Positions 1 through 64,000 of a DNA stretch of 64,000 bases are shown piece after piece. The translations under genes were made by a program, and so were the position numbers. Within the stretch, counting starts at the first letter, position 1; the number at the start of each line of letters is the position of its first letter. Origin of the DNA: Clostridia bacterium (GTDB lineage: Bacteria > Bacillota > Clostridia > Oscillospirales > CAG-272); the NCBI GenBank assembly GCA_017508605.1, contig JAFVYN010000034.1, positions 47-64,046 on the forward strand. Direction: 5' to 3'. Under the pieces are notes generated by a model. That model was not told the DNA's origin and searched no databases. It saw only the letters and a list, made by a program, of their open reading frames with translations.

Positions 1-1
1 A

Positions 2-103
2 AGGGAGACCCTTGCCCGCTATTGGGCAGCCCAAGTGGAATGCGCCTATCCGGGCGCTAAAAAATATCTTGCTTACTACGTCGACTACAACGGGGTAAGC
101 TGA
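2..103 (+). CDS. 3' end of an upstream ORF (33 codons visible); function not recognisable. It occupies the portal/head-gene position relative to the scaffold and capsid genes
   Basis: Open frame from the window edge to TGA at 101-103 (...AKKYLAYYVDYNGVS*). Confidence 0.25.
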   Translation, partial: RETLARYWAAQVECAYPGAKKYLAYYVDYNGVS

Positions 104-218
104 TGGAAGCCGACGAAGATCCTTGCCGCCGCCCGGTGAAAGACGGTCGAGTATTGTTGTTTTTGCGCCTTGTCACGGCTCAGGCAAGCGATCACGGAAG
201 CTTCGGAAAGGAACAGTC

Positions 219-686
219 ATGGAAAACGAGATCAAAGCACCGCTTGACGGTGTCACGGATACCTCCGCCGTTACGGAGGACGAAGACGTTCTTGTCAGAA
301 CGACAGAAACGCCTGCGGAACTACCCACGCCAAGCCCCGCGTCCGAGAATGCGCTTGCCGATGCCCTCTCTTTTGCTTCTCTCTATGCCAAAGAAGGGGG
401 CGAGGTCGGTGAAGAGCTTGTGAGCAGTGAGGTCTTCCGCCGCTTTACCGCCCTTCGCGGCATGGGGCTTTCGGTCAAGGAAGCCTTTTACGCCGCCGAC
501 TCTTCAAGAGACAAGAGAAGCACCCTGCCGAGTGCGGGTAAGGAGCATCTCACCGCTTCACACACCAAGTTGCGGCAGAACGGACATTACGTATCGGGCG
601 AGGAGCTTTCGATGATCAAAGAGCTTCTCGGAGAGGATTATTCGACCGATGACGTTATGAAGCTCATTCGCCGCGTATCCCACTAA
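219..686 (+). CDS. Putative phage scaffolding protein
   Basis: Track frame is 123..686. The preferred ATG is at 219 (MENEIK...), preceded by GGAAAGGAA. The product is acidic and Ala/Glu-rich, lies immediately upstream of the capsid gene, and has no enzymatic motifs. Confidence 0.45.
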   Translation: MENEIKAPLDGVTDTSAVTEDEDVLVRTTETPAELPTPSPASENALADALSFASLYAKEGGEVGEELVSSEVFRRFTALRGMGLSVKEAFYAADSSRDKRSTLPSAGKEHLTASHTKLRQNGHYVSGEELSMIKELLGEDYSTDDVMKLIRRVSH

Positions 687-725
687 CACAGTGTTTTGTA
701 ATAAACGAAAGGAAGGAACTACACT

Positions 726-1811
726 ATGTCTTTCATTTACTCTGTATCAGACGAATACAACAATTCGAAGATCGGCAAGCTTGCCACCCCTCTCAAAGTA
801 CTGATCGAAGCCGAAAGCGACGCTCAGCGTAAGAAGGGCGGTGCGCTCACCACCCTTTTCAATATCGAAAAATCCAACCGCTACGGTGAGACCATTCAGT
901 ACGGCGACGAATTCACCGCCTTCTCGGCAGCCGCTGAGGGCACTGCCGCCGAAGCAGACTCGCTTTCCGATACCTTCTCGAAATTCATCGAGCATATTCC
1001 CTTTATGAAGGAATTCGTCATCACCAAGCAGATGCTTGACGATTCGGTCTACGGTATCGGCGCCGATGCCAAGCGCCGCGCCCAGAATTTCGTGAGAGCG
1101 TACTACCTCACCATGAACAAGATCGCCGAGGCAGCGATCGCCAACGGTAAGAAGACCTCGATGAGCTTCAACAAAGCCACCGTCGATCTTTCGACGGCAG
1201 ACGGCTCGGCGCTCTTCTCGACGCTTCACAAATACGGTGCCTCGGAATCGCACGGTATGGGAACGCAGTCGAACTACTTCGGTATCAACCGTTATGACGG
1301 TGAAAACCGCAAGCTGACCCTTGCGGACGTCGAGGATGCCATCACCAAGGGCGCTGCCAGAATCCGTAATATGAAGGATGAGACCGGCGAGGTCCTCGGC
1401 TACACCGCCGACACCGTGATCATCCCCGGCAATCTCCCCATGCTTGAAAAATATGTCAAGCAGGTACTTGGCTCTCCTTATGAAGCGTCGAGCGCCAACA
1501 ACGGCATCAACATCCATTACGGCAACTGGAATCTTGTGGTACTTCCCACCTGGCAGTATGAGCTTGCGTCGGATGAAACGCAGCAGACCTACCCCATCAT
1601 CGTCATGTCCTCGGAAGCCAACCGTAATCTTTGCGGCAATATGTTCTTCAACCGCATTCCCCTGTCGGTCAAGCACTGGGAGGACTGCCACACGAGAAAC
1701 TGGATCTGGAACGGCTACTGCCGTTTCGGTATCGGCTTCGGCACGTACAAGCATATCGCCCTGATCGAATGCTATTCGGCAAGCGCCAACGGTACTCAGA
1801 CCCAGATCTGA
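726..1811 (+). CDS. Phage major capsid protein (HK97-fold type, inferred)
   Basis: 361 aa with RBS AAGGAAGGAA. Size, position after the scaffold gene and overall sequence character fit capsid proteins. A hairpin follows, as often seen after phage capsid genes. Not verified by search. Confidence 0.6.
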   Translation: MSFIYSVSDEYNNSKIGKLATPLKVLIEAESDAQRKKGGALTTLFNIEKSNRYGETIQYGDEFTAFSAAAEGTAAEADSLSDTFSKFIEHIPFMKEFVITKQMLDDSVYGIGADAKRRAQNFVRAYYLTMNKIAEAAIANGKKTSMSFNKATVDLSTADGSALFSTLHKYGASESHGMGTQSNYFGINRYDGENRKLTLADVEDAITKGAARIRNMKDETGEVLGYTADTVIIPGNLPMLEKYVKQVLGSPYEASSANNGINIHYGNWNLVVLPTWQYELASDETQQTYPIIVMSSEANRNLCGNMFFNRIPLSVKHWEDCHTRNWIWNGYCRFGIGFGTYKHIALIECYSASANGTQTQI

Positions 1812-1819
1812 TCAACAAT

Positions 1820-1858
1820 AAAAGCCGTTTTCTGCCTTCGGTATGAGAACGGCTTTTA
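1820..1858 (+). terminator. Hairpin / partial terminator after the capsid gene
   Basis: AAAAGCCGTT(TTC)...(GAG)AACGGCTTTT stem followed by T-rich sequence. Confidence 0.45.
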
Positions 1859-1879
1859 TCCCAAAGAAAGGAGTTCAAA

Positions 1880-2731
1880 ATGAATGCCATACACGTCATG
1901 GAAGACGTCAGCGCCCTCATTTCCCTTGGAAAGCTGACCTCCGAGCGCGCCTTTTATGCTTCTTTGAACCGCGCGCTTTTTGAGATCGGACAGCGTTTTC
2001 CGAGACGGGAGCAAGAAACCATCGCGCACAGTCTTCCCACACCCCTGTATACCCTGCCCGGCGCCGTCACCGTTGAACCGCACACACCTCTTCACCTGAC
2101 GGGAAAGGGGGTCTATGCCTACAGCCTCGCCATGTACGGCAAGGGAACGCTCACCGTCACCGTCGACGGTGTCCGCCAAGAGGAATACCGTGTCGACGCG
2201 GGACAAAGCCTCGTCCTCACATCGCACATAAAGGCGGATACAAGCGCCGCAGACAAGCTGCTTTTATCCTTCTCCTCAGAGGAAAAGCTCTTTGTCACCG
2301 ACCTTGCGCTCTATGCCACTCCTTGTGAGGAGGTCCCCCGATACCGCCCGTATTATCCCTATCCCACAAGCCGTTTTCAGCACCGCTTTCTTGCCTTCAG
2401 CGGCAGGATCATGAAAAACGGTATGCCCTTTTCCAACCAAAGCGGTGATCTGCGCTTTACCGAGGATGCCGTCGAGATCGCCTTTTCGAAGGACGGCATC
2501 TATACCGTCGAATACGAAGCCCTGCCCGACTCAGTCGACGCGGGTACAAGAGAGGAGGAACTGTATGTCAGAGAAGACGCAAAGCTTCTGGTACCGCTTC
2601 TTACGGCTTATTATTATGCTCTTGAAGACGGTCATGAAATGGCTGATGCCCTCCTTGCGCGATACGAAGCCGCAAGAAACAGCCTCACACGAAACCGAAA
2701 CGAACGAGTCACCGACGTCAACGGTTGGTGA
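1880..2731 (+). CDS. Hypothetical virion protein (head-tail adaptor candidate by position)
   Basis: 283 aa with RBS AAAGGAG. The C-terminal helical segment (..LLVPLLTAYYYALEDGHEMADALLARYEAARNSL) resembles head-tail connector/adaptor proteins. Assignment is by position only. Confidence 0.35.
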   Translation: MNAIHVMEDVSALISLGKLTSERAFYASLNRALFEIGQRFPRREQETIAHSLPTPLYTLPGAVTVEPHTPLHLTGKGVYAYSLAMYGKGTLTVTVDGVRQEEYRVDAGQSLVLTSHIKADTSAADKLLLSFSSEEKLFVTDLALYATPCEEVPRYRPYYPYPTSRFQHRFLAFSGRIMKNGMPFSNQSGDLRFTEDAVEIAFSKDGIYTVEYEALPDSVDAGTREEELYVREDAKLLVPLLTAYYYALEDGHEMADALLARYEAARNSLTRNRNERVTDVNGW

Positions 2732-2759
2732 TTCCGAGCCTGACTGAAAGGAGGACGCG

Positions 2760-5645
2760 ATGACAAACAGCACGCATCATAAAAAAGGGGGTCTTGGCAA
2801 AAAGACCGTCTACAATTACAAAAGCACGCCGACATACGGCATGGATCTCTCGCTGCTTCATCGCCAGGGAACGGGAGAGAAGCTTGCGTGCCTTGATAAT
2901 CTCTACCGTGACAAGACCGCGCAGAGAGAGGCTGTCGAGACCTTTCCCGGCTACCGCAGGCTCATGAAGACCCTGAGCCGCAAGGAAGACAGCGTCAACG
3001 GTCTCTTTTGCCACGAATTTGACGGCGTGGGCTATCTCTTTGTTCACGTCGGGCACTATCTTTACTGCTTTCGCCATGACAAGCGGGATCTTGAAGAGCT
3101 GCTCCCCACCCTCAGCTACGTGGAGGATCGCCCCTCACGGGGTGTATCTCTCGGCAATATCTTTTACTTTTTCGATGGCAGCCGTATCCTTCGCTTCACA
3201 TCACCCGACAGCTTTTCTCCCTGGGGTGATGAAGACTATACCGAGGAGATGGAGGAGCTTCGTGAGTTCCCGAAGACCGATGCTTACGTTCCCCTGCTGT
3301 CAAACAACGGCGAAACGAAAGAGGAAAGAAACCTTCTCACCAATTACTACCGTGTCGAAGATATGACAGGGGAGCATAACCGTGTTTATGACGATTTCGG
3401 GCTTACCGTCCGCATGATCACCGAAGGGGAAAGCCCCTCGCTTGAGGTAACAGGCTGTACGGGGGATCGCCGTATTCTGTATATTCCGAACACCATGCGC
3501 TATCGCGGTAAGACCTTGCCTGTTACCGCCATCGCTTCGGGCGCGTTCCGGGGCATGGAAATGGAGTGGGCGATCGTTTCGGAAAACGTCAAAAGGATCG
3601 GCTCGTCAGAGGACACCCTCGGCGCTTTCGAGAGCTGTCCGAATCTGAAAAACGTCTATCTTTACGGCGCCGAGGTGCTTCACAACAATACCTTTGCCCT
3701 TTGTTCCGCTCTCACCGAGCTTGTGATCCCCGCAAGTCTTACCCTCGTTGCCGCCAACGCCTTTTACGGCACGTCCTCGCTGAAGCGCGTGTATTACGAA
3801 GGCTCGGGAACGTTGCCTTACACCTTCGGCAGTGATATCGCCCTCTATCCGAACACCTCTCTTGGCACGCTTTCGGTGGGTGAGGATCTCCGCATCGCCA
3901 TCGATCCCGATAAATACCAGACGGTATATCGCATGCGGGAATCGACGGACGGTGTTATGAGCGCCTTCACACGCTTCGGCGGTTGGGAATCGGGGGTGTA
4001 CGGCGATGCCGTCGGCTATGCCGCCGTTGCCAGAAAGCCCTGCTGTCTTTACGGCATCTGCTTTGATTCCCATCTGCAGGACATTCCCAACCGTTACGGC
4101 TTTTTCACAGTCGTCGGAGAGGGCGAATTCATCACCCCGAGCGAAGACCCCTTCACCACCTACCGCATCCCGATACCCGACCGATGCCGCTCGCTTGTCT
4201 CTCTGGAGATCGGCGAGACTGACGCCTCCTACACCGTTGAATTTGCCGACGGCGAGAGTCCCTCGCGCGTTCAGTCCCTTCTTGTTCACCTTCCCGCGCC
4301 GCGTGAGGTTTCGGTTTCAGTCACGGCATACGGCTATCCCGCCCGCTCGGAGGCTGTTCTTCGCCACCACCCGTCCTTCAGCACCGATATGATGAGTGCC
4401 CTGCGTGGGGCTGACTGTGCCGCCGTGTATAACGGCGAGCTGTATCTTTCTTCGCCCGCCCTGCCCTCCCTTGTCTTTTACAGCGAAAGACCGAAGGAGG
4501 ATCCCACCGCCGATCACAGCTTTTTCGCAAACGGAGTCCTCTACGTGGGCGAGGGAACAGTCAAGGGGTTTCTTCCGTTATCGGACGGACTTGCCGTTCT
4601 GAAGGACAGCGGCATTGCCATCGTCAGAGATCACACGCTGATCTCTGAGATCGCAGGGATCTCGGCGGTCGGGGAGAGCACCGTTTATCATGACAGACGC
4701 TTTCTCCTTCTCAAGGACGGCGTATATGAGCTGAAGGAAGCAAGAGAGTACGCGTATCAGAACCTCACAAAGCTCTCTTCCCCGATAGACGCGGGAGTGA
4801 CAAGCTATGAAAACGGAAGATTTGCCCTCTGGGAGGGTTATCTCGTACTCTTGCTCGGAAGCGTCGCTTACTTACTTGACCCCGACAGAAGCTACCGTGA
4901 AAACGGCATGACCCTTCACCCGTGGTACCGCCTCACCGATCTCGGACACACGGTAGGGGGCAGAGAGATCTTCCGTCACGTTGAAAGACTGCCCGACGGA
5001 CTGTCGGGCGAATATCACGCCCTCGGAAGACCCGACGAGGCAAAGGGCGATATCCTCACGAAAACGACGGACGGCGTATCCCTTTGCTACACCCTTCTTG
5101 ACGGCAAACAATATCTCGTCGAGGGCGAGGGCGAGATCACCGATGCCGATACTGTGCCCTTTTGCTATCCGGCATCCTATGGCGGCGTACTTTACGCGGT
5201 CGCCGAAGACGGAACACTTTTTGCCGTCAACAGCGATCAGCGCGAAAACGGGATGATCCCGAACGCCTGTTATCATTATGATAACCGCCGCATTCCCGCC
5301 CGCGCCGTTACCGAGCTTGCCGACATGGGTTGCGACTATCTCACCAAAAAAATCCTGAGAAAAAGCCTTACCGTCGACATGATCCCGCAGCCCCGCTCCA
5401 TACTGCGGCTTCTCTCGGAAGAGCCGGGCGAGGACACCGAGCCGATCGCCTATTTCTCCTTTGACTCGCTGTCATCCCCCGCGGCAACGCCCGAAGGGAT
5501 CGTGCTTTACGAAGAAGCACCCTACGATCCCCACCGCTTCTTCCGAAAAAAGCGCTATATTCTGGAGGCGGCGGGATTCCGACGCCCGATCGCGCTATGT
5601 TCTCTCGCCTTCCGCTATACCGTTCTCTCCCGCCTCATTCGGTAA
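2760..5645 (+). CDS. Large (961 aa) virion-associated protein with beta-propeller-like repeats and an internal BspA-type leucine-rich-repeat (LRR_5-like) insert; tail nozzle / receptor-binding candidate
   Basis: RBS AAGGAGGA. Residues ~235-350 (ILYIPNTMRYRGKTLPVTAIASGAFRG...VKRIGSSEDTLGAFESCPNLKNVYLYGAEVLHNNTFALCSALTELVIPASLTLVAANAFYGTSSLKRVYYEG) match the BspA-like LRR pattern. The rest has recurring blade-like strands (YLFVHVGHYLYCF, IFYFFDGSRILRF, LYLSSPALPSLVFYS, GVLYAVAEDGTLFAV). Confidence 0.5.
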   Translation: MTNSTHHKKGGLGKKTVYNYKSTPTYGMDLSLLHRQGTGEKLACLDNLYRDKTAQREAVETFPGYRRLMKTLSRKEDSVNGLFCHEFDGVGYLFVHVGHYLYCFRHDKRDLEELLPTLSYVEDRPSRGVSLGNIFYFFDGSRILRFTSPDSFSPWGDEDYTEEMEELREFPKTDAYVPLLSNNGETKEERNLLTNYYRVEDMTGEHNRVYDDFGLTVRMITEGESPSLEVTGCTGDRRILYIPNTMRYRGKTLPVTAIASGAFRGMEMEWAIVSENVKRIGSSEDTLGAFESCPNLKNVYLYGAEVLHNNTFALCSALTELVIPASLTLVAANAFYGTSSLKRVYYEGSGTLPYTFGSDIALYPNTSLGTLSVGEDLRIAIDPDKYQTVYRMRESTDGVMSAFTRFGGWESGVYGDAVGYAAVARKPCCLYGICFDSHLQDIPNRYGFFTVVGEGEFITPSEDPFTTYRIPIPDRCRSLVSLEIGETDASYTVEFADGESPSRVQSLLVHLPAPREVSVSVTAYGYPARSEAVLRHHPSFSTDMMSALRGADCAAVYNGELYLSSPALPSLVFYSERPKEDPTADHSFFANGVLYVGEGTVKGFLPLSDGLAVLKDSGIAIVRDHTLISEIAGISAVGESTVYHDRRFLLLKDGVYELKEAREYAYQNLTKLSSPIDAGVTSYENGRFALWEGYLVLLLGSVAYLLDPDRSYRENGMTLHPWYRLTDLGHTVGGREIFRHVERLPDGLSGEYHALGRPDEAKGDILTKTTDGVSLCYTLLDGKQYLVEGEGEITDADTVPFCYPASYGGVLYAVAEDGTLFAVNSDQRENGMIPNACYHYDNRRIPARAVTELADMGCDYLTKKILRKSLTVDMIPQPRSILRLLSEEPGEDTEPIAYFSFDSLSSPAATPEGIVLYEEAPYDPHRFFRKKRYILEAAGFRRPIALCSLAFRYTVLSRLIR

Positions 5646-5693
5646 CCGATCAGAGACCGACACATACACTGTAACGAACAGGAGGATACCGTT

Positions 5694-6338
5694 TTGGATC
5701 ACAAACACTTACTCACACTTTTCCGCGCCTGTATCTCGGCGCGATACACCCATCTGGAGGGCGGCGCAAGCTATGCTGTCAAGCACGACAACCATACCGT
5801 CACGATCCTCTTTGAAAAATCGAACGGTGCGCTCGACTGGAGAAACAATCTCCGCTTTTCGGCACGTCCCTACCGCGATATGAAGGAGGTCTGGTACTGC
5901 CACCGCGGTTTTCTTTCGGTCTTTCGGCAGGTGCTTTCAAAACTTGAAGAACTGCTTCTTGACAAAAGCATCGAGCATTTTGTCCTGGTCGGCTATTCTC
6001 ACGGCGCCGCTCTTGCCCTTCTTACACACGAATACATTCTCTTTCACCGTCCCGAGCTTGTCGGAAAGGTCGAGGGCTACGGCTTCGGCTGTCCCCGTGT
6101 GATCGCGGGCGCTCTGCCCGATTCTCTGAGAGCAAGACTTTACGGCTTCACGGTCATACGGAATATCGACGATCTCGTGACCCATCTGCCGCCCCGTCTC
6201 TTCGGCTACCGCCATCCCGCAAAGCCCTATCTCATCGGAAGACGCGGCAAATATTCCCGCATCAACGCCCACCGTGCCGAGGCGTACGACGAAGAGCTTT
6301 CCCTTCTTGCCGCGCGGGACACAATAACATTCACCTGA
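5694..6338 (+). CDS. Class-3 lipase-like alpha/beta hydrolase
   Basis: TTG start 7 nt after AGGAGGA. Lipase_3 landmarks appear in order: CHRGF, nucleophile elbow VLVGYSHGAALA (G-x-S-x-G), GYGFGCPRV, NIDDLVTHLPP and YRH. Confidence 0.7.
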   Translation: MDHKHLLTLFRACISARYTHLEGGASYAVKHDNHTVTILFEKSNGALDWRNNLRFSARPYRDMKEVWYCHRGFLSVFRQVLSKLEELLLDKSIEHFVLVGYSHGAALALLTHEYILFHRPELVGKVEGYGFGCPRVIAGALPDSLRARLYGFTVIRNIDDLVTHLPPRLFGYRHPAKPYLIGRRGKYSRINAHRAEAYDEELSLLAARDTITFT

Positions 6339-6354
6339 AACAAGGAGGATTTCA

Positions 6355-6663
6355 ATGACACAGGAAGACGTCGCGATCGCCCTCACACGCTGCGAGAACG
6401 ATATCAAAAGCCTCAAGCACCGTGTGACGAACTGCGAAAGCGAACATGAGATCACACATCAGCTTGCCCTTTCGGTCAATCAGCTTGCCGTCAATATGGA
6501 GCATATGCTGAGAGAACAAAAGGATCAGGGCGCGCGTCTGAGCGTCCTTGAAAAAGCGCCCGCCGAGAGCTACACCCGACTGAAGCACACCGTTCTTCAG
6601 TGCCTGGTCTCCACCCTTCTCGGCACACTCATCGGCGCTTTAGCAACGCTGATCTTCAGATGA
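6355..6663 (+). CDS. XhlA-like small membrane protein (coiled-coil N-terminus plus C-terminal TM helix; lysis-associated candidate)
   Basis: 102 aa with RBS AGGAGGA. The N-terminal part shows a heptad-like pattern and the C-terminus is a single hydrophobic helix (VLQCLVSTLLGTLIGALATLIF). This architecture matches the XhlA/haemolysin-like proteins of Firmicutes prophage lysis cassettes. Confidence 0.45.
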   Translation: MTQEDVAIALTRCENDIKSLKHRVTNCESEHEITHQLALSVNQLAVNMEHMLREQKDQGARLSVLEKAPAESYTRLKHTVLQCLVSTLLGTLIGALATLIFR

Positions 6664-6674
6664 GCCATACAAAA

Positions 6675-6714
6675 AAGACCCGACCGTAACGCATGAGGCG
6701 TTTGGTCGGGTCTT
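6675..6714. terminator. Bidirectional rho-independent terminator between convergent genes
   Basis: AAGACCCGACC-GT-AACGC[ATGAG]GCGTT-T-GGTCGGGTCTT, flanked by an A-run upstream and a T-run downstream. Confidence 0.8.
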
Positions 6715-6718
6715 CTAT

Positions 6719-8080
6719 TTATTTTTTCTTTTTGCGAAGCATCAGCGCAAGCGCGGTCGCGCAGATCGGGATCGCCGCAAGGAAGGGGAGAACGGTGCGG
6801 ATCTTACCGTCGTTCTTGCCCACAAAAACGTATGCGGGATCGTTGGGTCCGATATCCGAGATCGTGCGGAAGGGCGCTTTGTCGCTCTCTTCCTCTGCCT
6901 TGGTCTCGCTGTTCTTCTTGCGGATGGCGGCGGCACGGCGCAGCATGTCGCGATAGCGTCTTCTGGTGGGTTCATCCTGCTTGACGCTCACACGGGGCGT
7001 GCTGTCCTCAGCACCGTCGCCGCTATCAAGCGCCTCACCGTCAGTATCGGTCGGCTCCTCATCGGATACCGCGGGGGTAACGGGTGTCTCATCTATCGGA
7101 ACAACCGGTTCCTCGGGAGTGACGGGGGTCTCTTCGACAGGAACAACCGGCTCCTCAGGGATGACGGGTGTTTCTTCGATGGGAACAACCGGCTCCTCGG
7201 GGATGACAGGTGTCTCTACGACAGGATCTGCCGTCACGACCGTCGGTGTTTCGACGGGAACTTCCTCAACCGCCTCAGTATCGGTGGGATCGATCGGAGT
7301 ATCACTCACCGTCACAAGCTCTGCGGGAAGTACCTCTTCGGGAAGAAGCGGCTCGTCGAGAGTCAAAGGAATATCACTGAACGAGGGATCGGATAAGAGA
7401 ATGGGCGCAAAGCTGACGTCAAGGGTATCGTCAACCGTGACTTCCTCAATATCGACCGGAACGGGCGCCACCTTGAGTCGGGAGGTCCTTTCCTTCTTTA
7501 CGGGTGCTTTGGGCGTGGGCGTTACGGGGGACGCGGGTGTTTCTTCTACCGTTTCTACCGTTTCCACGGGTGCAGACGGTTCTTCAGGCTCTTCGGACAC
7601 CCCTTGCGCGGACGTCTCACCCGAAAGCGTGACAGTAGGCGTAACAGCGGGGAATACCAACGAGAGCGGAGCGGAAAACAGCGCGCACAGGGCGATCAGA
7701 CGGTCGGCATCCGGCTCACTTTCGCCGCGCTCCCACTTGCTGACCGATTGACGGCTGACCGAAAGCGACTCCGAAACCTCGATCTGCGAGATCCCGCGGA
7801 GGGTACGAAGCTGTTTCAGACGCTCGGCGAAGGTTTCGCCTTCGAGCGAGGTGATCTCGCAGTCACCCTCAAAGGGCTTACCCGTGAGGATCTCGTCGGG
7901 TGTCACGTGATACAGAGCAGCCAGAGAAGCGTAGGCGTCAAGCGAGGGGGACGCCTTGCCGCTTTCCCACTTGCTGACCGCCTGACGGGTGACCGACAGA
8001 AGATCGGCAACGGCGGTCTGCGAAAGCTTGGCTTGTTTACGGAACGCGATCAGGCGTTCGGCAATAACAGACTGATTCAT
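6719..8080 (-). CDS. Tandem XRE-family HTH protein with a long acidic/proline-rich repeat linker and a C-terminal tail-anchor TM helix
   Basis: There are two Cro/C1-type HTH units (..LSQTAVADLLSVTRQAVSKWESGK.. and ..ISQIEVSESLSVSRQSVSKWERGE..). The linker carries PVVPxEETPVxPEE repeats. The C-terminus LPFLAAIPICATALALMLRKKKK is a hydrophobic helix plus a basic tail. RBS AAGGAAGG. Confidence 0.75.
   Translation of the reverse strand: MNQSVIAERLIAFRKQAKLSQTAVADLLSVTRQAVSKWESGKASPSLDAYASLAALYHVTPDEILTGKPFEGDCEITSLEGETFAERLKQLRTLRGISQIEVSESLSVSRQSVSKWERGESEPDADRLIALCALFSAPLSLVFPAVTPTVTLSGETSAQGVSEEPEEPSAPVETVETVEETPASPVTPTPKAPVKKERTSRLKVAPVPVDIEEVTVDDTLDVSFAPILLSDPSFSDIPLTLDEPLLPEEVLPAELVTVSDTPIDPTDTEAVEEVPVETPTVVTADPVVETPVIPEEPVVPIEETPVIPEEPVVPVEETPVTPEEPVVPIDETPVTPAVSDEEPTDTDGEALDSGDGAEDSTPRVSVKQDEPTRRRYRDMLRRAAAIRKKNSETKAEEESDKAPFRTISDIGPNDPAYVFVGKNDGKIRTVLPFLAAIPICATALALMLRKKKK
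7098..7223 (-). repeat. Three tandem 42-bp in-frame repeats (a partial fourth copy flanks them) encoding a 14-aa Pro/Glu/Val/Thr unit
   Basis: Units at 7098-7139, 7140-7181 and 7182-7223 (GGAACAACCGGYTCCTCRGGGRTGACRGGKGTYTCTW...). Confidence 0.85.
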
Positions 8081-8107
8081 ATGTGTCCTTCCTTTCGGGG
8101 AGGTGAA

Positions 8108-10264
8108 TTATTGTTGTTTGGGGGCTTTCATCGTCAGCGAGATGCGTTTTCTCTTGACGTCAACGTCCATGACCCAGACGGTCACGATATCGCCGACCTT
8201 GACGACCTCGGAGGCTTCCTTGACAAAGCGGTTGGAAAGCTGGGAAATGTGAACAAGACCGTCCTCGTGAACGCCGATATCCACAAACGCGCCAAAGGAG
8301 GTCACGTTTCTGACCGTACCCTTGAGCTGCATACCGGGCTTCAGATCCTCAAGGGACATGACGTCGGTTCTCAGCATGGGAGCGGGAAGCTCATCACGGG
8401 GGTCACGGCCGGGGCGCTTCAGCTCGTTTATGATATCATGAAGGGTGGGAACACCTACCGAAAGCTCTTCGGCAAGCTTAGTCTCACCAATGCCTGCCAC
8501 CCGCTCACCGATGTCCTGAAGACGGCGGCTCTTCACGTCGTCATCGGTATAGCCGAGAGCGGCAAGAAGCTTCTTTGCGACATCATAGCTTTCGGGGTGA
8601 ACGGAGGTATTGTCAAAGAGATTTTTACCCTCGGGAATACGAAGGAAGCCTGCGCACTGCTGATATGCCTTCGGTCCGAGCTTCGGCACCTTGAGAAGCT
8701 GGCTTCTCATCGTGAAGGCACCGTTATCCGAACGGTAGGTCACAATGTTCTTGGCAATGCCGGCATTGATGCCCGATACTCTCGCGAGAAGCTGTACCGA
8801 GGCGGTATTGAGGTCAACGCCCACGTTGTTGACGCAGTCCTCGACAACGCCGTTCAGCGCCGAGGAAAGCTCAGCCTCGGGCATATCGTGCTGATACTGA
8901 CCAATGCCGATCGCCTTGGGGTCGATCTTGACAAGCTCGGCAAGGGGATCCTGCAGACGGCGTGCGATCGAAACGGCGGAACGGAGGGATACGTCATAAT
9001 CGGGAAATTCTTCGGCGGCAAGCTTGGAGGCGGAATATACCGAAGCACCTGCCTCGCTGACGACCATGTAAGCGACCTTGCGGTCGATCTCGCGGATGAC
9101 CTCGGCGGCAAAGACCTCGGTCTCATGGGAAGCTGTGCCGTTACCGATGGCGATCACATCGACCTTGTGCTTGGCAATCAGCCCCTTGACGGTAGCCTTC
9201 GCCTGTGCCACACGCTTGAATTCGGGAACGGGGAAGATAACGCCGGTATCCAGCACCTTGCCGGTCGCGTCGACAACAGCCACCTTACAGCCGGTACGGT
9301 AGCCGGGGTCAAGACCGAGCGTGACCTTGCCCTTGACGGGCGCTTGCATCAGAAGATTGCGGAGATTAAGCGAGAAGACCTTCATGGCGCTTTCGCAAGC
9401 GGCATCGGTCAGAGTGTTGCGGATCTCACGCTCGATTGAGGGGAAAATGAGGCGGTCATACGCATCGTTGGCGGCGGCGATGACGGCATCGGTACAGGGA
9501 GAGCCCTCCTTGACGTGGCAGGAGAAGACGATCTTCATTGCTTTCGCGCGGTCAAATACCACCGATACCTTGAGCTTGCCCTCCTTCTCGCCGCGGTTGA
9601 CGGCAAGCACACGGTGGGAAGCGATCTTGTCGGTTCTTTCGGAGAAGTCAGCGTAGGTCGCATAAACGCCTACGTCCTCCTCGGTTGCCTTGGCGGTGAT
9701 CTCGCCGTTCATCAGGCATACGTAACGAAGACGCTTTCTCAGCTCAGCATCGTCCGAGATCATCTCGGCAATGATGTCAGATGCACCCTGAAGGGCTTCT
9801 TCCACCGTGGTAACGCCAAGCTCCTCGTTGATATAGTCGGGCGCCATTTCTTCGGGGGTCTTCGATTTCTTTTCCTGCGCGTAGATGGCAATTGCCAGAG
9901 GCTCCAGCCCCTTTGCCTTTGCCACCGAGGCACGGGTCTTTCTCTTGGGGCGGTAAGGACGGTAAATATCCTCGATCTCGGTCAGCGTTTCAGCCGCATC
10001 GAGAGCGGTCGAGATCTCCTCGGTCAGCTTACCCTGTTCTTCGATGGCAGCACGCACCTTTTCGCGCTGTTCATCGAGATTGCGTAAATATGTCAAACGG
10101 TCGGAAAGCGCGCGAAGCACCTGGTCGTCCAGCGTGCCGTGTGCCTCCTTACGGTAACGGGCAATAAACGGAATGGTGTTGCCGTCGTCGATCAGGCTGA
10201 CGGCAGCTTCGACCTGCCATTCCCCGATCCCAAGCTCTTCGGCAATTTTTGCGATAATATTCAT
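8108..10264 (-). CDS. tex: Tex-like transcription accessory protein (YqgF/HhH/S1 domains)
   Basis: The N-terminus MNIIAKIAEELGIGEWQVEAAVSLIDDGNTIPFIARYRKE is a textbook Tex start, and the C-terminus has an S1 domain (GTVRNVTSFGAFVDIG). The ATG at 10264 has GAAAGG ~10 nt upstream; the track start at 10285 lacks an RBS. Confidence 0.93.
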   Translation of the reverse strand: MNIIAKIAEELGIGEWQVEAAVSLIDDGNTIPFIARYRKEAHGTLDDQVLRALSDRLTYLRNLDEQREKVRAAIEEQGKLTEEISTALDAAETLTEIEDIYRPYRPKRKTRASVAKAKGLEPLAIAIYAQEKKSKTPEEMAPDYINEELGVTTVEEALQGASDIIAEMISDDAELRKRLRYVCLMNGEITAKATEEDVGVYATYADFSERTDKIASHRVLAVNRGEKEGKLKVSVVFDRAKAMKIVFSCHVKEGSPCTDAVIAAANDAYDRLIFPSIEREIRNTLTDAACESAMKVFSLNLRNLLMQAPVKGKVTLGLDPGYRTGCKVAVVDATGKVLDTGVIFPVPEFKRVAQAKATVKGLIAKHKVDVIAIGNGTASHETEVFAAEVIREIDRKVAYMVVSEAGASVYSASKLAAEEFPDYDVSLRSAVSIARRLQDPLAELVKIDPKAIGIGQYQHDMPEAELSSALNGVVEDCVNNVGVDLNTASVQLLARVSGINAGIAKNIVTYRSDNGAFTMRSQLLKVPKLGPKAYQQCAGFLRIPEGKNLFDNTSVHPESYDVAKKLLAALGYTDDDVKSRRLQDIGERVAGIGETKLAEELSVGVPTLHDIINELKRPGRDPRDELPAPMLRTDVMSLEDLKPGMQLKGTVRNVTSFGAFVDIGVHEDGLVHISQLSNRFVKEASEVVKVGDIVTVWVMDVDVKRKRISLTMKAPKQQ

Positions 10265-10305
10265 TGTGATCAGTACCTTTCGCATGATGATTTCTTAACA
10301 GTATC

Positions 10306-10334
10306 ATTATACCAATTCTGATAGGGAAAATCAA
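10306..10334 (-). promoter_or_regulatory. Sigma-A-type promoter for tex (TTGATT-17-TATAAT)
   Basis: Reverse strand reads TTGATT (10334-10329), a 17-nt spacer, then TATAAT (10311-10306). Confidence 0.5.
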
Positions 10335-10377
10335 GTGTTTTGACAAGAAAAAACAGCGTTGCATCCCAATATCCCAA

Positions 10378-10722
10378 TCAGATCATATCGAGCTTTTGGG
10401 CGATCAGCACCATGATGCGGCATTTTCTCTCATAAAACGCATTGGGGGACATCAGCATGCAAAGAGGCGACCATCCGTGACCGCGCCTTTCGGCAAGTGC
10501 CTCCAGAAATAAAAGCTTGACACGTTCACTCTCGCCCGCGCATACCGTGTCGAGTGCCTCGGTGATCGCCGTATTCAGTCTTAGATTCCGATCCAGTACC
10601 TCGGGGCGGCGTTCTCCCCGTTCGATCTCGGCGGCTCGTTTTTTGAAGCCCTGACAGATCGCCATGATCTCACGCTTCTCGTGAAGGGTGAGAAGATCTC
10701 TTGCTTGTACTTTATATGGCAT
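10378..10722 (-). CDS. Hypothetical small protein (possible regulator; not confidently recognised)
   Basis: 114 aa, divergent from the XRE/ImmA pair. The helical C-terminus (..NAFYERKCRIMVLIAQKLDMI) is vaguely like sigma region-4 / ArpU-type late regulators. Confidence 0.4.
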   Translation of the reverse strand: MPYKVQARDLLTLHEKREIMAICQGFKKRAAEIERGERRPEVLDRNLRLNTAITEALDTVCAGESERVKLLFLEALAERRGHGWSPLCMLMSPNAFYERKCRIMVLIAQKLDMI

Positions 10723-10860
10723 AGTGTTTCCTTTCTCCGATTTCGGTTACAAAGCGGCATATAGATCGGCGATTTATGAGTGGTACTCATATTATGACAG
10801 ACTTTTCTTCTATTGTCAAGAGTTTTGCTCATATTTTGTAAAAAAATTTTCAAAAACCCC

Positions 10861-10889
10861 TTGACAAACAAGAGCGATGCTCTTATACT
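10861..10889 (+). promoter_or_regulatory. Sigma-A-type promoter for the XRE/ImmA operon (TTGACA-17-TATACT)
   Basis: TTGACA at 10861-10866, a 17-nt spacer, then TATACT at 10884-10889; this lies ~45 nt upstream of the ATG at 10933. Confidence 0.6.
10870..10884. promoter_or_regulatory. Perfect 15-bp palindrome inside the promoter spacer (candidate operator)
   Basis: AAGAGC-GAT-GCTCTT lies between the -35 and -10 hexamers. Confidence 0.5.
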
Positions 10890-10932
10890 ATAGACAGAAC
10901 TCCATGTAAATCAAAGAAGGATTGGTACCGAT

Positions 10933-11394
10933 ATGACGTTTCCGAACCGCATCAGGATCATTCGAAAATCGAATACACTTTCCCAGAAGCGCTTCGCGGA
11001 GCTGTTCGGTGTCGATCAGACCGCCGTTTCCAATTGGGAAATGGGGAAAAACAACATTGATCTCGCTCTCGCCGACAGGATCGCGGACTATTTCAAGCTG
11101 CCCGTCGAATTCGTATACGGCAAGCCCTATGCGATCTCCCGCCCCTTCTCCGAGTGGTCGCAGGATGAAAAAGCCCGTTATACCGCGGCAAGCGAGGAAG
11201 AAAAGAAAATGCTCGAATTCACGCTCGGACACGGCGTGTTTGAGGGCAGCGGTGCCACGGTGCATACCAACACCCCTCCCAGCGAGCATGCCATCAAAAT
11301 TGCCCTGTTCGGCGGTGAAGACGAGGTTACCGACGATATGTGGCAGGAGGTAAAGAACTTCGTCGCCTTTATCAAACAGAAAAAGGATCAGTGA
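10933..11394 (+). CDS. XRE-family HTH transcriptional regulator
   Basis: The N-terminus IRIIRKSNTLSQKRFAELFGVDQTAVSNWEMGKNNIDLALADRIADYF is a canonical Cro/C1 HTH. Confidence 0.85.
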   Translation: MTFPNRIRIIRKSNTLSQKRFAELFGVDQTAVSNWEMGKNNIDLALADRIADYFKLPVEFVYGKPYAISRPFSEWSQDEKARYTAASEEEKKMLEFTLGHGVFEGSGATVHTNTPPSEHAIKIALFGGEDEVTDDMWQEVKNFVAFIKQKKDQ

Positions 11395-11401
11395 ACCCAC
11401 C

Positions 11402-11806
11402 TTGACATTACTTGAAAGACTGTACGAACAAGCCGAAAGCGAAGGGATCGCCGTCACACGCTTTTCCCTTCCCGCGACCGCTTCCGCCGCCGTTTTCATC
11501 GACGGACGGTATTACATCGGCATTGACCCCTCACGCTTCGAGACGCGCATGGAGGAGGCGGAATGCCTCGCTCACGAGATCGGCCACTGCAGGACCGACG
11601 CGCTGTACTCCCTCGGGGAGACACGGCGCAAAAAGAGTGAAAAGCGCGCTGACGAATGGGCGATCCTTACGCTCATTCCCCCGAAACGCTTCCGTGAAGC
11701 GATCAGAAGCGGTTGCCGTGAGGTGTGGGAATTTGCCGAGGAGCTTGGCACAAGCTATGCCTTTGCGGAAAAAGTCGTCACTTACTATCTGAACCAACGC
11801 CCGTGA
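11402..11806 (+). CDS. ImmA/IrrE-family zinc metallopeptidase
   Basis: Contains the HEXXH motif (LAHEIGHCRT). It lies immediately downstream of an XRE gene, the classic ImmR/ImmA-like pairing. TTG start. Confidence 0.8.
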   Translation: MTLLERLYEQAESEGIAVTRFSLPATASAAVFIDGRYYIGIDPSRFETRMEEAECLAHEIGHCRTDALYSLGETRRKKSEKRADEWAILTLIPPKRFREAIRSGCREVWEFAEELGTSYAFAEKVVTYYLNQRP

Positions 11807-11849
11807 AACACGGCACGATCATTTCACTATTTTAAAAGGAGAATCTCCC

Positions 11850-12884
11850 ATGTCTACCATTTGGACTCCTGCCAAGCGCGCGATCACCGCGCTGACGCTC
11901 GGAAAACCCGACCAGATCCCCACCTTTGAGCTGGAATTTCAGCTTTCCGAAGAATTCTTCGGCTATCCCCTTGACGATCCCCGCCTGCACGGTGAGGAAC
12001 GCATGAAGCTCTCCGCCGCCGAGCTTGAAAAAGCGGCATATGACCTTGCGGACAAATATGCCCGTGTTTACGGTGACAAGAGCGCCAAGGAGCTTGGCCC
12101 CGAGTACTGCTCGGGTGACGAGGAAAAGGATAGCCGTCCCGGACTCGACTACGCCATCATCCCCGTTTACTGTCCCGAATGGTGGAATCCCACCTCGCCC
12201 GTGACGGTTGCCTTCCGCCGCCGTCTGCGTGAGCATTTCGGCAATACCCGTCTCTTCGGCGGCCACGGTGACGGTACCTTCGCCATTCCCTCGGGCAGCG
12301 ATATGTACGAATTCGTATACCGCATCGCCGATGATCCCGACGAGGTTCTCGCCGAGGCGGAGCGCAACGCAAAAAACGCCATTGAATCCAACCGCCGTCA
12401 GCACGAAGCCGGTATGGACGTCGCCCTGCTCTGCTCCGACTACTGCTACAACTCCGGTCCCTTCCTCTCGCCCGCCATGTTTGACGAGTTCATTACCCCT
12501 TATCTTGCCATGATCTGTAAGGCAGGTAAGGAAGACGGTATGTATATGATCAAGCATACCGACGGTAATATCATGCCCATCATCTCCTCGCTTGTCGAGG
12601 CAGGTCCCCACGCGCTGCACTCCATCGACCCGATGGCAGGCGTGGATATCCGTGAGGTCAAGCGCCTCTACGGTGACCGTGTCGCCCTCTGCGGTAACGT
12701 TCACTGTGCCGCCCTTCAGACCGGTACCGACGAGGAGGTCATCGCCTCTGCCGAATACTGCCTCAAATACGGCGCCGAAGGCGGCGGCTACATCTTCGCC
12801 ACCAGTAATATCCCCTTCAAAGGCATGCCCGCCCACCGCTACCAGATGATCCTCGATATCTGGAAAAAGAGACGGAATTATTAA
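11850..12884 (+). CDS. Uroporphyrinogen decarboxylase (URO-D)-family protein (methyltransferase/decarboxylase-like)
   Basis: 344 aa. The C-terminal half (..HTDGNIMPIISSLVEAGPHALHSIDPMAGVDIREVKRLYGDRVALCGNV..GGYIFATSN) is typical of the URO-D/MtaA-like TIM-barrel family. Confidence 0.75.
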   Translation: MSTIWTPAKRAITALTLGKPDQIPTFELEFQLSEEFFGYPLDDPRLHGEERMKLSAAELEKAAYDLADKYARVYGDKSAKELGPEYCSGDEEKDSRPGLDYAIIPVYCPEWWNPTSPVTVAFRRRLREHFGNTRLFGGHGDGTFAIPSGSDMYEFVYRIADDPDEVLAEAERNAKNAIESNRRQHEAGMDVALLCSDYCYNSGPFLSPAMFDEFITPYLAMICKAGKEDGMYMIKHTDGNIMPIISSLVEAGPHALHSIDPMAGVDIREVKRLYGDRVALCGNVHCAALQTGTDEEVIASAEYCLKYGAEGGGYIFATSNIPFKGMPAHRYQMILDIWKKRRNY

Positions 12885-12892
12885 TCACCGCA

Positions 12893-12938
12893 CTCAGCCC
12901 CGTCCATAAAGTCACGGATCGGGGCTGAGGTTTCTTTT
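12893..12938 (+). terminator. Rho-independent terminator
   Basis: CTCAGCCCCG...CGGGGCTGAG stem followed by GTTTCTTTT. Confidence 0.7.
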
Positions 12939-12996
12939 CACGCGACCGTATCATCCGAATGACACGGTCATATCGTTTTTAAGGAGAGACATTACC

Positions 12997-14730
12997 ATGA
13001 AACGCAGAGCATTCTTATCCTTATTTCTGATCCTCCCCATGCTGCTCACGCTTACCGCCTGTATCGGGCAGGGAGGACTTTCTGCTCCCGAACAGCTCAG
13101 ACTGACAAACGAGACCCACCTCAAGTGGAATTCCGTCGGAGGCGCCGAGCGGTATGCCATTCTGATCGACGGCTATGAAGAAGCAACGACCGACAAAACC
13201 GAATTCGATCTCGGCAGTCTTTCCCTGAATGCGGGACAAAGCTACACCGTCAGCGTCAAAGCCCTCGGGAACGGCACTCTTGCCGATTCTCCCGCCTCTC
13301 AGAGTCTGACCTATACGCATAAAAAGACAAGCACCGATACCCCCGAGCCGCCCTCAACAAGCGCGGACAATCCCTCAACAGAAACACCCGAAGGCTCTCT
13401 TCCCGTCCTCAATTCCCATGACGGCTTCTTTTATATCGCCCATCCGAGCGATACGATCAAAATCGAATACGCCTTCACGGATAACGAGTATCGGTATTAT
13501 TATTTCTATCTCGGCTATCTTGAAAACTTTCCCCTTGTTTACTCGCCTTCTCAGTATATCATACCGAACGGCACAAGCATCACCTTTTCCAAATCCATGC
13601 ATGTCGAAAGCATCGACTCCATTGAGGAAGCCGTCAGCGACAGCGTCAGTGTCACCGAAGCCCAAAGTACGTCCTGGAGTAAAGAGCTTGGTGTCAAATT
13701 CGCTTTTGAGGGCGTAAAAATCTTCAAAGCAAAGGCAGATGTCGAGGTAGAAGCCAAGACCGGTGTCACCGACTCCTGGGAGGATTCCGAAACCAGATCG
13801 CACACCCTGACGCATACCGTTGCCAAAAGCATGGCAAACGGCATCACCGAGACCGTTTCGCAGACCTTTGATGCCAACGCATCCAAAGGTCATTACCGCT
13901 ACGTGCGATATGCCAAGCGCTGTGATGTATATGTTCTCACCGTACATGACCCCAAAACCAACGATTATGGTTGGACCTACGTCACCTTTGCCGATGACAG
14001 CGTCAAGAACATGGGCGAAACCATTGAGTTCAGTACCGAAGGTACCTTCTCTTCCGACCGAGAAAATCAGCTCCGCTATGATGAAGACAAATGTCTTTCT
14101 TGCATCGACCCCAAACAGACGCTTCCCTACCGTTCAACAGGCACACCCTCCGAAACGTATGCGCCGATCTCCATTCCGATGACCTCGGTGCTTTGCGCCG
14201 AAAATAAGGATTACGATCCCAATCAGACGTATAACAACGATTATAAGAATAACGGCGCATATGATCACGGAAGCTATACCGTCGGTACGTTTGTTCTGTA
14301 CGGATGCTCGCAGAACGAAGACGGCAGCCTCAAGATCGTGGATCCCGACAAGTTCAAGATCGAATTTGTCTTTGATCAAGACCCCACCCGCCTGCCCAAC
14401 GAAAAGAACAACGAGCTTTACGTCACCTCCGATACCGCCAAAAACGTGTTTGATACCGATATCCGCAACGGCGACGAGATCGGAAAAGGCGCGTACTATA
14501 TCGTGATCAAGCTGAAGAACGGCTCTTCCCTCGCACCCATCACCGGTCTGAACTTTATGGATAACAAGACCAAAGGCTCCGTTATCACCATTCTTGACAG
14601 CTTCAACCTCGACACTCAGGAGATCGCCTCGATCAGGATCGTTGCCGTCTATGAGCTTCAGTACTATGCCGGTTGGTTTGACCACCACTTCACCAATTGG
14701 AGATTCGACCGTACCGTCACCTTCCAATAA
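12997..14730 (+). CDS. Secreted lipoprotein: Fn3-like N-domain, Pro/Thr/Ser linker, then a large beta-rich domain of unknown function
   Basis: Signal peptide with lipobox (MKRRAFLSLFLILPMLLTLTAC). The Fn3-like segment reads LKWNSVGGAERYAILIDG...YTVSVKALG. The central Ser/Thr-rich alternating segment is SVTEAQSTSWSKELGVKFAFEGVKIFKAKADVEVEAKTGVTDSWEDSETRSHTLTHTV. Confidence 0.7.
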   Translation: MKRRAFLSLFLILPMLLTLTACIGQGGLSAPEQLRLTNETHLKWNSVGGAERYAILIDGYEEATTDKTEFDLGSLSLNAGQSYTVSVKALGNGTLADSPASQSLTYTHKKTSTDTPEPPSTSADNPSTETPEGSLPVLNSHDGFFYIAHPSDTIKIEYAFTDNEYRYYYFYLGYLENFPLVYSPSQYIIPNGTSITFSKSMHVESIDSIEEAVSDSVSVTEAQSTSWSKELGVKFAFEGVKIFKAKADVEVEAKTGVTDSWEDSETRSHTLTHTVAKSMANGITETVSQTFDANASKGHYRYVRYAKRCDVYVLTVHDPKTNDYGWTYVTFADDSVKNMGETIEFSTEGTFSSDRENQLRYDEDKCLSCIDPKQTLPYRSTGTPSETYAPISIPMTSVLCAENKDYDPNQTYNNDYKNNGAYDHGSYTVGTFVLYGCSQNEDGSLKIVDPDKFKIEFVFDQDPTRLPNEKNNELYVTSDTAKNVFDTDIRNGDEIGKGAYYIVIKLKNGSSLAPITGLNFMDNKTKGSVITILDSFNLDTQEIASIRIVAVYELQYYAGWFDHHFTNWRFDRTVTFQ

Positions 14731-14802
14731 AAGCCCCCAACGCATAAACGTTTTTCATATATCATGCTTTATCAAACGCACATGAAGTCATAGGAGTTTT
14801 TT

Positions 14803-15924
14803 ATGCCATTAACTGCTTATACCGGCCATAAACCGTATATTTTCATCAGTTATGCCCACAAAGATAGCAGCACGGTATTACCGATTATAGAATCATTGAT
14901 CGATTCCGGCTTTCGGGTTTGGTACGATGCCGGAATTGAAGCCGGCACCGAGTGGCCGGAATATATCGCGACAAAATTAGCACAAAGTTCCCGCGTTATT
15001 GTTTTCGTTTCAAAAGCCGCACTTGATTCACAAAACTGCCGTCGAGAAATCAATTATGCTATTTCTCAGAAAAAGGAGATCATCTCCATATACCTTGAAG
15101 ATATTGAACTGTCGAGAGGCATGTCTATGCAGCTCGGCACAACGCAAGGAATGTATTTTTACCGCTCTCCTTGGGAAACTTTTATGAACGAGTTGATTTC
15201 TGCTCCGATCCTGACAGTATGCCGAGAAAAAAACAAAACTGTTATCGCCAAAGCTCCCATAAATACTAAGCGAAGAACCCATGTCATCCCGTTTTTCGCT
15301 ATCGTTATCACAATTTCCCTGTTACTCGTTGGTTTGGGGATTGGACTTTACCCATCGTTAGTCCCTGCCACATCGACTGCTTCGACCTCGTCCGATATAC
15401 CTTCCATTACCTCTCGTACTCCCACGCCCTCAACAACGGTATCCCCCTCGACAACAGTTCCTCCCTCAACAACGGTATCTCCCTCGACAACAGTTCCTCC
15501 GTCAACCGATTCCCCCACCACGCCGGAAAAACCTGCCAGCGTAGGATTGGAATTCAAATTAACGGATAACGAATACCATGTTATCGGCATTGGTACTTGT
15601 ACAGACACTGATATTGTAATTCCCGATACCTATTTAGGAACGCCCGTAACTGTTATCGAGGCTTATGCTTTTGATAATTGCTCCTTCCTCACGTCTGTTA
15701 CGCTTCCCGATACCATAACAACGATCGGTCATTCCGCATTCATATTCTGCGAAAACCTTACAAGTATCATCATTCCTGATAGTGTCACGACCATCGGAAG
15801 TGACGCATTTGCTACGTGTTTCAAACTTACCATTTATTGTGAAGCAGAAAGCAAGCCTGAAGGATGGCACGAGAATTGGGAACCGGGAACCCGCACCGTC
15901 ATTTGGGGCTACAAAGAACCCTGA
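14803..15924 (+). CDS. TIR-domain membrane protein: N-terminal cytoplasmic TIR, single TM helix, PSTTV repeats, C-terminal extracellular BspA-type LRR domain
   Basis: RBS AGGAG. TIR_2-like motifs are KPYIFISYAHKD, FRVWYD and RVIVFVSKAALDSQNCRREINYA. The TM helix spans aa 161-183 (VIPFFAIVITISLLLVGLGIGLY) and is preceded by KRR. The LRR_5-like repeats read IVIPDTYLGTPVTVIEAYAFDNCSFLTSVTLPDTITTIGHSAFIFCENLTSIIIPDSVTTIGSDAFATC. Confidence 0.85.
   Translation: MPLTAYTGHKPYIFISYAHKDSSTVLPIIESLIDSGFRVWYDAGIEAGTEWPEYIATKLAQSSRVIVFVSKAALDSQNCRREINYAISQKKEIISIYLEDIELSRGMSMQLGTTQGMYFYRSPWETFMNELISAPILTVCREKNKTVIAKAPINTKRRTHVIPFFAIVITISLLLVGLGIGLYPSLVPATSTASTSSDIPSITSRTPTPSTTVSPSTTVPPSTTVSPSTTVPPSTDSPTTPEKPASVGLEFKLTDNEYHVIGIGTCTDTDIVIPDTYLGTPVTVIEAYAFDNCSFLTSVTLPDTITTIGHSAFIFCENLTSIIIPDSVTTIGSDAFATCFKLTIYCEAESKPEGWHENWEPGTRTVIWGYKEP
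15427..15506 (+). repeat. In-frame 18/36-bp tandem repeats encoding PSTTV(S/P) units (extracellular stalk)
   Basis: CCCTCAACAACGGTATCYCCCTCGACAACAGTTCCTCC is repeated; the protein reads PSTTVSPSTTVPPSTTVSPSTTVPPST. Confidence 0.8.
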
Positions 15925-15935
15925 CCTTACCAAGT

Positions 15936-15973
15936 AAAACATCCCCGAAGGCAAATGCCTTCGGGGATGTTTT
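15936..15973. terminator. Bidirectional rho-independent terminator
   Basis: AAAACATCCCCGAAGGC-AAAT-GCCTTCGGGGATGTTTT forms a perfect 17-bp stem between convergent genes. Confidence 0.85.
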
Positions 15974-15997
15974 GTATGTTAGCCGTTTTCACCTGTC

Positions 15998-18523
15998 TCA
16001 CTTCGTTACGGCATTTCCGCTGATATTACCTACGGTGTATGCGGTTACGTTGTCGAGGGAGATGACGTACAGTGCCGATTCCGCGGGAACGGTATAGAGT
16101 GTATTGCCGAGCGTTACACGGCGGGTCAGGGTCATATCGGAGACCTTCACTTCCATCGTCTTGCCGCCGGCTGTCAGCTTAATGGGGGTATCGGTCAGTC
16201 TCGGACCGCTGACACGCTTGAGTACAACGGCGACCGTCTTGCCGTCGGTATAGACCTGAAGCGAGCCATTGTCGGTAAGAAGGGTGTTCGTGAACGCCAT
16301 TTCTTCGCCGTAGCGCACCATATAGGTCGGTGTACCGAAGCCGATGATACCGTTTTCGCAGCCGAAGAGACGCTCGTTTGCGTAGGTATTGATGAGGTAA
16401 GCCGCCTCACCTGCCGCAAAGCGCTCAGCGGTCAGCTGCATACCGTCGGTGCGGTTATACGAGCCGTTTCTCACGTAGCCCGAATAGGACTGGCTGAAGT
16501 TACCGGCATAGTAAGCCAGCGCACCGTCAGCCGTCGAGCCTTCGATCGCGGCATTCACAAAGCAGTTTGCCATGACCGTACCGTTGCCGTTACCGATCAC
16601 GCCGCCCGCGTATTTGCCGTTTACCGTCGAGTCAGAGACCGCGCACTGTGCGATCGAGAATTCCGAAGCATAGTTGGACGAGCCGCCCACAGCACCCGCG
16701 CCATCGGTTTCAGAGGTCACCGTGACCTTGCTGACGGCGATCCAGGATACCTTGGCGATCGCGCCCGAGGAGACCGTGCCGAAGAGCGCACCTGCCGCAC
16801 CCTTGGCTTCTACGGTAGCATCCGAGAGCGCAAGCTTCGTGATAGCGGCGCCCATGGTCAGCTTACCGAAGAGACCGCCGTCCTTGTCGGTCTTGATCCT
16901 GAAGCTGTGAACGGTGTGCATCGCGCCGTCGAGCTTACCGCCGAAGGGATGCGCGTCCGAGCCGATGGGAAGAAGGGTTTCATTCTTGCAGTCGATGTCA
17001 GCCGTCAGAACGAGCGATTCTCTGCCGTTCAGTCTGCCTGCCTCGAGATTTGCCTGATACCACTTCAGATTTTCAAGCGTTCCTATCTCATACACGCCGT
17101 CCTTGACGTTCGGACGGTGTGCCGAGGGCTTACCTGCCTTGACGGTCACCGTACCGCAAGCCGAACAGGTCGAGGTGATGATACCGTCAAGATAGCCGTC
17201 CGGCTGGGTCTCGGCATCGGTATAGGTATGTTTTTCTTCACTTGCCTTGGAAAGCACCTTGCCGCAGTCGAGACAGACTCTTCTGCCGCAAGCGTATTCC
17301 TTGATATTTTCGTGGATCACAACCTCGCGCGCAAGGATGGGATAGCCGTCGTTGATGCCCGTGGTATCCTCCACAAAACGGTTGCCCTCAGCCGAGGCGG
17401 GATACGCCGAAACCGTCTCAAGAAGCGCCGCCTTGTCGGCAACAAGCTTGACAGAGGCATCGGTCACTACGTTGAGAGCCGCCTTACCCGAAAGGTATGC
17501 CGCGTTCTTGACGGTTGCCTTGTCTGTCTGATGGTTCGAGAAGGCGATGGCGTAAGCGTTCGAGGCGCTTACGGTATTGACGATCTCACCGGCGTTATAT
17601 ACGTTCGTGATCTCACGCTTGCCCGTCGGGGGATCGAAGGAAGCGCCGCCCACGATACCGCAGGCAAAACCGCCGCCGCCCTTCATGGTGATCTTACCCA
17701 TGTTGTAGCAGTAATCCACCTTCAGGGTCGATTCCTTGTTTTCATGATATTCACCGACAATACCGCCGCAGCGCCAGTCGGTTGCGGTGATCGCGCCGAA
17801 GTTCACACAGCCGGTCACGGTAAGACTGCCGCTTCTGCCGCCGTTGACGTTTGCCACGATCGTGTAAAAGCCGCCCGCACTGGAGTTGCCTGCCGTAACG
17901 GTGGCGTAGTTATAGGAATTGCGGATGGTCACGTTGGCGGAGCTGTCATTGGAGAGCGCAAAGAAGCCCGCCGCGGGATTGCCCGTGATCGTGCCGTAGA
18001 CCGCGCAGTTTTCCACCGTCACGTTACCCGACTGTAAGTAAGAGGAAATGCCCGAGGTCTTGCCGTCGCCCTTGACGTTGGCGTAAACCACCACGCCGTC
18101 AAGCTTAGCGCCCGCCTTCATCGTGCCAGCGATCGCGGCGACAGAATAGCCCGAGCCCGTGGAGGAGACCGCGATCGGCGCGTCCTCGCTGCCGATGATG
18201 ATATTCTTGAGCGTTCCCGCGAACCAGTTTGCGAAAATACCCGCGTCGGAATTGGTGCCGTTGATGGTGATACCGGTCAAAGAATGACCGTTACCGTCAA
18301 GAACGCCCTTGAATTCCTTGCTGTAAAGATATTTCGTATACGAGCCGCCCGTGAAATCAATGTCATTTGCCAGATAGTATACACCCGAGGGATCCATCGC
18401 GATGAATTCCTCAACCGTCGAAACCGGGGTGCCGGCGGGAGCATCCGAAGCCATAATGCCAAATGCCGATGCTGTACAGGTCAGTAAGGTCAAGCTTAAC
18501 ATAATCGCAATCACTTTCTTCAT
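15998..18523 (-). CDS. Large secreted surface protein with GLUG-like repeats (two repeat blocks around a Cys-rich centre)
   Basis: Signal peptide MKKVIAIMLSLTLLTCTASAFG. Gly-rich motifs recur (CGGIVGEY, FACGIVGGA, GGLFGKL, GAGAVGGSS, AGGVIGNGNG). No recognisable wall-anchor motif was seen. Confidence 0.55.
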   Translation of the reverse strand: MKKVIAIMLSLTLLTCTASAFGIMASDAPAGTPVSTVEEFIAMDPSGVYYLANDIDFTGGSYTKYLYSKEFKGVLDGNGHSLTGITINGTNSDAGIFANWFAGTLKNIIIGSEDAPIAVSSTGSGYSVAAIAGTMKAGAKLDGVVVYANVKGDGKTSGISSYLQSGNVTVENCAVYGTITGNPAAGFFALSNDSSANVTIRNSYNYATVTAGNSSAGGFYTIVANVNGGRSGSLTVTGCVNFGAITATDWRCGGIVGEYHENKESTLKVDYCYNMGKITMKGGGGFACGIVGGASFDPPTGKREITNVYNAGEIVNTVSASNAYAIAFSNHQTDKATVKNAAYLSGKAALNVVTDASVKLVADKAALLETVSAYPASAEGNRFVEDTTGINDGYPILAREVVIHENIKEYACGRRVCLDCGKVLSKASEEKHTYTDAETQPDGYLDGIITSTCSACGTVTVKAGKPSAHRPNVKDGVYEIGTLENLKWYQANLEAGRLNGRESLVLTADIDCKNETLLPIGSDAHPFGGKLDGAMHTVHSFRIKTDKDGGLFGKLTMGAAITKLALSDATVEAKGAAGALFGTVSSGAIAKVSWIAVSKVTVTSETDGAGAVGGSSNYASEFSIAQCAVSDSTVNGKYAGGVIGNGNGTVMANCFVNAAIEGSTADGALAYYAGNFSQSYSGYVRNGSYNRTDGMQLTAERFAAGEAAYLINTYANERLFGCENGIIGFGTPTYMVRYGEEMAFTNTLLTDNGSLQVYTDGKTVAVVLKRVSGPRLTDTPIKLTAGGKTMEVKVSDMTLTRRVTLGNTLYTVPAESALYVISLDNVTAYTVGNISGNAVTK

Positions 18524-18540
18524 TCTGATACCGTCCTTTC

Positions 18541-20226
18541 TCAGTTTGCGGAGAGATACAGACGGACGGTGCCTTCTTCTGTGGTGTTAAAGGTGACACT
18601 CGATGCGCGGGTGCTGTCGCGGGTGATCACGATGTCAAAGGTAGTGCTTCCCACCTTGAAGCCCTTGACGGTCGCTTCGTTGACACCTTCGGGGAGATAC
18701 GGCGTAAAGGTCACGCTGTTTTCACCGATCGAAGCGCCGAGAAGCTCGTAATAGATCAGCGAAATATAACCGGTCGCGCTCCAGGTCTGATGCGAGCAGG
18801 AGCCCCACATACCGAAGTTGTTGGGTCCGAATTCCTGAATACCGCCGTATACCGCACCGGTATCGGGATGGTAGATCTCATAGAACTGACCGTCACGGAC
18901 AGCCTTTTCCGCCATCAGGAACATTTCGTATTCATAACCGTATTTGTAACCGTACATCGAGCAAGCGCGTGCCCAGAAAGCCTGACCGTGGGGCCAGATA
19001 ACGCCGCAGTGTCTGCCGTAGCCGCCAAGCTCGAGATATCTGTCAAAGCAAGGCCATACGATGGCAATGCCCTGCTCGGTCACCTGTGTATTCTGAAGCA
19101 CCAGCGCTGCCTGACGCTCATCGGCAATACCGAAGAGAAGCACAAGACCAAGACCGATGGCTTCCTGATAATCGCATTCGTAAGCAAGATAATCGTAATT
19201 GCCCTTTTCCTCGTTCCAGAACGCCTTATTGATCGCCGCCTTCATGGCTTCCGCCTTCTTCAATGCGGTGGTAGTGTCCTTGCCGAGCATGGCGTTGAGC
19301 TTTGCCTGGATCACATAAGCCTGATAATAGCAGCAGTTGGTGGAAAGCGCCTTCATGGGAAGACCCTCGCCGATGGGAATGATCTTATCAGCGTTGGCGG
19401 GATTGTCCTTGAAGCCGCCGACACCGGGATTGGGCGCATCTACCGCATAGTGATCGGGATAACCCGCAATGCCATCGCCGTAAACCGCGGGACCGCGGAA
19501 GAGACCGTCCTTGGCATCGTATTCTTCCCGTTCAAAGCGCTTCAGCGAGTTGGTGATCGCGTTCTGCGCGATGGCGGCAAATTCCATATCGTGCGTTACG
19601 TTGATGAGCTGATACGCGCCGATCGACCAGATGATCGCATCCCAGTACTGACCGTCGATCTGATACTGCGTGCCGTTCTTCTTGAGGACCGAAAGAAGAG
19701 TGTTTTTCGAAACCTCGGGGTTCATCAGCGCAAAACCGTTATAGACGTTGATAGCGGCGTCGCGCGTCCAGGGGGTATCGTAATCGGCACCTGCCATGAG
19801 ACAGGGAACGGACGAGGTCAGAACGCCCGCGCCGTAATTCACGATATTACCCGTGATATCGGAAATCGCAACCTTATACGCCTCTGTCAGAGTCTCGTTG
19901 TCACAGGAAAAATACAGCATATTCTTGTAGTCCTTTCCGTCGTTTTCGATGACCGTATAGCATACGGTGCAGTACGAGCCGTTCGTCGAGAGCTTGTGCG
20001 TCTCGCAAACGGGAGCCGTCACAAGCGCCTCTCCCTGTGTTTCGGGAACGGTCGTCTCGGGAATCTTAGGCTCAGTCGTGTCCGGTGTGCCGCCTTGGGT
20101 CTCCTTCGGTGTATCTGTGGTCGTGATCGCGGTGGTTTCGTCATCGCCGCAAGCCGTCACACAAAAGACCGTCAGAACCACAAGAAGCAAACAAAGACAG
20201 GTTTGGAAGATGTGTTTCATGAGCAA
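18541..20226 (-). CDS. Lipoprotein, six-hairpin (alpha/alpha)6 glycoside-hydrolase-like (GH15/GH63-like fold, family uncertain)
   Basis: Lipobox VFCVTAC. It carries the TPWTRDAAINVYNG motif typical of (alpha/alpha)6 glycosidases and has Trp/Tyr-rich helical repeats. Confidence 0.5.
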   Translation of the reverse strand: MLMKHIFQTCLCLLLVVLTVFCVTACGDDETTAITTTDTPKETQGGTPDTTEPKIPETTVPETQGEALVTAPVCETHKLSTNGSYCTVCYTVIENDGKDYKNMLYFSCDNETLTEAYKVAISDITGNIVNYGAGVLTSSVPCLMAGADYDTPWTRDAAINVYNGFALMNPEVSKNTLLSVLKKNGTQYQIDGQYWDAIIWSIGAYQLINVTHDMEFAAIAQNAITNSLKRFEREEYDAKDGLFRGPAVYGDGIAGYPDHYAVDAPNPGVGGFKDNPANADKIIPIGEGLPMKALSTNCCYYQAYVIQAKLNAMLGKDTTTALKKAEAMKAAINKAFWNEEKGNYDYLAYECDYQEAIGLGLVLLFGIADERQAALVLQNTQVTEQGIAIVWPCFDRYLELGGYGRHCGVIWPHGQAFWARACSMYGYKYGYEYEMFLMAEKAVRDGQFYEIYHPDTGAVYGGIQEFGPNNFGMWGSCSHQTWSATGYISLIYYELLGASIGENSVTFTPYLPEGVNEATVKGFKVGSTTFDIVITRDSTRASSVTFNTTEEGTVRLYLSAN

Positions 20227-20249
20227 TCATTCCTTTCTTTGATCCATGC

Positions 20250-21059
20250 TTATTTTTTGCGGTGTGCCGAGGGGGCAACACCCATCATCCGTTTGTAAGT
20301 ACGGCAGAAATACGAGGCGTTCTGAAAGCCCGACATAAAGACAACCTCTCCCACCGAATGCCCCTGCCGTAAGAAATCCCGTGCCTTACGGCAACGGATA
20401 TAGAGAAGATTTTCGGTCAGCGACTGCCCCGTTACCTTGGAGATCACGTGACAGAGATAGCTGCGGCTGAATCCAAGATAGGCGGCAAGTGCCTCACCGC
20501 TGAAATCCTCGGAATAATGCTCTTCCATATACTGAATGGCGCTCTTGGTAATGCGCATGGCATTATCGCCCCCCATTGAGGGTGCGGGAACCGACGCATC
20601 AAGGCCGTGCTCACGCAGAAGAATAGCGGTCATCAGCACCAGATTGGCACGGATACAGCTCTTATAATAGGGCGCTTTTCTCTCAAATTCCGAAACCGTC
20701 TTCAGAAAGAGCGCGCGGATCTCCTCGTTTTTCACAAGATGCTCGTCCGACAGTGCCCGAAGCTCAAGACCCGCCGAGGTCAGAATGGAGTTGTCGGGGA
20801 TGATGCAGTAATATTCGCATTCGCCGTCGATCGCGCGGAAGCAATGCGGCGAATGGGGATTGATCGCCACAAGATCGCCCTCATGATAGACCGTGGCAGT
20901 ATCGTCAATGCGGATCTCCACGTCACCCTCGGTCACATAGATCCACTCCAGTGTCTCGTGCCAGTGAAGTTCATATTTCGGCTCATAAGGTGAGCGTCTC
21001 TGAAGCATATAGTAGATGGGAAGTTCTTTGTCAGCATGTACGTGACGTTCAAAAAACAT
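20250..21059 (-). CDS. AraC-family transcriptional regulator (N-terminal cupin plus C-terminal HTH)
   Basis: The cupin segment reads HWHETLEWIYVTEGDVEIRID. The C-terminal AraC HTH reads LAAYLGFSRSYLCHVISKVTGQSLTENLLYIRCRKARDFL...SYFCRTYKRMMGVAPS. Confidence 0.9.
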   Translation of the reverse strand: MFFERHVHADKELPIYYMLQRRSPYEPKYELHWHETLEWIYVTEGDVEIRIDDTATVYHEGDLVAINPHSPHCFRAIDGECEYYCIIPDNSILTSAGLELRALSDEHLVKNEEIRALFLKTVSEFERKAPYYKSCIRANLVLMTAILLREHGLDASVPAPSMGGDNAMRITKSAIQYMEEHYSEDFSGEALAAYLGFSRSYLCHVISKVTGQSLTENLLYIRCRKARDFLRQGHSVGEVVFMSGFQNASYFCRTYKRMMGVAPSAHRKK

Positions 21060-21361
21060 GGCTCCGCCTCCTTATCACACAGTACTTTTATTCTATCACC
21101 CTTTCGGTTTTCCGTCAAGTCAATATCTGCTTTCCAATTGTACAATTTTGCTTTTTTATTAGATTTTGTACAATTTTACGCCAAAAAGATGTATTTTTTT
21201 ATAAAACTAAAACACAGGTGTGACAGAGTTCTTTTTCACCGAAACTTTTGCCCACGCATATAGTAATACAGAAGAGTGTTATCTCTTCAACATTTCGGAA
21301 AGGATTCGTGATACCGAAAAAGATCCCCTACCGCAGTCGGTATCACACAGTGAAAGCGCAT

Positions 21362-21667
21362 ATGGACTATCAACGAAACGACCGATTCCGTCCGGTCTGC
21401 CCCACCTGTCGGAGCCGCGCTTCCGACCCCTACTGTCAGGATAAAGGCAAAGCGCGGAGCTATCCTCCTTATTCGTGTGAAACACACAAAACAGCACCGG
21501 GCATCAACACCGTGAGCGATCCCACCTCTCTTGCCATGGTATTTTCACCGAAACAGCCCTGGCAAGCGCTCTATGATGCTCCCGAAGCGCTCTCGCGCGG
21601 CACGCTGTTCAAGGAGCTGGATAAACCCTTCGCACCCGCTTTGCGCGAAAGGAGCTGCTATGACTGA
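21362..21667 (+). CDS. cotJA: Spore coat-associated protein CotJA
   Basis: The conserved C-terminal segment LAMVFSPKQPWQALYDAPEALSRGTLFKELDKPF is present. It lies upstream of and overlaps cotJB. The start is taken at the internal ATG 21362 rather than the track start 21248. Confidence 0.65.
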   Translation: MDYQRNDRFRPVCPTCRSRASDPYCQDKGKARSYPPYSCETHKTAPGINTVSDPTSLAMVFSPKQPWQALYDAPEALSRGTLFKELDKPFAPALRERSCYD

Positions 21668-21908
21668 TTCCTGCCAAGCCCTTCTTCAGAAGATCCGCGC
21701 GATCGACCTGCAGATCATTGATTCCGGGCTTTATCTGAACGCCAACCCCTGCCCCGAGGCAGAAGCTTTTTACGAAACGCTGATCCGGGAAAGAGCCGCT
21801 CTTGCTGAGCAGTATGAACAGAATACCGCACCTCTCACAAAATCCGCGGCGATTCCCGTCAGCCGTTGGACCGAAACACCCTGGCCGTGGGAAAGGGAGG
21901 CTGACTGA
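21660..21908 (+). CDS. cotJB: Spore coat protein CotJB
   Basis: MTDSCQALLQKIRAIDLQIIDSGLYLNANPCPEAEAFYETL matches the CotJB family. It overlaps cotJA by 8 nt and abuts cotJC. Confidence 0.8.
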   Translation: MTDSCQALLQKIRAIDLQIIDSGLYLNANPCPEAEAFYETLIRERAALAEQYEQNTAPLTKSAAIPVSRWTETPWPWEREAD

Positions 21909-22507
21909 TGTTTATTTACGAAAAGAAACTGCAATACCCCGTCAAGATCAAAAATCCCAACCCTGCCCTTGCCAAGGTCATCATCTCTCAGCTCGGCGGT
22001 CCTCACGGTGAGTTGGGCGCCGCCACACGCTATCTCCAACAACGCTTCTCCATGCCTGACAGACGTATCATCGGCATGTTCACCGACATCGGAACCGAGG
22101 AGCTTGGGCATATCGAGATGGTCTCTGCCATTCTCTATCAGCTTACACGCGGACTGTCTCCCGACGCCATCAAAAAAGCGGGCTTTGACACCTATTTCGT
22201 CGATCACACGACGGGGGTCTATCCCCAGGCGGCATCGGGTGTCCCCTTCTCCACCGAAACGCTTTCGGTATCGGGGGATGTCTTTGCCGACATTCATGAA
22301 AACCTCGCCGCCGAACAGAAGGCGCGCCTTTCGTATGACAACATTCTCCGCCTTGTCGACGATCCCGACGTCAAGGATCCCATCCGCTTCTTGCGGGAGC
22401 GCGAGATCGTTCACTATCAGCGCTTCGGCGATTGCCTCGGCATAGCGCAGGAGACCTTTTCCAACAAGAAAAACTTCTATCAGTACAATCCCGCCTTCGA
22501 CAAATAA
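21908..22507 (+). CDS. cotJC: Spore coat protein CotJC (manganese-catalase family)
   Basis: KIKNPNPALAKVIISQLGGPHGELGAATRYLQQRF...TEELGHIEMV is the canonical CotJC/Mn-catalase N-terminus. Confidence 0.9.
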   Translation: MFIYEKKLQYPVKIKNPNPALAKVIISQLGGPHGELGAATRYLQQRFSMPDRRIIGMFTDIGTEELGHIEMVSAILYQLTRGLSPDAIKKAGFDTYFVDHTTGVYPQAASGVPFSTETLSVSGDVFADIHENLAAEQKARLSYDNILRLVDDPDVKDPIRFLREREIVHYQRFGDCLGIAQETFSNKKNFYQYNPAFDK

Positions 22508-22510
22508 CGA

Positions 22511-22548
22511 AAAAAGCAAGACTTACAAAACCGTAAGTCTTGCTTTTT
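22511..22548. terminator. Bidirectional rho-independent terminator
   Basis: AAAAAGCAAGACTTAC-AAAACC-GTAAGTCTTGCTTTTT. Confidence 0.85.
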
Positions 22549-22565
22549 GATCCATAAAGGTGTTC

Positions 22566-22769
22566 TCATCCCATCAGAAGTAAGGGAATGAGAATGATCG
22601 CGGCAAGTCCTAAAAGAACTAAAAGCGCGACGGGAAGAATGATGAGGAGCGCCGATGCCACCATAGCAAAGGTATCCTTGCGGCTGACACCACCCTCGTT
22701 TTCGATATCTTCCTTGAGCTTTTCAAGCTTTTGGGAATTGTCTTTTTTTAAGTGATTCCACCAAGCCAT
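22566..22769 (-). CDS. Small membrane protein, last gene of the ABC importer operon
   Basis: 67 aa with a charged N-terminus followed by a long hydrophobic helix (FAMVASALLIILPVALLVLLGLAAIILIPLLLMG). It begins 4 nt after the ATPase stop. Confidence 0.5.
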   Translation of the reverse strand: MAWWNHLKKDNSQKLEKLKEDIENEGGVSRKDTFAMVASALLIILPVALLVLLGLAAIILIPLLLMG

Positions 22770-22773
22770 ACCG

Positions 22774-24426
22774 TTACGAACGTGCCTCGCGCTTCGAGGT
22801 CGCTACGTCAAAGAGGAATTTGCCGTTTTCATCGAGCTTTCTGTCGATATTGTGGCAAGCCACGAAGTGACCGGGCTCAACTTCAACCGTCGGAGGCGGT
22901 ACGCGCATACACTTATCGCACGCCATAAAGCAGCGGGTGTGGAACTTACAGCCTTCGGGGGGACGGATGGGGCTGGGGATGTTGCCCTCGAGAATAATGC
23001 GTTCCTTGTTGACATTATCGGCATCCGTCGTGGGGATCGACGAAAGAAGCGCCACGGTATAGGGATGGCGGGGATCCTCAAAAATGGTCTTGGCATCGCC
23101 AAGCTCGACGAGATTACCGAGATACATAACGCCGATACGGTCGGAAATATAGCGGACGACCGAAAGGTCATGCGAAATAAAGAGATAGGTGAGATTTTCC
23201 TTTTCCTTCAGTTCCTCAAGAAGGTTGATGATCTGCGACTGAATAGACACGTCAAGCGCCGAAACACATTCGTCACAAACGACGAATTTCGGCTTGACGG
23301 CAAGGGCACGCGCGATGCAGATACGCTGTCTCTGACCGCCCGAGAACTGGTGAGGATAGCGGTGAAGCATATAATCCTGAAGTCCGCACTGACGCATGAC
23401 GTCAAGGATGTATTCCTTCATCTTGGGCGAGCCGTGTTTGAAATAATTGTGCGTGACAAGACCCTCTTCGATGATCTGACCGACCGTCATACGGGGGTTC
23501 AGCGAGGAATAGGGGTCCTGGAAGATGATCTGCAGATCCTTACGGAGGAAGCGCATTTCGGAGTATTTCAGTCTCGCAAGGTCGATACCGTCGTCAAGAT
23601 AGCCCTCATACTCGTCAAAGAGCGGTATACCGCGGTAACGCGCACGCAGAGACTCTACGGCATCATTTGCCATTTTCTGAGCTTGGGTTGCTGCCGTGAT
23701 TGCGGATTCGATGCCCGCCTTGTCACTTTCGTACTTGGCACGGCGCTTTTCAAATTTCATAAGACGCTTGTCAAGCTTCTTCTGCTTCTTTTCACTGCAG
23801 CCGTTCTTCTTTTCTTCACGGCATTCCTCAATAACAGAGGATGCGTAGTCGATCTCGGCATCCACTTCAAGAAGCTTGCGTCTCAGCTCGGTCAGCTTGA
23901 CATCCGCCTGATATTTATTGAGAAGAAGCGTAGCGCCTTCGGTGACGTTCGGAACCGTCATAAAGCCGCCAAGGATCTTAGCGACATCAAAGAATGCGGT
24001 CTCGGTCTCGGCAAGCGCCAGATTGCGTGCCTGGATCTGGAAGAAGGAGGCGCCGTCGCCAAGCTGATTGCATTCGAGAGACAAAGCATCTGCCTTGGCT
24101 TTGGCTTTCTGATAGCGCTCAATCATCTTGGTCGCGTTTTTCAGGGTATATTCCACATAGGAGGGAGCAACATCGGCAAGCGTTCTGCCGTAATACAGCG
24201 TGCTGCCCGCGGTCTGATCGTAAAGCTGAAGAAGAACTCTTCCGAGCGTACTCTTGCCGCAGCCCGACTCACCGACAAGACCGAAGGTCTCGCCTTCGTG
24301 GATATCAATGGAGATCTCCTCGTTGGCGCGAACGTAAAGCTGTTCCTTCTGGAAAATGCTGTTCTTGGCAATCGGGAAATATTTCTTAAGATTCGTGATT
24401 GACAACAGTTTTCTGGTGTTCGGCAC
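22774..24426 (-). CDS. Peptide/nickel-type ABC transporter ATP-binding protein (OppF-like) with a ~200-aa coiled-coil insertion
   Basis: Walker A is GESGCGKST, followed by [16 protein letters not shown], signature SGGQRQR and Walker [12 protein letters not shown]. Residues ~83-285 are an extra Lys/Glu/Ala-rich helical segment between Walker A and the Q-loop region. Confidence 0.88.
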
Positions 24427-25405
24427 TGTTTCTTACCTCCTTTTCAGGATAGAAGCAACGGATCATCTGACCCGGATTGACCTCGACGAGAGCAGGCTCT
24501 TCCTCGAGGCATTTTGCCGTCGCATATTTACATCTCGGCGCAAACTTGCAGCCCTTGGGAAGCGCGAGCGGATGAGGCACGACGCCGGGAATAGGCTCAA
24601 GACGGTCGGTGATGTTGTCGATGCGGGGAATGGAGTACATCAGACCCTCGGTATAAGGGTGGCTGACGGGACAGTCGGTGAAAATGGTTCTCGCGGAGGT
24701 CTTTTCGACGACCTGACCGCAGTACATAACGACAACGTCGTCCGCCATCTCGTTGATGACGCCGAGGTCGTGCGTAATGAAGATGATCGACGTACCGTTT
24801 TCCTTCTGCAGATCGTTCATCAAACGGAGGATCTGCGCCTGAATGGTAACGTCAAGCGCCGTGGTAGGCTCGTCGGCAATCAGGATCTTGGGCTTGCAGG
24901 CAAGCGCCATGGCGATCATGACACGCTGACGCATACCGCCCGAAAGCTGGTGAGGATACTGACGCATGACCGCTTCGGGATTGGGGATCTGTACGGCGTA
25001 CAGCATCTCCTTGACCTTTTCCTTAGCTTCCTTTCTGGTCATACCCTGGTGGATGATGAAGGGCTCGGAAAGCTGCTTTTGGATGGAGAATACGGGGTTG
25101 AGCGAGGTCATGGGCTCCTGGAAAATGACCGAGATCTTGTTGCCGCGGATGGCATACATCTCCTGCAGAGAGATCTTCGTCAGATCCACGCCCTCAAAGA
25201 GGATCTCGCCCTCGTCGATATAACCGTTTCCGTCGAGCAATCTCAGAATACTCATGGCGGAAACGCTCTTGCCCGAGCCGGATTCACCAACGATACCGAT
25301 GGTGCGTCCCGGCTCAAGCGAATAGGATACGTCGTTAACAGCCTTGACAATACCTTTTCTCGTCTTAAAATAGGTATGAAGGTTTTTGATCTCAAGTAAT
25401 GCCAT
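24386..25405 (-). CDS. Peptide/nickel-type ABC transporter ATP-binding protein (OppD-like)
   Basis: Walker A GESGSGKS, signature LSGGMRQR, Walker B ILIADEPTTALD, and the C-terminal oligopeptide-ATPase domain motif (PKGCKFAPRC). Confidence 0.9.
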   Translation of the reverse strand: MALLEIKNLHTYFKTRKGIVKAVNDVSYSLEPGRTIGIVGESGSGKSVSAMSILRLLDGNGYIDEGEILFEGVDLTKISLQEMYAIRGNKISVIFQEPMTSLNPVFSIQKQLSEPFIIHQGMTRKEAKEKVKEMLYAVQIPNPEAVMRQYPHQLSGGMRQRVMIAMALACKPKILIADEPTTALDVTIQAQILRLMNDLQKENGTSIIFITHDLGVINEMADDVVVMYCGQVVEKTSARTIFTDCPVSHPYTEGLMYSIPRIDNITDRLEPIPGVVPHPLALPKGCKFAPRCKYATAKCLEEEPALVEVNPGQMIRCFYPEKEVRNSAEHQKTVVNHES

Positions 25406-25422
25406 AATAAACCCTCCCTATC

Positions 25423-27426
25423 TTATTTCTCTTGCGAGCTCTTGGGGTCAAGAACGTCGCGAATGGTATCACCGATGATGTTAATGCTGATGGTCGCAAT
25501 GGCAAGGAAGATCGAGGGGAAGAGCCACTGCCACCAGTAGTTCTGGATGACGATCGAGTTGTTGGCGCCGTTGAGCATGTTACCCCAGGTAGGTCTGGGC
25601 TGCTGAACGCCGAAGCCGAGGTAAGACAGCGAGGATTCGGTCAGAAGGCATCCCGCAAAGTCGAGTGCCATCGAAACGAGAATGACCGAAATGATGTTGG
25701 GAAGAATGTGCTTGAAGGCGATCTTCGATTCCTTAACGCCCATGCTCTTGGCGGCGGTAACGAATTCCTTTTCTCTCTCGGCAAGCACCTGACCGCGGAT
25801 CATACGGGCAAGACCCGTCCACGACAGCACACCGAGAATGATCATGATAATGAAGATTCGCATGTTTTCCGAAATATCGTAGTTACGGATGACGTAGGAA
25901 AGCATCATCGCGAAGGGCAGGAAGGGGATCGCCGAGAAGATCTCGGTGATACGCATGAGAAGCATATCCACCCAGCCGCCGAAGTAACCCGAAAGACAGC
26001 CGATGATGATGGCGATGATCGAGGAGACGATGACCGCCACAGCGCCGACCGTCATGGTCATCTTACCGCCGTGGATGATACGCGTCAAAGTATCTCTGCC
26101 GCGGTTATCGGTACCGAAGGGGTAGCCGCGAAGACCGTAACTGTCCTCAAGCTCATAGCCCACACCGTTCTGATAGGAAGCGGGGGAAGACACGCCGGTG
26201 TCGTCATTCTTTTCGGCAAGATATGTCTGATACGAGCCGGCATATACCGCGTCGCACTCGACACCGTTGATCTTGGACTGACCGTAGTCATTGTGACCCC
26301 ATGCGTAAGCCTTGCCGGCATCTGTCAGAGCCACGAAGTGACGGGTACCCGAAACCAGGTTCACGACCTTTTCTCCTGCGGGGATCGTGGGAATTTTATC
26401 CTCATTATAACGGGAAGCCGACTGGACAAGAACTTCGCCGTCAGAAAGAAGGAAGCCGAAGCAGTTGTCGGTTGCCGTGATGTTCACAACCTTCTTGGTT
26501 GCGAGATAGCTTGTGAAATTCGAGACCTTCGTTCCCTTCGAAGAGGAAGCGGAAGCGAAGTTGAAGTAACCGCCCTCGCAGGCGATCGTGCCGTCCTTGA
26601 AGAGAACAACAGCGTAATAGTTCGAGAAGATGACCTCCTGAACGCCGGTGTATTCCTTCTTCAGCGTATCGGCAAGGTTGAGACATGCCGAGCCGTTGCC
26701 CCACATATAGAGCTTGCCGTCGATAACCAGCGCGGTAACCTGAAGACCGCAGGTGAGAGAATCGACCTTCGACACATCGATCGTGCCGTCGATCAGCTCC
26801 TTGGGCATACCGACAAGAGCGGGGTTGGCGGTGTTTTTGTTTTCACCGTACTGCGCAAGCGACTTGTCACCCCAGCCGACGATCTTACCGTCGGTGGTGA
26901 TGGCAATGATATGGTCACGGCCCGCAGCGGCATACGCCACGTTGCCCTCGGTGATCTCAGCGGGGAAATCCGCCATATCGACACCCGTCAGGGCATCCTC
27001 CGTCGCGCCCCATACATAGAGATTGTTATCGTTGGAAACGCCGACTGTGAAGTTTGAAAATCCGTTGATCGAACGAATATTGCCGCGAAGCGCGCGCGGA
27101 ACCGAGCGCATCGACATCACGGGAGCGAGATTCATCTGAAGGGGATCGGTGTAGTTCATATCCATCGGGAAGATAACGGGACCGACGAACACGAAGAGGA
27201 ACATCGCGATCAGAACACAGAGCGCCACGACCGCGATCTTTCTGCGGAAAAATGCCTTAACGGCGAGTTTGGAGGGGCTTTCGAGCTTTTCTACCTCAAA
27301 GATATCCTGATTGGCAAGATCCTTCGAAGCGCCCATGAACATACGGCGCGTCCAGTTCCAGAGAGTCTTACCGACACGAACGAAAACGTTATCGATCTTT
27401 TCATGCTTGTTAGAATTCTGATCCAT
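25423..27426 (-). CDS. ABC transporter permease (OppC-like) with a ~340-aa RCC1-like beta-propeller inserted in the first extracytoplasmic loop
   Basis: TM1 spans aa ~65-87. RCC1-type blades follow (NNLYVWGATEDALTG, GKIVGWGDKSLAQYG, GKLYMWGNGSACLN, GKAYAWGHNDYGQSK). The canonical OppC core then begins at PFGTDNRGRDTLTRIIHG and includes the EAA-loop region (AAKSMGVKESKIAFKHILPN). Confidence 0.8.
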   Translation of the reverse strand: MDQNSNKHEKIDNVFVRVGKTLWNWTRRMFMGASKDLANQDIFEVEKLESPSKLAVKAFFRRKIAVVALCVLIAMFLFVFVGPVIFPMDMNYTDPLQMNLAPVMSMRSVPRALRGNIRSINGFSNFTVGVSNDNNLYVWGATEDALTGVDMADFPAEITEGNVAYAAAGRDHIIAITTDGKIVGWGDKSLAQYGENKNTANPALVGMPKELIDGTIDVSKVDSLTCGLQVTALVIDGKLYMWGNGSACLNLADTLKKEYTGVQEVIFSNYYAVVLFKDGTIACEGGYFNFASASSSKGTKVSNFTSYLATKKVVNITATDNCFGFLLSDGEVLVQSASRYNEDKIPTIPAGEKVVNLVSGTRHFVALTDAGKAYAWGHNDYGQSKINGVECDAVYAGSYQTYLAEKNDDTGVSSPASYQNGVGYELEDSYGLRGYPFGTDNRGRDTLTRIIHGGKMTMTVGAVAVIVSSIIAIIIGCLSGYFGGWVDMLLMRITEIFSAIPFLPFAMMLSYVIRNYDISENMRIFIIMIILGVLSWTGLARMIRGQVLAEREKEFVTAAKSMGVKESKIAFKHILPNIISVILVSMALDFAGCLLTESSLSYLGFGVQQPRPTWGNMLNGANNSIVIQNYWWQWLFPSIFLAIATISINIIGDTIRDVLDPKSSQEK

Positions 27427-27438
27427 ATCGGCACCTCC

Positions 27439-28479
27439 TTACTTATTGACTCTGACGCGGGGATCAACGAAACCGTAAACGATATCAATGATCAGGTTGC
27501 CCGCAAGCGAAATAAAGATATAGAACATCTGCAATGCCAGAACGATCTCGTTGTCATTGTTCTGGAGTGCGTCATAATAGGTCTTACCAATGCCGTTGAG
27601 CGCAAAAATGTTCTCGATCATCAGAGAACCGCTGAAAATACTGAGGAACCAACCGATAACGAGGGTTACGATCGGAATCAGTGCGTTACGCCACGCATGG
27701 CTGTAAATGACGACCTTCTCACGAAGACCCTTGGCGCGCGCGGTACGGATGCAGTCCATCGACAGCGCTTCGATCATCGAGGCACGTACGTAACGGGTCA
27801 TGCCTCCGAGCGAAGTGAAGGTCATAACGATCAAAGGCAGACAGAGATGATACATTTTATCCCAGAACTTCTGCCACGAGGTCCAGCTATCGCTGCCCGC
27901 CGTCGCCATACCGCTGACCGGGAAGAGGTTAAGCACGACCGCGAACAGCCAGATAAAGACGATGGCAATGATGAAGGTCGGCAGGCTGAAGCCTACGATC
28001 GTACCGACCTGAACTGCGGTATCACGCTTACTGCCGCGCTTGACCGCGCAGAAGATACCGAGCGGAATGGTAATACCGAGCGCCAGAATGGTTGCGAAGA
28101 TGTTAAGGAAGATGGTATTCTTCATCGGCTCAACAAGAACCTCGCTGACGGGCTTGTTAAAGAGACGGGACTCACCGAGATTACCCTGAAGAAGGCCGTT
28201 AAAATAGCCCTTCTCCCCTTCCTTGGTGGGGGTATAACGGTAGACACCCAGCCATCTCAGATAGCGCTGGAAGATATTACCGTCGAGACCGTACTGCTTT
28301 TGCCAGAATTCATAGCGTTCGTCATAATTCAGTTCGCCCTTACTGCCCGAAACCTCTGCCTTGGCTTGCTCGGCAGCCTTGTCGACGGGAAGCATGTTGT
28401 AGATCAGATAAATCATCAGAGAGAGCAGCAAAAATACCACAAGGATATAGAAGAGTCTCTTCAGTATATATTTACCCAT
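27439..28479 (-). CDS. ABC transporter permease (OppB-like)
   Basis: The N-terminus MGKYILKRLFYILVVFLLL and the EAA-type loop (DCIRTARAKGLREKVVIYSHAWRNALIP) are typical of the binding-protein-dependent permease family. Confidence 0.9.
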   Translation of the reverse strand: MGKYILKRLFYILVVFLLLSLMIYLIYNMLPVDKAAEQAKAEVSGSKGELNYDERYEFWQKQYGLDGNIFQRYLRWLGVYRYTPTKEGEKGYFNGLLQGNLGESRLFNKPVSEVLVEPMKNTIFLNIFATILALGITIPLGIFCAVKRGSKRDTAVQVGTIVGFSLPTFIIAIVFIWLFAVVLNLFPVSGMATAGSDSWTSWQKFWDKMYHLCLPLIVMTFTSLGGMTRYVRASMIEALSMDCIRTARAKGLREKVVIYSHAWRNALIPIVTLVIGWFLSIFSGSLMIENIFALNGIGKTYYDALQNNDNEIVLALQMFYIFISLAGNLIIDIVYGFVDPRVRVNK

Positions 28480-28610
28480 AAAAAATCCTCCTTATTGGAC
28501 TTGTGAGGTTTTTGTGTCTGTGTCTTGTGAAAAAATAAGCAGATACTGCCGCAGATAGCACACTATCTGCTGGTTTTTTCACAAACACAAAATGGGGGAT
28601 AAAGTAGACA

Positions 28611-28645
28611 TAGGTAGGGACGGCAAATTGCCGGCCCTACCCACG
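28611..28645 (-). other. Intercistronic hairpin downstream of the binding-protein gene (possible attenuator/stabiliser)
   Basis: GTAGGGACGGCAA/TTGCCGGCCCTAC stem with one mismatch and no convincing U-tract. A second inverted repeat lies at ~28527-28583. Confidence 0.35.
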
Positions 28646-28695
28646 TCGTCGTTTATGTGAAAATTACAGTCATTCCGCCTTACGGCAGGAGTGAA

Positions 28696-30885
28696 TTAGT
28701 TGTAGTTTTCCCAGAAGTCAGCTTCATCAGCGATGAATGCCATCTGATACTGATCGTACATATCGGGATTGATGGTCCAGTTGAACGAATAGTCATAGAT
28801 AGCGCTGGTGAAACCGGTAGCAAAGTTAACTGCATTGAGCTTGGGAGTGCCGTCGTAGCCGTACTGCTCGTAACGGTAAAGTTCGCCGTAGAGACCGCCG
28901 TTGAAGTCGCATTCGGTGTAGGTGATGTACATGCCGATAGCGGTGGTTGCATTGGGGTTGGTCTGCCATGCGGTAACGAGCTGGTCAGTTACGTCGTTGG
29001 GCTGAGTGCCGTACCAGTTAATAGCGAGAGGCATGTAGTAGCTGCCATCGATCTTAACGGTCTTGTACTTGCTGTCGATAGACTTGAAATTGAGGTTGTC
29101 GGCGCTGAGTTCATAGCCGGAAAGCTTCTTGTAGCGGACTGCATCGGTTTCGGGGTTGAATTCTTCACCCTTTTCGTTGTAGATCCAGCCTGCATCGGTC
29201 AGAACCTTAATAGCGTTGTCAGAGGAGTAGGTGTACTGGTTGAGCTTGATCTCATCCTTAACTGCCTTGTAAGCAGCCGAACCAGTGTAGTAAGGACCGT
29301 GAACAACGGCACCGTAACCGCCGGTGAAGGTAGCTGCGAATTCAGGACGGTTGATGGTGTACATAATAGCCTGACGTACTTCAACCATCGAGGTAGGACC
29401 GTAGTCGGAACGGAAGCCGAGCTTACCGTAACCTGCGCGGTCATAGTGAGTTTCCTTGAACTTGCCGTTGGACTCTTCAACGATCTTAAGAGCGTTCTTG
29501 GTGTCGGTACCACCGGTAATGCCGGCAACGACGTCAAGCTCACCCTTGGTGAACATATCCATCTGAGTTTCGGAAACCTGCTTGATATAAATGATCTTGT
29601 CGATCGAAGCCTTGCCGCGAACGTCCTTGGTGTAGTTGGGGTTCAGGGTAAGGGTAGCGGTAAGGGTGGACTCATCGTAGTTGGAAACTACGTAGGGACC
29701 GGACCAGGGAAGGTTCGAGTTCCACTTGAGGTTATCAAGAATCTGAGCTGCAGTCTTGTAGGAGGTCTTGCCGTCCTTTTCTTCGGTAGCGTAGAAAGCT
29801 GCGTTGAGACCGCAAGCCTTGGTGGTCTCGTTAACAACGATGTCGCCTTCGCCGAGGTAGAGAGCAAGGGGCGTGGGGCTGAAGCTTGCATAGCTCATGG
29901 TGTAGTAGTAACCTGCGTAGTCGGCGGTGAAGGTTACGGAGAAGGTGTAATCGTCGATCAGCTTAACGCCGTCAAAGTAAACGGTTTCGCCTTCGCCGGT
30001 GTAAGCGTTGAATGCTTTAAAGCCAACGAGCTGGAGACCGCTGGTGCCGGAAGCGCCTGCTTCAACAACAACGGGAGTGGAGTTTGCAAGAAGAGAAGCG
30101 ATGTAGTTCTTAGCGTTGATAGCGGAGCCATCGGAGAACTTGAGATCGCTCTTTACCTTGATGGTGTAGGTGAGGGTGCCGTCTTCGTTGGTGGTAGCAA
30201 CAGGAACAGCTTCAAGAGCGTCCATGTTCCAAACGAGAGCGCCGTCCATGTTGGTCTGTACGGTTGCATAACCGCTGGTGAGGTTTTCGATGTCGAGGTC
30301 GGACGAGCCGGGCGACGACTTACCGAAGGAAGAGCTTCTGAAAGCACCGGAAAGGTCGGTCGAAGAACCGAGAATTACCTGGGTGTTTTCGCCTTCGATG
30401 GTAGCTGCGATGACAGCATCAGCAGGAGACCAATAGGGGGTGGTGATGAAGTTTGCGATCTTACCGTTGTAAAGATCGAAATACTGGTTGGAATACAGCG
30501 GGATCTCAGGGCAGAGATAGTTCCATCTCTGGATGTAAAGCTTCCACCACTCGTTGTAAACGTCCTCGCTGGACTGGTAAGCGGAGTTGCCTTCGGGAAC
30601 CTGGGTGTTGTAAACCATTGCCATGGAGAGGAAGTCCATACCGAGTGTATAGGTCTTGCCTTCTACTTCAACGGTAGCGATGCCGTTAGCATCTTCCTTA
30701 ACCATGTCGATCGTTACCTTACTGCCGATCTTATCATAAACGGAAGTAAAGTCAGAATGTGCGACGGCGTCAGCAGGATCGATTTCCTGGTATTCTACTT
30801 CTTTGCTGCAGCTTGCGAGAAGAGCAACAGAGCCAAGAACGAGAACGATAGCCATCACAAGGGAAAGAATTCTGGTCTTTCTCAT
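28696..30885 (-). CDS. ABC transporter substrate-binding lipoprotein (family 5, peptide/nickel type), unusually long at 729 aa
   Basis: Lipobox VALLASC. It is the first gene of the operon, and its size and composition fit an extended SBP_bac_5 family member. Confidence 0.85.
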   Translation of the reverse strand: MRKTRILSLVMAIVLVLGSVALLASCSKEVEYQEIDPADAVAHSDFTSVYDKIGSKVTIDMVKEDANGIATVEVEGKTYTLGMDFLSMAMVYNTQVPEGNSAYQSSEDVYNEWWKLYIQRWNYLCPEIPLYSNQYFDLYNGKIANFITTPYWSPADAVIAATIEGENTQVILGSSTDLSGAFRSSSFGKSSPGSSDLDIENLTSGYATVQTNMDGALVWNMDALEAVPVATTNEDGTLTYTIKVKSDLKFSDGSAINAKNYIASLLANSTPVVVEAGASGTSGLQLVGFKAFNAYTGEGETVYFDGVKLIDDYTFSVTFTADYAGYYYTMSYASFSPTPLALYLGEGDIVVNETTKACGLNAAFYATEEKDGKTSYKTAAQILDNLKWNSNLPWSGPYVVSNYDESTLTATLTLNPNYTKDVRGKASIDKIIYIKQVSETQMDMFTKGELDVVAGITGGTDTKNALKIVEESNGKFKETHYDRAGYGKLGFRSDYGPTSMVEVRQAIMYTINRPEFAATFTGGYGAVVHGPYYTGSAAYKAVKDEIKLNQYTYSSDNAIKVLTDAGWIYNEKGEEFNPETDAVRYKKLSGYELSADNLNFKSIDSKYKTVKIDGSYYMPLAINWYGTQPNDVTDQLVTAWQTNPNATTAIGMYITYTECDFNGGLYGELYRYEQYGYDGTPKLNAVNFATGFTSAIYDYSFNWTINPDMYDQYQMAFIADEADFWENYN

Positions 30886-31156
30886 GAGAATAATCCTCCA
30901 ATAATTTTTTTATATATCAGCCCTTGCGGGCATATATATACGGAATCTGAAGACCGCTGTTTTTGAGAATAACAAAGCCACGGTCATCATTCCTTCGGCG
31001 GCGAACAGTGTTCGGGCGAGCTGATGCTTTTTTTCGAAGGGTATGAAAACCGCACGTGTTTGTTTTTCATTATGATGCAGCGGTAAGAATGAGGTCTCTT
31101 CGACAAAAATTTTGCAAATGCATAAAAAAATGAATGTCTTACGAAACCGCTCTACT

Positions 31157-31185
31157 ATTATAAACACGTTTTTTCATTTTGTCAA
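31157..31185 (-). promoter_or_regulatory. Consensus sigma-A promoter (TTGACA-17-TATAAT) for the ABC importer operon
   Basis: Reverse strand reads TTGACA (31185-31180), a 17-nt spacer, then TATAAT (31162-31157). This implies a ~265-nt 5' UTR before the ATG at 30885. Confidence 0.65.
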
Positions 31186-31393
31186 GGGTAAATTCCGATT
31201 TTTTTGCCTAAATCTGCCATTTTCCACAATATTTTAAACTCTGTCATTTAACATATTTCACGAACTTGTATCAATTCCGACCGACTTTGTAAAGAATGTT
31301 TACTTTTCAAACCCTTTTTGATACAGTTTTGTGCATTGTGCCGAATTGTTTTTTCTTAATTTTATAGTTTTTGTGCATTTTTCCATTTTTGCA

Positions 31394-31429
31394 TAAAAAA
31401 TACAGTATGCATTGATTTTTTGCATACTG
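31394..31429 (-). terminator. Rho-independent terminator of the HAD hydrolase gene
   Basis: Reverse strand reads CAGTATGCA-(9 nt)-TGCATACTG followed by TATTTTTTAT. Confidence 0.65.
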
Positions 31430-31446
31430 CTCACAATTTAAATTAT

Positions 31447-31524
31447 TTTGGCATATCGCAAAAGATTCAAAATATTTTTTGAAGTAATGCAAAACATACT
31501 GTTCTGACTTTGCGATATGCCAAA
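31447..31524. repeat. Perfect 16-bp inverted repeat separated by 46 nt in an AT-rich intergenic region
   Basis: TTTGGCATATCGCAAA (31447-31462) pairs with TTTGCGATATGCCAAA (31509-31524). Confidence 0.8.
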
Positions 31525-31536
31525 TTATTTTCGAAA

Positions 31537-32184
31537 TCAAACCGTTAAAATTACCGAGGTCAACTCTTTACAGGAGTTCACAGTGATCTCCGCACCGGCG
31601 CGGTTCAGCTCCTTAAGGCTGCCAAAGCCATATCCCACACCGATTGCGGCAAGACCCACCTTGTGCGCGCCCTCGATATCGTAAAAACGGTCACCGACCA
31701 TCACCGATTCCTCAGCACGGATTCCTGCTTTTTCGAGAAGGAAGGTAATAACCTCCTCCTTATCGTCCCTGCCCTTGGGAATGAGCGACCCCGTGATCTC
31801 GGTAAAATAGTCGCGGATGCCCGCCTTTTCAAGGATCTTTTCGGCATAGACCTCGGGCTTCGAGGTTGCGAGATAACAGCGTCTGCCCGATGCCGTCAGC
31901 TTCTTGAGCATCGTCTCGACCCCGGGATAGAGCGTGAATTCAAACATACCCGTAGGCGAGTAATACTCACGGTAGAGCGCCACCGCCCTGACAGCATCCT
32001 CCTCGCTCATGCCGATATACTCCTGAAAGGAATACACCAGCGGCGGACCGAGAAAGCGCATCAGAACCTTTTCCTCAGGCATGGCAATGCCCATTTTGTC
32101 AAGTGCGTAATGAATCGAATGAAAGATGCCTGCCTTCGAATCAACAAGCGTGCCGTCAAGATCGAATAAAATATTCCGGATCAT
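31537..32184 (-). CDS. HAD-superfamily hydrolase (phosphoglycolate-phosphatase-like, subfamily IA)
   Basis: Motif I is ILFDLDGTLVDS, followed by ..ATSK.. and a C-terminal VGDRFYDIEGA. Confidence 0.85.
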   Translation of the reverse strand: MIRNILFDLDGTLVDSKAGIFHSIHYALDKMGIAMPEEKVLMRFLGPPLVYSFQEYIGMSEEDAVRAVALYREYYSPTGMFEFTLYPGVETMLKKLTASGRRCYLATSKPEVYAEKILEKAGIRDYFTEITGSLIPKGRDDKEEVITFLLEKAGIRAEESVMVGDRFYDIEGAHKVGLAAIGVGYGFGSLKELNRAGAEITVNSCKELTSVILTV

Positions 32185-32222
32185 CGTTTTTCTTCCTTAA
32201 TTATATATTTGTCTGATAAAAA

Positions 32223-32450
32223 TCAGTGATGATAGTCCTTCATCACCTGCGTATAGGTCTCATAGCGTGCGCGATAGTGAAAATACTCCTTTTCCTTCAG
32301 CTTGCCCTCGCGGTAAAGCTCTTCCACGCGCACGCCGAGCTTTTTTCTCGCCTCATGCGCGGTGCTTTTGTAATTGTTTTCAAGATTGACGTCAATCTCG
32401 AAAATGATAGCGTCAAGCTCCCTGACGGCTTTGGAACGAAACCATTTCAT
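32223..32450 (-). CDS. Hypothetical small helical protein
   Basis: 75 aa, starting 4 nt after the topB stop. No motif recognised. Confidence 0.45.
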   Translation of the reverse strand: MKWFRSKAVRELDAIIFEIDVNLENNYKSTAHEARKKLGVRVEELYREGKLKEKEYFHYRARYETYTQVMKDYHH

Positions 32451-32453
32451 CGC

Positions 32454-34568
32454 TTATCCTCCTTGCGGATATTTCGGGGGAAATTCAAACCGCACTCTGC
32501 CCTCTTTGATGACGAGCCTTGCCGTAAAGGGCTTTCCTGCCCGCGAGATGAAATCCTCGCGGTATTCGGTTGCCTCTCCCGACAGAAGTGCCACAAGCTC
32601 CTTCTCGTCGATCGCATGCCGGCAGATGGTCTTTGGGATCGAAAGATCACATCCCTTGGCACTGCACGCCCACCCAAGCTCCGTCACCTTGACAGCCTTG
32701 GCGCAAAGCGGACATTTTCCTACCTCGCCACCGGTAAAAGTGCCCTTTTCTCTGGGCTTGTATGCCCGTTCAATATAGACACCGCGGTGCGAAAAGATCT
32801 CCGCGATCTCCTTTTGCGCCAGCGTCACCGATTCCGCGATCGTACTCTCGCCGCGGTACACACGCTTGAGCGACTTACCAAGCTCCGCTGTCTTGTATTT
32901 ATCCATTGAGATCATCATCTTCTGAAGTGTCTCGATCAGATACTTGCCATCGGGCAGAATGGTGTAAACGTTATTCTTCAGTAAAATATATTCCGATTTG
33001 CGTGCATTGTCAATAATGCCCGTGCGCGTGGCTTCGGTGCCAAGCTCAAGACCCTCGAAGACCGCGCGGTATTCCTCGCTGTCATCGTCATCGGCAAGCT
33101 GCGCCTTGTCCTCGCGGAAGGGATTCTTGAGATAATTGTTCAGTGTCTCAATGGTATAATGCTTGGGAGGCGAGGTCTTCTTAACGGTGGGCTTGAAGAT
33201 ATGATTGACAAGGTCGCCTTTTTCAAGAGGGGGCAGGATCTTGTCCTTGCCCGAATAATCGTCGTATTCGGTCCAGCCCTTTTCGAGCATTGTCATCCCC
33301 TTCAGGGTAAAGGTCTCACATCCCACAACATCAATGACGATCTCGGTGCGCTGAACAAGACAGTCCTTTTCGCAAAAGACTGCCACAAAACGGCGGAATA
33401 CCGCCGAATAGACCTGAAATTCCTTTTCGGTCAGCTTATCCTTACCGGGGATCTTGTGCGTCGGGGTAATCGCCGAGTGCGATTCGATCTTGCTGTCGTC
33501 AAAGATCGTCTTCGCGTTCTTCATCACCACGGGATAGCCCATGTTTTTGATGATGCCGAGGATCTTTGCCACCTTGTCCTTTTCCGCCGTCGCGAGATAC
33601 TCCGAGTTTGTTCTCGGATAGGTAAGATAGCCCGCCTCATACAGCTTCTGAACGATTTCAAGCGACTCGGTCATCGACATTTTATATTTTTTACCGAGAA
33701 AGCTCTGTAGCTTCGAAAGAGAATACAGCTTGCCTGCCGACAGCTTGTCCTTTTTCCGCTTGACCGATACGACTCTCGCCTCGGCGGCGTTATAGCGCTC
33801 ACACATGGCTTCGGCATCGCCCACACGGTCGGAATCAAACTGCTCCTTGGAGACAAGCTCGACAGGAGCGCCCTTCGTTTCCTCCTGAGAGGCAATGGTA
33901 TAATATTCGCGGGGTACGAAATTCTCGATTTCCATGTCCCTGTCATAGATCGCCTTGACGATCGGCACCACCACTCTGCCCACACGGAGAAGCTTTCCGG
34001 TCTTGATGGTGGCGTAGCGCGTGAGATTGATGCCGTACAGCCAGTCGATATAGGTACGCGCAAAGCCCTCGTTGGCGAGATTCTCGTATTCTGCCTCATC
34101 CTTCAGCTCCCTCAGAGCCTGCGCCACTGTCTCAGGTGTCTGGTCGGGCAGCCAGAGTCTCTTCAGCTTCTTGCCCGCCACCCCCGATTTGATCATGCAA
34201 AGACGCACGATGATCTCTCCCTCGCGGTCGGCGTCCCCCGCATTGATCACGGTATCGACATCAGGACGGCGACAGAGTGAGCGGATAATCGAAAATTGCC
34301 GCACAACGCCCTCGTCGCCTCCGCGAAGCACGTACTTGAACTGCTGCGGAAAGCAAGGGAGATTGTCAAGCGTCCATTTGGGCTTATCTCCGGGCTTATA
34401 ATCGGGATCAAAGTACGCCTCTGCGTCGGCAAGAGAAAAAAGATGACCAAACGCCCAGGTAATGAGGTATTCACTGTTTTCAAGATATCCCTGTCGGTTC
34501 CGGAATTCGCCGATCCCTGCCGCGATGTTTCTGGCAAGCGATGGTTTTTCCGCAATGATCAGCTTCAT
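32454..34568 (-). CDS. topB: DNA topoisomerase III with C-terminal zinc-ribbon region
   Basis: TOPRIM start MKLIIAEKPSLARNIA, then DADREGE, then the type IA core. The C-terminus has Cys-containing ribbons (GKCPLCAKAV..WACSAKGC). The ATG at 34568 has GGAGAAGAG upstream; the track start at 34595 adds 9 aa. Confidence 0.9.
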   Translation of the reverse strand: MKLIIAEKPSLARNIAAGIGEFRNRQGYLENSEYLITWAFGHLFSLADAEAYFDPDYKPGDKPKWTLDNLPCFPQQFKYVLRGGDEGVVRQFSIIRSLCRRPDVDTVINAGDADREGEIIVRLCMIKSGVAGKKLKRLWLPDQTPETVAQALRELKDEAEYENLANEGFARTYIDWLYGINLTRYATIKTGKLLRVGRVVVPIVKAIYDRDMEIENFVPREYYTIASQEETKGAPVELVSKEQFDSDRVGDAEAMCERYNAAEARVVSVKRKKDKLSAGKLYSLSKLQSFLGKKYKMSMTESLEIVQKLYEAGYLTYPRTNSEYLATAEKDKVAKILGIIKNMGYPVVMKNAKTIFDDSKIESHSAITPTHKIPGKDKLTEKEFQVYSAVFRRFVAVFCEKDCLVQRTEIVIDVVGCETFTLKGMTMLEKGWTEYDDYSGKDKILPPLEKGDLVNHIFKPTVKKTSPPKHYTIETLNNYLKNPFREDKAQLADDDDSEEYRAVFEGLELGTEATRTGIIDNARKSEYILLKNNVYTILPDGKYLIETLQKMMISMDKYKTAELGKSLKRVYRGESTIAESVTLAQKEIAEIFSHRGVYIERAYKPREKGTFTGGEVGKCPLCAKAVKVTELGWACSAKGCDLSIPKTICRHAIDEKELVALLSGEATEYREDFISRAGKPFTARLVIKEGRVRFEFPPKYPQGG

Positions 34569-34653
34569 TCTCTTCTCCTTTCTGTCAGTTTCCAAGGTAT
34601 ATTGTCAACCGTCCGTTGCCGATTGATTCAAAATGTAAACCGATCGTTGCTTT

Positions 34654-35604
34654 TTAGCCGAATACCGCCACGGGACGGTCGGGTCTTTTGGTATATACGA
34701 TCTTGGCATCCTTTAAAACGGGACCCTTGCCCTGATACAAAGGACTTGCCTCGATCACGACCTTGGCGGTGATCTTGACCCACATGCCGGTCTTCAGATC
34801 CTTTGCCATCGGGGTCTTGACCGCGAAGCCGCGGTAGGAGATATCATCGGCGCAGCAGATCATCATCTGTCTGCCGATAGCAACGGTATCCTTCGGGAAA
34901 TTGTCATCCTTTACGCAAATACCGGTAAAGGAGACCGTCTTTCCCTGATATTTCAGAAGCTCTTCCGACATATCACGGTAGAAATACGCAAAATCGTCAT
35001 CGCCGACCGTGACAACGGGCGCGTTGATATCAAAGGGCAAGGGATCCTCGATCTCATCGGGCTCGATCGTGCCGTCGGTATATTCATACACGATACGCGC
35101 CGAACGAGAGACGCCGCGTACCGCCTTGTGATAGGTCATAACGTCGGCATCGGGTGACACACGGTTGAAGATCACGGGATCCGCACTCTGCAATTTGTCA
35201 ACCACAAGTTGCCTCATATTGGCATTATATTCCGTGAAGGTCGAGCCGTCAACGAACATGACCTCCTGATAGACCAGCCAGTGCTTGGGCATTACACGGT
35301 AGAGATTGTCAAGAAGCCACATACCGTTATACTCCAGCATCACACGGTCTGCGCCATGCTTTTTCTCAAGCGCCTCAAGATACTCCGCCGTCAGAAGCTC
35401 AGGAGAATCAACCGTCTCAAGAAAGACCTTGTCCGAGGGGTAGACCGAGGGATCAAGCTCCTCTTCCCCCTCCTCGCAGAGAATGACAAGCGTGGTTTCG
35501 CCCTGATAAAAGCCTTCATCCGAAAGCGTTTCCTGTAAAAAGGTGGTTTTACCCGATTCCAGAAAACCGGTGATCAGATATACGGGAATTTCTTTTTTTG
35601 CCAT
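34654..35604 (-). CDS. CobW/G3E-family P-loop GTPase-like protein with a C-terminal Cys-motif domain (..MMICCADD..)
   Basis: P-loop GFLESGKTT. The N-domain resembles CobW. The C-terminal ~110 aa (VSFTGICVKDD..AIGRQMMICCADDISYRGFAVK..WVKITAKV) resembles, from memory, the C-terminal domain of DUF1980/TIGR03943 proteins (low certainty). Confidence 0.65.
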   Translation of the reverse strand: MAKKEIPVYLITGFLESGKTTFLQETLSDEGFYQGETTLVILCEEGEEELDPSVYPSDKVFLETVDSPELLTAEYLEALEKKHGADRVMLEYNGMWLLDNLYRVMPKHWLVYQEVMFVDGSTFTEYNANMRQLVVDKLQSADPVIFNRVSPDADVMTYHKAVRGVSRSARIVYEYTDGTIEPDEIEDPLPFDINAPVVTVGDDDFAYFYRDMSEELLKYQGKTVSFTGICVKDDNFPKDTVAIGRQMMICCADDISYRGFAVKTPMAKDLKTGMWVKITAKVVIEASPLYQGKGPVLKDAKIVYTKRPDRPVAVFG

Positions 35605-35620
35605 AACGTCCTCCCCTCGC

Positions 35621-36787
35621 TCAGATGCCGAAGAGCGTCTTCAGCTTGGTTTCATCGATCTTCGAGCCGATCACACAAAGTCTGCCGATGATACCCGCCT
35701 TGCCGCGGCGGATGTCAGGCTCGCCGGGAACGTAGTCGAAATGGATCCACTCGCCACCGTCAGCCGAAGCCACGATACCCTTGGCGCGAAGCACCATGCC
35801 GTATGCATGTTCGTCCTCAAGCGCCTCTAAGATCTCGCGAAGGCCGTCCTCGGTAAAGGGATGCGCGGTCTCAAAACCGCAGCTTGTAAAGACCTCGTCC
35901 GCGTGATGATGGTGGTGGTGATGTCCGCAGCCGCACTCCTCTCCATCCTCATGATGGTGATGATGTCCGTAGCCGCACTCCTCGCCATCCTCATGATGGT
36001 GGTGATGGCCGCAACCGCATTCCTCTCCATCCTCATGGTGGTGTTGATGTCCGCAACCGCACTCCTCGCCGTCCTCATGGTGGTGATGGTGTCCGCAACC
36101 GCATTCTTCGCCATCCTCATGATGGTGGTGATGTCCGTGATGGCGGTGATGCTCTTCCAGTGCCGCAAGCTCCTCGGTAAGAGTTGAGCGCTTTTCCATC
36201 GCGGCAAGAATATCCTCGCCCGAAAGCAGGTCCCAATCGGTCGAAACCAGTACGGCATCAGGATTATGCTCACGCACAAGCGCAATCGAAACCGCAAGCT
36301 TGGCTTCCGAAAGACCGTTCACGTGGCTGAAAATGATCGCGCCTGCCGACTCGATCTGATCGTTAAAGAACTCACCGAAATTCTTCATATACATCTTGCA
36401 CTTCTTGGCATCCACAACCGCGACCGTGCCGTTCAGAAGAAGACGCTCATCGTGAAGACCTTCCACCGCGCGGATGATATCGGAAAGCTTGCCGACACCG
36501 GACGGCTCAATGATAATGCGGTCAGGGGTATAGGTCTCGATGACCTCGGAAAGCGCTTTGCCGAAATCACCGACAAGAGAGCAACAGATACAGCCCGAGT
36601 TCATCTCGTTGACCGTAATACCCGCATCGGCAAGAAAACCGCCGTCAATACCGATCTCGCCGAATTCATTCTCAATGAGAACGACCTTTTCGCCCGCGTA
36701 GATCTCCTTAATGAGCTTCTTGATCAGCGTGGTCTTACCCGCGCCCAAAAAACCGGAAAAAATGTCAACCTTGATCTGTTTTGTCAT
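35621..36787 (-). CDS. CobW-family metallochaperone GTPase with an internal His/Cys/Glu-rich repeat array
   Basis: P-loop GFLGAGKTT, the CxCC motif (SGCICCS) and the CobW C-domain are present. Residues 213-295 read HHRHHG(HHHHHEDGEECGCG)x5 HHHHHHH. Confidence 0.88.
   Translation of the reverse strand: MTKQIKVDIFSGFLGAGKTTLIKKLIKEIYAGEKVVLIENEFGEIGIDGGFLADAGITVNEMNSGCICCSLVGDFGKALSEVIETYTPDRIIIEPSGVGKLSDIIRAVEGLHDERLLLNGTVAVVDAKKCKMYMKNFGEFFNDQIESAGAIIFSHVNGLSEAKLAVSIALVREHNPDAVLVSTDWDLLSGEDILAAMEKRSTLTEELAALEEHHRHHGHHHHHEDGEECGCGHHHHHEDGEECGCGHQHHHEDGEECGCGHHHHHEDGEECGYGHHHHHEDGEECGCGHHHHHHHADEVFTSCGFETAHPFTEDGLREILEALEDEHAYGMVLRAKGIVASADGGEWIHFDYVPGEPDIRRGKAGIIGRLCVIGSKIDETKLKTLFGI
35903..36151 (-). 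repeat. Five tandem 42-bp in-frame repeats encoding HHHHHEDGEECG(C/Y)G
   Basis: The near-identical unit ...GTGATGTCCGCARCCGCAYTCCTCKCCRTCCTCATGRTGGTG... is read directly in the sequence. Confidence 0.9.
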
Positions 36788-36864
36788 AATAAACCTCTTT
36801 ATAATGATATAAAATAAACCGTTTTATCTGTAAGGATGCCAAGGAGCCATCCTTCACCAATTAC

Positions 36865-36893
36865 AGTATACCACAACTCATCTCGCTTGTCAA
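36865..36893 (-). promoter_or_regulatory. Sigma-A-type promoter for the CobW GTPase operon (TTGACA-17-TATACT)
   Basis: Reverse strand reads TTGACA (36893-36888), a 17-nt spacer, then TATACT (36870-36865). A near-palindrome ATAAACCGTTTTAT lies in the leader at ~36816-36829. Confidence 0.5.
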
Positions 36894-37008
36894 ACAAAAT
36901 CGGGAATTTCTTGAAAAATAGTCCAAAGCACCCGAATGCCCCGAAACGGATAGCCTTTCTACTGTTTTCTCATAGCTTGCGTGCATTCAGACCTATCGCT
37001 CCCCGACC

Positions 37009-37037
37009 TTGACAAGCATCGATAAATCTGCTACACT
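37009..37037 (+). promoter_or_regulatory. Sigma-A-type promoter for the TIR-Sel1/TPR gene (TTGACA-17-TACACT)
   Basis: TTGACA at 37009-37014, a 17-nt spacer, then TACACT at 37032-37037. RBS GGAGG at 37055-37059. Confidence 0.55.
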
Positions 37038-37064
37038 GTACGTATCACCCCATCGGAGGTATTT

Positions 37065-39254
37065 ATGTCATCTTTTTCCTATAAGACCCGCGGCAATTCC
37101 TCGCCCCAGGGCAAATCAAAGGTCTATTTCGCTTGCCATCCCGAGGATCTCCACCTTTTCGAAGCCATTTCCGACGATATCCTACGCGAGGTCAACTGCG
37201 CCGTGTTTTATCACAACTCCCCCATCGAAAACGAGAAAGAGCATCTCCGCGACCTTTCAGAGATGAACGTAATCGTCATCCCCATCACCACGAAATTTCT
37301 CACCACCCCCTCTGCCGCGCGCGATATTGAAATTCCCTTCTCCCAACAAAAGCATATCCCCGTTCTTCCCTTGATGCAGGAGCCGGGGCTTGTTGACGTT
37401 TTCAACAAGGTCTTGGGTGACATCCAGTTTCTCGATAAGAGTGCCCGCGACGATACCGCCATCTCCTACGAGGAAAAATTCAAGAACTTCCTCACCTCGA
37501 TTCTCGTCGGGGACGAGCTTGCCGAAGAGATCCGCAATGCTTTTGACGCCTACATCTTCCTCTCTTACCGCAAGAAAGACCGCGCCTACGCCCAGGAGCT
37601 GATGCGCCTCATCCACGAAAACGATTTCTGCCGTGATGTCGCGATCTGGTACGATGAATTCCTCATCCCCGGCGAAAACTTCAATAATACCATCGCCGAC
37701 GCCCTTCAAAAAAGCAAGCTCTTCGCCCTTGCCGTCACACCAAACCTTCTGGAAGACCCCAACTACGTCATGACCACCGAATACCCGATGGCAAAGAACG
37801 CGGGCAAGGAGATCCTTGCCGCCGAGCTTGTTCCGACCGACAAGGAGGCGCTCGCAAACGCCTATCCCGATCTTCCGCGCACCGTCAATACCGCCGATCC
37901 CGAAAGCCTTTGCGACGGTCTTCGCGATGCTTTTCAGTGGGTCATGCTGCGTGATCACGATGATGACCCCAAACACAACTACTTCATCGGTCTTGCATAC
38001 CTCTCGGGTATCGACGTTGAAAAGAACCCCGAGCGCGCCCTCTCCATGCTCACCTTCGCCGCCGCATCGGGGCTTCCCGAAGCCTGTGAAAAGCTCGTTT
38101 CGATGTATAAAACCGGAGAAGGCGTCAAGCGAGACTACGAAACGGCGATCCGTTGGCAAGAAAAACTCGTCGGGATCCGTGAAGACCTCTTTCAGAAGAA
38201 CAAAAACGAGGACACCGCAGGAGACTGTCTCAGCGCAAGATCCAATCTCGCCGATTGCTATGAGGCGGTTTCGGATTATACCAAAGCCAAAGCCTCCGTT
38301 CTTGAGCTTCTGGTATGGATCGACACCATAGAGGACACCGTCAGCGACACCTTCCTCGACCGTAACCGCGCTTCTCTTTACGGAAAACTCGGATATTACA
38401 GTCAACATACGGGCGATATCGAAGGAGCAAACCGCTATTATGATGCCATGAAGCATCACAGCGAGCGTCTTCAGAAAAGCAGCGAGATGGAATCCGAGAG
38501 GATCCGTGACTTTTCACTTGCGTGGCTTGAAGAGGCGCGAAACGGGGAGGAATTTTCTCTGCCCGACGAGATCTGGAACGATCTTGCGGCACTCTTTCTC
38601 TCGTCCGCCGACGATTACCGCATCTACGCACGCCGCGAGCTGGCACAGTGCTATACCGCCCTCGGACTCACCGCGCTGGAAGAAAGCGACACCGAAACCG
38701 CCGCGCATTACTTTACGGAGGCACTCTTAATCACCGAAGAGATCGCCGACCGCTTCACCGATGCGCATTCCCAAAAAGCCGATCTTATCCGTGAGATCGC
38801 CATTCTTCACTGCTATCTCGGTGATATCGACAAGCTCAAAGCACGCTATGACGAAGCCTACGGGCGTTTTGAGAAAGCGAACGCGCTCTTTCTGACACTC
38901 GCCTCGGGGCAGGAGCTTCCTTACGATATCGCGACGGTATGGCACCGTATGGCGGGTATTCACGAAAAAAAAGGAGAGTACGATGCGGCGCTTGACTTAA
39001 AGCTTCGCTCTCTTTCCTTAGCACAGGACTGCGCCGAGAAGACCGGTACGGTACAGGCATACGAAACCCTTGCGGCATCACACGGAACACTTGCTTTTCT
39101 CTGTCGGGATCTCGGCAAGACCGAACAGGCGCGCTTTCACGCAATGGCTTCTCAGGAGATCATCGAAACCTGTCTGTCAAACCGACATGAGCTGCCGCCC
39201 GCTGTCAAAAGCTTTTACGATGCCATCCGCCGACTGGTCGATTCCCTGACGTAA
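37065..39254 (+). CDS. Tandem TIR-like domain protein with Sel1 and TPR repeats (729 aa, cytoplasmic)
   Basis: Domain 1 (aa ~18-105) reads KVYFACHPEDL...VIVIPITTKFLTTPSAARDIEIPF. Domain 2 (aa ~161-255) reads AYIFLSYRKKDRAYAQELMRLI..VAIWYDEFLIPGENF..SKLFALAVTPNLLEDPNYVMTTEYPMA. Sel1-type units read YFIGLAYLSGIDVEKNPERALSMLTFAAASGLPEACEKLVSMYKTGEGVKRDYETAIRWQEKL. About 350 aa of TPR-like helices follow. Confidence 0.8.
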   Translation: MSSFSYKTRGNSSPQGKSKVYFACHPEDLHLFEAISDDILREVNCAVFYHNSPIENEKEHLRDLSEMNVIVIPITTKFLTTPSAARDIEIPFSQQKHIPVLPLMQEPGLVDVFNKVLGDIQFLDKSARDDTAISYEEKFKNFLTSILVGDELAEEIRNAFDAYIFLSYRKKDRAYAQELMRLIHENDFCRDVAIWYDEFLIPGENFNNTIADALQKSKLFALAVTPNLLEDPNYVMTTEYPMAKNAGKEILAAELVPTDKEALANAYPDLPRTVNTADPESLCDGLRDAFQWVMLRDHDDDPKHNYFIGLAYLSGIDVEKNPERALSMLTFAAASGLPEACEKLVSMYKTGEGVKRDYETAIRWQEKLVGIREDLFQKNKNEDTAGDCLSARSNLADCYEAVSDYTKAKASVLELLVWIDTIEDTVSDTFLDRNRASLYGKLGYYSQHTGDIEGANRYYDAMKHHSERLQKSSEMESERIRDFSLAWLEEARNGEEFSLPDEIWNDLAALFLSSADDYRIYARRELAQCYTALGLTALEESDTETAAHYFTEALLITEEIADRFTDAHSQKADLIREIAILHCYLGDIDKLKARYDEAYGRFEKANALFLTLASGQELPYDIATVWHRMAGIHEKKGEYDAALDLKLRSLSLAQDCAEKTGTVQAYETLAASHGTLAFLCRDLGKTEQARFHAMASQEIIETCLSNRHELPPAVKSFYDAIRRLVDSLT

Positions 39255-39257
39255 AAC

Positions 39258-39295
39258 ATCCCCATCCGCAAGTTTTCAAGCTTACGGATGGGGAT
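39258..39295. terminator. Terminator hairpin between convergent genes
   Basis: ATCCCCATCCG-(16 nt)-CGGATGGGGAT, with AAAA upstream and a T-rich stretch downstream. Confidence 0.6.
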
Positions 39296-39298
39296 ACT

Positions 39299-39508
39299 TT
39301 ATTTGAAAAATCTCTTCAGCCTGTGGCGGAAGCGGAGCATATAGGTGAGTGTCAGACGCTTGATGAGAATATCAAAGAGCCAGAAGGAAAGATTGGCGAT
39401 CACGTAATAGAAAACGAGAAGCCAGCCCGCAAGATCCTCGACGCCGAACAGAAAGCGCGCGAGGAGAAGGGCTGCCGTCAGAGCGGCGTTGAAATAGACA
39501 AGCTTCAA
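39299..39508 (-). CDS. Small integral membrane protein
   Basis: 69 aa with two hydrophobic helices and a basic C-terminus. It begins 6 nt after the preceding ORF. Confidence 0.4.
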   Translation of the reverse strand: MKLVYFNAALTAALLLARFLFGVEDLAGWLLVFYYVIANLSFWLFDILIKRLTLTYMLRFRHRLKRFFK

Positions 39509-39514
39509 TAAAAC

Positions 39515-39814
39515 CTAAACAAGCCTTGGGGTTTTATCAAAAAAGCGCTTGATCAAGGGATACAGCCCCGTGAACACAAGATAGACCGCCGCAATGAATT
39601 TGCTGGGCAACAAGAGAAGGGAGAGAAAGGAGGTGGCGGCATAGATCATAAAGCCGTACCGATCCCCAAGCTCGATCATAGCGAGCAGTAGGATGGCGGA
39701 GGCAAACATCGAGATCGTGAGATCGGCAACCTCAAAGAGCGAGGCGAGTGACAGAATCGCCACGCTGAGCGCCGTAAACAGCGCTGAATAGGTGATCTTT
39801 TTCGTGGGCTTCAT
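39515..39814 (-). CDS. Small integral membrane protein (3 predicted TM helices)
   Basis: 99 aa. It starts 7 nt after the J-protein stop, suggesting co-transcription. Confidence 0.5.
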   Translation of the reverse strand: MKPTKKITYSALFTALSVAILSLASLFEVADLTISMFASAILLLAMIELGDRYGFMIYAATSFLSLLLLPSKFIAAVYLVFTGLYPLIKRFFDKTPRLV

Positions 39815-39821
39815 ACAACCC

Positions 39822-40427
39822 TCAGCAGCAACGGATCAGATCGCCGCCCATACATTCACAGCAGCAGTCGGCACAGATCAGCCCCGAGCAGATATCACAA
39901 TCCGAGCATCCGCCCGAACGGTGACGGGAATAGCTGTCACTGCGCATATTGGCAGTCGCCATGCGCATGCTTTCGAGCGCCTCACGGTATTCGCGGTTGT
40001 TCGGGTCTTCACGGCAAGCCGATTCCAGCATCCGCATGGCATCGAGATACCGTCCCATGCGCATAAAGAGGACGCCCTTCAAAAAGAGCCATTCGGCGCC
40101 CCTCTCGTTGTAGGGAATGCCCTCAAGCAGACGGTCTGCCTCGGAAATGCGGTTCTGATTCAGCATCACGCGGACCGTGGCGTAAATACTGTCCCCATTG
40201 TCATCGCGCGTTTCGGATGCTCCCTGATAGCCCTCTTCCCGCCACCGCTTCACGGTCTCATACGCCTGGTTGATCTCTTTCATCTTTTCGGCATAGGCAT
40301 CGCGCATTGTCTCATCCTGACAGTTGTCGGGATGATAGCGCCTTGCGAGATCGTGGTATGCCTTCCTGATCTCGGCATCGGTCGCATTCGGCGATACGCC
40401 AAGAATGTCATAAGGCTGATAGGTCAT
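39822..40427 (-). CDS. J-domain protein with a TPR-like middle and a C-terminal cysteine string
   Basis: J-domain YDILGVSPNATDAEIRKAYHDLARRYHPD (HPD present). The last 28 aa, GGCSDCDICSGLICADCCCECMGGDLIRCC, contain 10 Cys. Confidence 0.85.
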   Translation of the reverse strand: MTYQPYDILGVSPNATDAEIRKAYHDLARRYHPDNCQDETMRDAYAEKMKEINQAYETVKRWREEGYQGASETRDDNGDSIYATVRVMLNQNRISEADRLLEGIPYNERGAEWLFLKGVLFMRMGRYLDAMRMLESACREDPNNREYREALESMRMATANMRSDSYSRHRSGGCSDCDICSGLICADCCCECMGGDLIRCC

Positions 40428-41317
40428 AAGTCCTCCTTCCGGTTTTCCCGTAACAGTTCGACACGTTTTTTCTGATAAATGATCTCCCGCGATACGTCGG
40501 GAAGACCCAGCCGCAGAAGATTGTCAAGGATCTCATAGATCCCCCGATCCTTCACCGAAAGTCCGTCAAGCGTCCGTGACGCCTCGACCATTTCAAGATC
40601 AAGCGCCGTCACGAGCCGATGGCAGAACGCTTCGTCCTCAAGATCCTCGCCGCTTAAAACAAGGGGATTGTAGCGCCCCTTCTTTCGATCCTCCACACGG
40701 TCGGCGTAGGCATCGAGAATATAAATAAAGCGTCCCACACGGTAGCCGATCTCATACAAGGCAGCCTTCACTTCATCGGACAGGATATGTCCCCCGTCAT
40801 AGCAAAAGACCTCGCCGAGAAGCGCGCCGAAGCATGCCGCCCCTTCATACACGTCCTGAGAGCCGTTTGCCTCGCAGGTCGAGAGCTGCGAAAGCTTTTC
40901 ACTCACCGTTTTCGCAAGCGCGGGAATGGGCGCGTGCTTCATCGCCTTATCAGCACCCCTTGCCATCAGCCTTGCGCAAAGCCGACGGATTCCCCGCTCA
41001 TCCGATATGTCATCGCGCAGCTTTTCATATAAAAGGATCGCCGAAACGCTTGCGGTATAGCGAAGGCTTTCGGAGGCGTCGACCGTCAGACAACCCTTCA
41101 GGGGGTGAATGGGACAGCGTTTTTTCTGAAAGCACGCCCTCTCGCCCGTTACTCCCAGTCGGATCAGGGCAAGAAGCACCATGTCATAGCTGAGCGAATA
41201 GCGAAGCCGACGGGAGAGCTTTTTCTGATGGTGACACAGCCCACAGTAGACCGCGCGGTAAAACTCGTATTCCTTTACACGCAGATCGCCCCTTCGCACC
41301 TTCACGTAGCCGAACAC
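40424..41317 (-). CDS. DUF5685-like protein (recognised from memory of the FGYV...YCGLC N-terminus)
   Basis: Probable GTG start at 41317 (..GGGGTGAAGATT GTG TTC GGC TAC GTG..), giving VFGYVKVRRGDLRVKEYEFYRAVYCGLCHHQKKLS. It overlaps the J-protein start by 4 nt (ATGA). The track start at 41398 adds 27 aa. Confidence 0.55.
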   Translation of the reverse strand: MFGYVKVRRGDLRVKEYEFYRAVYCGLCHHQKKLSRRLRYSLSYDMVLLALIRLGVTGERACFQKKRCPIHPLKGCLTVDASESLRYTASVSAILLYEKLRDDISDERGIRRLCARLMARGADKAMKHAPIPALAKTVSEKLSQLSTCEANGSQDVYEGAACFGALLGEVFCYDGGHILSDEVKAALYEIGYRVGRFIYILDAYADRVEDRKKGRYNPLVLSGEDLEDEAFCHRLVTALDLEMVEASRTLDGLSVKDRGIYEILDNLLRLGLPDVSREIIYQKKRVELLRENRKEDL

Positions 41318-41489
41318 AATCTTCACCCCATTTTCGCCCGAATTCTTGACAAGACATAAAAAATTTGTTATACTGAATGTAGTATGCGGTACTGTCACCG
41401 TATACCGAATTTTCTATAGTGTAACATAAAGTTGTGTCCAAGTTTTGTCCGTATCGTGAACAAAACGTGAACACGAAAAAGGAGTACCC

Positions 41490-42197
41490 ATGCCCAAGCT
41501 CTATATGGCGGGTCTTGTCATGGACGTTTGTCACGACAACCCGATCCTGAATCGGCAGATCGCCGATTATCTCACCGACAAGGACCCCGATTTCACCGTC
41601 GACCTTGATCGCTCCTATATCGAAAAAGAGATCGAGGAGGAGGTCAGAAACGATCTCGCCTTCCCACCGTCCTACAGTGAATATCTCGCCATTTACCGCT
41701 TTATTGCCACGAAGATCCTCGATTATGACGGCTTTCTGATGCACGGCTCCGCGATCGCGAAGGACGGCAGGGCTTACCTCTTCTGCGCGCCGAGCGGCAC
41801 GGGAAAAAGCACGCATACCCGTCTTTGGCGTGAGGTCTTTCCCGATACGATCATGATCAACGATGACAAGCCCATCATCCGAAAGCTTGCGGGGGAATAT
41901 CTCGCCTGCGGTACACCCTGGAGCGGCAAGCATGACCTCGACACCAATGTCTCGCTCCCCCTCAGGGGCATCGTCATCCTCGCAAGAGGAGAGAGCAACT
42001 ATATCGAGCGCGTGCGTCCCGAAACGGTGCTGGGGCTTTTGTTCAATCAGATCTTCCGCCCCTCACAGGATGAGGCGTATCTTAAGACCATCGACCTTGT
42101 CAGCGACATGCTCACAAGCGTTCCCGTATATAAGCTCTACTGCAATATGGACAAAGAGGCGGCACTCGTCGCCGAGAAGACCCTGTCAAACAACTGA
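41490..42197 (+). CDS. HPr-kinase-like (HprK-related) P-loop protein
   Basis: RBS AAAGGAG. FLMHGSAIAKDGRAYLFCAPSGTGKSTHTRLW resembles the HprK C-terminal kinase core and its Walker-A-like loop. Confidence 0.55.
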   Translation: MPKLYMAGLVMDVCHDNPILNRQIADYLTDKDPDFTVDLDRSYIEKEIEEEVRNDLAFPPSYSEYLAIYRFIATKILDYDGFLMHGSAIAKDGRAYLFCAPSGTGKSTHTRLWREVFPDTIMINDDKPIIRKLAGEYLACGTPWSGKHDLDTNVSLPLRGIVILARGESNYIERVRPETVLGLLFNQIFRPSQDEAYLKTIDLVSDMLTSVPVYKLYCNMDKEAALVAEKTLSNN

Positions 42198-42211
42198 AAG
42201 GAGATCTCAGT

Positions 42212-42484
42212 ATGAAGATCAAGCAAGGATTCATCTTAAGAAAATGCGGCGAGGCGGACATTGTTGTGCCGATCGGCGCCAACGTCGAAAAATACAAGAA
42301 TATCATGATCACCCTCTCGGGTACCTCCCGTATGCTCTGGGAGCAGCTCGTCAAGGGCTGTGACGAGGAAGCCCTCGTTACCCTGCTCCTCACCACCTTT
42401 GAGGATGCGCCCGAGGACGTTGTCAGAGCCGACGTCTCGAGATTTCTGAAAACACTTGCCAAGGCAGGACTTCTCGATGAGTGA
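42212..42484 (+). CDS. PqqD-family protein (RiPP recognition element-like)
   Basis: 90 aa. The pattern GFILRKCGEADIVVPIG...ITLSGTSRMLWEQLVKGCDEEALVTLLLTTFEDAPEDVVRADVSRFLKTLAKAGLL is typical of PqqD/RRE proteins. Confidence 0.65.
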   Translation: MKIKQGFILRKCGEADIVVPIGANVEKYKNIMITLSGTSRMLWEQLVKGCDEEALVTLLLTTFEDAPEDVVRADVSRFLKTLAKAGLLDE

Positions 42485-42917
42485 AGCTTATGAGGACGTG
42501 CTGAAGCGAAACGGCACGCTGGTCTTCACCCCGGGCGGCACCTCCATGCAGCCCCTGCTTCGCCATCATGAAAACCCCGTGGTGCTACTTCCCGTCGAGG
42601 GCAGGCTGAAACGGGGGGACGTTCCCTTTTACAAGCGCGCCAACGGTCAGTACGTGCTGCACCGTATCATCCGTGTACATAAGGATGGCTACGATTGCTG
42701 TGGCGATAACCAGACGGCGCTCGAAAAGGGCGTCACCGATGACATGATCTTTGCCAGAATGGTTGGCTTTTATCAGGGAGAGCGCTATATTTCCTGCGAC
42801 GATCCCGCCATCGTCCGTTACAGCCGCCGCCGTATGGCATCAAGACCGATGCGCCACATCATCGCAAGAACCCGCTATCTCTTCGGGCGTGTTTTCAAGC
42901 CAAAACACCGCGATTAA
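42477..42917 (+). CDS. S24/S26-type serine peptidase-like protein
   Basis: The nucleophile motif GGTSMQP(L) is present and the size fits (~146 aa). The ATG at 42477 overlaps the PqqD stop, indicating translational coupling. Confidence 0.6.
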   Translation: MSEAYEDVLKRNGTLVFTPGGTSMQPLLRHHENPVVLLPVEGRLKRGDVPFYKRANGQYVLHRIIRVHKDGYDCCGDNQTALEKGVTDDMIFARMVGFYQGERYISCDDPAIVRYSRRRMASRPMRHIIARTRYLFGRVFKPKHRD

Positions 42918-42956
42918 CAAAACCAATCACCGTTATCAAAGAAAGAAGGAAAGTAT

Positions 42957-44408
42957 ATGGATCGCGACACAAGACGTGTCAAGGAAAACTACACCATGCT
43001 CTGCGACTTTTACGAGCTTACCATGGGTCAGGGCTATTTCAACTGCGGAAAGCGTGATACGATCACCTATTTCGATGTCTTTTTTCGCGATATTCCCGAC
43101 GGCGGAGGCTATGCCGTCTGCGCGGGACTCGATCAGCTGATTGACTACATCGAGGATCTCGCCTTCACCGAGGAGGACATCGAGTGCCTGAGAAGAAAGC
43201 GTCTCTTTTCCGAGGATTTTCTCAGCTATCTCAAGACCTTCCGCTTCACGGGTGATATCTGGGCGGTTCCCGAAGGCACACCCATCTTCCCCGGCGAACC
43301 CATCATGACCGTCCGCGCCCCCGCCATCGAGGCGCAGTTCATCGAGACCTTCGTCCTGCTTTCGCTGAACCATCAGTCGCTGATCGCCACCAAGACCTCA
43401 CGCATCGTGGGGGCAGCTGAGGGAAGACCCGTTTCGGAATTCGGCTCCCGACGTGCCCAGGGTACGGCAGGCGCGATCCTCGGTGCGCGCGCCGCGTATA
43501 TTGCGGGCTGCTCTTCCTCGGCATGTACCATTGCGGAGGAGCGATACGGCGTTCCCACGGGCGGTACGATGGCTCACTCCTGGGTGCAGATGTTCGATAC
43601 CGAATTTGAAGCCTTCGATACCTACTGCTCGATCTATCCCGACAGTGCGACCCTTCTGATCGACACCTATAACGTTCTCAAGAGCGGTGTGCCCAATGCC
43701 ATCAAGGCATTCAAGAAGCACAATATCAGACGGGGCGGTGTCAGAATCGACTCGGGTGACGTGGCGTATCTCTCGCGCCGTGTCAGAAGCATGCTTGACG
43801 AGGCGGGACTTTACGATATCAAGATCATCGTCTCGAACTCTCTTGACGAACATATCATCCGCGACCTCATTCAGCAGGGCGCCAAGATCGACGCCTTCGG
43901 TGTCGGCGAACGCCTTATCACCTCCCGTTCCTCCCCCGTCTTCGGCGGCGTGTATAAACTCGTTGCCGTGGAAAAGGAAGACGGCACGATCCTTCCGAAG
44001 ATCAAGATCTCCGAGAATATCGAAAAGATCACCAATCCCCACTATAAAAAGCTTTACCGTCTGTATGACAGAACCACGGGCAAGGCAATTGCCGACCAGA
44101 TCACCCTCTACAGCGAAACGATCGACGATACGAAGTCTCTTGAGATCTTCGACCCCCATTTCACCTGGAAAAAGAAGACCGTCGAGAACTTTATCGCAAG
44201 AGAGCTGCTCGTTCCCGTGTTTAAAAACGGTGTCTGCGTCTATCCCCGCTATTCGGTCGAGGAGATCCGTAGCTACTGCAAGAAGGAAATGGATACCCTC
44301 TGGGAGGAAGTCAAGCGTCTTGACAATCCTCACCGCTACTACGTTGACCTTTCGCATGAGCTTTGGGAGCTGAAGCACCGTCTGCTCAATGAAAATTCGC
44401 AGAGCTGA
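42957..44408 (+). CDS. pncB: Nicotinate phosphoribosyltransferase
   Basis: N-terminus NYTMLCDFYELTMGQGYF, then ..EFGSRRAQG.. and ..GTMAHSWVQ.. are typical of NAPRTase. Confidence 0.9.
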   Translation: MDRDTRRVKENYTMLCDFYELTMGQGYFNCGKRDTITYFDVFFRDIPDGGGYAVCAGLDQLIDYIEDLAFTEEDIECLRRKRLFSEDFLSYLKTFRFTGDIWAVPEGTPIFPGEPIMTVRAPAIEAQFIETFVLLSLNHQSLIATKTSRIVGAAEGRPVSEFGSRRAQGTAGAILGARAAYIAGCSSSACTIAEERYGVPTGGTMAHSWVQMFDTEFEAFDTYCSIYPDSATLLIDTYNVLKSGVPNAIKAFKKHNIRRGGVRIDSGDVAYLSRRVRSMLDEAGLYDIKIIVSNSLDEHIIRDLIQQGAKIDAFGVGERLITSRSSPVFGGVYKLVAVEKEDGTILPKIKISENIEKITNPHYKKLYRLYDRTTGKAIADQITLYSETIDDTKSLEIFDPHFTWKKKTVENFIARELLVPVFKNGVCVYPRYSVEEIRSYCKKEMDTLWEEVKRLDNPHRYYVDLSHELWELKHRLLNENSQS

Positions 44409-45217
44409 TGATACCTCCCTTCTCAAGCCCCTTTTTCCGCTGTCCGATCTGCCGCGAGCTTTTGAGGCGGCAGGAAAACAGCCTCGTCTGTCCGCACCGC
44501 CATACCTTTGATATCTCGTCTGGCGGCTCGGTCAATCTCTCGGGCGCGTTCGGTAAAAAGCACGGTGACAACGCCGATATGGTCAAAGCCAGACGGCAGT
44601 TTCTCATAAGCGGCGCCTATGCGCCCATGCGGGCTGCCGTAAAGGATCTGCTCGATCGCTATGTCAAAGAAGGCGTCCTTCTCGATTCGGGATGCGGCGA
44701 GGGGTATTATTCCGAAGCCTTTGTCAGCGAAAAAAGACAGGTGTACGGCATCGACATTTCCCCGAAAGCCGCCATGATGTGTGCCAAGCGCCGTGTCCTT
44801 TCGGGCGTGGCGGTAGCATCCTGCTATAATCTGCCCGTTCCCGACGGCATATGCGATGCCGTCACCAATATCTTCTCCCCCTTCTGCCGTGAGGAATTTT
44901 TGCGCGTTCTGAAGACGGGAGGCTACGTGATCGACGTCATCCCCGCCGAAAAACATCTGTGGGAGCTGAAAAGCGCCATTTACGATACGCCTTATGAAAA
45001 TACAATAAGACCGATCGGGATCGAGGGCTTTCGCCACGTCACGACCGAAAAGGTCGAAACTCGCTTCACCCTGCATACCCATGACGAGATCCGCGATCTT
45101 GTCCTGATGACACCCTATTTCTACCGCACGGGCAAGACGGGTCACGAACGCCTGTCAGCCCTTACTGAGCTTTCCGTCAGCGCCGAATTTTATCTTCTTG
45201 TTTATCAAAAGCTCTGA
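44408..45217 (+). CDS. rlmA: 23S rRNA (guanine-N1)-methyltransferase RlmA-like
   Basis: The N-terminal Zn ribbon is FRCPICRELLRRQENSLVCPHRHTFD. The SAM motif is LDSGCGEGYY. Confidence 0.75.
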   Translation: MIPPFSSPFFRCPICRELLRRQENSLVCPHRHTFDISSGGSVNLSGAFGKKHGDNADMVKARRQFLISGAYAPMRAAVKDLLDRYVKEGVLLDSGCGEGYYSEAFVSEKRQVYGIDISPKAAMMCAKRRVLSGVAVASCYNLPVPDGICDAVTNIFSPFCREEFLRVLKTGGYVIDVIPAEKHLWELKSAIYDTPYENTIRPIGIEGFRHVTTEKVETRFTLHTHDEIRDLVLMTPYFYRTGKTGHERLSALTELSVSAEFYLLVYQKL

Positions 45218-45237
45218 TTTTCAAGAAAGGAGCCGAT

Positions 45238-45780
45238 ATGAGCCTCTTTTTCGAACACTGTAAACAAAGCCGCGGCGATACCAAGAGCGTTCTCGCAAGG
45301 CTTCTTGATCCCATGCTCCTCACCGAGGTTGCCGAAGCGATCGCCTCGCATTTTCTGAAAAGCGGGGTCACGCGCGTGCTGACCTCCTCGCCCGCGGGGA
45401 TCGCCCTGGCTTACAAGACCGCCGAGCTGCTTTCGGCAAAGGCGGTATTTGCCAAGCCCTGCACCGAAGAGGAAAGCTACTCTGCCGTCGCCAACGCCAG
45501 AACGAACACCGTTTTGTCTCTGCCCAAGCGCTATCTCACCGCCGCCGATACCGTTCTGATCGTCGACGATACTCTTGCCACAGGAAGGATCGCCTCCGCA
45601 CTTCTCGAGATCACGCGTCAGTCGGGCGCCGCGCTTTGCGGCATCGGAGTCGCGCTTGAGAAGAAAAGCCACGGCGCTTCCGATAAGCTCCGCGCGCGGG
45701 GGATCGAGATCTTCTCTGCCGTCACCGAAACCGAGGGTGCGGGAGGAATTCCCGTCTTTGAGAAAAACGAAGCCACCTGA
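45238..45780 (+). CDS. Phosphoribosyltransferase-family protein (Xpt/PurR-C-like)
   Basis: The PRPP-binding loop reads VLIVDDTLATGRIASALLEI. Confidence 0.65.
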   Translation: MSLFFEHCKQSRGDTKSVLARLLDPMLLTEVAEAIASHFLKSGVTRVLTSSPAGIALAYKTAELLSAKAVFAKPCTEEESYSAVANARTNTVLSLPKRYLTAADTVLIVDDTLATGRIASALLEITRQSGAALCGIGVALEKKSHGASDKLRARGIEIFSAVTETEGAGGIPVFEKNEAT

Positions 45781-45812
45781 ACGCTCACTACGGTCTTATA
45801 CCGGATAAAGCA

Positions 45813-45846
45813 CCGGATCGGGAAATCCCGATCCGGCTTCTTTTTG
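45813..45846 (+). terminator. Rho-independent terminator
   Basis: CCGGATCGGGA-AA-TCCCGATCCGG followed by CTTCTTTTT. Confidence 0.75.
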
Positions 45847-46031
45847 TGTGTTTTTATTGTTTTTCGATACATTACTAAGAAGCCTCCGCCCGCCTTGTAC
45901 AAAAATTTCGGCTTTCGCCGTTTCGCCCCTTCACACACGGAGAGACCTGCCCCTTTTTTATGCGAAGCTGATGGCATAACCCGTCCTTTCCTTGCATATC
46001 TTGGTAAAAAAGATCTCAAGGAGTATTCGGT

Positions 46032-46535
46032 ATGTTTATTTACGCAGTGAAGGGCTCGACCCTGAAATTCACGGCAGCGCTGATTCTCTCTCTTGCCGTT
46101 CTCGTTCTGCTCGTCATCTTTCTGCCCGCCTATGACGGCGATGCCCTGCCCACCCTCTCGATCGACGGTAAGGAAGTCACCTTCCACAATATCCGCACCG
46201 ATAAGGAACGCCGCGATTTTCTCACGCAGTTCGGCTGGACGGTCTCCGACAAAGAGCCGTTTTACGAGGAGGTCTCGATCCCCAAAGAATTCGACTCGGT
46301 CTTCGCCGCCTATAACGATCTGCAAAAATCACAAGGACTTGACCTCTCGCGCTACGGCGGTAAGATCTGCCACCATTATCGCTATGAGATCACCAATTTC
46401 GATACGGGTGAGACGGTCTATGCCAATCTTCTCATCTATCGGGGCAGAGTGATCGGCGGCGATATCTCCTCTGCCAAAATGAACGGCTTCTCCCTTCCCT
46501 TTACGGGCAAGGACAAAGCACCTTCCACAGAATAA
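46032..46535 (+). CDS. DUF4830-like membrane-anchored protein
   Basis: An N-terminal TM helix is followed by ..RRDFLTQFGWTVSDKEPFYEEVSIPKEFDSVFAAYNDLQKSQGLDLSRYGGK.., recalled as DUF4830-like. Confidence 0.55.
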   Translation: MFIYAVKGSTLKFTAALILSLAVLVLLVIFLPAYDGDALPTLSIDGKEVTFHNIRTDKERRDFLTQFGWTVSDKEPFYEEVSIPKEFDSVFAAYNDLQKSQGLDLSRYGGKICHHYRYEITNFDTGETVYANLLIYRGRVIGGDISSAKMNGFSLPFTGKDKAPSTE

Positions 46536-46539
46536 AAAG

Positions 46540-46567
46540 CGGCAGTCCGCCGATCGGCGGACTGCCG
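46540..46567. terminator. Palindromic terminator hairpin (U-tract only for the minus-strand gene)
   Basis: GGCAGTCCGCCGATCGGCGGACTGCC is preceded by AAAAA on the plus strand. Confidence 0.65.
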
Positions 46568-46587
46568 TTATCATGTATACTGTGAAT

Positions 46588-47877
46588 TTATACCACAATG
46601 CCAAGCGTCAGAAGCGCTGTCGCGAGAGCGGGAAGCGCTACGAACAGACCGACCTTGACAAAATCAAAATAACCGAATTTCAGATTCTGTTCCTTCAGCA
46701 TCGAAGACCACATGATCCCGGCAAGCGCACCGATGGGGGTGAGGCAAGCGCCGAGATTCGATCCGATCACAGTGGCATAGACCGCAGATTCCGACGCACC
46801 CTCAAGAATGGAGGAATACAGAACGCTCATCGGAATGTTATTGATGAGATTGGATGCCACAAAGGAAGAAAGGCCGTATTTCAGAACGGGATGCACACCG
46901 CCAAGCAGTGTCATCATGCCGTCGGTCACACCGTTCACGTGAAGCGCCTCGACCATGACGAACATCGACAGAATAAAAGGCACAAGCTCCCAGGGCGCAC
47001 GCTTGACACAGGAGGCAAGCATACGGGGTTTTCTGCGGCGAACGATCGAGATGATTGCCGTACAAACAAAGAGACTGATTGCCGAAACGAGGGATACGAG
47101 CCACATCTCGATGCCGATGTACGAGCCGATCGCGAGGATCAGCGTGCAAAGGGCGAGATGAAGGATGCCGACCGTCAGAAGAAGACGGTCTTTCGCTTTT
47201 TCGCTCTCGGAGGAGATGGACATGGGCTTTTGCAGATGGCGGTGGAAAAGCAGATACAAAAATCCGAATGCCACCGTACCCGAAAGCACAGTCGGTAAGA
47301 GCATGACCTTGAGGTAAGACACGAAATTACCGCCCGCCGCCGTCACAAGATAAATATTCGTGGGGTTGCCGATGATCAGCGCCATGCTCCAGGTATTTGC
47401 CGCCACAAACTCTGCCGCAAGATAAGGAATCGGACTGATATTCGCGTGCTTGGCGAAATAGCAGATGAAGGGCGTGAAGGACAAAATGATGATGTCGTTC
47501 GAGGTAAAGACCGTCAGAACCGATACCGTAACATACAAAATCAGAAAGAGCTTCGTCTGACTCTTGCCTGCGTGCTTCAGCGCGCATCCCGCGAGATAAC
47601 GGAAAAAACCAAGCTCGTCAAGAAAGATCGAAAGCACCGTCATCGAAATAAACAAAACGAGAATTTTCAGAGGATTCACTGCCGTGTCGGCAAAGAGCGA
47701 GGAAAGGACGGTGTCGACCTTCACCGAGCCGAGAACGAGAAGAAGAAGGGCGCCGATCAGGGTGATCAGCCAATATGTACCGAGAGAGACTCTTCCGAGC
47801 TTCACCTTCGGGAAGAACAAGACCGCAAGGATCATCACAAAACAAGTCAGAGAAGCGATCACAACAGATGTCAGCAT
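46588..47877 (-). CDS. ArsB/NhaD-superfamily anion permease (citrate-transporter-like)
   Basis: 429 aa and highly hydrophobic with ~10-12 TM helices. Internal repeat topology and motifs (..NDIIILSFTP.., ..IGSNLGACLTPIGALAG..) fit the ArsB/NhaD fold. Confidence 0.75.
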   Translation of the reverse strand: MLTSVVIASLTCFVMILAVLFFPKVKLGRVSLGTYWLITLIGALLLLVLGSVKVDTVLSSLFADTAVNPLKILVLFISMTVLSIFLDELGFFRYLAGCALKHAGKSQTKLFLILYVTVSVLTVFTSNDIIILSFTPFICYFAKHANISPIPYLAAEFVAANTWSMALIIGNPTNIYLVTAAGGNFVSYLKVMLLPTVLSGTVAFGFLYLLFHRHLQKPMSISSESEKAKDRLLLTVGILHLALCTLILAIGSYIGIEMWLVSLVSAISLFVCTAIISIVRRRKPRMLASCVKRAPWELVPFILSMFVMVEALHVNGVTDGMMTLLGGVHPVLKYGLSSFVASNLINNIPMSVLYSSILEGASESAVYATVIGSNLGACLTPIGALAGIMWSSMLKEQNLKFGYFDFVKVGLFVALPALATALLTLGIVV

Positions 47878-47995
47878 ATATCTACCTCATACCGCATTTA
47901 CAAATTCACAACAATTCCATATAGTAGCACTTCTTCCCCCGTTTGTCAAGAGGATTTTTCTATTTTTCCGACCTTTTTTCACAGCCCGAAGAGGC

Positions 47996-48024
47996 TTGAC
48001 AAAGCCTGTAAAATGGTGTACAAT
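47996..48024 (+). promoter_or_regulatory. Sigma-A-type promoter (TTGACA-17-TACAAT)
   Basis: TTGACA at 47996-48001 and TACAAT at 48019-48024, ~29 nt upstream of the ATG at 48053. Confidence 0.6.
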
Positions 48025-48052
48025 CAAAGAAAAAAACGAAAGAGCTTTGATT

Positions 48053-49258
48053 ATGACCTATACCTTCGTTGCCACTTGTTTATTCGGACTGGAGCATGCC
48101 CTGGGCGAGGAGATCGACGCCCTCGGCTATGAACGGATCGCGACCATCGACGGCAGAGTGACCTTCAGAGGCGATCTCTCCGCCGCTGTGCGCTGTAATC
48201 TCTGGCTTCGCACGGCAGAGCGCCTCTATCTTTCGCTCGGCGATTTTCACGCCGACAGCTTCGAAGCGCTGTTTGAAGGCACACGCCGTCTTCCCTGGGA
48301 GGCATTCATCGGAAGACAAGACCGCTTTCCCGTCACGGGACACGCCATCAAAAGCCGACTGTATTCCATTCCCGACTGCCAATCGATCGTCAAAAAAGCC
48401 ATTGTCGAGCGCCTGAAGGCGAAATACGGCATTTCATGGTTTTCCGAAGAGGGTGTCAACTATGCCGTAGAGTTTTTCATTCTGAATGACCGCGCCCATC
48501 TCATGATCGACCTCTCGGGTACAGCCCTTCATAAGCGCGGCTACCGTCCTGTTGCCAACGCCGCCCCGCTCAGGGAGACTCTTGCCGCCGCCCTTGTCAA
48601 GATAGCCCGCCCCCGTGAGGACGTTCTCTTCTGGGATCCCATGTGCGGCAGCGGTACGATCGCCATTGAAGCCGCCATGCAGATGGCGAATATCGCCCCG
48701 GGCTTCCGCCGTTCCTTCGTTGCCGAGACCTTTCCGCAGATCGACAAAAACCTCTGGCTCTCAGCCCGTGAAGAGGTCGCCTCCTTACGGCGGGAAACAA
48801 AATTCGAAGCCTATGCCTCGGACATCGATCCCGATGCCCTTGCGATCTGCAAGGAAAACTGCACACGCGCGGGAGTTTCGGGCATCGTCAAGGCGTTTGA
48901 AAGAAATGCCCTGGAGATCAGAACCGGGGGCAGACGGGGTACGATCGTCACCAATCCCCCCTACGGCGAGCGCCTTCTGACCCTTGAGGAGACCGAAGCA
49001 CTTTACCGCAATATGGGGAAGCATTTTGCCACCCTCGACGCATGGCAGATCTATATCCTCACCTCGCACGAGCAGTTTGAAAAGCTCTACAACCGCCGTG
49101 CCGACAAGGTGAGAAAGCTGTATAACGGCATGATTCCCTGCTATTACTACCAGTTCTTCAAAAAGCCCGATCCGAATGCCCGTTTTCAGAAAAACCGTCC
49201 CCATCCCGCATCCGCAAAGCCGCAGACAGAACGCGAAAAGTGGAAAAAACACAAATAA
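48053..49258 (+). CDS. THUMP-domain class I SAM-dependent RNA methyltransferase
   Basis: The start MTYTFVATCLFGLEHALGEEI is taken at the internal ATG of track ORF 47684. The sequence contains ..DPMCGSGTIAIEAA.. and ..TNPPYGERL (N6-adenine/guanine MTase motif IV). Confidence 0.85.
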   Translation: MTYTFVATCLFGLEHALGEEIDALGYERIATIDGRVTFRGDLSAAVRCNLWLRTAERLYLSLGDFHADSFEALFEGTRRLPWEAFIGRQDRFPVTGHAIKSRLYSIPDCQSIVKKAIVERLKAKYGISWFSEEGVNYAVEFFILNDRAHLMIDLSGTALHKRGYRPVANAAPLRETLAAALVKIARPREDVLFWDPMCGSGTIAIEAAMQMANIAPGFRRSFVAETFPQIDKNLWLSAREEVASLRRETKFEAYASDIDPDALAICKENCTRAGVSGIVKAFERNALEIRTGGRRGTIVTNPPYGERLLTLEETEALYRNMGKHFATLDAWQIYILTSHEQFEKLYNRRADKVRKLYNGMIPCYYYQFFKKPDPNARFQKNRPHPASAKPQTEREKWKKHK

Positions 49259-49263
49259 GATAC

Positions 49264-49297
49264 ATGCTCCCGACCGAAAACATTCGGTCGGGAGCAT
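49264..49297. terminator. Bidirectional terminator hairpin
   Basis: ATGCTCCCGACCGAA-AACA-TTCGGTCGGGAGCAT, a perfect 15-bp stem. Confidence 0.8.
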
Positions 49298-49314
49298 TTA
49301 ATTGTTACGAATAC

Positions 49315-51042
49315 TTATTTTCCGAGGATCACGATCTCGGAGATCGCAATGGGCTTATCGGCGTCAAAGGTGATCGTCACGCTTGTGACCTTCACACCGC
49401 GGCTCAGCTCCACGATCGCAGAGCTGCCCGCGTAAACAGATTCCTTATTTGCCTCATACGAATCACTCAGCACCTTGACGTTCTCTGCGCTGTAATACTC
49501 GCCCACCGTCACCTTGTCAACGGCGGTAAAGGAGGTCGCATAGTCCGAGCTGTTATAGACCAGCACCGAGGACACCTCGACAGCGCCCGCAAAGGTAAAG
49601 GTCAAAGTAACCTTGCCGCTCTCGGCTTTGGCTTCAAAATCACGGTACTTGCGGCTGGCATTGATCTGACCGTCGGTGAGATAGCCAAGTCCCGTGATCG
49701 TGCCCTCAGCCGTTACCGTTGCCGAAGGCGCCAGATTCTTGACGCCCGAGATCACCGAGGGCAGGGGCTGTGAGGTCACGGTCGGACCGTTGATATAGAG
49801 CGTGCCGTCCTCACGGAAGCCCACCGAGTCGATGGTGAAATGACGGAAGCCGTCCTTTTCGGGCATCAGCGTATGGTAAACCACGTAAAGCTCGCCCTCG
49901 ATCGTCAGAAACATGGCGTGACCCGTGCCGTCGTAATAATCCCAGTTGCTGTCTTCCTTGGGGTCGATACCCATGATCGGCTGATTGGTATCCTTGATGT
50001 ACGTACCGAGAGGCGAAGAAGAGGTTGCGTAACCTACGGAATAGTACTTCGAGCCGAAATAATTGGCGCTGTAGGTAAGGTAATATACGCCGTTATGCTT
50101 CAGAACGAACGGACCTTCGTTCCACATACCCTGCTGTGTCTCCCAACGCTGGGTGAAAACGCCCTTTTCCTTGAGAGTCGATCTGCCGACCTCAGTCAGC
50201 TTGACGGGTTCTGCGCCGTCCTTGATCGTGAAGGGGTCAGAAAGCTCGATCCCCCACAGGGTGGAACGGACGGTGGTATTGTTACCGCCCGACGAGCTGT
50301 TATCTCCGATCTGATCGCGTACGAAGAAATAATACATGCTGCCGTCATCGTCAATGAAGAGCGAGCCGTCGATGGTAGGGAAATTACTGCCGAAATCGAA
50401 GAGAGGCTTGGAGCCGTCAATTCCCTCGGCAACGCTGTTGGTGAATGGACCAAGGGGTGAGGAGGCAGTTGCCACACTGCCGTGCAGAACACCGTTTCCG
50501 CCCTTGGCGGCGGTGTAATAGAGATAATAGGTATCCCCGAGCTTATAGACCTCGGGTGCCCACAGACGGCTGGTACACCAATCGTTGCCGTCTGGCACAA
50601 AGCATGCGCCGCCATCCTCCCAGTTTACGAGATCCTTCGAGGTATAGACCTCAAATTCCTCCACGATCTTACCGGGCTTCACGTATTTTCTCGTTGTGCC
50701 GTAAAGGTAGAACGTGCCGTCCTCGTAATAGAGATAGGGGTCGCCCGCAAAGGGACCGGCTTTGTAAAGGCGGTTGTAATAAAACAGCTCCGACTCAGAT
50801 GCCTTCAGGCTGTTTTGGTAATTCAGCACCGTGACCGACTGATCGAAGGGATCGGCAAGAGAGCCTCCCGACGTTGTGGTCGGCACCGTTGTCACAGGCG
50901 CTTTTTCGGTGGTTTCGCCTCCGATGACCTCAGTTGTGATCGGGGGAGCGTTCGTGATGGCGGGATCTGTGCAAGAGACAAACGCGGTGATGAGAAGAAT
51001 GAACAGCACAAAAAGTCCAAAATGTTTGAAGCTTGTGTTCAT
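49315..51042 (-). CDS. GH43-family glycoside hydrolase lipoprotein with a C-terminal beta-sandwich (CBM-like) domain
   Basis: Start at ATG 51042 (MNTSFKHFGLFVLFILLITAFVSC lipobox) after AAAGGAAA. GH43 blades include FAGDPYLYYEDGTFYLYGT, LWAPEVYKLGDTYYLYYTA and IDGSLFIDDDGSMYYFF. Confidence 0.8.
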   Translation of the reverse strand: MNTSFKHFGLFVLFILLITAFVSCTDPAITNAPPITTEVIGGETTEKAPVTTVPTTTSGGSLADPFDQSVTVLNYQNSLKASESELFYYNRLYKAGPFAGDPYLYYEDGTFYLYGTTRKYVKPGKIVEEFEVYTSKDLVNWEDGGACFVPDGNDWCTSRLWAPEVYKLGDTYYLYYTAAKGGNGVLHGSVATASSPLGPFTNSVAEGIDGSKPLFDFGSNFPTIDGSLFIDDDGSMYYFFVRDQIGDNSSSGGNNTTVRSTLWGIELSDPFTIKDGAEPVKLTEVGRSTLKEKGVFTQRWETQQGMWNEGPFVLKHNGVYYLTYSANYFGSKYYSVGYATSSSPLGTYIKDTNQPIMGIDPKEDSNWDYYDGTGHAMFLTIEGELYVVYHTLMPEKDGFRHFTIDSVGFREDGTLYINGPTVTSQPLPSVISGVKNLAPSATVTAEGTITGLGYLTDGQINASRKYRDFEAKAESGKVTLTFTFAGAVEVSSVLVYNSSDYATSFTAVDKVTVGEYYSAENVKVLSDSYEANKESVYAGSSAIVELSRGVKVTSVTITFDADKPIAISEIVILGK

Positions 51043-51078
51043 GATTTTATTTCCTTTTCTTTGATTATATGACAAGTC

Positions 51079-52125
51079 TCAGGCAAGCGCCGACTGAATG
51101 AGCCGATCGATCAGCTCACGGTAAGCGATACCCGATGCCTCCATCATCTTGGGATACATACTGATCGACGTAAAGCCGGGCATGGTGTTGATCTCATTGA
51201 ACACCACTCTCTCGCCGTCGACGAAGAAATCCACCCGCGCAAGACCCTTGCAGTCAAGCGCGCGGAAGATCTTTTTGGCATATGCCTTTACTTTTTCGCG
51301 TGCCTTTTCCGATATGCGTGCGGGAATATGATAGGTCGCTGTATTGTTTACGTATTTCGTTTCGTAATCGTAGAATTCACTGCCCGGCACGATCTCGCCC
51401 GGCTCGGCGGCAAAGATCCCGTCTTCACCGAGAACTGCCACCTCGACCTCCGCGCCCTTGATATATTCCTCAATGAGAACACGGCGGTCTGAAAGAAGCG
51501 CTTTATGAAGCGCGGGCAGAAGCTCATCGGCGGAATTCACACGGCTGACACCGCAGGACGAGCCTGAAGCCGATGGCTTGACAAAGAGCGGATAGCCCAG
51601 TGACTCGCACGCCATGGCAATACGGATAGGATCACGCTCGATCTCACGCCGATCGACCGCCATCGCCATTGCCTGAGGGATATTATAATTCTTCAGGATC
51701 ATCTTGGCAGTCGCCTTATCCATCGAGACTGCCGAGGACAGACAACCGCAGCCCACGTATCTGACACCGCAGATATCAAAAAGCCCCTGCAATGTGCCGT
51801 CCTCACCGTTTTTGCCGTGCATGACGGGAAACGCCACGTCGATCTGTCTGGTTTCCGGCGTATCACCCACGATCATCAGCCTGCCCCCATTGGGGTCGGG
51901 CACGAAAAACGATTCTTTTGTGGCATATAAGAGCCAGCTATCCTTCGTGAGGTCGGAAAGCGCCCCTTCGTAAAGAAGCCACTTGCCCTCCTTGGTGATC
52001 CCGACTGTCGTGATCTCATATTTGTCACGGTCCATGACCGAAAGCACCGACGCCGCGCTGACGATCGACACCTCATGCTCCTCCGATACGCCGCCGAACA
52101 GACAGCATACCCGTATCTTGTTCAT
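51079..52125 (-). CDS. ddl: D-alanine--D-alanine ligase
   Basis: MNKIRVCCLFGGVSEEHEVSIVSA..., the ATP-grasp core and the C-terminus ..NEINTMPGFTSISMYPKM are present. The ATG at 52125 lies 8 nt after AAGAGG. Confidence 0.9.
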   Translation of the reverse strand: MNKIRVCCLFGGVSEEHEVSIVSAASVLSVMDRDKYEITTVGITKEGKWLLYEGALSDLTKDSWLLYATKESFFVPDPNGGRLMIVGDTPETRQIDVAFPVMHGKNGEDGTLQGLFDICGVRYVGCGCLSSAVSMDKATAKMILKNYNIPQAMAMAVDRREIERDPIRIAMACESLGYPLFVKPSASGSSCGVSRVNSADELLPALHKALLSDRRVLIEEYIKGAEVEVAVLGEDGIFAAEPGEIVPGSEFYDYETKYVNNTATYHIPARISEKAREKVKAYAKKIFRALDCKGLARVDFFVDGERVVFNEINTMPGFTSISMYPKMMEASGIAYRELIDRLIQSALA

Positions 52126-52165
52126 GATCAACACCTCTTTATCAATGTCTTACCTTAGTATATGC

Positions 52166-53737
52166 TCAGTGATGTTCTTTTTCCAAAAAATAAACCATCG
52201 AATCCGAAAGCGCCTGCCAGCTGGCATCGATGATGTCGGGCGAAACGCCGACCGTCCGCCAGACAGCCGTACCGTCAGTCGTGCTGACACGGACGAGAAC
52301 CTTGGACGCAGTATTACTGCCGCTGTCAAGCACACGAACGGTATAGTCGCACAGACGGATCGAGGCAATGCTCGGATAAAAACGGATGAGCGCCTTACGA
52401 AGCGCTAAGTCAAGCGCGTTGACAGGACCTTCGCCCTCGGCGGCAGTGATCTCCTCCGCTCCTCCGACAGAGATCTTAACGGTTGCCGAGCAGATCGGCT
52501 CACGCTCCTTCTGACTTTCGAGGATCAGCACGCGGAAATTCTGAAGCGCGAAGAAACGGTTGACGCTTTCGCCAAACGCTGCCTCACGAAGGCGCAGGGA
52601 CAGTGAACCTTCAGCATCCTCAAAGCGATATCCCTCTGCCTCGAGCGATTTAACGGTATCGACCGCCTTCTGCACCAAGGGGGAATCCTTGGAAAGCGTG
52701 GGCGAAAATTCCAGCATCTTGGCGTGGATCGCGCTTCTGCCCGACAGCGAGGTCACAAGAATGTTCCGCTCGTTGCCCACAAGGGAGGGGTCGATATGCT
52801 CAAAGGAAGCGGGGTCCTTATGGACCGCATCCACGTGCATGCCCGCCTTGTGCGTGAATGCCGAGCCGCCCACAAAAGGCTCACGCTCGTCAAAGGCACG
52901 GTTGGCAACCTCGTTGATATAGCGCGCCACCGAGGTCAGATGCGAAAGCTTGCCCTCAGGGAGAAGCTGATAGCCCATTTTCAGCTGTAACAGAGGCACA
53001 ACGGTCGACAGATTGGCGTTTCCGCATCGCTCACCGATGCCCGATACCGTCACCTGCACCGAATCCGCGCCGCCCAGCACACCCGACAGCGTACAAGCCA
53101 CCGCCATACCGAGATCGTTATGGGTGTGAATACCGATATGCGCCTCTTTGAACTCCGCTCTGACACGCTCGGTTACCATACCGATGATATCGGGGAGCAT
53201 GTCGCCGTTGGTGTCGCAAAGCACGATTGCGCTCGCCCCCGCCTGAAGAGCGGTTTTCAGCACCGTCATGGCATAGGGCGCGTCATCGGCATAGCCGTTG
53301 AAGAAATGCTCGGCGTCGAAAAAGACTTCCTTGCCCTTTGACACGAGGTAAGAAACGGTGTCATGGATCATCCGAAGGTTTTCCTCGGGCGTGGTTCTCA
53401 GAATATCTCTGACGTGTCCGAGATGCGCCTTGCCGAAGATTGTGATCGCCTCAAGCGGACAGCTTGCCGCCCTCACCAGCGCCTCGTTGTCCTCCACACG
53501 GGTGTTCGGATACCGTGTCGCGCCAAATCCCACCAGCCTTGCGTGTTCAAGCTCCATCGCCGAAGCCCGCTCAAAAAGGCGCAGATCCTCCGAAAGCGCG
53601 AAATTACCGATCTCGACATAGTCCACCCCAAGTGAATCCAGAGAGCGGATGATCTTGATCTTATCCTGCTCGGTAAAGGAAATGCCAAAGCCCTGCGCGC
53701 CGTCGCGCAGTGTTGTATCAAATACCTGAATTTTCAT
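52166..53737 (-). CDS. cimA: Citramalate synthase / 2-isopropylmalate-synthase family (CimA-type length with LeuA-dimer domain)
   Basis: MKIQVFDTTLRDGAQG...GVDYVEIG, then HTHNDLGMAVA. 523 aa. Confidence 0.75.
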   Translation of the reverse strand: MKIQVFDTTLRDGAQGFGISFTEQDKIKIIRSLDSLGVDYVEIGNFALSEDLRLFERASAMELEHARLVGFGATRYPNTRVEDNEALVRAASCPLEAITIFGKAHLGHVRDILRTTPEENLRMIHDTVSYLVSKGKEVFFDAEHFFNGYADDAPYAMTVLKTALQAGASAIVLCDTNGDMLPDIIGMVTERVRAEFKEAHIGIHTHNDLGMAVACTLSGVLGGADSVQVTVSGIGERCGNANLSTVVPLLQLKMGYQLLPEGKLSHLTSVARYINEVANRAFDEREPFVGGSAFTHKAGMHVDAVHKDPASFEHIDPSLVGNERNILVTSLSGRSAIHAKMLEFSPTLSKDSPLVQKAVDTVKSLEAEGYRFEDAEGSLSLRLREAAFGESVNRFFALQNFRVLILESQKEREPICSATVKISVGGAEEITAAEGEGPVNALDLALRKALIRFYPSIASIRLCDYTVRVLDSGSNTASKVLVRVSTTDGTAVWRTVGVSPDIIDASWQALSDSMVYFLEKEHH

Positions 53738-53755
53738 AATCCGTTCCTTTCACGG

Positions 53756-54517
53756 TCATACAATCGGAAATAGCAGTGCTACACGGTCATTTTTGCCGTA
53801 ATCCTTGTATACCTCACAGGTATAGCCAAGTCCTGCGGCAAGCGATCTGATCGCCTCGCCCTGATCGAAGCCGATCTCGAAGAGAAATCCCCCGCCCTTC
53901 TTGAGGGCGGCTCTGTGGCGTATCAGAAGCGCGCGGTAAAAATCCATGCCATCCCGTCCGCCGTCGAGCGCAAGGATCGGCTCGTAAGACAGCGAGGGAT
54001 AGCGCGCGATATCATCGGTCGGAATATAGGGCGGATTGGAGAGGATAAGATCAAAGCTTTCGTTGGGAAAGATGATCTCCTTCATATCGCCGCGGATGAA
54101 TTCCACCCGCTCCGACAGACCGAGCGAGGCGGCGTTTTTCTCAGCTACCGCCAACGCCTTTTCGCTGAGGTCGAGCGCCACCGCTCTGCTGTCGGGACAG
54201 TGCTTGAGTACCGTCAGCGCGATCGCGCCGCTGCCCGTCCCGAGATCGGCAAAGACAGACCCCTTTTTCAGAAGCGGGATCGCCTTTTCGCAAAGACGCT
54301 CGGTATCGGGTCGGGGAATAAGAACACGCTCATCCACGTAAAAGAGGCTGTCGAAAAAATACGCCTCGTTGGTGATGTACGCCAAGGGCTTACCCTCTTC
54401 GATCATCGCCTTTGCCTCGTTGATCTTGTCACTGAGCGCCGTTCCCGAATAGCCCCTGCGGGTAAAACAGTCAAAAAGCAGCTCCCGTTCGGGGTCATTG
54501 GTATGAAAAAAAGCCAT
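53756..54517 (-). CDS. prmC: Release-factor glutamine N5-methyltransferase
   Basis: VLIPRPDTE, SAM motif DLGTGSGAIAL and catalytic NPPY (SNPPYIP). Confidence 0.85.
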   Translation of the reverse strand: MAFFHTNDPERELLFDCFTRRGYSGTALSDKINEAKAMIEEGKPLAYITNEAYFFDSLFYVDERVLIPRPDTERLCEKAIPLLKKGSVFADLGTGSGAIALTVLKHCPDSRAVALDLSEKALAVAEKNAASLGLSERVEFIRGDMKEIIFPNESFDLILSNPPYIPTDDIARYPSLSYEPILALDGGRDGMDFYRALLIRHRAALKKGGGFLFEIGFDQGEAIRSLAAGLGYTCEVYKDYGKNDRVALLFPIV

Positions 54518-54526
54518 GAAGCCTCC

Positions 54527-55009
54527 TCATTCAGCCAGATTGATCACAGAAACGCCCTTTTTCTTGGCGTAACGCACCGTTGCCGCCGTGCCGCCCTCCT
54601 CACGCTGCATATACGCTATGACAAGGGAGGCATGATCCACCATATAACGGTTTCTCAGCATCATGCAAAAGCGGGTGTAATGCTCGCAGAGTATCTCCAC
54701 GTGATCGGCGCGCTGTAAAATGCTCTCATACAGCAGGCGGTCGCTCTCCTGCCAGCGTTTTGCCTGCTCGGGACAGGGGACGGCAACCGTCAGCGTCAGG
54801 TCGGGATATGTCGTTTTCATATTCAGAACGGTCAGCGCCGCCAGCGTATCAAAGCCGAGCGCGCCCCCGCAGTAATAGTCGGTATAGCCTTTCTGATACA
54901 GCTCCTCCACCGTACGGTAAAGCTTCTCGCAAAGGGCGGACACCGTCTCTTTGTCGAGATCCCGATGCCCCGTAAAGGCAACGGCATGCTGTTTGTCTTC
55001 CATTGGCAA
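54527..55009 (-). CDS. SLOG-fold DUF1273 (YpsA-like) protein
   Basis: AVAFTGHRDL... and ..YYCGGALGFDTLAA.. are characteristic of DUF1273. Confidence 0.65.
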   Translation of the reverse strand: MPMEDKQHAVAFTGHRDLDKETVSALCEKLYRTVEELYQKGYTDYYCGGALGFDTLAALTVLNMKTTYPDLTLTVAVPCPEQAKRWQESDRLLYESILQRADHVEILCEHYTRFCMMLRNRYMVDHASLVIAYMQREEGGTAATVRYAKKKGVSVINLAE

Positions 55010-55017
55010 AAGCCTCC

Positions 55018-57153
55018 TTAGGTCGTTGTGCCGTGCTGTTGACGGCGAAAATCCGAAAGTGCCTCCACCAGCGCTTCGTGATCACACAGCGTGGGGTTGG
55101 TATTGAGAAGAGCGGCAGCCTCGGTGAATGCCGCCGTAAAGAGCGCGGTATCCTCACACTGCGAGGCAATGCGGAATCTGACCTCTCCGCTCTGCCTCGT
55201 GGCATCCGCACCGGTGAGAAAATCACCGGGACCGCGCTGTTGAAGATCAAACTCGGCGATCTCAAAGCCGTCAGACGTCGAGCAGAGCGCGCGAAGACGG
55301 CGGAGCGACTCCTCGTTTTCGGTACTGCTCATGAGTATACACCAGGATTTATATCTGCCTCTGCCCACGCGGCCGCGGAGCTGATGCAGCTGAGAAAGCC
55401 CGAAGCGGTCGGCATTTTCGATCACCATCAGGGTAGCGTTCGGAATATTCACTCCGACCTCGATGACCGTCGTCGCGACGAGGACTGAGATCTCGCCTGA
55501 CTCAAACCGACTCATGACCGCGTCCTTTTCTTTTGACGACATTCTGCCGTGCAGACAGCCCACCGTCACATCAGGCAGACAGCGGGAAAGCTCTTCGGCA
55601 TAATCGACGGCGTAGCGGATAGGAAGCTTTTCGATCACCTTGCCGTCAAGACCGACAAGCGAGGCACCCTTTTCGTCCTCGTCCTCATCGATCTCCTCAA
55701 TGGCGGGACAAACGATATAGACCTGCCGTTTTTCAAGCGCCTGCTTACGGATAAAGCCGTTCAGACGCGCGCGGTAGCTTTCGTCACAAAGAAAGGTTGA
55801 GACCTTTTGTCTGCCGGGAGGCATCATATTCACCGAAGAGACCGCCATATCGCCGTAAAGCGCAAGTGCCAGGGTGCGCGGGATCGGAGTGGCGCTCATC
55901 ACAAGGGTGTGAAGCGCGGTTTCGCCCGCCGTCTTTTCCGAAAGCGCCTGCCGTTGGCGGATACCGAAACGGTGCTGTTCGTCGGTGATCACCAAAGCGG
56001 GACGGCGAAATCCGACACCCTCCGATAATAAAGCGTGCGTGCCGATCACAAAATCGATCTCACCGTTTTTTAACTGTTCGTGGAGCATGCGCTTTTCCGA
56101 AGGCTTCAGCGCCCCGATCAGAAGCGCAGTCTTCATGCCAAACGCCGTAAAGGTCGGCGCAAGATCCGCGTAGTGCTGCCGTGCCAGGATCTCGGTCGGC
56201 GCCATCATGGCTGCCTGATACCCGCCCGACACCGCAAGATAAGCGGCAAAGGCGGCGATCACCGTCTTACCGCTGCCCACGTCACCGCTGACAAGACGGT
56301 GCATGGCATAGCCCGAGGCAAGATCATCTCGGATCTCACGGCAAGCCGCAAGCTGTGCCTCGGTCATGGTAAAGGGGAGCGCCTTGAAAAAGCGGGCAAC
56401 AATGCCGTCGGATACCGTAATGGGGTATCCCTTGACAGCCGTTTTCTCGCGTCTGCCCTCGGCAAGCGAAAGGGCGAACAAAAACAGCTCCTCAAAGATA
56501 AAATAGCGCCTTGCCCCCTCAAGCGCTTCGGGATTGCGGGGACTGTGCAGGGTGTACAGTGCCTCCCGAAGGCTTAAAAGCGAATGCCTCTCTCTGACCT
56601 CTTCGGGCAGGATCTCCTCGACCGCATCGAGGGATGCCAGCGCGATCCCCACCGTCGAGCGCATCATTTTCTGCGAAATGCCCGCCCCGATCGGATAGAC
56701 CGGCACGTAGTCGGGCAGCCGCCTCACCGAATCGTAAGGCTCAAACTGAGGGGAGGAGAGCGACCATCTGCCGCGCTGAAAAGTAAGCCTTCCCCAGAAC
56801 CGATAGGTCGCGCCGAGCGAAAAGGCGTCCTTGATATAATTCTGATTGAAAAAGACAACGTCACATTTGCCCGTATCGTCAAAGACCTGAAATTTCGTCA
56901 GCACCTTGCGATTGGGCAGCTGTGTCGAAACGGGTCGGGTCGCCACCGTCAGAAGCATGGCGCATGGCTCAGGGGTCATGCCTGCCTCGGCGAGCGTGCG
57001 GATATCCCCACGGTTCTGATAGGCACGGGGAAAGCGTCTCAAGAGATCTCCCACGGTGTGGATGCCGAGCTTTTCAAACATCTCGCCCTTTTTCGGCCCG
57101 ATGCCCGCAAGCGCCGTTATCTTACTGCCAAGCGTGATCATCCCATCCCCCAT
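55018..57153 (-). CDS. recG: ATP-dependent DNA helicase RecG
   Basis: The wedge-domain N-terminus is followed by helicase motifs: GDVGSGKT, DEQHRFG, SATPIPRT, and TTVIEVGVNIPNAT with LHQLRGRVGRG. An alternative start lies at 57141. Confidence 0.92.
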   Translation of the reverse strand: MGDGMITLGSKITALAGIGPKKGEMFEKLGIHTVGDLLRRFPRAYQNRGDIRTLAEAGMTPEPCAMLLTVATRPVSTQLPNRKVLTKFQVFDDTGKCDVVFFNQNYIKDAFSLGATYRFWGRLTFQRGRWSLSSPQFEPYDSVRRLPDYVPVYPIGAGISQKMMRSTVGIALASLDAVEEILPEEVRERHSLLSLREALYTLHSPRNPEALEGARRYFIFEELFLFALSLAEGRREKTAVKGYPITVSDGIVARFFKALPFTMTEAQLAACREIRDDLASGYAMHRLVSGDVGSGKTVIAAFAAYLAVSGGYQAAMMAPTEILARQHYADLAPTFTAFGMKTALLIGALKPSEKRMLHEQLKNGEIDFVIGTHALLSEGVGFRRPALVITDEQHRFGIRQRQALSEKTAGETALHTLVMSATPIPRTLALALYGDMAVSSVNMMPPGRQKVSTFLCDESYRARLNGFIRKQALEKRQVYIVCPAIEEIDEDEDEKGASLVGLDGKVIEKLPIRYAVDYAEELSRCLPDVTVGCLHGRMSSKEKDAVMSRFESGEISVLVATTVIEVGVNIPNATLMVIENADRFGLSQLHQLRGRVGRGRYKSWCILMSSTENEESLRRLRALCSTSDGFEIAEFDLQQRGPGDFLTGADATRQSGEVRFRIASQCEDTALFTAAFTEAAALLNTNPTLCDHEALVEALSDFRRQQHGTTT

Positions 57154-57290
57154 TTCGTATTCTTACCCGACGGCGAAGACCCTCACCGCCGCCGATATTC
57201 ATCCATAATAATCTTACCACACCCACATCCTTTTGTCAAGAATTCTTTCAAAAAAGGAAGGCCTGCCCGATACCTGCAAGTCAAAATGCG

Positions 57291-57329
57291 AAAAAAACTG
57301 TCCATGACGCAAATCGCGTCATGGACAGT
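57291..57329 (-). terminator. Rho-independent terminator ending the SGNH-hydrolase transcription unit
   Basis: ACTGTCCATGACGC-(5 nt)-GCGTCATGGACAGT with a 7-nt U-tract on the minus strand. Confidence 0.8.
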
Positions 57330-57369
57330 TTTATGAATTCTCAGAAGGACAGGATAGACCGCGAGACAG

Positions 57370-57633
57370 TTATGCCGCCGTGTAGGTCGCCTCCGTCACC
57401 GTTGTGCCGGAGGGTGCGCCGGTGATCACAACGCCGAAGATCACAAAGCCTTCTTCGGCCTTGTAAATGTCGAGATTGCCGTTGACAAGCACCTGAACGA
57501 TAGAAAAGCTGGTATCGTTCGGTCAGAATGCCCGGATGAAACCGTAGCTTGAAGCCTTGTCAAGCGTCACGGTAAAATCGACCGTACCGCCCGCACCGCC
57601 CGAGCGGAAGTAAGCAAGCTTGCCCGAGGGCAT
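57370..57633 (-). pseudogene. CBM-like beta-sandwich remnant interrupted by an in-frame TGA, in phase with the upstream SGNH hydrolase
   Basis: The ATG at 57633 directly follows the SGNH stop (TGA 57636-57634). The frame reads MPSGKLAYFRSGGAGGTVDFTVTLDKASSYGFIRAF-TGA(57525-57523)-PNDTSFSIVQVLVNGNLDIYKAEEGFVIFGVVITGAPSGTTVTEATYTAA-TAA(57372-57370). Confidence 0.45.
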
Positions 57634-58923
57634 TCAGGACATGCTCTCGTCTTCCCATGCTCTCAAAAGGGTCGAGAGCTTTTCCGCCATCAGAATGTGT
57701 CCGCGGTCATTGGGATGAAGCTGATCGGGGAAATTGGCTTTGCCCACCTCTTCCTTTGTGAAGGTATACATATCGAAAAAGCGGCTCTTCACACCCATTG
57801 CCTCAAAGCGGGCGGGCAAAAGCGCCTGCAGGGTGCGTACCTTTTCACTGCCCGAGCCACTTGTTCCGTAATACATCGGACAGTTCATGACGACCACCTC
57901 CACACGGTCATTGTTGAAGGTCAATTCCTCCACGAGCCTCTCGGCGGAGGAAAGATACTTCTCATCCGAGGAAGCTGGCCAGGAGCGGTCGAAATAGGAA
58001 TCGTTCGTACCGAGCATCAGAAGAGCGTAATCATACATCGGCGCGTACCGTCTCATGGCGGCATGCGGTACCGTACCCCGATAATGCGAGGCGAGATCGT
58101 CACGCATGGTCTTGCCGCTGTTTCCGAGGTTGACAATGAGATAGTCCTGCCAGAGAATGCGCCCCAAAACGGCGGGATAGGCGTGGAAATCGCGTGCGGT
58201 AGAGCCTGCACCCTCGGTGATGCTGTCACCGATGCAAGCGACGGTGATCAGATCGACCTTTGTCGAAAAATCGGTATTTGCATCAAAGGTAAAGCTGTCA
58301 ATACCCGCCGCCATCCGCTCGACGAGCGCCCTCTCCACACTGTCCCAGGCGTGATAGGTGGAGGCGTAGCAGTATGACTCTCTTTTGTTGCCCGTGTAAG
58401 GGGTGGAGACGTATCCCGCGCCCACCACAAGCTTTGTGCCGACAAGCTTCACACAGGTCTTGAAAACGTCCATCGTATCAAGCGCGTCGCTCTCTTCACG
58501 GTTGGTCGGACCGACGAGGATCTCATACATGGCGGGGTCACTCTCGCTGTCACGGACAACAGAAAGCACCGTACCGGTCTTTTCGGCAATGCGCGCCTTG
58601 ATATCCTCGGCAATGAGCTTGAAAAAATCATGCTCGGTTGAGAATGCCTCAAGCACCGAAGGGCTGTAAAGACTGTCGGCATACACGATGGTATAGGCGG
58701 ACAGCGGCTTGTCTTCAAGGATGATCCCGATCTTTGTCACGGGCGGCTTTTCGGCAGTCGGCTTCGTACTCGAGACCGTCGGCTCAGCAGTCGGGGGGAG
58801 CGCCGTCGTCAGAGCGGCGCTTTCGGAATTCTCGGCTGACGTGGTGACGTCGGACTGCGCCGCGCAGGAAAAGAGCGACACCAAGGCTGTCAGCAATATC
58901 AAAAGCAGTAAAAGTTTTTTCAA
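57634..58923 (-). CDS. SGNH/GDSL-family hydrolase lipoprotein
   Basis: Lipobox LVSLFSC. Block I is VACIGDSITEG, followed by ..GTND.. and the C-terminal DQLHPNDRGH block. Confidence 0.8.
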   Translation of the reverse strand: MKKLLLLLILLTALVSLFSCAAQSDVTTSAENSESAALTTALPPTAEPTVSSTKPTAEKPPVTKIGIILEDKPLSAYTIVYADSLYSPSVLEAFSTEHDFFKLIAEDIKARIAEKTGTVLSVVRDSESDPAMYEILVGPTNREESDALDTMDVFKTCVKLVGTKLVVGAGYVSTPYTGNKRESYCYASTYHAWDSVERALVERMAAGIDSFTFDANTDFSTKVDLITVACIGDSITEGAGSTARDFHAYPAVLGRILWQDYLIVNLGNSGKTMRDDLASHYRGTVPHAAMRRYAPMYDYALLMLGTNDSYFDRSWPASSDEKYLSSAERLVEELTFNNDRVEVVVMNCPMYYGTSGSGSEKVRTLQALLPARFEAMGVKSRFFDMYTFTKEEVGKANFPDQLHPNDRGHILMAEKLSTLLRAWEDESMS

Positions 58924-59075
58924 GAAAAGCCTCCCGTTCGTTAAAAAGTTCGAAATGATATTTTATTTTACCATGTATTTATAAAAAAATCAAGATACAT
59001 GAGGAGCTTTTCCCGTTATTTATGTCCCCGTCGCGGGATCGCGCACCCGCGCGTCGGGGATTTTTCCGAAACCCC

Positions 59076-59104
59076 TTGCATAAATCCGAAATATTTGGTA
59101 TACT
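59076..59104 (+). promoter_or_regulatory. Sigma-A-type promoter (TTGCAT-17-TATACT)
   Basis: TTGCAT at 59076-59081 and TATACT at 59099-59104, ~30 nt upstream of the ATG at 59134. Confidence 0.5.
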
Positions 59105-59133
59105 AAGAGTAACGAAAACTCCCGGAGGCAACG

Positions 59134-59391
59134 ATGATCCTGAAAGGCGATATCTTAAAAAACTCCTTACGGCAAAAAGGAGTCGCGGCACTGGAAAAGC
59201 TGCCCTCTCCCTCGGTCCGCTGTCATTTTGATGACGGGCAGGACTATTACGGAAAAAACAGCTCAGCACCCTTGTTTTCCTGGCACGTGAAGGGCGATTT
59301 CAGACTGCCCCTTCTCCCCGTGATCAGCGCCGCCGCCCTTCTGGGATGCGCCGCCGCCGTCAAAACCGTTTTCAAACACAAACACAAGTGA
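59134..59391 (+). CDS. Hypothetical small protein with a C-terminal hydrophobic helix
   Basis: 85 aa with RBS GGAGG and its own promoter. It ends 8 nt before the GNAT gene. Confidence 0.45.
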   Translation: MILKGDILKNSLRQKGVAALEKLPSPSVRCHFDDGQDYYGKNSSAPLFSWHVKGDFRLPLLPVISAAALLGCAAAVKTVFKHKHK

Positions 59392-59398
59392 GGTAACC

Positions 59399-60535
59399 AT
59401 GGCAAAACTGCAAAAGGGCTATCCCTTTTTCTTCGAGTATATTGATTTCATCAACTATTGCTTCGGGATGAACGGCACCACCCACGCCTTCGATAAGCTT
59501 TTGCCGAAGCTCTATGCCAACAATAAATCATCGGGCAACGATACCTATTTTGCGCTCGAAAACGATAAGATCATCGGCACGGTGCTTGCCTATCCTTTGA
59601 CCTTCTCGGTCGCGGGCAAGACCCTCACGGCACGCGGCATCGGTTCGGTTGCGACCCATCCCCGTTACCGCGGCGAGGGTTTTATGAAAAAGCTGATGAA
59701 AAAGGCGCTCGACGATATGGTAAAGGACCGCATTGCCTTTGCGGTGCTGGGCGGCAGACGCGGACGTTACCGTCATTTCGGCTTTGAAAAATGCGACGCC
59801 ATGACCTATTACGCCCTTACGCCCAAAACCGTCTCCTATCTTCAGCCCAATACCGAGGGCTATTCGATCAGGGAGATCAAGCGCGATGACACCAAATTGC
59901 TCAATCTCCTACATATCCACATGCACAAGCGCCCCTATTACACCGTCCGCCCACGCAAGGAGCTTTTCGACATCCTCGTTTCGTGGCAGTCCATTCCCTA
60001 TGCTTATTTCAAGGGCGACACCCTCGTCGGCTGGGCGATCCATTACCGCTCCAAGCGTCAGCTTTCGGAATTTGAATATCTCAATACCTCCGACGTACCT
60101 GCCATGCTTGCCCTCTCGACCGCGCGCTTTGGCGATATTTCAGTCGCCGTCCCCGTGTATGAAAAGGAAAAAGCGGCGCTGATCGACCCCTATGCCGAAA
60201 ATGTCACCTCGGTCTCCAACGAGTGCTTTCTCGTTCTCGACTGGCTCACCACCCTCGATGCGCTCTTTTCCCTGCAAAAAGAAAGCCGTCCCTTGTGCGA
60301 CGGCAAAATGACGGTAGAGATCGAGGGCTATCAGCGTACCGTCACGCTGACCGTCACCGTGAAGAACGGCATCCCCGCCGTATACGAGGGCGGAACCCCC
60401 GAGCTGACGCTGACCCTCCCCGAGGCTGAGCTTTTCTTCTTCCGCAATATCGCCCCAAAGCGCGCCGCCGTCTCCCCCGAAGCCGCTTCGTGGCTGCCCC
60501 TCCCCCTCTTCATCCACGAATGCGATAACGTGTAA
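59399..60535 (+). CDS. GNAT-family N-acetyltransferase (Eis-like three-domain size)
   Basis: The acetyl-CoA-binding segment reads IGSVATHPRYRGEGFMKKLMKKALDDM. 378 aa. Confidence 0.75.
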   Translation: MAKLQKGYPFFFEYIDFINYCFGMNGTTHAFDKLLPKLYANNKSSGNDTYFALENDKIIGTVLAYPLTFSVAGKTLTARGIGSVATHPRYRGEGFMKKLMKKALDDMVKDRIAFAVLGGRRGRYRHFGFEKCDAMTYYALTPKTVSYLQPNTEGYSIREIKRDDTKLLNLLHIHMHKRPYYTVRPRKELFDILVSWQSIPYAYFKGDTLVGWAIHYRSKRQLSEFEYLNTSDVPAMLALSTARFGDISVAVPVYEKEKAALIDPYAENVTSVSNECFLVLDWLTTLDALFSLQKESRPLCDGKMTVEIEGYQRTVTLTVTVKNGIPAVYEGGTPELTLTLPEAELFFFRNIAPKRAAVSPEAASWLPLPLFIHECDNV

Positions 60536-60625
60536 GTCCCCTGTCCCGCCAAAAGGATCTCCGCAAAAGACCCTTACACCGTGAATGCCTTACCGCACCC
60601 CCGTCCTTCAGGCACTCAACATACC

Positions 60626-60677
60626 AAAAGCCTCACGCCGCGTTGGTAGCACCCAACGCGGCGCAAGGCTTTTTTCT
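60626..60677 (+). terminator. Rho-independent terminator
   Basis: AAAAGCCTCACGCCGCGTTGG-(6 nt)-CCAACGCGGCGCAAGGCTTTTTT. Confidence 0.8.
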
Positions 60678-60763
60678 GTTATGTGCCATTCTATCCCGTC
60701 ATGCACACCGTCTTATCTCATCAAATCGCATCATTTTGTGTCATATCCCGCCCAAAAGGGCTT

Positions 60764-61831
60764 TCATGAAAAATTCAGCGACCAGATCGCCTCGGCGATC
60801 CCGGGGGTCATAAAGTCGGTGGCGATAATGCCGACGAGGGCGGGCTTTTCTCCAAGATAGGAAAGCAGCAAGGGATTCACGTGATCCTTGATGGTGTTGA
60901 TATTCGGGATACTGAAGAGGCCGGGCTTGTAGCCTGAGGTATTGTTGAGATAATAGCATCTCGCATCGGGAGTTTTCATCACGTTGAAGAATGTCTCAAC
61001 CGCCGTCCACTTGGCGGCACCGCTGTCGTTCTGATAATAATCCTGGGCGCGAAGCTTGTATGCGCCGTTGGTGATCGTAAAATCCGAGGAATTATCGGCA
61101 AAATCGTGCGAGGCATCGAATCCGTAGCTGCCCGAGGTACCGAAGCGGCGCATGAGAACACATTTGCCGCGCACCTTACCGAGCGTCGGAATGTCACTGC
61201 CGGTATACCATTTGGCGCTCTCTTCCGAAAGCTTGGCTTTGACCATGGTATCGAACGCCTGATTCTCGCCCTCGGCATCCGATTCCTCCTTGATACAGAC
61301 GATCAGAGCCTCGGAAGGGTTCTTGTCAAGGAAGGTATAGAACGCCGTCAATACCTCGTCAAAGGAGAGCTTCTGGTCGACCGTGCCGTGGTAGACGTGC
61401 AAAGCACCGTTCACACGGCGAAGACGGATGTCAAAATAGCGCACGCCTGCCGTAAGCTGTTCGGCGATCGTCAGCGTCTGGCATTTTGCCGTTCCCGCAA
61501 GGATCATATCGACCGTTGCGCCGCTGTCATGTGTACCGGGCAGAGCGATCATCGAAAGCGGGGTGTTATCGTCAATGGCAATCATAAAATTCTCCGCCGT
61601 ATAGGTAATGGGCGCCGTTGTCACGGGTACGGTGGTCACGTCGGGCTGTGTACTTGTCACGGTCGGGGCTTGTGAGGTGGTTTTGTCGGTAGTGGTGATC
61701 AAAGCTGTCGAAACGGTGGTGTCATTTTCGGTACTGCCGTGCTGTTCAGTCGTGATCTCAGCGTCAGCGCAAGCGGCAAACACCAGGATCGCCATAAGCA
61801 AAAGGCAGAGGCAAAGGCATACGCGTTTCAT
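60764..61831 (-). CDS. Secreted PI-PLC X-domain phospholipase C-like lipoprotein
   Basis: Lipobox ILVFAAC followed by a Thr-rich linker. The catalytic X-box landmarks are IALPGTHDSGA and VRYFDIRLR. Confidence 0.78.
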   Translation of the reverse strand: MKRVCLCLCLLLMAILVFAACADAEITTEQHGSTENDTTVSTALITTTDKTTSQAPTVTSTQPDVTTVPVTTAPITYTAENFMIAIDDNTPLSMIALPGTHDSGATVDMILAGTAKCQTLTIAEQLTAGVRYFDIRLRRVNGALHVYHGTVDQKLSFDEVLTAFYTFLDKNPSEALIVCIKEESDAEGENQAFDTMVKAKLSEESAKWYTGSDIPTLGKVRGKCVLMRRFGTSGSYGFDASHDFADNSSDFTITNGAYKLRAQDYYQNDSGAAKWTAVETFFNVMKTPDARCYYLNNTSGYKPGLFSIPNINTIKDHVNPLLLSYLGEKPALVGIIATDFMTPGIAEAIWSLNFS

Positions 61832-61900
61832 AAATATCTCACTTTCTTTTGAAGGTATTTTGATTATACCACAGTCTCAAGCATATTGCAACACTTACAC

Positions 61901-61934
61901 AAAAAACGGAACGGCAAGAACCGTTCCGTTTTTT
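61901..61934. terminator. Bidirectional rho-independent terminator
   Basis: AAAAAACGGAACGG-CAAGAA-CCGTTCCGTTTTTT. Confidence 0.85.
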
Positions 61935-61943
61935 GTGTGGAAA

Positions 61944-62285
61944 TTATTCGTCGATCTTTTCAAGCGTGATGTCGATACCAAGGAACTTGCACTTGATAGC
62001 ATCGTTTTCCTTGTCATAGGTCCAGCCGGAAGGAGCCTTTTCAGCATCTTCGCTGTCATCGTAAGTGACGAGGATTTCGTTGTTTTCACCCATCTCAAAG
62101 GTACCGGTTGTCGTCGTGCTGGCAACAAGGATCTTGAATGTAACAGAAACCTTATCGCCATCGAATTCAACGGTAACGGTTTCGCCACCGTACTTACCGC
62201 TGGGCTTGTTGCCGCAGGAGGTCAGGGTGAATACGAGAGTGAAGAGCATAACAACTACAAGAAGAGCAGAAATGATCTTTTTCAT
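61944..62285 (-). CDS. Small lipoprotein of unknown function
   Basis: Start at ATG 62285 (MKKIISALLVVVMLFTLVFTLTSC lipobox). The track start at 62303 adds 6 aa. Confidence 0.6.
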   Translation of the reverse strand: MKKIISALLVVVMLFTLVFTLTSCGNKPSGKYGGETVTVEFDGDKVSVTFKILVASTTTTGTFEMGENNEILVTYDDSEDAEKAPSGWTYDKENDAIKCKFLGIDITLEKIDE

Positions 62286-62432
62286 GATATGTATTCCTTT
62301 CAATGTCTTGGGGAGTCCCCATATTTCCTTTACAGTATATCACAAAAGCGTCAGATTGTCAACAACTAACCGTCAAAAAACTTTTTTTGACAAAAAAATT
62401 AAAAAAACTCTACAAAAAAATTCGCGAAACGC

Positions 62433-62461
62433 TTGACATTATCGAAAAACCGTTTTATAAT
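62433..62461 (+). promoter_or_regulatory. Consensus sigma-A promoter (TTGACA-17-TATAAT) of the T-box leader
   Basis: TTGACA at 62433-62438, a 17-nt spacer, then TATAAT at 62456-62461. Confidence 0.7.
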
Positions 62462-62467
62462 ACAGTA

Positions 62468-62729
62468 AACCGTTGAGTAAGAGATAACGGAATAAGACAG
62501 CACCCACAGAGAGTCGGCTACAGCTGAGAGGTCGGCGGCAAGCGCTTATTTCAATGGACTTACGAGGGTTCGGAGGAACGTGAGTATTCCGGAACGTGTT
62601 GGCACGTTACAGCCGTAGAATGTGATGGCATTCGATGAGTGGGCGGATTTCCGTCAAGCAAGGTGGTACCGCAGGAGTTTTTGGCTCTTGTCCCTGCAGA
62701 TTTCAGTATGGGGACAGGGGCGTTTTTTA
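62468..62729 (+). promoter_or_regulatory. T-box riboswitch leader, tryptophan specifier (UGG)
   Basis: Stem I carries the AGAGA/GCTGAGAG elements. The stem base GTAAG (62476-62480) pairs with CTTAC (62568-62572), and the specifier loop ends ..CAA-UGG-A just before CTTAC. The T-box sequence AAGGTGGTACCGCAGG lies at ~62660-62676. The terminator is GCTCTTGTCCC...GGGACAGGGGC followed by GTTTTTT (62684-62729). Confidence 0.85.
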
Positions 62730-62756
62730 TTGCCATCCCCAAGAAAGAGGTAAACG

Positions 62757-64000
62757 ATGAAACAGATCCCTTACAAAATTTATCTGAGCGAGGACGAGAT
62801 CCCGCACTATTGGTATAACGTACGTACCGAAATGAAGGAGGATATCGCTCCCCTTCTGCACCCCGAAACCAAAAAACCGATCACCCTTTCCGACCTTGAG
62901 CCGATCTTCTGTCATGAGCTTGCCAAGCAGGAAATGAACGCGACCGACGCCTATATCGAGATCCCCGAGGAAGTCAGAAACTTTTATAAAATGTACCGTC
63001 CCTCGCCCCTCGTTCGCGCGTACTGTCTTGAAAAAGCGCTCGGTACACCTGCCCATATCTATTACAAATACGAAGGCGGCAATACCTCGGGCAGCCATAA
63101 GCTGAATTCCGCGATCGCGCAGGCGTATTACGCCAAGGAACAGGGCATCAAGGCCCTCACCACCGAAACGGGCGCAGGTCAGTGGGGCACGGCACTCGCG
63201 ATGGCTTGCGGCTATTTCGGCATCGATCTGAAGGTCTTCATGGTCAAATGCTCCTGCGAGCAAAAGCCCTTCCGCCGCGGCGTCATTGAGACCTACGGCG
63301 CATCGGTCACGCCCTCGCCCTCAATGGAGACCGCTGTCGGCAGAAAGATCAATGAAATGTACCCCGGCAATACCGGTTCTCTCGGCACGGCGATCTCGGA
63401 GGCAGTTGAGGTCGCGACCACCACACCCAATACCCGCTATGCGCTCGGCTCGGTCATGAACCAGGTGCTTCTCCATCAGACCATCATCGGTCTTGAGGCG
63501 GGCAAGGCGTTTGAAAAGATCGGGGAATATCCCGATATCATCATCGGCTGCGCGGGCGGCGGCTCGAATCTCGGCGGCTTGATGGCACCCTTTATCTCTG
63601 ATAAGCTGAACGGCAGACGGAATCCCTATTTCATCGCCGTTGAACCCTCCTCCTGCCCCTCGATGACGCGCGGTAAGTTCGCCTACGATTTCTGCGATAC
63701 CGGACACGTGACCCCCCTTGCGAAGATGTATTCGCTCGGCAACGGTTATATTCCCTCCTCGAGCCACGCGGGCGGTCTTCGCTACCACGGTATGAACTCG
63801 GTACTCTCCCAGCTTTATCATGACGGCACTCTTGACGAAGCACGCTCGGTCAAGCAGACCGAGGTATTCGAGGCGGCGACCTATTTCGCTAAGGTCGAGG
63901 GCATCCTCCCCGCGCCCGAATCCTCCCACGCCATCCGCGTTGCCATCGACGAAGCCCTCAAGTGCAAAGAAACCGGCGAAGAAAAGGTCATCCTCTTTGG
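62757..64000 (+). CDS. trpB: TrpB2-type tryptophan synthase beta-chain-like PLP enzyme (partial, runs off the window)
   Basis: ATG at 62757 after AAGAAAGAGG. MKQIPYKIYLSEDEIPHYWYNVR... is followed by the PLP lysine context YKYEGGNTSGSHKLNSA and ..TETGAGQWG... The frame is open to the window end and is not in the ORF track because no stop is reached. Confidence 0.85.
   Translation, partial: MKQIPYKIYLSEDEIPHYWYNVRTEMKEDIAPLLHPETKKPITLSDLEPIFCHELAKQEMNATDAYIEIPEEVRNFYKMYRPSPLVRAYCLEKALGTPAHIYYKYEGGNTSGSHKLNSAIAQAYYAKEQGIKALTTETGAGQWGTALAMACGYFGIDLKVFMVKCSCEQKPFRRGVIETYGASVTPSPSMETAVGRKINEMYPGNTGSLGTAISEAVEVATTTPNTRYALGSVMNQVLLHQTIIGLEAGKAFEKIGEYPDIIIGCAGGGSNLGGLMAPFISDKLNGRRNPYFIAVEPSSCPSMTRGKFAYDFCDTGHVTPLAKMYSLGNGYIPSSSHAGGLRYHGMNSVLSQLYHDGTLDEARSVKQTEVFEAATYFAKVEGILPAPESSHAIRVAIDEALKCKETGEEKVILF

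What the first reader, a model, noticed from the sequence alone, without database searches (positions are those of the whole stretch)
14803..15924. Toll-like-receptor layout in a bacterium: cytoplasmic TIR, one TM helix, extracellular BspA-type LRR
Seen in the translated sequence: aa ~10-125 carry TIR_2 hallmarks (KPYIFISYAHKD; FRVWYD; RVIVFVSKAALDSQNCRREINYA). A single hydrophobic span (aa 161-183) is preceded by KRR, which by the positive-inside rule puts the N-terminus in the cytoplasm. A PSTTV(S/P) repeat stalk and three to four LRR_5/BspA-type repeats follow, with no signal peptide. The domain order is inverted relative to animal TLRs, but the spatial arrangement is the same: LRR outside, TIR inside. 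Bacterial TIR domains are established NAD+-cleaving or signal-generating modules in Thoeris, CBASS, SPARTA and Avs systems, which sense intracellular cues. Here the only plausible sensor is extracellular. Glu82 in ..NCRREINYA.. sits where I recall TIR NADases placing the catalytic Glu (..WCxxEL..); this is inference. My hypothesis is a one-component, outside-in defence or sensing receptor in which LRR ligand binding (phage tail, competitor or host surface) drives TIR clustering and NAD+ depletion or signalling. The gene is visibly AT-richer than its neighbours, which is consistent with horizontal acquisition.
Basis: partly seen in the sequence, partly recalled or inferred. Interest (0 to 1): 0.8.

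Follow-up and report, generated by a model that had tools for sequence, protein, structure and literature searches.

The report
Membrane-anchored bacterial TIR protein with outside LRR
A gut Clostridia gene encodes a single-pass membrane protein with an enzyme-type TIR domain inside the cell and a leucine-rich-repeat domain outside, the same spatial layout as an animal Toll-like receptor; related bacteria hold other such proteins, but what it senses and does is untested.

Summary
ORF 14803..15924 (+), 373 aa, has a significant TIR_2 domain, one strong TM helix (aa 161-183) with a KRR flank on the N-terminal side, a 62-aa P/S/T stalk, and three LRR_5 repeats with caps. There is no signal peptide, so TIR-in/LRR-out is predicted. 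E82 aligns with the catalytic Glu of Cat1, a 7uxr TIR and ThsB, and is invariant in 104 clade members.

The interpretation needs correction. All 56 TIR–LRR_5 homologues among the top hits, and 21 of 21 in reference genomes, lack any TM or signal peptide. The family norm is therefore a cytoplasmic LRR_5. The TM plus stalk is an ~85-aa lineage-specific insert, seen in one species as two alleles.

The layout "TIR, one TM, ectodomain" is nevertheless common in this gut-Clostridia TIR clade (17 of 100 genes). It includes independent TIR–TM–LRR proteins (P0202, L074, L091, L093).

No defence-island context or partner gene was found, and no clade member on viral contigs. The gene is AT-rich, and its TM-stalk-LRR part carries excess nonsynonymous change.

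Best reading: an outside-in, one-component TIR receptor. The anatomy is shown; the function is inferred. It is a new variant of a known kind.

The parts
14792..14796 (+). Shine-Dalgarno-like AGGAG, 6 nt upstream of the ATG
   Evidence: Read directly from the sequence.
14803..15924 (+). Complete ORF, 373 aa plus stop: TIR - TM - P/S/T stalk - LRR_5
   Evidence: The same ORF (97% aa identity, P0001) lies in the same synteny on 23 contigs read, from several metagenomes.
14803..15237 (+). Cytoplasmic TIR domain (aa 1-145)
   Evidence: Pfam TIR_2 at 76.7 bits and ThsB_TIR at 35 bits. AF2 pLDDT above 90. Foldseek matches SARM1, SPARTA, BtpA and AbTir TIRs at E 1e-4 to 1e-5.
15046..15048 (+). Codon GAA = Glu82, candidate catalytic glutamate in the clade motif S76-x-N78-C79-R80-x-E82
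   Evidence: Aligned with the Glu of Cat1, the 7uxr TIR and ThsB. Invariant in alignments A1, A2 and A3.
15238..15282 (+). Juxtamembrane linker aa 146-160 with the positive flank (K150, K156, R157, R158)
   Evidence: 14 of 17 TM-anchored clade members have net charge of +3 or more in the 15 aa before the TM.
15283..15351 (+). Single transmembrane helix (aa 161-183; core 164-182)
   Evidence: Kyte-Doolittle 19-mer mean 2.64. Approximate Hessa dGapp -2.7 kcal/mol, against +2.6 or more in 48 TM-less homologues.
15352..15537 (+). Predicted extracytoplasmic P/S/T-rich stalk (aa 184-245, 74% P+S+T)
   Evidence: Low AF2 confidence, as expected for a disordered region.
15427..15506 (+). Tandem DNA repeat that encodes the PSTTV(S/P) units of the stalk
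   Evidence: TRF: period 36 x2.2 copies at 95% match, or period 18 x4.4 copies.
15538..15921 (+). Predicted surface-exposed BspA-type LRR_5 domain (aa 246-373): N-cap hairpin, 3 repeats (aa 271-296, 299-319, 322-342), C-cap with W..W motif
   Evidence: Pfam LRR_5 at 63 bits. AF2 pLDDT above 90. Foldseek matches TpLRR 6mlx, 4fs7, 4gt6 and 4oju. Repeat positions.

Best explanation
The gene encodes a type-II (N-in/C-out) single-pass membrane protein of a large TIR clade specific to gut Clostridia. In this clade a near-constant N-terminal, enzyme-type TIR domain is joined to highly variable binding modules.

Here an insert of about 85 aa (TM helix plus P/S/T stalk) places the LRR_5 module outside the membrane, on a stalk of roughly wall-spanning length. 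The TIR domain stays in the cytoplasm.

Proposed mechanism, all of it inferred: the LRR ectodomain binds a multivalent extracellular ligand, which could be a phage tail or receptor-binding protein, a competitor's surface, or a host or dietary polymer. Binding clusters the receptors in the membrane plane. Clustering brings the cytoplasmic TIR domains into the oligomer that TIR enzymes need to form their composite active site. Glu82-dependent cleavage or cyclisation of NAD+ follows. The result is NAD+ depletion with growth arrest or death, or production of an ADPR-derived signal.

Shown here: the domains, their folds, the TM, the conserved Glu, the recurrence of the TIR-TM-ectodomain layout, and the solitary gene context. 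Inferred: the topology (from the positive-inside rule and the absence of a signal peptide), the enzymatic activity, ligand-driven clustering, and any defence role.
For: Domains and folds. TM helix and charge asymmetry. It is a single ORF with an RBS. The catalytic-Glu equivalent is aligned to Cat1, 7uxr and ThsB and is invariant in 104/104 aligned clade members, including the TM-anchored ones. That argues the TIR is an enzyme and not a mere scaffold.

The layout recurs. Nine of 131 50%-cluster representatives and 17 of 100 genes in reference genomes are TIR - 1 TM - C-terminal region. Their ectodomains include DUF6273, RCC1, PepSY, DUF285+LRR_5 (P0202) and canonical LRR_4/LRR_8 (L074, L091, L093). 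The TM sequences are not visibly homologous, so they probably arose more than once.

There is no partner gene, so a one-component mode is required. Single-gene TIR(+TM/TPR) systems of E. coli are experimentally antiphage and depend on the TIR active site (PMC11350192). Solved TIR enzymes are active as oligomers or filaments: the SPARTA tetramer, and AbTir, Cat1 and SpbK filaments.

The clade shows paralogue arrays and variable repeat modules, as immune-receptor families do. Excess nonsynonymous change falls on the TM-stalk-LRR part while the TIR is conserved: nd:sd is 12:3 against 23:50 in neighbouring genes, Fisher p=0.0009.
Against: No experiment exists for any clade member. The TIR-TM-LRR_5 combination is seen in one species only, as two alleles. 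Its closest relatives keep the LRR_5 in the cytoplasm, so the ectodomain's ligand-binding role may be new or absent.

The gene and its relatives do not sit in defence islands and have no conserved neighbours. PADLOC gives only weak, TIR-part hits. No clade member was found on viral contigs.

pN/pS of about 1.3 outside the TIR, from only 15 differences, fits relaxed constraint equally well. Topology was not computed with a dedicated predictor. The Trp often found 4 residues before the catalytic Glu (Cat1, AbTir) is Asn78 here; ThsB also lacks that Trp.
Confidence: 0.4

Rival explanations
1. It is a surface adhesin with a cytoplasmic anchoring or clustering domain. The LRR_5 ectodomain is the functional part, binding host, mucus or other cells as BspA-type proteins do. 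The TIR only tethers or oligomerises the protein on the inner face, with no signalling or enzymatic output.
For: LRR_5 proteins in these genomes are mostly secreted or surface proteins: 62 LRR-only hits, most with signal peptides. The flanking genes encode a lipoprotein and a large secreted protein. The context is non-defence. The query's LRR is as similar to secreted LRR_5 proteins (57% identity) as to the LRR of TIR-LRR_5 relatives.
Against: The catalytic Glu and the S-x-N-C-R-x-E motif are invariant across 104 clade members whatever the C-terminal module. A passive anchor would not be expected to keep them. Most relatives combine the same TIR with cytoplasmic repeat modules such as Sel1, TPR and LRR_5, and those cannot be adhesins.
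Confidence: 0.2
2. It is a recent chimeric gene under relaxed constraint. An insertion or recombination put a TM and stalk into a horizontally acquired cytoplasmic TIR-LRR_5 gene. The product is non-functional, mislocalised or decaying, and the TLR-like layout is an accident.
For: The combination is unique to one species. GC is 7.8 points below the window, while clade genes elsewhere show no such deficit. nd:sd is 12:3, with 11 of 12 replacements outside the TIR. The nearest relative, P0002, goes straight from the conserved Cys140 region to the same 'PASVGLEF' LRR start without the ~85-aa insert.
Against: The ORF is intact with a good RBS in both alleles and on all 23 contigs read, from several metagenomes. 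The TIR part is under purifying selection, with 1 replacement in 145 codons. The TM keeps its hydrophobicity and positive flank in both alleles. The same layout exists in at least 17 other clade genes with different ectodomains, so it is viable and recurrent.
Confidence: 0.2
3. It is a non-immune outside-in signalling receptor. The mechanics are the same (ectodomain ligand leading to TIR activation), but the output is a regulatory ADPR-derived nucleotide. That signal would control physiology such as adhesion, sporulation or nutrient response, and not cell suicide or phage defence.
For: The gene is embedded in the chromosome among housekeeping genes, with a stable syntenic position. There are many paralogues per genome with diverse ligand-binding modules, as in sensory families. 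TIR enzymes are known to make signalling nucleotides: ThsB, and the AbTir-3AD structure.
Against: No candidate receiver protein (SLOG, Macro, SIR2 or STALD type) is conserved nearby. No such non-immune TIR pathway is established in bacteria, to my knowledge.
Confidence: 0.15
4. The topology is reversed, or the protein is a host-directed TIR effector. Either the TIR is outside or released (Tcp/Btp-like interference with host TLR signalling) and the LRR stays inside as in its relatives, or the protein is exported whole.
For: LRR_5 is cytoplasmic in all TM-less relatives. BtpA is among the structural matches. The organism lives in an animal gut.
Against: There is no signal peptide, and a folded N-terminal domain of about 160 aa precedes the TM. 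Net charge is +4 on the N-terminal flank and 0 on the C-terminal flank. The P/S/T stalk follows the TM. The same charge pattern occurs in 14 of 17 TM-anchored relatives.
Confidence: 0.05

Closest known systems
Animal Toll / Toll-like receptors
   Same: The spatial layout is the same: LRR ectodomain, one TM helix, cytoplasmic TIR. Activation by ligand-induced ectodomain dimerisation or clustering is the obvious mechanistic analogy.
   Different: The order is inverted: N-terminal TIR, type-II signal-anchor, no signal peptide. The LRR is BspA-type LRR_5 with only 3 repeats and no LRRNT/LRRCT caps. The TIR matches bacterial TIR_2/ThsB profiles (76.7 and 35 bits) but the metazoan/plant TIR profile PF01582 only at 16.9 bits, below its cut-off. 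It keeps an enzyme-type Glu, and no adaptor proteins are present. This is convergence, not homology of the whole receptor.
Thoeris ThsB (TIR sensor/cyclase)
   Same: The ThsB_TIR profile hit is above its cut-off. The catalytic Glu aligns. The TIR is the N-terminal or enzymatic module.
   Different: No ThsA-type effector is found next to the gene or next to any of 28 relatives' loci. PADLOC ThsB hits are weak, at 22 bits or less. ThsB is cytoplasmic and has no TM or LRR.
Single-gene TIR defence proteins: SpbK of B. subtilis ICEBs1, and E. coli TIR, TIR-TM and TIR-TPR systems
   Same: They are one-protein systems in which a TIR with an active-site Glu is the effector and the rest of the protein senses the trigger. 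SpbK forms filaments (9phb; bioRxiv 10.1101/2020.12.13.422588). The E. coli single-gene TIR(+TM/TPR) systems are antiphage and depend on the TIR active site (PMC11350192).
   Different: Those sensors act in the cytoplasm on phage proteins. None is described with an extracytoplasmic LRR. PMC11350192 states explicitly that the TM and LRR features of TLRs seem absent from bacterial TIR systems. SpbK is on a mobile element, whereas this gene is chromosomal and syntenic.
BspA / TpLRR-type LRR_5 surface proteins of gut and oral bacteria
   Same: The LRR_5 profile and fold match (6mlx, 4fs7, 4gt6, 4oju). The domain is predicted to be exposed outside the membrane.
   Different: Those proteins use an N-terminal signal peptide or lipobox and have no cytoplasmic domain. 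Here the anchor is an internal TM that follows a cytoplasmic TIR.
SARM1 and plant TIR-NLR / TIR-only proteins (TIR NADases)
   Same: The TIR fold matches (SARM1 gives the top TIR hits). The catalytic Glu is conserved. Activity depends on oligomerisation (established knowledge). A TIR combined with repeat-type sensor modules is shared with plant TNLs.
   Different: There is no NB-ARC/STAND or ARM/SAM regulatory module, the proteins are soluble, and sensing is intracellular.

Membership tests
TIR domain superfamily (Pfam TIR_2, PF13676) | Profile match above the curated cut-off | tested here: met
   76.7 bits against a cut-off of 28, E=2.8e-21.
TIR domain superfamily (Pfam TIR_2, PF13676) | Flavodoxin-like alpha/beta TIR fold | tested here: met
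   AF2 pLDDT above 90 over aa 1-145. Foldseek probability 1.00 to SARM1, SPARTA, BtpA, AbTir, MyD88 and TLR15 TIRs.
Enzymatic (NAD+-cleaving or cyclising) TIRs | Conserved catalytic Glu at the alphaC position | tested here: met
   E82 aligns to the Glu of Cat1, 7uxr and ThsB. It is invariant in 50/50, 16/16 and 38/38 relatives.
Enzymatic (NAD+-cleaving or cyclising) TIRs | Measured NADase or cyclase activity that depends on the Glu and on self-association | not testable with these tools
   Needs biochemistry.
BspA-type LRR (Pfam LRR_5, PF13306) | Profile match above the cut-off, and an LRR_5 solenoid fold | tested here: met
   63 bits against a cut-off of 27.7. Top Foldseek hits are 6mlx, 4fs7, 4gt6 and 4oju. 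Three repeats are delimited.
Single-pass type-II membrane protein (N-in/C-out) | One insertion-competent hydrophobic helix, no N-terminal signal peptide, positive-inside charge bias | tested here: met
   Kyte-Doolittle 2.64, approximate dGapp -2.7 kcal/mol, +4 upstream and 0 downstream. No dedicated topology predictor or experiment was available.
Animal Toll-like receptor family | Spatial layout: LRR outside, one TM, TIR inside | tested here: met
   The topology is inferred.
Animal Toll-like receptor family | Type-I order (signal peptide, N-terminal canonical LRRs with LRRNT/CT caps, C-terminal TIR), and a TIR of the metazoan type (PF01582) | tested here: not met
   The order is inverted and there is no signal peptide. 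The LRR is LRR_5. PF01582 scores 16.9 bits, below its 21.3 cut-off. The nearest TIRs are all bacterial.
Thoeris system | ThsB-type TIR gene next to a ThsA-type effector (SIR2/SLOG or Macro/TM) | tested here: not met
   The ThsB_TIR domain is present (35 bits). No ThsA-like neighbour is found in the window or in 28 related loci.
CBASS / Pycsar / type III CRISPR TIR effectors | Adjacent cyclase or CRISPR signal generator, and a nucleotide-sensing domain (SAVED/CARF/STING) fused to the TIR | tested here: not met
   No such domains are found in the protein or in its neighbours.
Defence-island-encoded antiphage genes (guilt by association) | Recurrent proximity to known defence genes or mobile elements | tested here: not met
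   133 neighbour ORFs give only 3 generic Ser/Thr-kinase PADLOC hits; the rest are housekeeping genes. No clade member is on IMG/VR contigs.
Clostridial TIR-LRR_5 family (uncharacterised; annotated 'TIR domain-containing' or 'leucine-rich repeat protein') | N-terminal clade-type TIR (xYEGxxPYIFISYAHKD ... S-x-NCR-x-E ... L-x-x-C) followed by LRR_5 | tested here: met
   45-71% TIR identity to 58 TIR-LRR_5 proteins.
Clostridial TIR-LRR_5 family (uncharacterised; annotated 'TIR domain-containing' or 'leucine-rich repeat protein') | Soluble linker between TIR and LRR_5 (the family norm: whole protein cytoplasmic) | tested here: not met
   Only the query and P0001 carry a TM plus stalk. 56 of 58, and 21 of 21, do not.

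The most novel reading that the evidence does not exclude
Gut Clostridia possess a true class of transmembrane TIR receptors: a constant cytoplasmic enzyme-type TIR, one TM, and an interchangeable ectodomain (LRR_5, canonical LRR, DUF6273, RCC1, PepSY). These would convert binding of an extracellular ligand, such as an adsorbing phage or a competitor cell, into cytoplasmic NAD+ cleavage or ADPR-nucleotide signalling. That would be a convergent prokaryotic counterpart of Toll-like receptors. It would also be the first outside-in, one-component immune or conflict sensor in bacteria.
Probability: 0.25. Interest if true: 0.85.

Novelty: new variant of a known kind. Interest (0 to 1): 0.6.

Why it matters
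Known bacterial TIR systems (Thoeris, CBASS, Pycsar, SPARTA, Cat1, SpbK, retron-TIR) sense cues inside the cell. A 2024 survey states that the TM and LRR features of TLRs seem absent from bacterial TIR systems (PMC11350192).

This gene, together with the wider "TIR - 1 TM - ectodomain" subset found here (about 17% of a clade with roughly 20,000 50%-identity clusters), shows the layout does exist in bacteria and probably arose more than once. If these proteins signal from outside to inside, several things follow:
- Bacterial immunity or cell-cell conflict would include surface surveillance.
- The TLR layout would be an example of convergent evolution from a shared TIR enzyme module.
- These small proteins would be tractable models for how ectodomain clustering switches on a TIR enzyme.

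If they do not signal, the clade is still an uncharacterised, highly expanded family in ruminant and other animal gut Clostridia.

Tried and rejected
1. Two-gene or internal-start explanation (a TIR gene plus a separate secreted LRR gene whose signal peptide is the 'TM'). Rejected: the frame is continuous, and no in-frame ATG/GTG/TTG or RBS lies between M128/L131 and the TM.
2. TIR-TM-LRR_5 as a conserved family architecture. Rejected.
3. Defence-island or partner-gene association. Looked for in the window, in 5 annotated contigs and in 133 neighbour ORFs; not found.
4. Phage-borne origin. No clade member on IMG/VR contigs.
5. Intermediate-divergence orthologues of the TM form, wanted for a proper dN/dS and TM-conservation test. 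None found in the metagenome scan. Only two alleles are available, so the selection test rests on 15 substitutions.
6. Homology between the query's TM or juxtamembrane segment and those of other TIR-1TM proteins. Not visible by eye; independent origin is likely but unproven.
7. Origin of the LRR module (from a secreted LRR_5 protein or from a TIR-LRR_5 relative). Inconclusive: about 57% identity to both.
8. Sequence search of the PDB with the TIR alone gives only marginal E-values (0.003-0.65). The domain call rests on Pfam and the fold.
9. Promoter and terminator scans around the gene were no better than shuffles, so operon structure with the upstream 577-aa lipoprotein gene is undecided.
10. 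Six literature searches and two papers read found no description of a bacterial TIR-TM-LRR protein. Subscription-only papers, such as Spear et al. 2009 on microbial TIR architectures, could not be read.
Full report
Yes. The ORF lies at 14803..15924 (+) and encodes 373 aa. An AGGAG sits 6 nt upstream of the ATG. Pfam gives:
- TIR_2, aa 13-103, 76.7 bits against a cut-off of 28, E=2.8e-21
- ThsB_TIR, 35 bits against 21.2
- LRR_5, aa 282-343, 63 bits against 27.7, E=3.4e-17 (all)

An AlphaFold2 model built on 50 homologues has pLDDT above 90 for aa 1-145 and 245-365. Foldseek against the PDB matches the N-terminal domain to SARM1, SPARTA TIR-APAZ, BtpA, AbTir, MyD88 and Cat1 TIRs. It matches the C-terminal domain to TpLRR (6mlx), BACOVA_04585 (4fs7), an F. 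prausnitzii surface LRR (4gt6) and 4oju.

Between the two domains lies one strongly hydrophobic segment. Its Kyte-Doolittle 19-mer mean is 2.64 at aa 164-182. Its approximate Hessa dGapp is -2.7 kcal/mol (scale values taken from my memory of Hessa et al. 2005). The flank before it is ..KAPINTKRRTH. (+4). The segment after it carries no positive charge and opens a 62-aa stretch that is 74% P/S/T. That stretch is encoded partly by a 36-nt x2.2 tandem repeat at 15427..15506. The LRR part has an N-cap hairpin, three LRR_5 units (aa 271-296, 299-319, 322-342) and a W..W C-cap. No in-frame start codon lies between M128/L131 and the TM, so this is one protein and not a TIR gene followed by a secreted LRR gene.

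**2. Topology**
Topology is inferred, not measured. There is no N-terminal signal peptide, a folded domain of about 160 aa precedes the only TM, the charge bias is +4/0, and a P/S/T stalk follows. Together these predict N-in/C-out: TIR in the cytoplasm, LRR outside. The same charge bias (+3 or more upstream, about 0 to +1 downstream) is present in 14 of 17 other TM-anchored members of the clade.

**3. The catalytic glutamate**
phmmer against PDB sequences aligns E82 (..DSQNCRREINYA..) with the Glu of Cat1 (..SDWCWDELE..), of a 7uxr TIR (..KNWTEYELN..) and of ThsB (..NSKALREEIDY..). E82 is invariant in 50/50 TIR-LRR_5 homologues, along with S16, Y17, W40, D42, S76 and C79. It is also invariant in 16/16 TIR-1TM-X and 38/38 soluble TIR-X relatives. 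The Trp that often sits four residues before the Glu is Asn78 here, and ThsB also lacks that Trp. Enzyme activity itself cannot be tested here.

**4. What the homologues show: the main correction**
The word-indexed search returned 2375 hits. Of the best 120, 58 carry the same N-terminal TIR (45-71% identity) and a C-terminal LRR_5. Only the query and P0001 (97% identical, same species) have a TM. In the other 56 the most hydrophobic 19-mer scores 1.83 or less on Kyte-Doolittle and lies inside TIR or LRR strands. The N-terminus is the TIR itself. The linker is a soluble P/A/Q/K-rich stretch, a zinc ribbon or a TPR-like piece. On the Hessa scale all 48 tested are +2.6 kcal/mol or more.

In species-representative genomes, 21 of 21 TIR-LRR_5 genes lack a TM. 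The same species also carries three tandem TM-less TIR-LRR_5 paralogues at another locus (L005). The nearest relative, P0002 (71% TIR identity), runs from the conserved L-x-x-C140 end of the TIR almost directly into the same 'PASVGLEF' start of the LRR domain. So the TM plus stalk of the query is an insert of about 85 aa. In this family LRR_5 is normally a cytoplasmic module, and 'BspA-type' does not imply 'extracellular'.

**5. The layout is not a one-off at clade level**
An exhaustive HMMER search with aa 1-190 found 19,994 50%-identity clusters at E of 1e-3 or better, and 873 at 1e-30 or better. Among 131 new representatives, 36 have TM segments. Nine have exactly TIR (aa ~1-145), one TM (aa ~165-228) and a long C-terminal region.

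Among 100 TIR ORFs extracted from 82 loci, almost all from reference genomes:

| Architecture | Count |
|---|---|
| TIR - soluble X | 41 |
| TIR - LRR_5 | 21 |
| TIR - 1 TM (16 of them followed by a domain X) | 17 |
| TIR - 2 to 4 TM | 12 |
| TIR only | 9 |

The soluble X is mostly Sel1 (18 of 38) or TPR, with some FtsK/SpoIIIE ATPase, MORN and DUF6273. The regions beyond the TM contain DUF6273, RCC1, PepSY, and LRRs:
- P0202: DUF285+LRR_5
- L074: LRR_4/LRR_8, 124 bits
- L091 and L093: LRR_4, 116 and 100 bits
- L073: weak LRR_4

The TM segments are not visibly homologous to one another. 'TIR inside, TM, LRR outside' has therefore probably arisen several times in gut Clostridia. All loci come from Oscillospiraceae, Acutalibacteraceae, Faecousia, Ruminococcaceae, Lachnospiraceae or unclassified Clostridia MAGs of ruminant and other animal guts, often with several loci per genome.

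**6. Context**
In the window the order is: HTH, Tex, HTH_3/ImmA-like pair, URO-D-like methyltransferase, a 577-aa lipoprotein (no Pfam), the TIR gene, then convergently an 841-aa secreted protein (no Pfam), a glycoside hydrolase, AraC, CotJABC and an Opp ABC transporter. The P0001 allele has the same synteny on 23 contigs read, from several metagenomes.

TM-less relatives sit between housekeeping genes such as pnp/rpsO, rsmE, yicC, recJ and tRNA synthetases. Pooling 133 neighbour ORFs of 28 loci, PADLOC finds only three generic Ser/Thr kinases, and Pfam finds no recurrent partner. No clade member lies on IMG/VR viral contigs. The genes are thus solitary or in arrays of TIR paralogues. They are not in defence islands and have no ThsA-like effector. 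Any function must be one-component.

**7. Population signals**
Only two alleles are known. They differ at 15 nt, 12 of them nonsynonymous. Eleven of the 12 replacements fall outside the TIR, in the flank, TM, stalk and LRR. The nonsynonymous:synonymous ratio is 12:3, against 23:50 summed over three flanking genes in the same strain pair (Fisher p=0.0009). That means either diversifying selection or relaxed constraint on the outside part, with purifying selection on the TIR. The numbers are small.

The gene has 45.5% GC (TIR part 42.8%, LRR part 43.9%) against 53.3% for the window. Across 100 clade genes in other genomes the mean difference from their loci is only -0.9 points. The AT-richness is real and specific to this gene, which fits acquisition from a lower-GC relative. 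No mobile-element gene is adjacent.

**8. Most likely mechanism**
I commit to an outside-in, one-component TIR receptor. The LRR ectodomain, held on a P/S/T stalk long enough to reach into or through the wall, binds a multivalent ligand. Lateral clustering then brings the cytoplasmic TIRs together. As in the solved TIR enzymes, which are active only as oligomers or filaments (SPARTA tetramers and AbTir, Cat1 and SpbK filaments; also established knowledge for SARM1 and plant TIRs), this would assemble the Glu82 active site. NAD+ would then be cleaved or cyclised.

Single-gene TIR(+TM/TPR) proteins of E. coli are experimentally antiphage and depend on the TIR active site (PMC11350192). SpbK is a one-gene TIR abortive-infection protein of a Firmicute. 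These make a conflict or defence role the leading guess, but context gives it no support.

My confidence by step:
- Architecture: about 0.95
- Topology: about 0.85
- Catalytically competent TIR: about 0.65
- Ligand-driven outside-in activation: about 0.4
- Specifically anti-phage: about 0.2-0.25

Rivals, detailed in their own section, are an adhesin with a passive TIR anchor, a recent chimeric gene under relaxed constraint, a non-immune signalling receptor, and a reversed topology or host-directed effector.

**9. Comparison with known systems**
The protein works like a Toll-like receptor in layout only. Membership fails on domain order, LRR type and TIR subtype; PF01582 scores below its cut-off. 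It is not Thoeris, CBASS, Pycsar, SPARTA or Cat1, because no partner or nucleotide-sensing domain is present. It is a member of an uncharacterised clostridial TIR-LRR_5 family but departs from that family's soluble norm. In six searches and two papers read I found no description of a bacterial TIR-TM-LRR protein. PMC11350192 says the TM and LRR features of TLRs seem absent from bacterial TIR systems. Toshchakov and Neuwald note only that prokaryotic TIR groups have mixed architectures and were not reviewed (PMC7075850). Older subscription-only surveys could not be read.

**10. Verdict**

Novelty: a new variant of a known kind, namely bacterial enzyme-type TIR proteins with modular sensor domains, here anchored in the membrane with the sensor outside.

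Interest is 0.6. The layout is unexpected for bacterial TIR proteins, recurs across a large gut clade, and gives a small, testable model for outside-in TIR activation. Everything functional, however, is inference, and the exact TIR-TM-LRR_5 combination is confined to one species.

Noticed in passing
window 37065..39254 (+): A second TIR protein in the same window. It is 729 aa, with TIR_2 at aa 164-259 (42 bits) followed by Sel1/TPR repeats. Its TIR is only about 26% identical to the query's. The first ~150 aa look like a further degenerate TIR-like unit (by eye). TIR-Sel1/TPR is the commonest soluble architecture of the clade.
   Followed up: partly
L005 8001..12589 (contig Ga0307249_10000127, same species as P0001): Three tandem TM-less TIR-LRR_5 paralogues (563, 371 and 526 aa) lie between pnp and a TetR gene. 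The species thus holds both cytoplasmic and membrane-anchored forms.
   Followed up: partly
P0121, P0124, P0140, P0182 (representative proteins): Proteins with 2-7 tandem copies of this TIR in one chain. One example is P0182, with 7 TIR_2 stretches (Pfam), a TM and WD40. Such pre-linked TIR arrays are unusual and were not examined further.
   Followed up: no
A3 members (L0xx loci): Four of 38 soluble clade members fuse the TIR to an FtsK/SpoIIIE-type ATPase (with FtsK_alpha and gamma domains). Twelve of 100 clade genes are TIR followed by 2-4 TM helices with no ectodomain.
   Followed up: no
window 25423..27426 (-): An OppC-type ABC permease with an RCC1-like beta-propeller inserted between the OppC_N helix and the BPD_transp_1 core. 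This is an unusual permease architecture.
   Followed up: no
window 35621..36787 (-): A CobW/G3E-like GTPase (P-loop recognised by eye; Pfam not run) with 5-6 tandem HHHHHEDGEECGCG units in the middle. It is probably a metal-binding metallochaperone repeat.
   Followed up: no
window 12997..14730 (+) and 15998..18523 (-): The two genes flanking the TIR gene encode a 577-aa lipoprotein (lipobox LTAC) and an 841-aa signal-peptide protein. Neither has a Pfam match; the second shows only weak ZmpD similarity. The 577-aa gene ends 72 bp before the TIR gene on the same strand, so co-transcription is possible but was not established.
   Followed up: partly
window 10933..11808 (+) and GC trough 10250..11250: An HTH_3 gene followed by an M78/ImmA-like peptidase gene (annotation taken from syntenic L001) lies in a lower-GC patch (0.45-0.50). 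Such pairs are typical of mobile-element immunity modules. No integrase was seen nearby.
   Followed up: no
window 2760..5645 (+): A 961-aa protein with an LRR_5 region (39.7 bits). It is another BspA-type LRR protein in the same window and is unrelated to the TIR gene by position.
   Followed up: no

Follow-up and report, generated by a model that had tools for sequence, protein, structure and literature searches.

J-domain proteins decide where Hsp70 works and on what, and the class C J-proteins of bacteria are mostly unstudied. The locus described here raises the question of what such a protein does when the strongest constraint falls on a cysteine string at its C-terminus and when it is coupled to a protein with a predicted prenyltransferase-like fold. 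It lies in a window of 64,000 nt (the whole stretch of DNA analysed) from a Clostridia bacterium, contig JAFVYN010000034.1. No publication on the three-gene module was found in the literature. The gene set may tether an Hsp70 chaperone to the membrane in bacteria, and the reading that we favour, tentatively and with a probability of roughly 0.3, is that a DUF5685 protein S-prenylates the cysteine tail of the J-protein, thereby tethering this DnaK-recruiting protein to the membrane. New in this study is the assignment, from a structural model, of a likely fold and a candidate active site to DUF5685.

A conserved three-gene operon

The operon comprises three genes, in the order DUF5685, J-protein, membrane protein, all on the minus strand of the window:

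40424..41317, minus strand: DUF5685 gene, 297 aa, GTG start; Pfam PF18937, E 7e-65
39822..40427, minus strand: J-protein gene, 201 aa, class C J-domain protein
39299..39814, minus strand: membrane-protein gene, 171 aa, six hydrophobic segments, TAG-interrupted
39253..39300, minus strand: intrinsic terminator, 20-bp stem followed by a U run
41318..41489, unstranded: divergent intergenic region between the DUF5685 gene and a ScmC-like gene, presumed promoter region

The upstream gene, originally described as DUF5685-like with a YCGLCHH motif, matches PF18937 with 219-223 bits (cut-off 26.7) over profile positions 1-268 of 272 and contains the sequence VYCGLCHH; the same profile is matched by 42 of 42 aligned homologues. 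Its longest open reading frame runs to 41398, and the GTG start was taken because the MFGYV N-terminus is invariant in homologues. The ATG of the J gene overlaps the DUF5685 stop codon (ATGA at 40424-40427), the J gene being translationally coupled to DUF5685, and 7 nt separate the end of the J gene from the next ATG at 39814; the 4-nt overlap and the 7-nt gap had both been predicted and were confirmed.

The original prediction of a tight operon holds, but not its count of four genes, since the two small polytopic membrane proteins with 6-nt spacing proved to be one 171-aa gene split by an in-frame TAG. The two open reading frames, 39515-39814 (99 aa) and 39299-39508 (69 aa), share a frame and are separated by one TAG at 39515-39517, which is codon 100 and falls between the fourth and fifth hydrophobic segments. 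A single 171-aa gene is called in 8 other metagenome assemblies of the same species, and TTG replaces the TAG in all five aligned same-species assemblies, which are otherwise identical over 91 nt; according to the same-species contigs, the ancestral codon is thus TTG (Leu). Eighteen contigs carry the intact form, and the 99-aa form is confined to the contig of this MAG, whose GenBank proteins here are MBR2986705-7; relatives of other species have a single hydrophobic open reading frame of about 172-195 aa behind the J gene. The shared frame, the intact gene in same-species assemblies and the single frame in relatives lead to an operon of three genes, in which the TAG is a strain-specific nonsense change or an assembly error. 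The terminator begins inside the stop codon of this gene and has a minimum free energy of -29.1 kcal/mol (z -5.3), with none of 200 shuffles folding as well.

The membrane protein resembles ECF S components and DUF2232 proteins in size (about 170-190 aa), in its six hydrophobic segments and in a weak profile similarity (for the N-terminal half, PF07155, E 1.4e-3; TIGR04518, E 2.7e-5). It differs from them in that all its scores fall below the curated cut-offs: ECF S component models (PF07155, PF12822, TIGR04518) gave 14-24 bits against cut-offs of 26.7-60. Among 22 homologues, one matched ECF_trnsprt and four DUF2232, and the protein had no sequence match in the PDB. No cluster of ABC ATPase and T-component genes was found among the conserved neighbours in 80 loci, though group II ECF modules are encoded elsewhere in the genome.

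The J-protein is encoded in at least 580 species genomes, and its best 120 homologues are all bacterial and 190-225 aa long. Carriers include hundreds of species of gut and rumen Clostridia, among them the cultured strains Pusillibacter faecalis MM59 and Subdoligranulum variabile. DUF5685 lies immediately upstream of the J gene in all 80 loci examined, an arrangement far beyond chance, and the pairing was also seen in loci reached from the DUF5685 side; synteny outside this genome, on which the original prediction had staked the module, thus holds wherever it was examined. The third gene encodes a membrane protein in most loci and is missing in P. faecalis and in one other locus.

That the genes form one functional unit is very probable. 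Were they mere neighbours, the J gene would encode a general-purpose co-chaperone of DnaK whose tail is a structural zinc knot with no specific partner. The operon does sit among housekeeping genes, its neighbours in relatives being uvrA/B, cmk, plsC, yicC and gmk. We nevertheless consider this explanation scarcely credible, since the 80/80 synteny spans families at 26-45% identity, 40 of the 68 loci measured have overlapping stop and start codons, the overlap being 4 nt in 22, and an operon-specific upstream motif, TTTACA-N5-TTCA, occurs in 34 of 59 loci.

This motif, known from other species, is absent from 41318..41489 of the window, where the minus strand yielded no sigma-70-like site and no Rfam match was obtained, neither to a riboswitch nor to another RNA element. 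The suggestion that the operon might be expressed during sporulation found no support, as regular expressions for sporulation sigma-factor promoters gave no match upstream of the operon in 59 loci, a weak test. The operon diverges from a ScmC-like/PqqD cassette in the window, as had been noted, but this is not a general link: only the closest relatives (L001, L093 and contigs of the same species) share it, and none of the other 79 genome loci does.

Two other origins were considered and set aside. A defence function was suggested by an adjoining gene for a TIR protein; this gene is not conserved with the operon, and the three operon proteins had no significant PADLOC match, a weak one through TPR (E 0.002) being confined to the J-protein. 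An origin from mobile elements was rejected because the plasmid matches are large secondary replicons of 387-504 kb, carrying housekeeping genes where annotated (Pusillibacter faecalis). Two further matches, labelled 'Bacteriophage sp.', are unverified and unannotated virome scaffolds.

The J-protein and its cysteine tail

The J-protein (GenBank MBR2986706.1, 'J domain-containing protein') is composed of three parts:

40236..40427, minus strand: J domain, residues 1-64; Pfam DnaJ, E 1.5e-17; HPD at 40326-40334
39939..40190, minus strand: TPR-like helical domain, residues 80-163; TPR_19/TPR_14, pLDDT >90
39825..39908, minus strand: C-terminal Cys tail, residues 174-201; CSDCDICSGLICADCCCECMGGDLIRCC

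This arrangement, in which a J domain with its HPD precedes a TPR-like middle and a Cys-rich C-terminus, agrees with the predicted one. The HPD motif, at residues 32-34, is kept in 81 of 82 orthologues, and Foldseek matched the domain to the J domains of DnaJ, Tid1 and Ydj1. The middle domain scored 29.6 bits with TPR_19 (cut-off 25) and 23.5 bits, equal to the cut-off, with TPR_14, and its structural matches were the TPR domains of PcrH, Cyp40, PP5 and Sec72 together with designed TPRs. The protein is not a class A DnaJ, a type defined by a G/F region, four CxxCxGxG zinc-finger repeats and C-terminal client-binding domains, the DnaJ equivalog models covering residues 2-60 only with 56 bits against a cut-off of 377. 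The AtcJ and HscB models of NCBIfam are also limited to the J domain and score far below their cut-offs.

The tail, GGCSDCDICSGLICADCCCECMGGDLIRCC, contains 10 Cys in the last 28 residues and, as originally proposed, differs from the zinc finger of DnaJ, the CxxCxGxG motif being absent. Poor conservation among orthologues would have spoken against its importance; it is instead the best-conserved segment of the J-protein, with an identity to the window of 87%, compared with 54% in the J domain (alignment A1). In every complete tail recovered the string ends at the stop codon, and tails of the main subfamily carry 7-10 Cys plus conserved Asp, Glu and Gly and finish on -CC. The Cys positions relocate while their count is kept, and in distant members the tail is replaced by other Cys-plus-hydrophobic strings, with Leu, Met, Phe and Tyr between the Cys. 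Both features suggest selection for Cys density, not for a fixed ligand geometry, and the distant strings fit the description of a 'cysteine string'. A tail-only phmmer search of 1.84 billion representatives returned 100 matches. In most of them the tail stands at the C-terminus after remnants of a TPR domain; those that are short or unusual appear to be fragmented, frameshifted or chimerically assembled, and a stand-alone tail peptide or fusion was therefore discarded.

A cysteine-rich tail invites a different reading, in which it forms a metal-thiolate or Fe-S site and the J-protein is a specialised co-chaperone for sensing or delivering metal or redox state, on the models of HscB, DnaJ-Fer and the DnaJ zinc finger. 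DUF5685, with a putative Cys3 site of its own, and the membrane protein would then be partners or clients, DUF5685 not being a modifying enzyme. The density of 10 Cys in 28 residues, the spacings CxxCxxCxxxxC and CCCxC, and the conserved Asp, Glu and Gly between the Cys are what such a site might show; cluster ligands, too, typically change places while their number stays the same, AlphaFold2 (AF2) cannot fold the tail without a ligand (pLDDT <50 for the tail alone, which is predicted to be unstructured), and the hosts are anaerobes rich in Fe-S proteins. Proteins combining a J domain with an Fe-S cluster do exist (DnaJ-Fer, PMC3564930). Nevertheless, no Pfam or NCBIfam model matched the tail, be it ferredoxin, zinc finger or other, the protein has no ferredoxin-type 4Fe-4S domain behind its J domain as DnaJ-Fer has, residues 164-201 giving no Pfam match to Fer4, and the spacing differs from CxxCxxCxxxCP. 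The loss of Cys spacing in distant members, with Leu, Met, Phe or Tyr in between, would be unusual for a metal site, and metal binding gives no reason for a string that ends exactly at the C-terminus. We regard this reading as a serious one, though on balance doubtful; a tail that bound a metal cluster would make the protein a new metal-dependent co-chaperone.

The original prediction had also likened the protein to the eukaryotic cysteine-string protein DNAJC5 (CSP-alpha). The likeness holds for layout, an HPD-bearing J domain at the N-terminus and, behind it, a dense Cys run thought to serve membrane attachment, and the Cys-plus-hydrophobic strings of distant bacterial members are similar in composition. 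The CSP string is internal, with about 14 Cys in 24 residues and a C-terminal domain after it, and is palmitoylated by DHHC enzymes. The bacterial protein has neither an internal string of about 13-15 Cys nor a subsequent C-terminal domain nor homology to DNAJC5 outside the J domain; unlike CSP, it carries its string at the extreme C-terminus, behind a TPR-like domain, with conserved Asp, Glu and Gly and coupled to DUF5685. A true bacterial cysteine-string protein, S-acylated by an enzyme encoded elsewhere and with DUF5685 unrelated to the modification, would be favoured by this layout and by the distant hydrophobic strings. It is very unlikely, given that no DHHC palmitoyltransferase is linked to the operon (these enzymes are, to our knowledge, eukaryotic) and that the universally coupled DUF5685 would be ignored.

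A predicted isoprenoid-synthase-like fold for DUF5685

The AF2 model of DUF5685 is of high confidence (pLDDT 91.9, pTM 0.90) and predicted to be all-alpha, as in the class I isoprenoid synthase fold. Of the best 50 Foldseek matches in the PDB, 47 are trans-isoprenyl diphosphate synthases (polyprenyl, GGPP, FPP) or MoeN5, two are trichodiene synthase and one is an entry for digeranylgeranylglyceryl phosphate synthase. Match probabilities are near 1 for the leading entries, with TM scores of 0.45-0.55 and marginal E-values (1e-3 to 0.15). On the strength of this model, DUF5685 probably has an isoprenoid-synthase-like fold. Three conserved elements stand out:

41105..41245, minus strand: putative Cys3(His) zinc site, residues 25-71; invariant C25, C28, C68
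40997..41014, minus strand: first acidic motif, D102-D103-x-x-D106-E107; FARM-like, C-terminal end of helix 83-106
40664..40747, minus strand: second acidic motif, SARM-like; G191-x3-G195-x2-I-Y199-x2-D202-A-x2-D206-x3-D210...Y216-N217-P218

In the model, C25 and C28 (YCGLC) lie on helix 1 and C68 at the tip of a beta-hairpin, accompanied by H71, which is Asn in some members; together they form a putative Cys3(His) zinc site. In the first acidic motif, to be compared with the DDxxD of a FARM, D102 and D106 are invariant even at 26-30% identity and D103 is about 90% conserved; in the second, G195, Y199, D202, D206, D210 and N217 are invariant in A5. Overall, identity can fall to 26% without any change in the three Cys or in D102, D106, Y199, D202, D206, D210 and N217. 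The acidic motifs would lie where trans-isoprenyl diphosphate synthases bind Mg2+ and diphosphate; it is slightly more likely than not that DUF5685 binds a prenyl diphosphate. These invariant Asp motifs are left unexplained if the tail is a metal site.

Sequence comparison did not recover this relationship. Aligned by hhalign with four PDB trans-isoprenyl diphosphate synthase cores, the second motif falls on G-x2-F-Q-x2-D-D-x2-D, with the second Asp of the SARM replaced by Ala, but the alignment is not significant (P 0.026, probability 1.9%). A PDB search with the family profile gave no match, Pfam polyprenyl_synt matched 1 of 42 members (E 0.095), and profiles such as PF00348 and PF00494 did not recognise the family. 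Longer homologues contain disordered insertions only, with no extra domains.

The fold and acidic motifs would also suit an isoprenoid enzyme, be it a synthase, cyclase or transferase, acting on a small molecule or lipid. The J-protein would then bind this enzyme through its tail and TPR-like domain and serve it alone as chaperone or regulator, and uptake or retention of the hydrophobic product would fall to the membrane protein. That the pairing is strict and translation coupled implies a complex of 1:1 stoichiometry, an operon-encoded class C J-protein is known to bind its partner through a short C-terminal extension (AtcJ, PMC6715715), and the membrane protein is distantly like the small-molecule-binding ECF S components. 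A tail that binds a client should, however, co-vary with it, whereas the conservation of the tail contrasts with a mean column identity of only 35% for DUF5685 (A2), and no other isoprenoid pathway gene is consistently linked. We therefore judge this arrangement rather improbable.

Proposed tail prenylation and its relation to known systems

The original prediction had left open whether the tail is lipidated, binds metal or docks onto the membrane partners. The isoprenoid-synthase-like fold and the Asp-rich motifs of DUF5685 make lipidation the leading, testable hypothesis, although a tentative one. The operon would build a dedicated, membrane-directed device for recruiting Hsp70 (DnaK). DUF5685 would take a prenyl diphosphate, such as farnesyl or geranylgeranyl diphosphate, from the isoprenoid pathway of the cell, its Cys3 zinc site would activate a tail thiol, and one or more tail Cys would be S-prenylated, with the chemistry of the eukaryotic protein prenyltransferases on the scaffold of ComQ and PalQ. 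The lipidated tail would hold the J-protein at the membrane, bound to or adjoining the membrane protein in those operons that encode one, and the J domain would fire the DnaK ATPase on clients held by the TPR-like domain.

Several points weigh against S-prenylation. All characterised trans-IDS-like peptide prenyltransferases act on Trp (PMC13290415), and the tail has none; 8-10 Cys are many more than a prenyl anchor needs; the conserved Asp, Glu and Gly of main-subfamily tails are what a metal site might have; D103 is not invariant; and sequence profiles do not place DUF5685 in the isoprenoid synthase superfamily. That the tail is the prenyl acceptor of DUF5685 is thus possible and far from assured. 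DUF5685 could, with the same reserve, be the founding Cys-directed trans-IDS-like protein prenyltransferase and the operon a native bacterial S-prenylation system, of which no description was found in the literature searched.

Should the tail prove to be prenylated, the operon would represent the first native system known to us for Cys prenylation of proteins in bacteria, a new class of Cys-selective biocatalysts beside the Trp-selective ComQ and PalQ, and an independent invention of lipid-anchored Hsp70 targeting. A lipid-anchored J-protein would station DnaK at the membrane of gut Clostridia and would have arisen independently of its eukaryotic counterparts, farnesylated Ydj1/DNAJA and palmitoylated CSP.

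Eukaryotic precedents for lipid anchors of this kind are the farnesylated J-proteins Ydj1 and DNAJA1/2, palmitoylated CSP, and the Rab GTPases ending in -CC or -CXC. With Ydj1/DNAJA and Rab the module would share the use of end-of-chain Cys as lipid anchors, and with the farnesylated J-proteins the recruitment of a J-protein to membranes by prenylation. The enzymes are different: eukaryotic prenyltransferases are alpha-alpha barrel heterodimers that rely on CaaX or Rab-escort recognition, and they are unrelated to DUF5685.

The plant pairs OR/phytoene synthase and J20/DXS offer a parallel of another kind, a DnaJ-related, Cys-rich chaperone dedicated to an isoprenoid enzyme of class I fold. J20 hands DXS over to Hsp70, and phytoene synthase is held by OR, which has the DnaJ zinc-finger motif without a J domain and is itself a membrane protein. 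In contrast to the present module, these pairs are not operons. HscB-IscU and the AtcJ-AtcC pair of Shewanella (PMC6715715) likewise combine a short J-protein with a co-encoded partner that its C-terminal part binds, so targeting Hsp70, but their partners are unrelated to those described here and Cys strings are absent.

The trans-IDS-like peptide prenyltransferases ComQ, PalQ and the P domain of ChrPC provide the bacterial precedent, since their genes adjoin that of a ribosomal substrate, as in ComQ/ComX, and the C-terminal region of this substrate is modified (PMC13290415). DUF5685 resembles them in its predicted isoprenoid-synthase fold, its two candidate acidic motifs and the position of its gene beside that of the proposed substrate. 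Whereas those enzymes are recognisable by sequence as members of the isoprenoid synthase superfamily, DUF5685 escapes the sequence profiles and carries an extra N-terminal Cys3 module and beta-hairpin, and its proposed acceptor is a Cys on a folded protein of 200 aa with a Trp-free tail.

Organization of the operon and its surroundings

The operon lies on the minus strand and comprises the genes for a DUF5685 protein, a J-domain protein (J-protein) and a small membrane protein.

Features of the operon and flanking region (window coordinates)
35621-36787, minus strand: CobW/COG0523-type GTPase, with a tandem repeat at 35909-36137
37065-39254, plus strand: TIR, Sel1 and TPR-repeat protein of 729 aa, convergent to the operon
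39253-39300, minus strand: 20-bp hairpin and U run at the end of the operon (minimum free energy -29.1 kcal/mol, z -5.3)
39814, minus strand: start of the membrane gene, 7 nt past the J-protein stop
39822-40427, minus strand: J-protein gene, 201 aa
40424-41317, minus strand: DUF5685 gene, matching Pfam PF18937 end to end (E 7e-65)
41490-42917, plus strand: genes for ScmC/HprK-like (235 aa), PqqD-family (90 aa) and 153-aa proteins, divergent from the operon

The start of the DUF5685 gene, a GTG codon with GGGGTG just before it, is fixed by the invariant N-terminal MFGYV of its homologues. As originally predicted, its TGA and the ATG of the J-protein gene share the sequence ATGA, and the spacing to the next gene is also as described. 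The proposed four-gene unit, ending in two small membrane proteins at 6-nt spacing, is instead a three-gene unit, since the 99-aa and 69-aa ORFs form one reading frame divided by a single TAG (39515-39517, minus strand), eight further metagenome assemblies of this species, whose J-proteins are 99% identical, call a single 171-aa gene, and other species have one hydrophobic ORF of ~172-195 aa past the J gene. Five of the eight assemblies were aligned at this site, and all five carry TTG (Leu) in place of TAG, the rest of the 91 nt being identical. The intact protein was found in 18 contigs and the 99-aa product (GenBank MBR2986705.1) only in the contig of this metagenome-assembled genome (MAG). 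The TAG separates the fourth and fifth of six hydrophobic segments; it is either a strain-specific nonsense change, which would make the gene a true pseudogene, or an error in the consensus. Invariant residues of the membrane protein are E48, G83, Y85, P86, K89, D148 and Y158; its similarity to ECF S components and DUF2232 was sub-threshold, and a PDB sequence search found no relative. An Rfam search gave no match.

The flanking genes are housekeeping genes that vary by locus, including uvrA (30 loci), uvrB, cmk, plsC, yicC, gmk and a gene for a BaiN-like flavoprotein. Only in the closest relatives is the operon accompanied by the ScmC-like/PqqD cassette and the TIR protein. The divergent arrangement noted earlier holds in the window, where the cassette is on the plus strand. 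The cassette was also seen in L001 and L093, and in none of the other genome loci among the best 80; neither a precursor peptide nor a radical SAM gene was noticed in it, and its 153-aa protein has faint similarity to signal peptidase I. The TIR protein, found beside the operon only within the species, gave only weak PADLOC matches (ThsB-like TIR, E 1e-3), and for the operon PADLOC returned nothing significant (E 0.002 for the J-protein, a weak TPR match). The GTPase gene contains 5.5 copies of a 42-nt repeat encoding (HHHHHEDGEECGCG)n, and its product is 388 aa long in the window; other assemblies of this species give 415 or 442 aa, indicating that the copy number of this His/Cys-rich metal-binding insert differs between strains. 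Of 59 related loci, 34 (from L002 to L079) have a strand-specific motif, TT[TA]ACA-N5-TT[CAT]A, 60-125 nt ahead of the start codon of DUF5685 (0.22 expected in shuffles); across 799 kb of loci the motif occurs 62 times, ~40 of them at that spot. It looks like an OmpR/PhoP-type direct repeat with an 11-bp register, and is absent from the 64-kb window, the upstream region of the operon included.

The J-protein, its cysteine tail and its constant partner

The J-protein has a canonical J domain (DnaJ E 1.5e-17, HPD at residues 32-34), TPR matches in its middle and 10 Cys in its last 28 residues (CSDCDICSGLICADCCCECMGGDLIRCC), all as originally described; no CxxCxGxG repeat is present, in agreement with the proposed difference from the DnaJ zinc finger. 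AlphaFold predicted the J domain and TPR-like domain (residues 80-163) with high confidence, both folds being backed by Foldseek, and gave the tail a pLDDT below 50. Full-length NCBIfam models of DnaJ, HscB, DjlA and AtcJ match the J domain only, far under their cut-offs, and the protein is therefore assigned to class C.

The terminal Cys string is hyper-conserved. Over 26 full-length homologues (~50% identity), identity to the window sequence is 87% in the tail versus 54% in the J domain, 47% in the TPR-like domain and 19% in the linker, so the tail conservation on which the original prediction had rested its case is borne out. All complete tails recovered run right up to the stop codon, and those of the main subfamily end in -CC. 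The positions of the cysteines shift but not their number (CCCECM to CLCECC in five loci; LICADCCC to LCCADTCC; adjacent swaps in L077), compensated moves holding the count at 8-10. Shifts of 1-4 positions were observed in L008, L010, L037, L039, L093, L077 and others, for example C189 to Leu with M193 to Cys, or C188 to Thr with I184 to Cys. Distant members carry other strings rich in Cys and hydrophobic residues: MCGSNLCLPLCCLYSLCPGGYCFFC in Pusillibacter faecalis, SCCTQMLCLNLLCNCCCCGGGF in virome scaffold MT835652 and CSCCDMCTAMMCMDMCCGCGRGGC in Subdoligranulum variabile. When the tail alone was searched against 1.84 billion representative proteins, the motif turned up nowhere except after TPR remnants; the short matches look like fragments. 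With so many thiols at one end, the tail might hold a metal or Fe-S cluster, with DUF5685 as partner or client, which we consider possible but doubtful.

Relatives of the J-protein are encoded in at least 580 genomes (one per species). All of the best 80 belong to Clostridia, most of them being MAGs from gut and rumen labeled Oscillospiraceae, Acutalibacteraceae, Ruminococcaceae, Eubacteriales and a few Lachnospiraceae. In these 80 loci synteny, another point on which the prediction depended, is maintained: DUF5685 lies directly upstream of the J gene in 80/80, and a membrane-protein homologue follows in most. The gene order is no different in loci found by way of DUF5685. The DUF5685 stop and J start overlap in 40 of 68 measured loci. 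Coupling to DUF5685 is thus obligatory and the membrane-protein gene is the usual third member; that the genes have no functional link is scarcely credible. The membrane gene is absent past the J gene in P. faecalis and the MT835652 scaffold, which leaves the DUF5685/J-protein pair as the conserved core.

Cultured carriers include S. variabile and P. faecalis MM59, in whose RefSeq annotation the two genes overlap by 4 nt and are labeled "DUF5685 family protein" and "J domain-containing protein". At the latter locus (L094, NZ_AP023421.1, 4586-6508) no six-segment membrane gene follows the pair; an RseC-family small membrane protein precedes it, 5 nt away, and ispD and ispF lie on the same strand 4-5 kb upstream. 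Two unverified 'Bacteriophage sp.' virome scaffolds (MT835652.1, which is L095, and MT835850.1) carry a DUF5685 gene, with an adjoining J gene confirmed in MT835652 only; the unannotated ORFs beside the pair there look metabolic, and the pair probably belongs to bacterial DNA within the virome, not to a phage. Of 82 J genes, 81 encode HPD, the exception being S. variabile (L096, OY725846.1, 4935-5567) with NPD and a divergent tail ending GCGRGGC; the J domain of this lineage may be inactive.

The predicted fold of DUF5685

The DUF5685 model (42-sequence alignment; pLDDT 91.9, pTM 0.90) is all-alpha apart from a single beta-hairpin (residues 62-80). Solanesyl-, octaprenyl-, hexaprenyl-, geranylgeranyl- and farnesyl-diphosphate synthases or MoeN5 account for 47 of its 50 best Foldseek PDB matches, and the other three are two trichodiene synthases and one digeranylgeranylglyceryl phosphate synthase entry; for the leading matches the probability is near 1, TM 0.45-0.55 and E between 1e-3 and 0.15. 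Two acidic motifs contain residues that are invariant down to 26% identity, D102 and D106 in the first (DDxxDE ending helix 83-106) and G195, Y199, D202, D206, D210 and N217 in the second (GxxIYxxDAxxDxxxD...YNP); E149, C25, C28 and C68 are likewise invariant. In the model C25 and C28 lie on the first helix and C68, with H71, at the hairpin tip, a candidate Cys3(His) zinc site. Sequence profiles of the 42 members tied them to no known family in Pfam or a PDB profile search. Profile-profile comparison with four PDB trans-IPPS cores was not significant (probability 1.9%), its sole local alignment placing the second motif exactly on the GxxFQxxDDxxD of the synthases. Taken together, these results give good support to an isoprenoid-synthase-like fold and make prenyl-diphosphate binding plausible. 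The protein is thus a Pfam DUF5685 member and, at the level of the predicted fold, a divergent relative of trans-isoprenyl diphosphate synthases. Such a fold would also suit a small-molecule isoprenoid enzyme with the J-protein as its dedicated chaperone, as in the OR/PSY or AtcJ/AtcC pairs, an arrangement that we regard as rather unlikely.

Possible function and comparison with known systems

In the best reading, to which we assign a probability of about 30%, DUF5685 would bind a prenyl diphosphate and S-alkylate cysteines of the J-protein tail, and the modified tail would anchor the J-protein in the membrane near the product of the third gene, where it would recruit DnaK. Zinc-thiolate alkylation would offer a chemical basis, and prenylated or palmitoylated J-proteins exist in eukaryotes. 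This S-prenylation reading draws on both, on the terminal position of the string and selection on Cys density rather than fixed positions, and on the precedent of ComQ/PalQ, trans-IDS-like enzymes whose genes adjoin that of the ribosomal substrate and which so far all act on Trp (PMC13290415).

In the literature searched, DUF5685 was named only in a domain list, and neither PF18937 nor the tail motif was found. The original prediction had likened the J-protein to DNAJC5, and a palmitoylated analogue of that cysteine-string protein is very unlikely. Defining features of DNAJC5, class A DnaJ and DnaJ-Fer were looked for and are lacking in the J-protein, which thus falls outside these families. 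The module would be categorically new only if Cys-prenylation were demonstrated; among known systems, its way of working resembles that of class C J-domain proteins that have a dedicated partner.

Follow-up and report, generated by a model that had tools for sequence, protein, structure and literature searches.

The three tightly packed genes A-B-C at positions 41490-42917 of the plus strand are best explained as a minimal lppK-lppB-lppS-type maturation module of a RiPP pathway like that of the linear polyphosphorylated peptides (LPPs). This explanation, with the trio placed in a gut- and rumen-Clostridia sister branch of the Bacilli system, seems fairly likely. The window, i.e. the whole stretch of DNA that was analysed, is 64 kb long. 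LPP clusters (lppA-K-B-S-D-N) were described in May 2026, essentially for Bacilli, namely Paenibacillus alginolyticus DSM5050 and other members of this group (Popov et al., Nat Commun 2026;17:6633, PMC13381572). In this system, LppK polyphosphorylates Ser3 of the core, which adjoins the leader, and LppS cuts the leader only when LppB is present, requiring S29, H68 and D93. The precursor LppA carries the motif YxxPxVLxHQxIxFETxxS (PMC13381572). The first-pass annotation had suggested that the trio may be an undescribed module consisting of a kinase, a leader-binding RiPP recognition element (RRE) and a leader peptidase. These domain calls of a peptide-processing unit were correct, whereas the novelty no longer holds, as lppK, lppB and lppS were published together with lppA, lppD and lppN (PMC13381572). 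The combination of an HprK-related protein, an S24 peptidase and an RRE is not mentioned in the RRE-Finder paper, the 2025 RRE-definition paper or the rSAM compendium.

All three open reading frames were found at the positions where they had been annotated. Gene A (41490..42197, plus strand) encodes 235 aa, gene B (42212..42484, plus strand) 90 aa and gene C (42477..42917, plus strand) 146 aa. Translational coupling had been claimed for all of them. Only B and C overlap, the ATG of C lying over the stop codon of B (8 nt, ATGAGTGA); A and B are separated by a 14 nt spacer with an RBS inside. A sigma-70-like promoter candidate (TTGACA-17 nt-TATACT, extended TG) is located at 41346..41374 on the plus strand, about 115 nt 5′ of gene A and within the beginning of the DUF5685 gene, which is transcribed divergently. 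It is a consensus match only, with 11 of 12 hexamer positions matched, and represents the top site in 41200-45400. Scanning the window with Rfam at gathering thresholds gave no match.

Gene A is assigned to Pfam PF27840 ('ScmC') in the precomputed family assignment, and comparison with NCBIfam gave only weak matches to ScmC and HprK_rel_A. A SynChlorMet cassette (TIGR04249) was considered and rejected, with a score of 28.2 against 125 bits and no ScmE/ScmF radical-SAM/SPASM partners in the window. Partners of HPr-rel-A were also not present in the window, and a literature search on ScmC/SynChlorMet retrieved unrelated acronyms only. The AlphaFold model of the protein (pLDDT 91.4) has its best Foldseek matches in HprK/P (1kkl, 3tqf) and PEP carboxykinase (probability 1.00, E 2e-5). 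Together with the Walker A motif A100-P-S-G-T-G-K-S-T108, this confirms the earlier reading of an HprK-related P-loop protein. Invariant positions include H85, S102-G-T-G-K106, T108-H109, W113, D126-K127-P128 and G141-T-P-W144. By the fold of the model, the invariant Walker A motif and the position directly upstream of B, gene A is a predicted LppK-like kinase with an HprK/PEPCK fold. Its homologues amount to 5214 clusters in a protein collection clustered at 90% identity.

The product of gene B, previously annotated as a PqqD-type RRE, indeed matches the Pfam family PqqD (PF05402) with 49.9 bits at a cut-off of 23.4. This discrete RRE is the probable counterpart of LppB. Pairwise BLASTP between gene B and LppB gave no significant similarity; HHalign comparison of the two family profiles gave 98.9% at E 1e-17. 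Additionally, gene B is 34% identical to a Desulfosporosinus RRE of SSN cluster 4 (Popov et al., Supplementary Data 1). In LppB, whose accession in P. alginolyticus is WP_029196375.1, D70 binds the Tyr of the leader, N33 fixes the Pro kink and the N33A mutation almost abolishes leader binding (Popov et al., PMC13381572). The Tyr-binding Asp is kept as D74 in gene B, and the position of N33 is occupied by S36. Of 68 family members, 62 carry Asn at this position; Ser is restricted to the sub-clade of the window. Given how strongly N33A impaired binding in LppB, the leader specificity of the window RRE may differ from that of LppB.

Gene C encodes a predicted soluble leader peptidase of the SipW/archaeal signal-peptidase-I (SpI) type and is the counterpart of LppS. 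The fold of the AlphaFold model (pLDDT 92.6) matches the signal peptidase I SpsB as well as LexA/UmuD in Foldseek, and NCBI names the homologues 'S24/S26 family peptidase'. Residues G21, S23, M24, P26, D48, L61-H62-R63-I64, G76-D77 and E83 are invariant in 20 homologues, including the predicted catalytic triad S23/H62/E83. The annotation of an S24/S26-like serine peptidase with the motif GGTSMQP was thus right with respect to a serine peptidase of the S26 type, but a LexA-type Ser/Lys pair is absent and His serves at the position of the general base (VLH62RI). Peptidase S24 (LexA/UmuD type) was rejected for C, as the Ser-Lys dyad is missing and the invariant His of L61-H62-R63-I64 is placed as in SipW/Sec11. 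Similarity to LppS is detectable by BLASTP (24%, E 2e-9) and by HHalign of the two families (99.4%, E 9e-22, 122 columns). The HHalign alignment pairs S23, H62 and E83 of C with S29, H68 and D93 of LppS, the acid being Glu in C and Asp in LppS.

To assess the linkage of the three genes, 84 homologous loci, mainly from gut and rumen Clostridia, were compared. Detection of the RRE depended on the method, as single-sequence BLASTP under-detects this short protein (39 loci) and iterated HMMs raised the number to 65 loci. As the first-pass annotation had asked whether the trio co-occurs across Clostridia, it is relevant that A, B and C are found together in 54 of the 84 loci, in the orders A-B-C, B-C-A and B-A-C and once with A and B fused (L059). 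With this co-occurrence in several arrangements, the grouping is not a matter of chance. The usual cassette consists of kinase, RRE, peptidase and ABC exporter, followed by a PF14907 nucleotidyltransferase, and includes a radical-SAM enzyme in some cases; the exporter is present in 38 and PF14907 in 29 related loci. The window itself belongs to a monophyletic lineage (with L005, L006, L087, L001, L003 and L085) in which only the kinase, RRE and peptidase genes are retained in every member. Besides A, B and C, no gene is common to all trio-only loci.

Could the trio be the remnant of a decayed full cassette that has no current function? The loss of precursor, exporter and nucleotidyltransferase genes, which most relatives carry, would fit such a scenario, but several observations speak against it and we consider it very unlikely. 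All three genes have intact reading frames; this holds for at least seven genomes at species level and for dozens of variants from metagenomes, with identities down to 47%, and no variation is seen in the catalytic and Walker motifs. For each gene dN is far below dS. The ratios of about 0.09-0.25 for A, B and C are approximate, dS being saturated in several pairs; judged from these substitution rates, purifying selection acts on each of the three. The compact operon with its RBSs and promoter-like site is retained as well, and the trio was relocated as a unit between two genomic contexts. What the data show directly is homology, purifying selection, the linkage of the genes and the conservation of residues needed for catalysis.

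Precursor genes were found in many of the related loci. In total, 42 genes in 29 loci, usually directly upstream of A and often in tandem, encode peptides of 30-55 aa with the motif M.KYE.PEMEVI.FE.EDVITTS followed by a hypervariable tail, with one invariant Ser. The core tails are as short as 8-10 residues. Among the relatives with precursor genes, L044 and L068 are the nearest. These peptides matched no family in Pfam or NCBIfam, and searching their alignment against the large clustered protein collection gave 1544 matches (90%-identity clusters). HHalign of Clostridial against Bacilli precursors was statistically weak (E 3e-3, probability 9.7%). In the window, a six-frame translation searched with the profile of the 42 precursors yielded nothing, and only noise up to E <= 50; the closest loci likewise gave noise only at the relaxed threshold of E <= 50. 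A precursor is present in 25 of 47 loci with an exporter, transferase or radical-SAM gene and in 0 of 15 trio-only loci (Fisher p = 1.4e-4). When small ORFs were clustered across the trio-only loci, the RRE was the only one to emerge, and no other conserved small ORF was seen.

Pfam scans covered about 47 ORFs of the window. Neither in the locus nor in the rest of the 64 kb was a lasso cyclase, a radical-SAM enzyme, a YcaO protein or a cassette-type ABC exporter found, and an MsbA-like ABC exporter (LppD type) and an NTP transferase (PF14907) are absent from the whole window. The absences that the first-pass annotation had reported for the immediate surroundings, including that of a precursor, thus extend across 64 kb. 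The missing exporter is nevertheless a property of this lineage and not of the system, since most relatives have an ABC exporter and PF14907, and some a radical-SAM enzyme. With no precursor nearby, a substrate encoded elsewhere, as had been proposed, is the natural reading, and the trio of the window probably acts on such a distant precursor. Other genomes do harbour orphan precursors of this kind, the nearest 7 kb being free of a cassette (L088-L091), and Supplementary Data 1 of the LPP study lists Bacilli genomes with an RRE and a precursor elsewhere in the genome (PMC13381572). The locus tag of the source MAG (IKC63) was absent among the 120 precursor matches listed of 1544.

A remote substrate could also belong to a lasso peptide, with A as a paeninodin-type kinase and B as a B1 protein serving a cluster elsewhere in the genome. 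Lasso clusters of Firmicutes typically carry HprK-like kinases, B1 proteins of the PqqD type and PF14907 transferases, and the leader motif is lasso-like (PMC13381572). We nevertheless regard this assignment as highly improbable. An Asn-synthetase-like cyclase or a transglutaminase-like B2 peptidase was not found by Pfam among the ORFs of the window, nor do cyclase and B2 belong to the genes conserved in the neighbourhood across the 84 loci. Moreover, the linked peptidase is of the SpI type, the defining feature of LPP-like clusters (PMC13381572), and not of a lasso type, and core tails of 8-10 residues are too short for a lasso.

Another possibility is that the trio-only lineage was retargeted and that its phosphorylation and clipping are now directed at another substrate. 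This could be a peptide whose leader has changed, or a longer protein, cellular or secreted. The complete lack of precursors in the trio-only loci and the Asn to Ser exchange confined to the sub-clade of the window, at a position critical in LppB, would be consistent with this. Leader-carrying ORFs of 114 and 136 aa occur in two related loci (L053 and L007), LPP precursors of up to 200 aa have been reported (PMC13381572), and the lack of a linked exporter would fit an intracellular target. On the other hand, no conserved candidate substrate accompanies the trio, A, B and C alone being shared. Two loci, L003 and L085, are trio-only and yet keep Asn at the LppB-N33 position, and Ser is still able to form a hydrogen bond. 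Ordinary orphan precursors also occur in other genomes, so that separation of the genes accounts for the data without a new class of substrate. Retargeting thus appears unlikely, although it deserves consideration. In a specific version, which we judge to be less probable still, the trio would be a free-standing kinase/RRE/peptidase system that no longer has a precursor of its own and whose Asn to Ser pocket reads leader-like N-termini of ordinary cellular or secreted proteins. If true, this would be a RiPP-derived system of protein phosphorylation and clipping outside any natural-product pathway.

One concrete protein substrate had been suggested, namely the Cys-rich tail at the C-terminus of the DnaJ-TPR protein, whose gene is transcribed divergently. 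The J-protein and DUF5685 genes adjoin the trio in the window and in L001, L005 and L087, and L006 shares DUF5685, its locus being too short to reach the J-protein gene. This adjacency is, however, restricted to the closest relatives: L003 and L085 have unrelated genes instead, and it is absent in all other trio-only loci. Leaders bound by RREs of this type are N-terminal, and no match to the precursor profile was obtained in the J-protein. The suggestion can therefore be given almost no weight.

For the LPP-like module that we favour, the sequence of steps is modelled on LppK, LppB and LppS. The RRE encoded by gene B would bind a small precursor at its N-terminal leader, recognising a motif of the Y-x-x-P-x-hydrophobic type, and the bound leader would extend the beta-sheet of the RRE. 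The kinase A would transfer phosphate from ATP, once or possibly several times, to the invariant Ser behind the leader motif. Peptidase C would use its N-terminal helix to dock on the complex of RRE and leader and would remove the leader in an RRE-dependent manner, so that the product would be a phosphorylated linear peptide without leader. The trio-only lineage would have lost, or never gained, the genes for a precursor, an ABC exporter and a nucleotidyltransferase within the cluster, which implies a substrate encoded elsewhere in the genome and hence action in trans.

These data extend the LPP picture by a much larger sister branch in gut and rumen Clostridia, with a leader variant of its own and optional radical-SAM partners; the protein collection clustered at 90% identity holds 5214 kinase and 1544 precursor clusters. 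Inside this branch there is a stable lineage with kinase, RRE and peptidase only, which includes the window, and lone precursor genes are found in other genomes. If orphan trios act in trans on orphan precursors, mining rules that demand an adjacent precursor miss both halves of the pathway. In addition, leader discrimination, the central question of the 2026 paper, could be studied with the Asn to Ser exchange in the RRE of the window's sub-clade as a natural experiment.

Several known systems share parts of this architecture. ScmC (TIGR04249, PF27840) and the HprK-related kinase A of HPr-rel-A (TIGR04352/TIGR04353) likewise pair an HprK-like P-loop protein with a PqqD-family chaperone, but gene A scores far under the equivalog cut-offs (28.2 vs 125 bits and 17 vs 200 bits, respectively). 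In phosphorylated or phosphoglycosylated lasso clusters of the paeninodin/pseudomycoidin type, a kinase of the HprK family (PadeK/ThcoK) likewise modifies a Ser in a precursor with a leader. A discrete RRE of the PqqD type (B1) reads a [Y/W]xxP leader there, and the PF14907-type transferase (the nucleotidyltransferase of these clusters is PsmN) and ABC exporter are shared with the relatives of the trio. In contrast to these clusters, the trio has no macrolactam synthetase and no B2 cysteine peptidase, leader removal would be carried out by a serine SpI-like enzyme, and the predicted phospho-Ser lies near the leader junction and not at the C-terminus. SipW, Sec11 and the archaeal type I signal peptidases (MEROPS S26B) have the same core fold as C, and in both groups Ser, His and an acid replace the bacterial Ser-Lys dyad. 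C differs from them in having no apparent transmembrane anchor in its sequence, in the additional N-terminal and C-terminal helices of its model and in its genetic linkage to an RRE, outside the Sec pathway.

The closest counterpart is the LPP system of Bacilli, in which the three core activities, namely an HprK-like kinase, a discrete RRE and a SipW-type SpI leader peptidase, are also found, arranged in the order seen here. The fuller Clostridial cassette A-B-C-exporter-PF14907 equals lppK-B-S-D-N in content and order, and homology is evident at the profile level for B and C, with the catalytic triad aligned. Precursors of both groups have a conserved N-terminus of the Y-x-x-P...F-E-T...S type and variable C-termini. 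The Clostridial SpI and RRE proteins are similar to those of SSN clusters 4 and 9 in the supplementary data of the paper, whose RREs are marked 'RRE others' and lie outside the LPP analysis (PMC13381572). Differences concern the acid of the triad in C (Glu instead of Asp in LppS) and the window copy, which lacks lppA, lppD and lppN and has Ser at the N33 position of its RRE. Additionally, the Clostridial leader is 3 residues shorter between P and F than that of LppA and carries an extra conserved EDVITTS block, placing the invariant Ser 7 residues after F-E-[TAS], compared to 3 in LppA.

The first-pass annotation had placed a three-gene cassette at 41490-42917, and three compact open reading frames are indeed found there on the + strand. 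Gene A (41490-42197, +; 235 aa) carries the Walker A motif APSGTGKST and is preceded by the ribosome-binding site AAGGAG. Gene B (42212-42484, +; 90 aa) follows the stop codon of A after 14 nt and has a ribosome-binding site of its own, and the ATG of gene C (42477-42917, +; 146 aa) at 42477 overlaps the stop of B by 8 nt. A TTG at 42456 was considered as an alternative start of C and rejected, since the N-termini of homologues do not match it. By sequence match, TTGACA-17-TATACT at 41346-41374 is a strong sigma-70-like promoter candidate. Between C and the downstream NAPRTase gene, no terminator-like hairpin was found.

Protein A had no match in the Pfam copy searched, and its homologues, 5214 of which were found in a clustered protein collection, are assigned to the newer Pfam family PF27840 'ScmC'. 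ScmC and HprK-related kinase A were sub-threshold NCBIfam matches, with nothing stronger. The AlphaFold model of A (pLDDT 91.4) matched HprK/P and PEP carboxykinase (PEPCK) best, with probability 1.00, and a profile search of PDB sequences placed PEPCK first, weakly (E 0.09). Protein B scores 49.9 bits against the Pfam PqqD family (cut-off 23.4 bits), the family of RiPP recognition elements (RREs). Protein C weakly matched signal peptidase I of the archaeal and SipW types as well as the Ni-SOD maturation protease, and its AlphaFold model (pLDDT 92.6) resembles SpsB, LexA and UmuD. Twenty homologues of C share invariant G21, S23, M24, P26, D48, L61-H62-R63-I64, G76-D77 and E83; the invariant H62 indicates that the general base is His, as in SipW/Sec11, where LexA and bacterial SPase I have Lys. 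The sequence of C shows no apparent transmembrane segment.

Scanning GTDB species representatives with A yielded 80 loci, nearly all from gut or rumen Clostridia and including Ruminococcus flavefaciens Y1 and Ruminococcaceae FB2012. Iterated HMMs on a set of 84 loci found A, B and C together in 54, A and B in 10, A and C in 7 and A alone in 13, some of the incomplete loci lying on truncated contigs. The genes occur in the orders A-B-C, B-C-A and B-A-C. At locus L059 (1935-2906), in a MAG labelled Synergistaceae, A and B are fused as a single ORF, which is independent support for their joint function. Clustering of neighbouring ORFs revealed recurrent partners: an ABC exporter with fused TMD and NBD (PF00664 and PF00005; 38 loci), an 'NTP_transf_5' protein (PF14907; 29 loci) and a radical-SAM protein (8-9 loci). 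Most often A, B and C are followed by the exporter and then by the transferase. A few cassettes were also seen in MAGs labelled Synergistaceae (L022, L059), Bacteroidales (L028, L057), Atopobiaceae (L042) and actinobacterium (L072), reflecting either horizontal transfer or binning errors.

Small-ORF clustering followed by an iterated profile gave 42 candidate precursor genes across 29 loci, mostly immediately upstream of A and often in tandem (six in L008, five in L022). They share the consensus M-x-K-Y-E-x-P-E-M-E-V-I-x-F-E-x-E-D-V-I-T-T-S, beyond which the tails differ widely in both length and composition. A single Ser is the sole invariant residue; F, D and I are nearly so. The precursors matched no Pfam or NCBIfam family, and 1544 unnamed relatives were found in a big protein collection. 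The same leader motif precedes long Asn/Gly/Trp/Tyr-rich domains in L007 (3499-3993; 136 aa) and L053 (1631-1993; 114 aa), so the system's substrates are not always short peptides. Four loci carry orphan precursors with typical leaders but none of genes A, B and C at a distance of up to 7 kb (L088 and L089, 7001-7114; L090 and L091, 7001-7156 and 1459-1614; for example MDMKERYETPEMEIVEFETEDVITTSGGGIDTPFEPV). One of these precursor genes comes after that of a 1337-aa protein; the other has an acyltransferase, a two-component system and an ABC transporter as neighbours.

As the first-pass annotation had stated, no precursor, radical-SAM or exporter gene lies by the trio of A, B and C, and precursor, exporter, transferase and radical-SAM profiles matched nothing in the entire 64-kb window. 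Neighbour joining on A places the window together with L005, L006, L087, L001, L003 and L085, and all seven are trio-only, that is, they carry A, B and C without these partners. A precursor within 8 kb was found at 0 of 15 trio-only loci versus 25 of 47 loci with exporter, transferase or radical-SAM (Fisher p = 1.4e-4). A less likely reading is that the trio has been retargeted to another substrate; that it is a remnant is improbable. Against a remnant, dN/dS is low for each of A, B and C (approximately 0.09-0.25, with dS saturated) and the catalytic motifs are intact; judged by these sequence measures, the genes are not decaying. The seven loci fall into two contexts: in the window, L001, L005, L006 and L087 the trio sits between DUF5685/DnaJ and NAPRTase, in L003 and L085 between an ABC-2 operon and SpoU/SecA. 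A, B and C are the sole genes common to all of them. The tail of the neighbouring J-protein had been proposed speculatively as the substrate. This idea fails because its adjacency to the trio is not conserved, DUF5685/DnaJ being replaced in L003 and L085. The best-supported reading is that the trio is a minimal module, similar to those for linear polyphosphorylated peptides (LPPs), that works on a precursor encoded elsewhere.

Pfam scans of approximately 47 window ORFs gave housekeeping and accessory genes only. The DUF5685 gene (40424-41398, -) shares 4 nt with the start of the DnaJ-TPR gene (39822-40427, -), whose product has a Cys-rich C-terminal tail; the pair is kept in L001, L005 and L087, its linkage to the trio being limited to the closest relatives. 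A CobW/G3E-family GTPase (35621-36787, -; PF02492 and CobW_C) contains an insert in which HHHHHEDGEECGCG, a metal-binding-like repeat very rich in His and Cys, occurs about six times in tandem. Next to it is another CobW-like gene (34654-35604), and this pair is also present in L087. Two TIR-domain proteins may be defence-related: one (14803-15921, +) combines TIR and BspA-type LRR with a ThsB-like TIR match, the other (37065-39254, +; 729 aa) TIR_2 and Sel1/TPR repeats. Within an Opp-like peptide ABC importer operon (22774-30885), an OppC-type permease (25423-27426, -) shows an unusual fusion, with RCC1/WD40-like repeats between its N-terminal TM domain and BPD_transp_1 domain.

Starting from a SipW-like peptidase in lasso-rich Bacilli loci, Popov et al. 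(PMC13381572; Nat Commun 2026;17:6633) described LPP clusters. Their genes code for LppA, a precursor with the motif YxxPxVLxHQxIxFETxxS and C-termini that differ between peptides; LppK, an HprK-like kinase; LppB, a discrete RRE; LppS, an SpI-like peptidase; LppD, an MsbA-like exporter; and LppN, an NTP transferase. An unlikely rival view would make the trio lasso accessory genes. In the LPP system, LppK phosphorylates core Ser3 up to four times, and LppS, requiring LppB and its own S29, H68 and D93, cuts after T-1; LppB hydrogen-bonds the leader Tyr through D70 and holds the leader-Pro kink through N33, N33A almost abolishing binding (PMC13381572). By analogy, in the LPP-like module B would capture the leader, A would phosphorylate the invariant precursor Ser and C would remove the leader in dependence on B. 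Homology to F-E-T weakly suggests a cut after F-E-[TAS], in which case the core would start with the conserved EDVITTS; a cut after V-I-[TA] would fit the -3/-1 small-residue rule equally well.

Family comparisons used LPP sequences from Supplementary Data 1 of PMC13381572. The C family aligned with the LppS family at 99.4% (E 9e-22), S23/H62/E83 standing opposite S29/H68/D93, and the B family with the LppB family at 98.9% (E 1e-17), D74 standing opposite D70 and S36 (codon 42317-42319) opposite N33; pairwise, C and LppS share only 24% identity and B versus LppB is not significant. Asn occupies the N33-equivalent position in 62 of 68 RREs, and Ser is confined to the immediate sub-clade of the window (L001, L002, L005, L006, L087 and window B). 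The window proteins are nearer to a few Clostridial entries in SSN clusters 4 and 9 of the same dataset (32-34% identity), which are tagged 'RRE others' with LPP features not determined (PMC13381572). The Bacilli dataset of that study also lists genomes with RRE and precursor located elsewhere. The first-pass annotation had recognized a kinase/RRE/peptidase unit correctly; it did not include the larger cassette of the relatives, and its suggestion that the module may be undescribed has been overtaken by the 2026 publication of LPPs. The Clostridial cassette is probably an LPP-type system; given the 'RRE others' tag and the focus of the main text on SSN cluster 1 (PMC13381572), it represents a sister branch, itself unanalysed, of an already known type.
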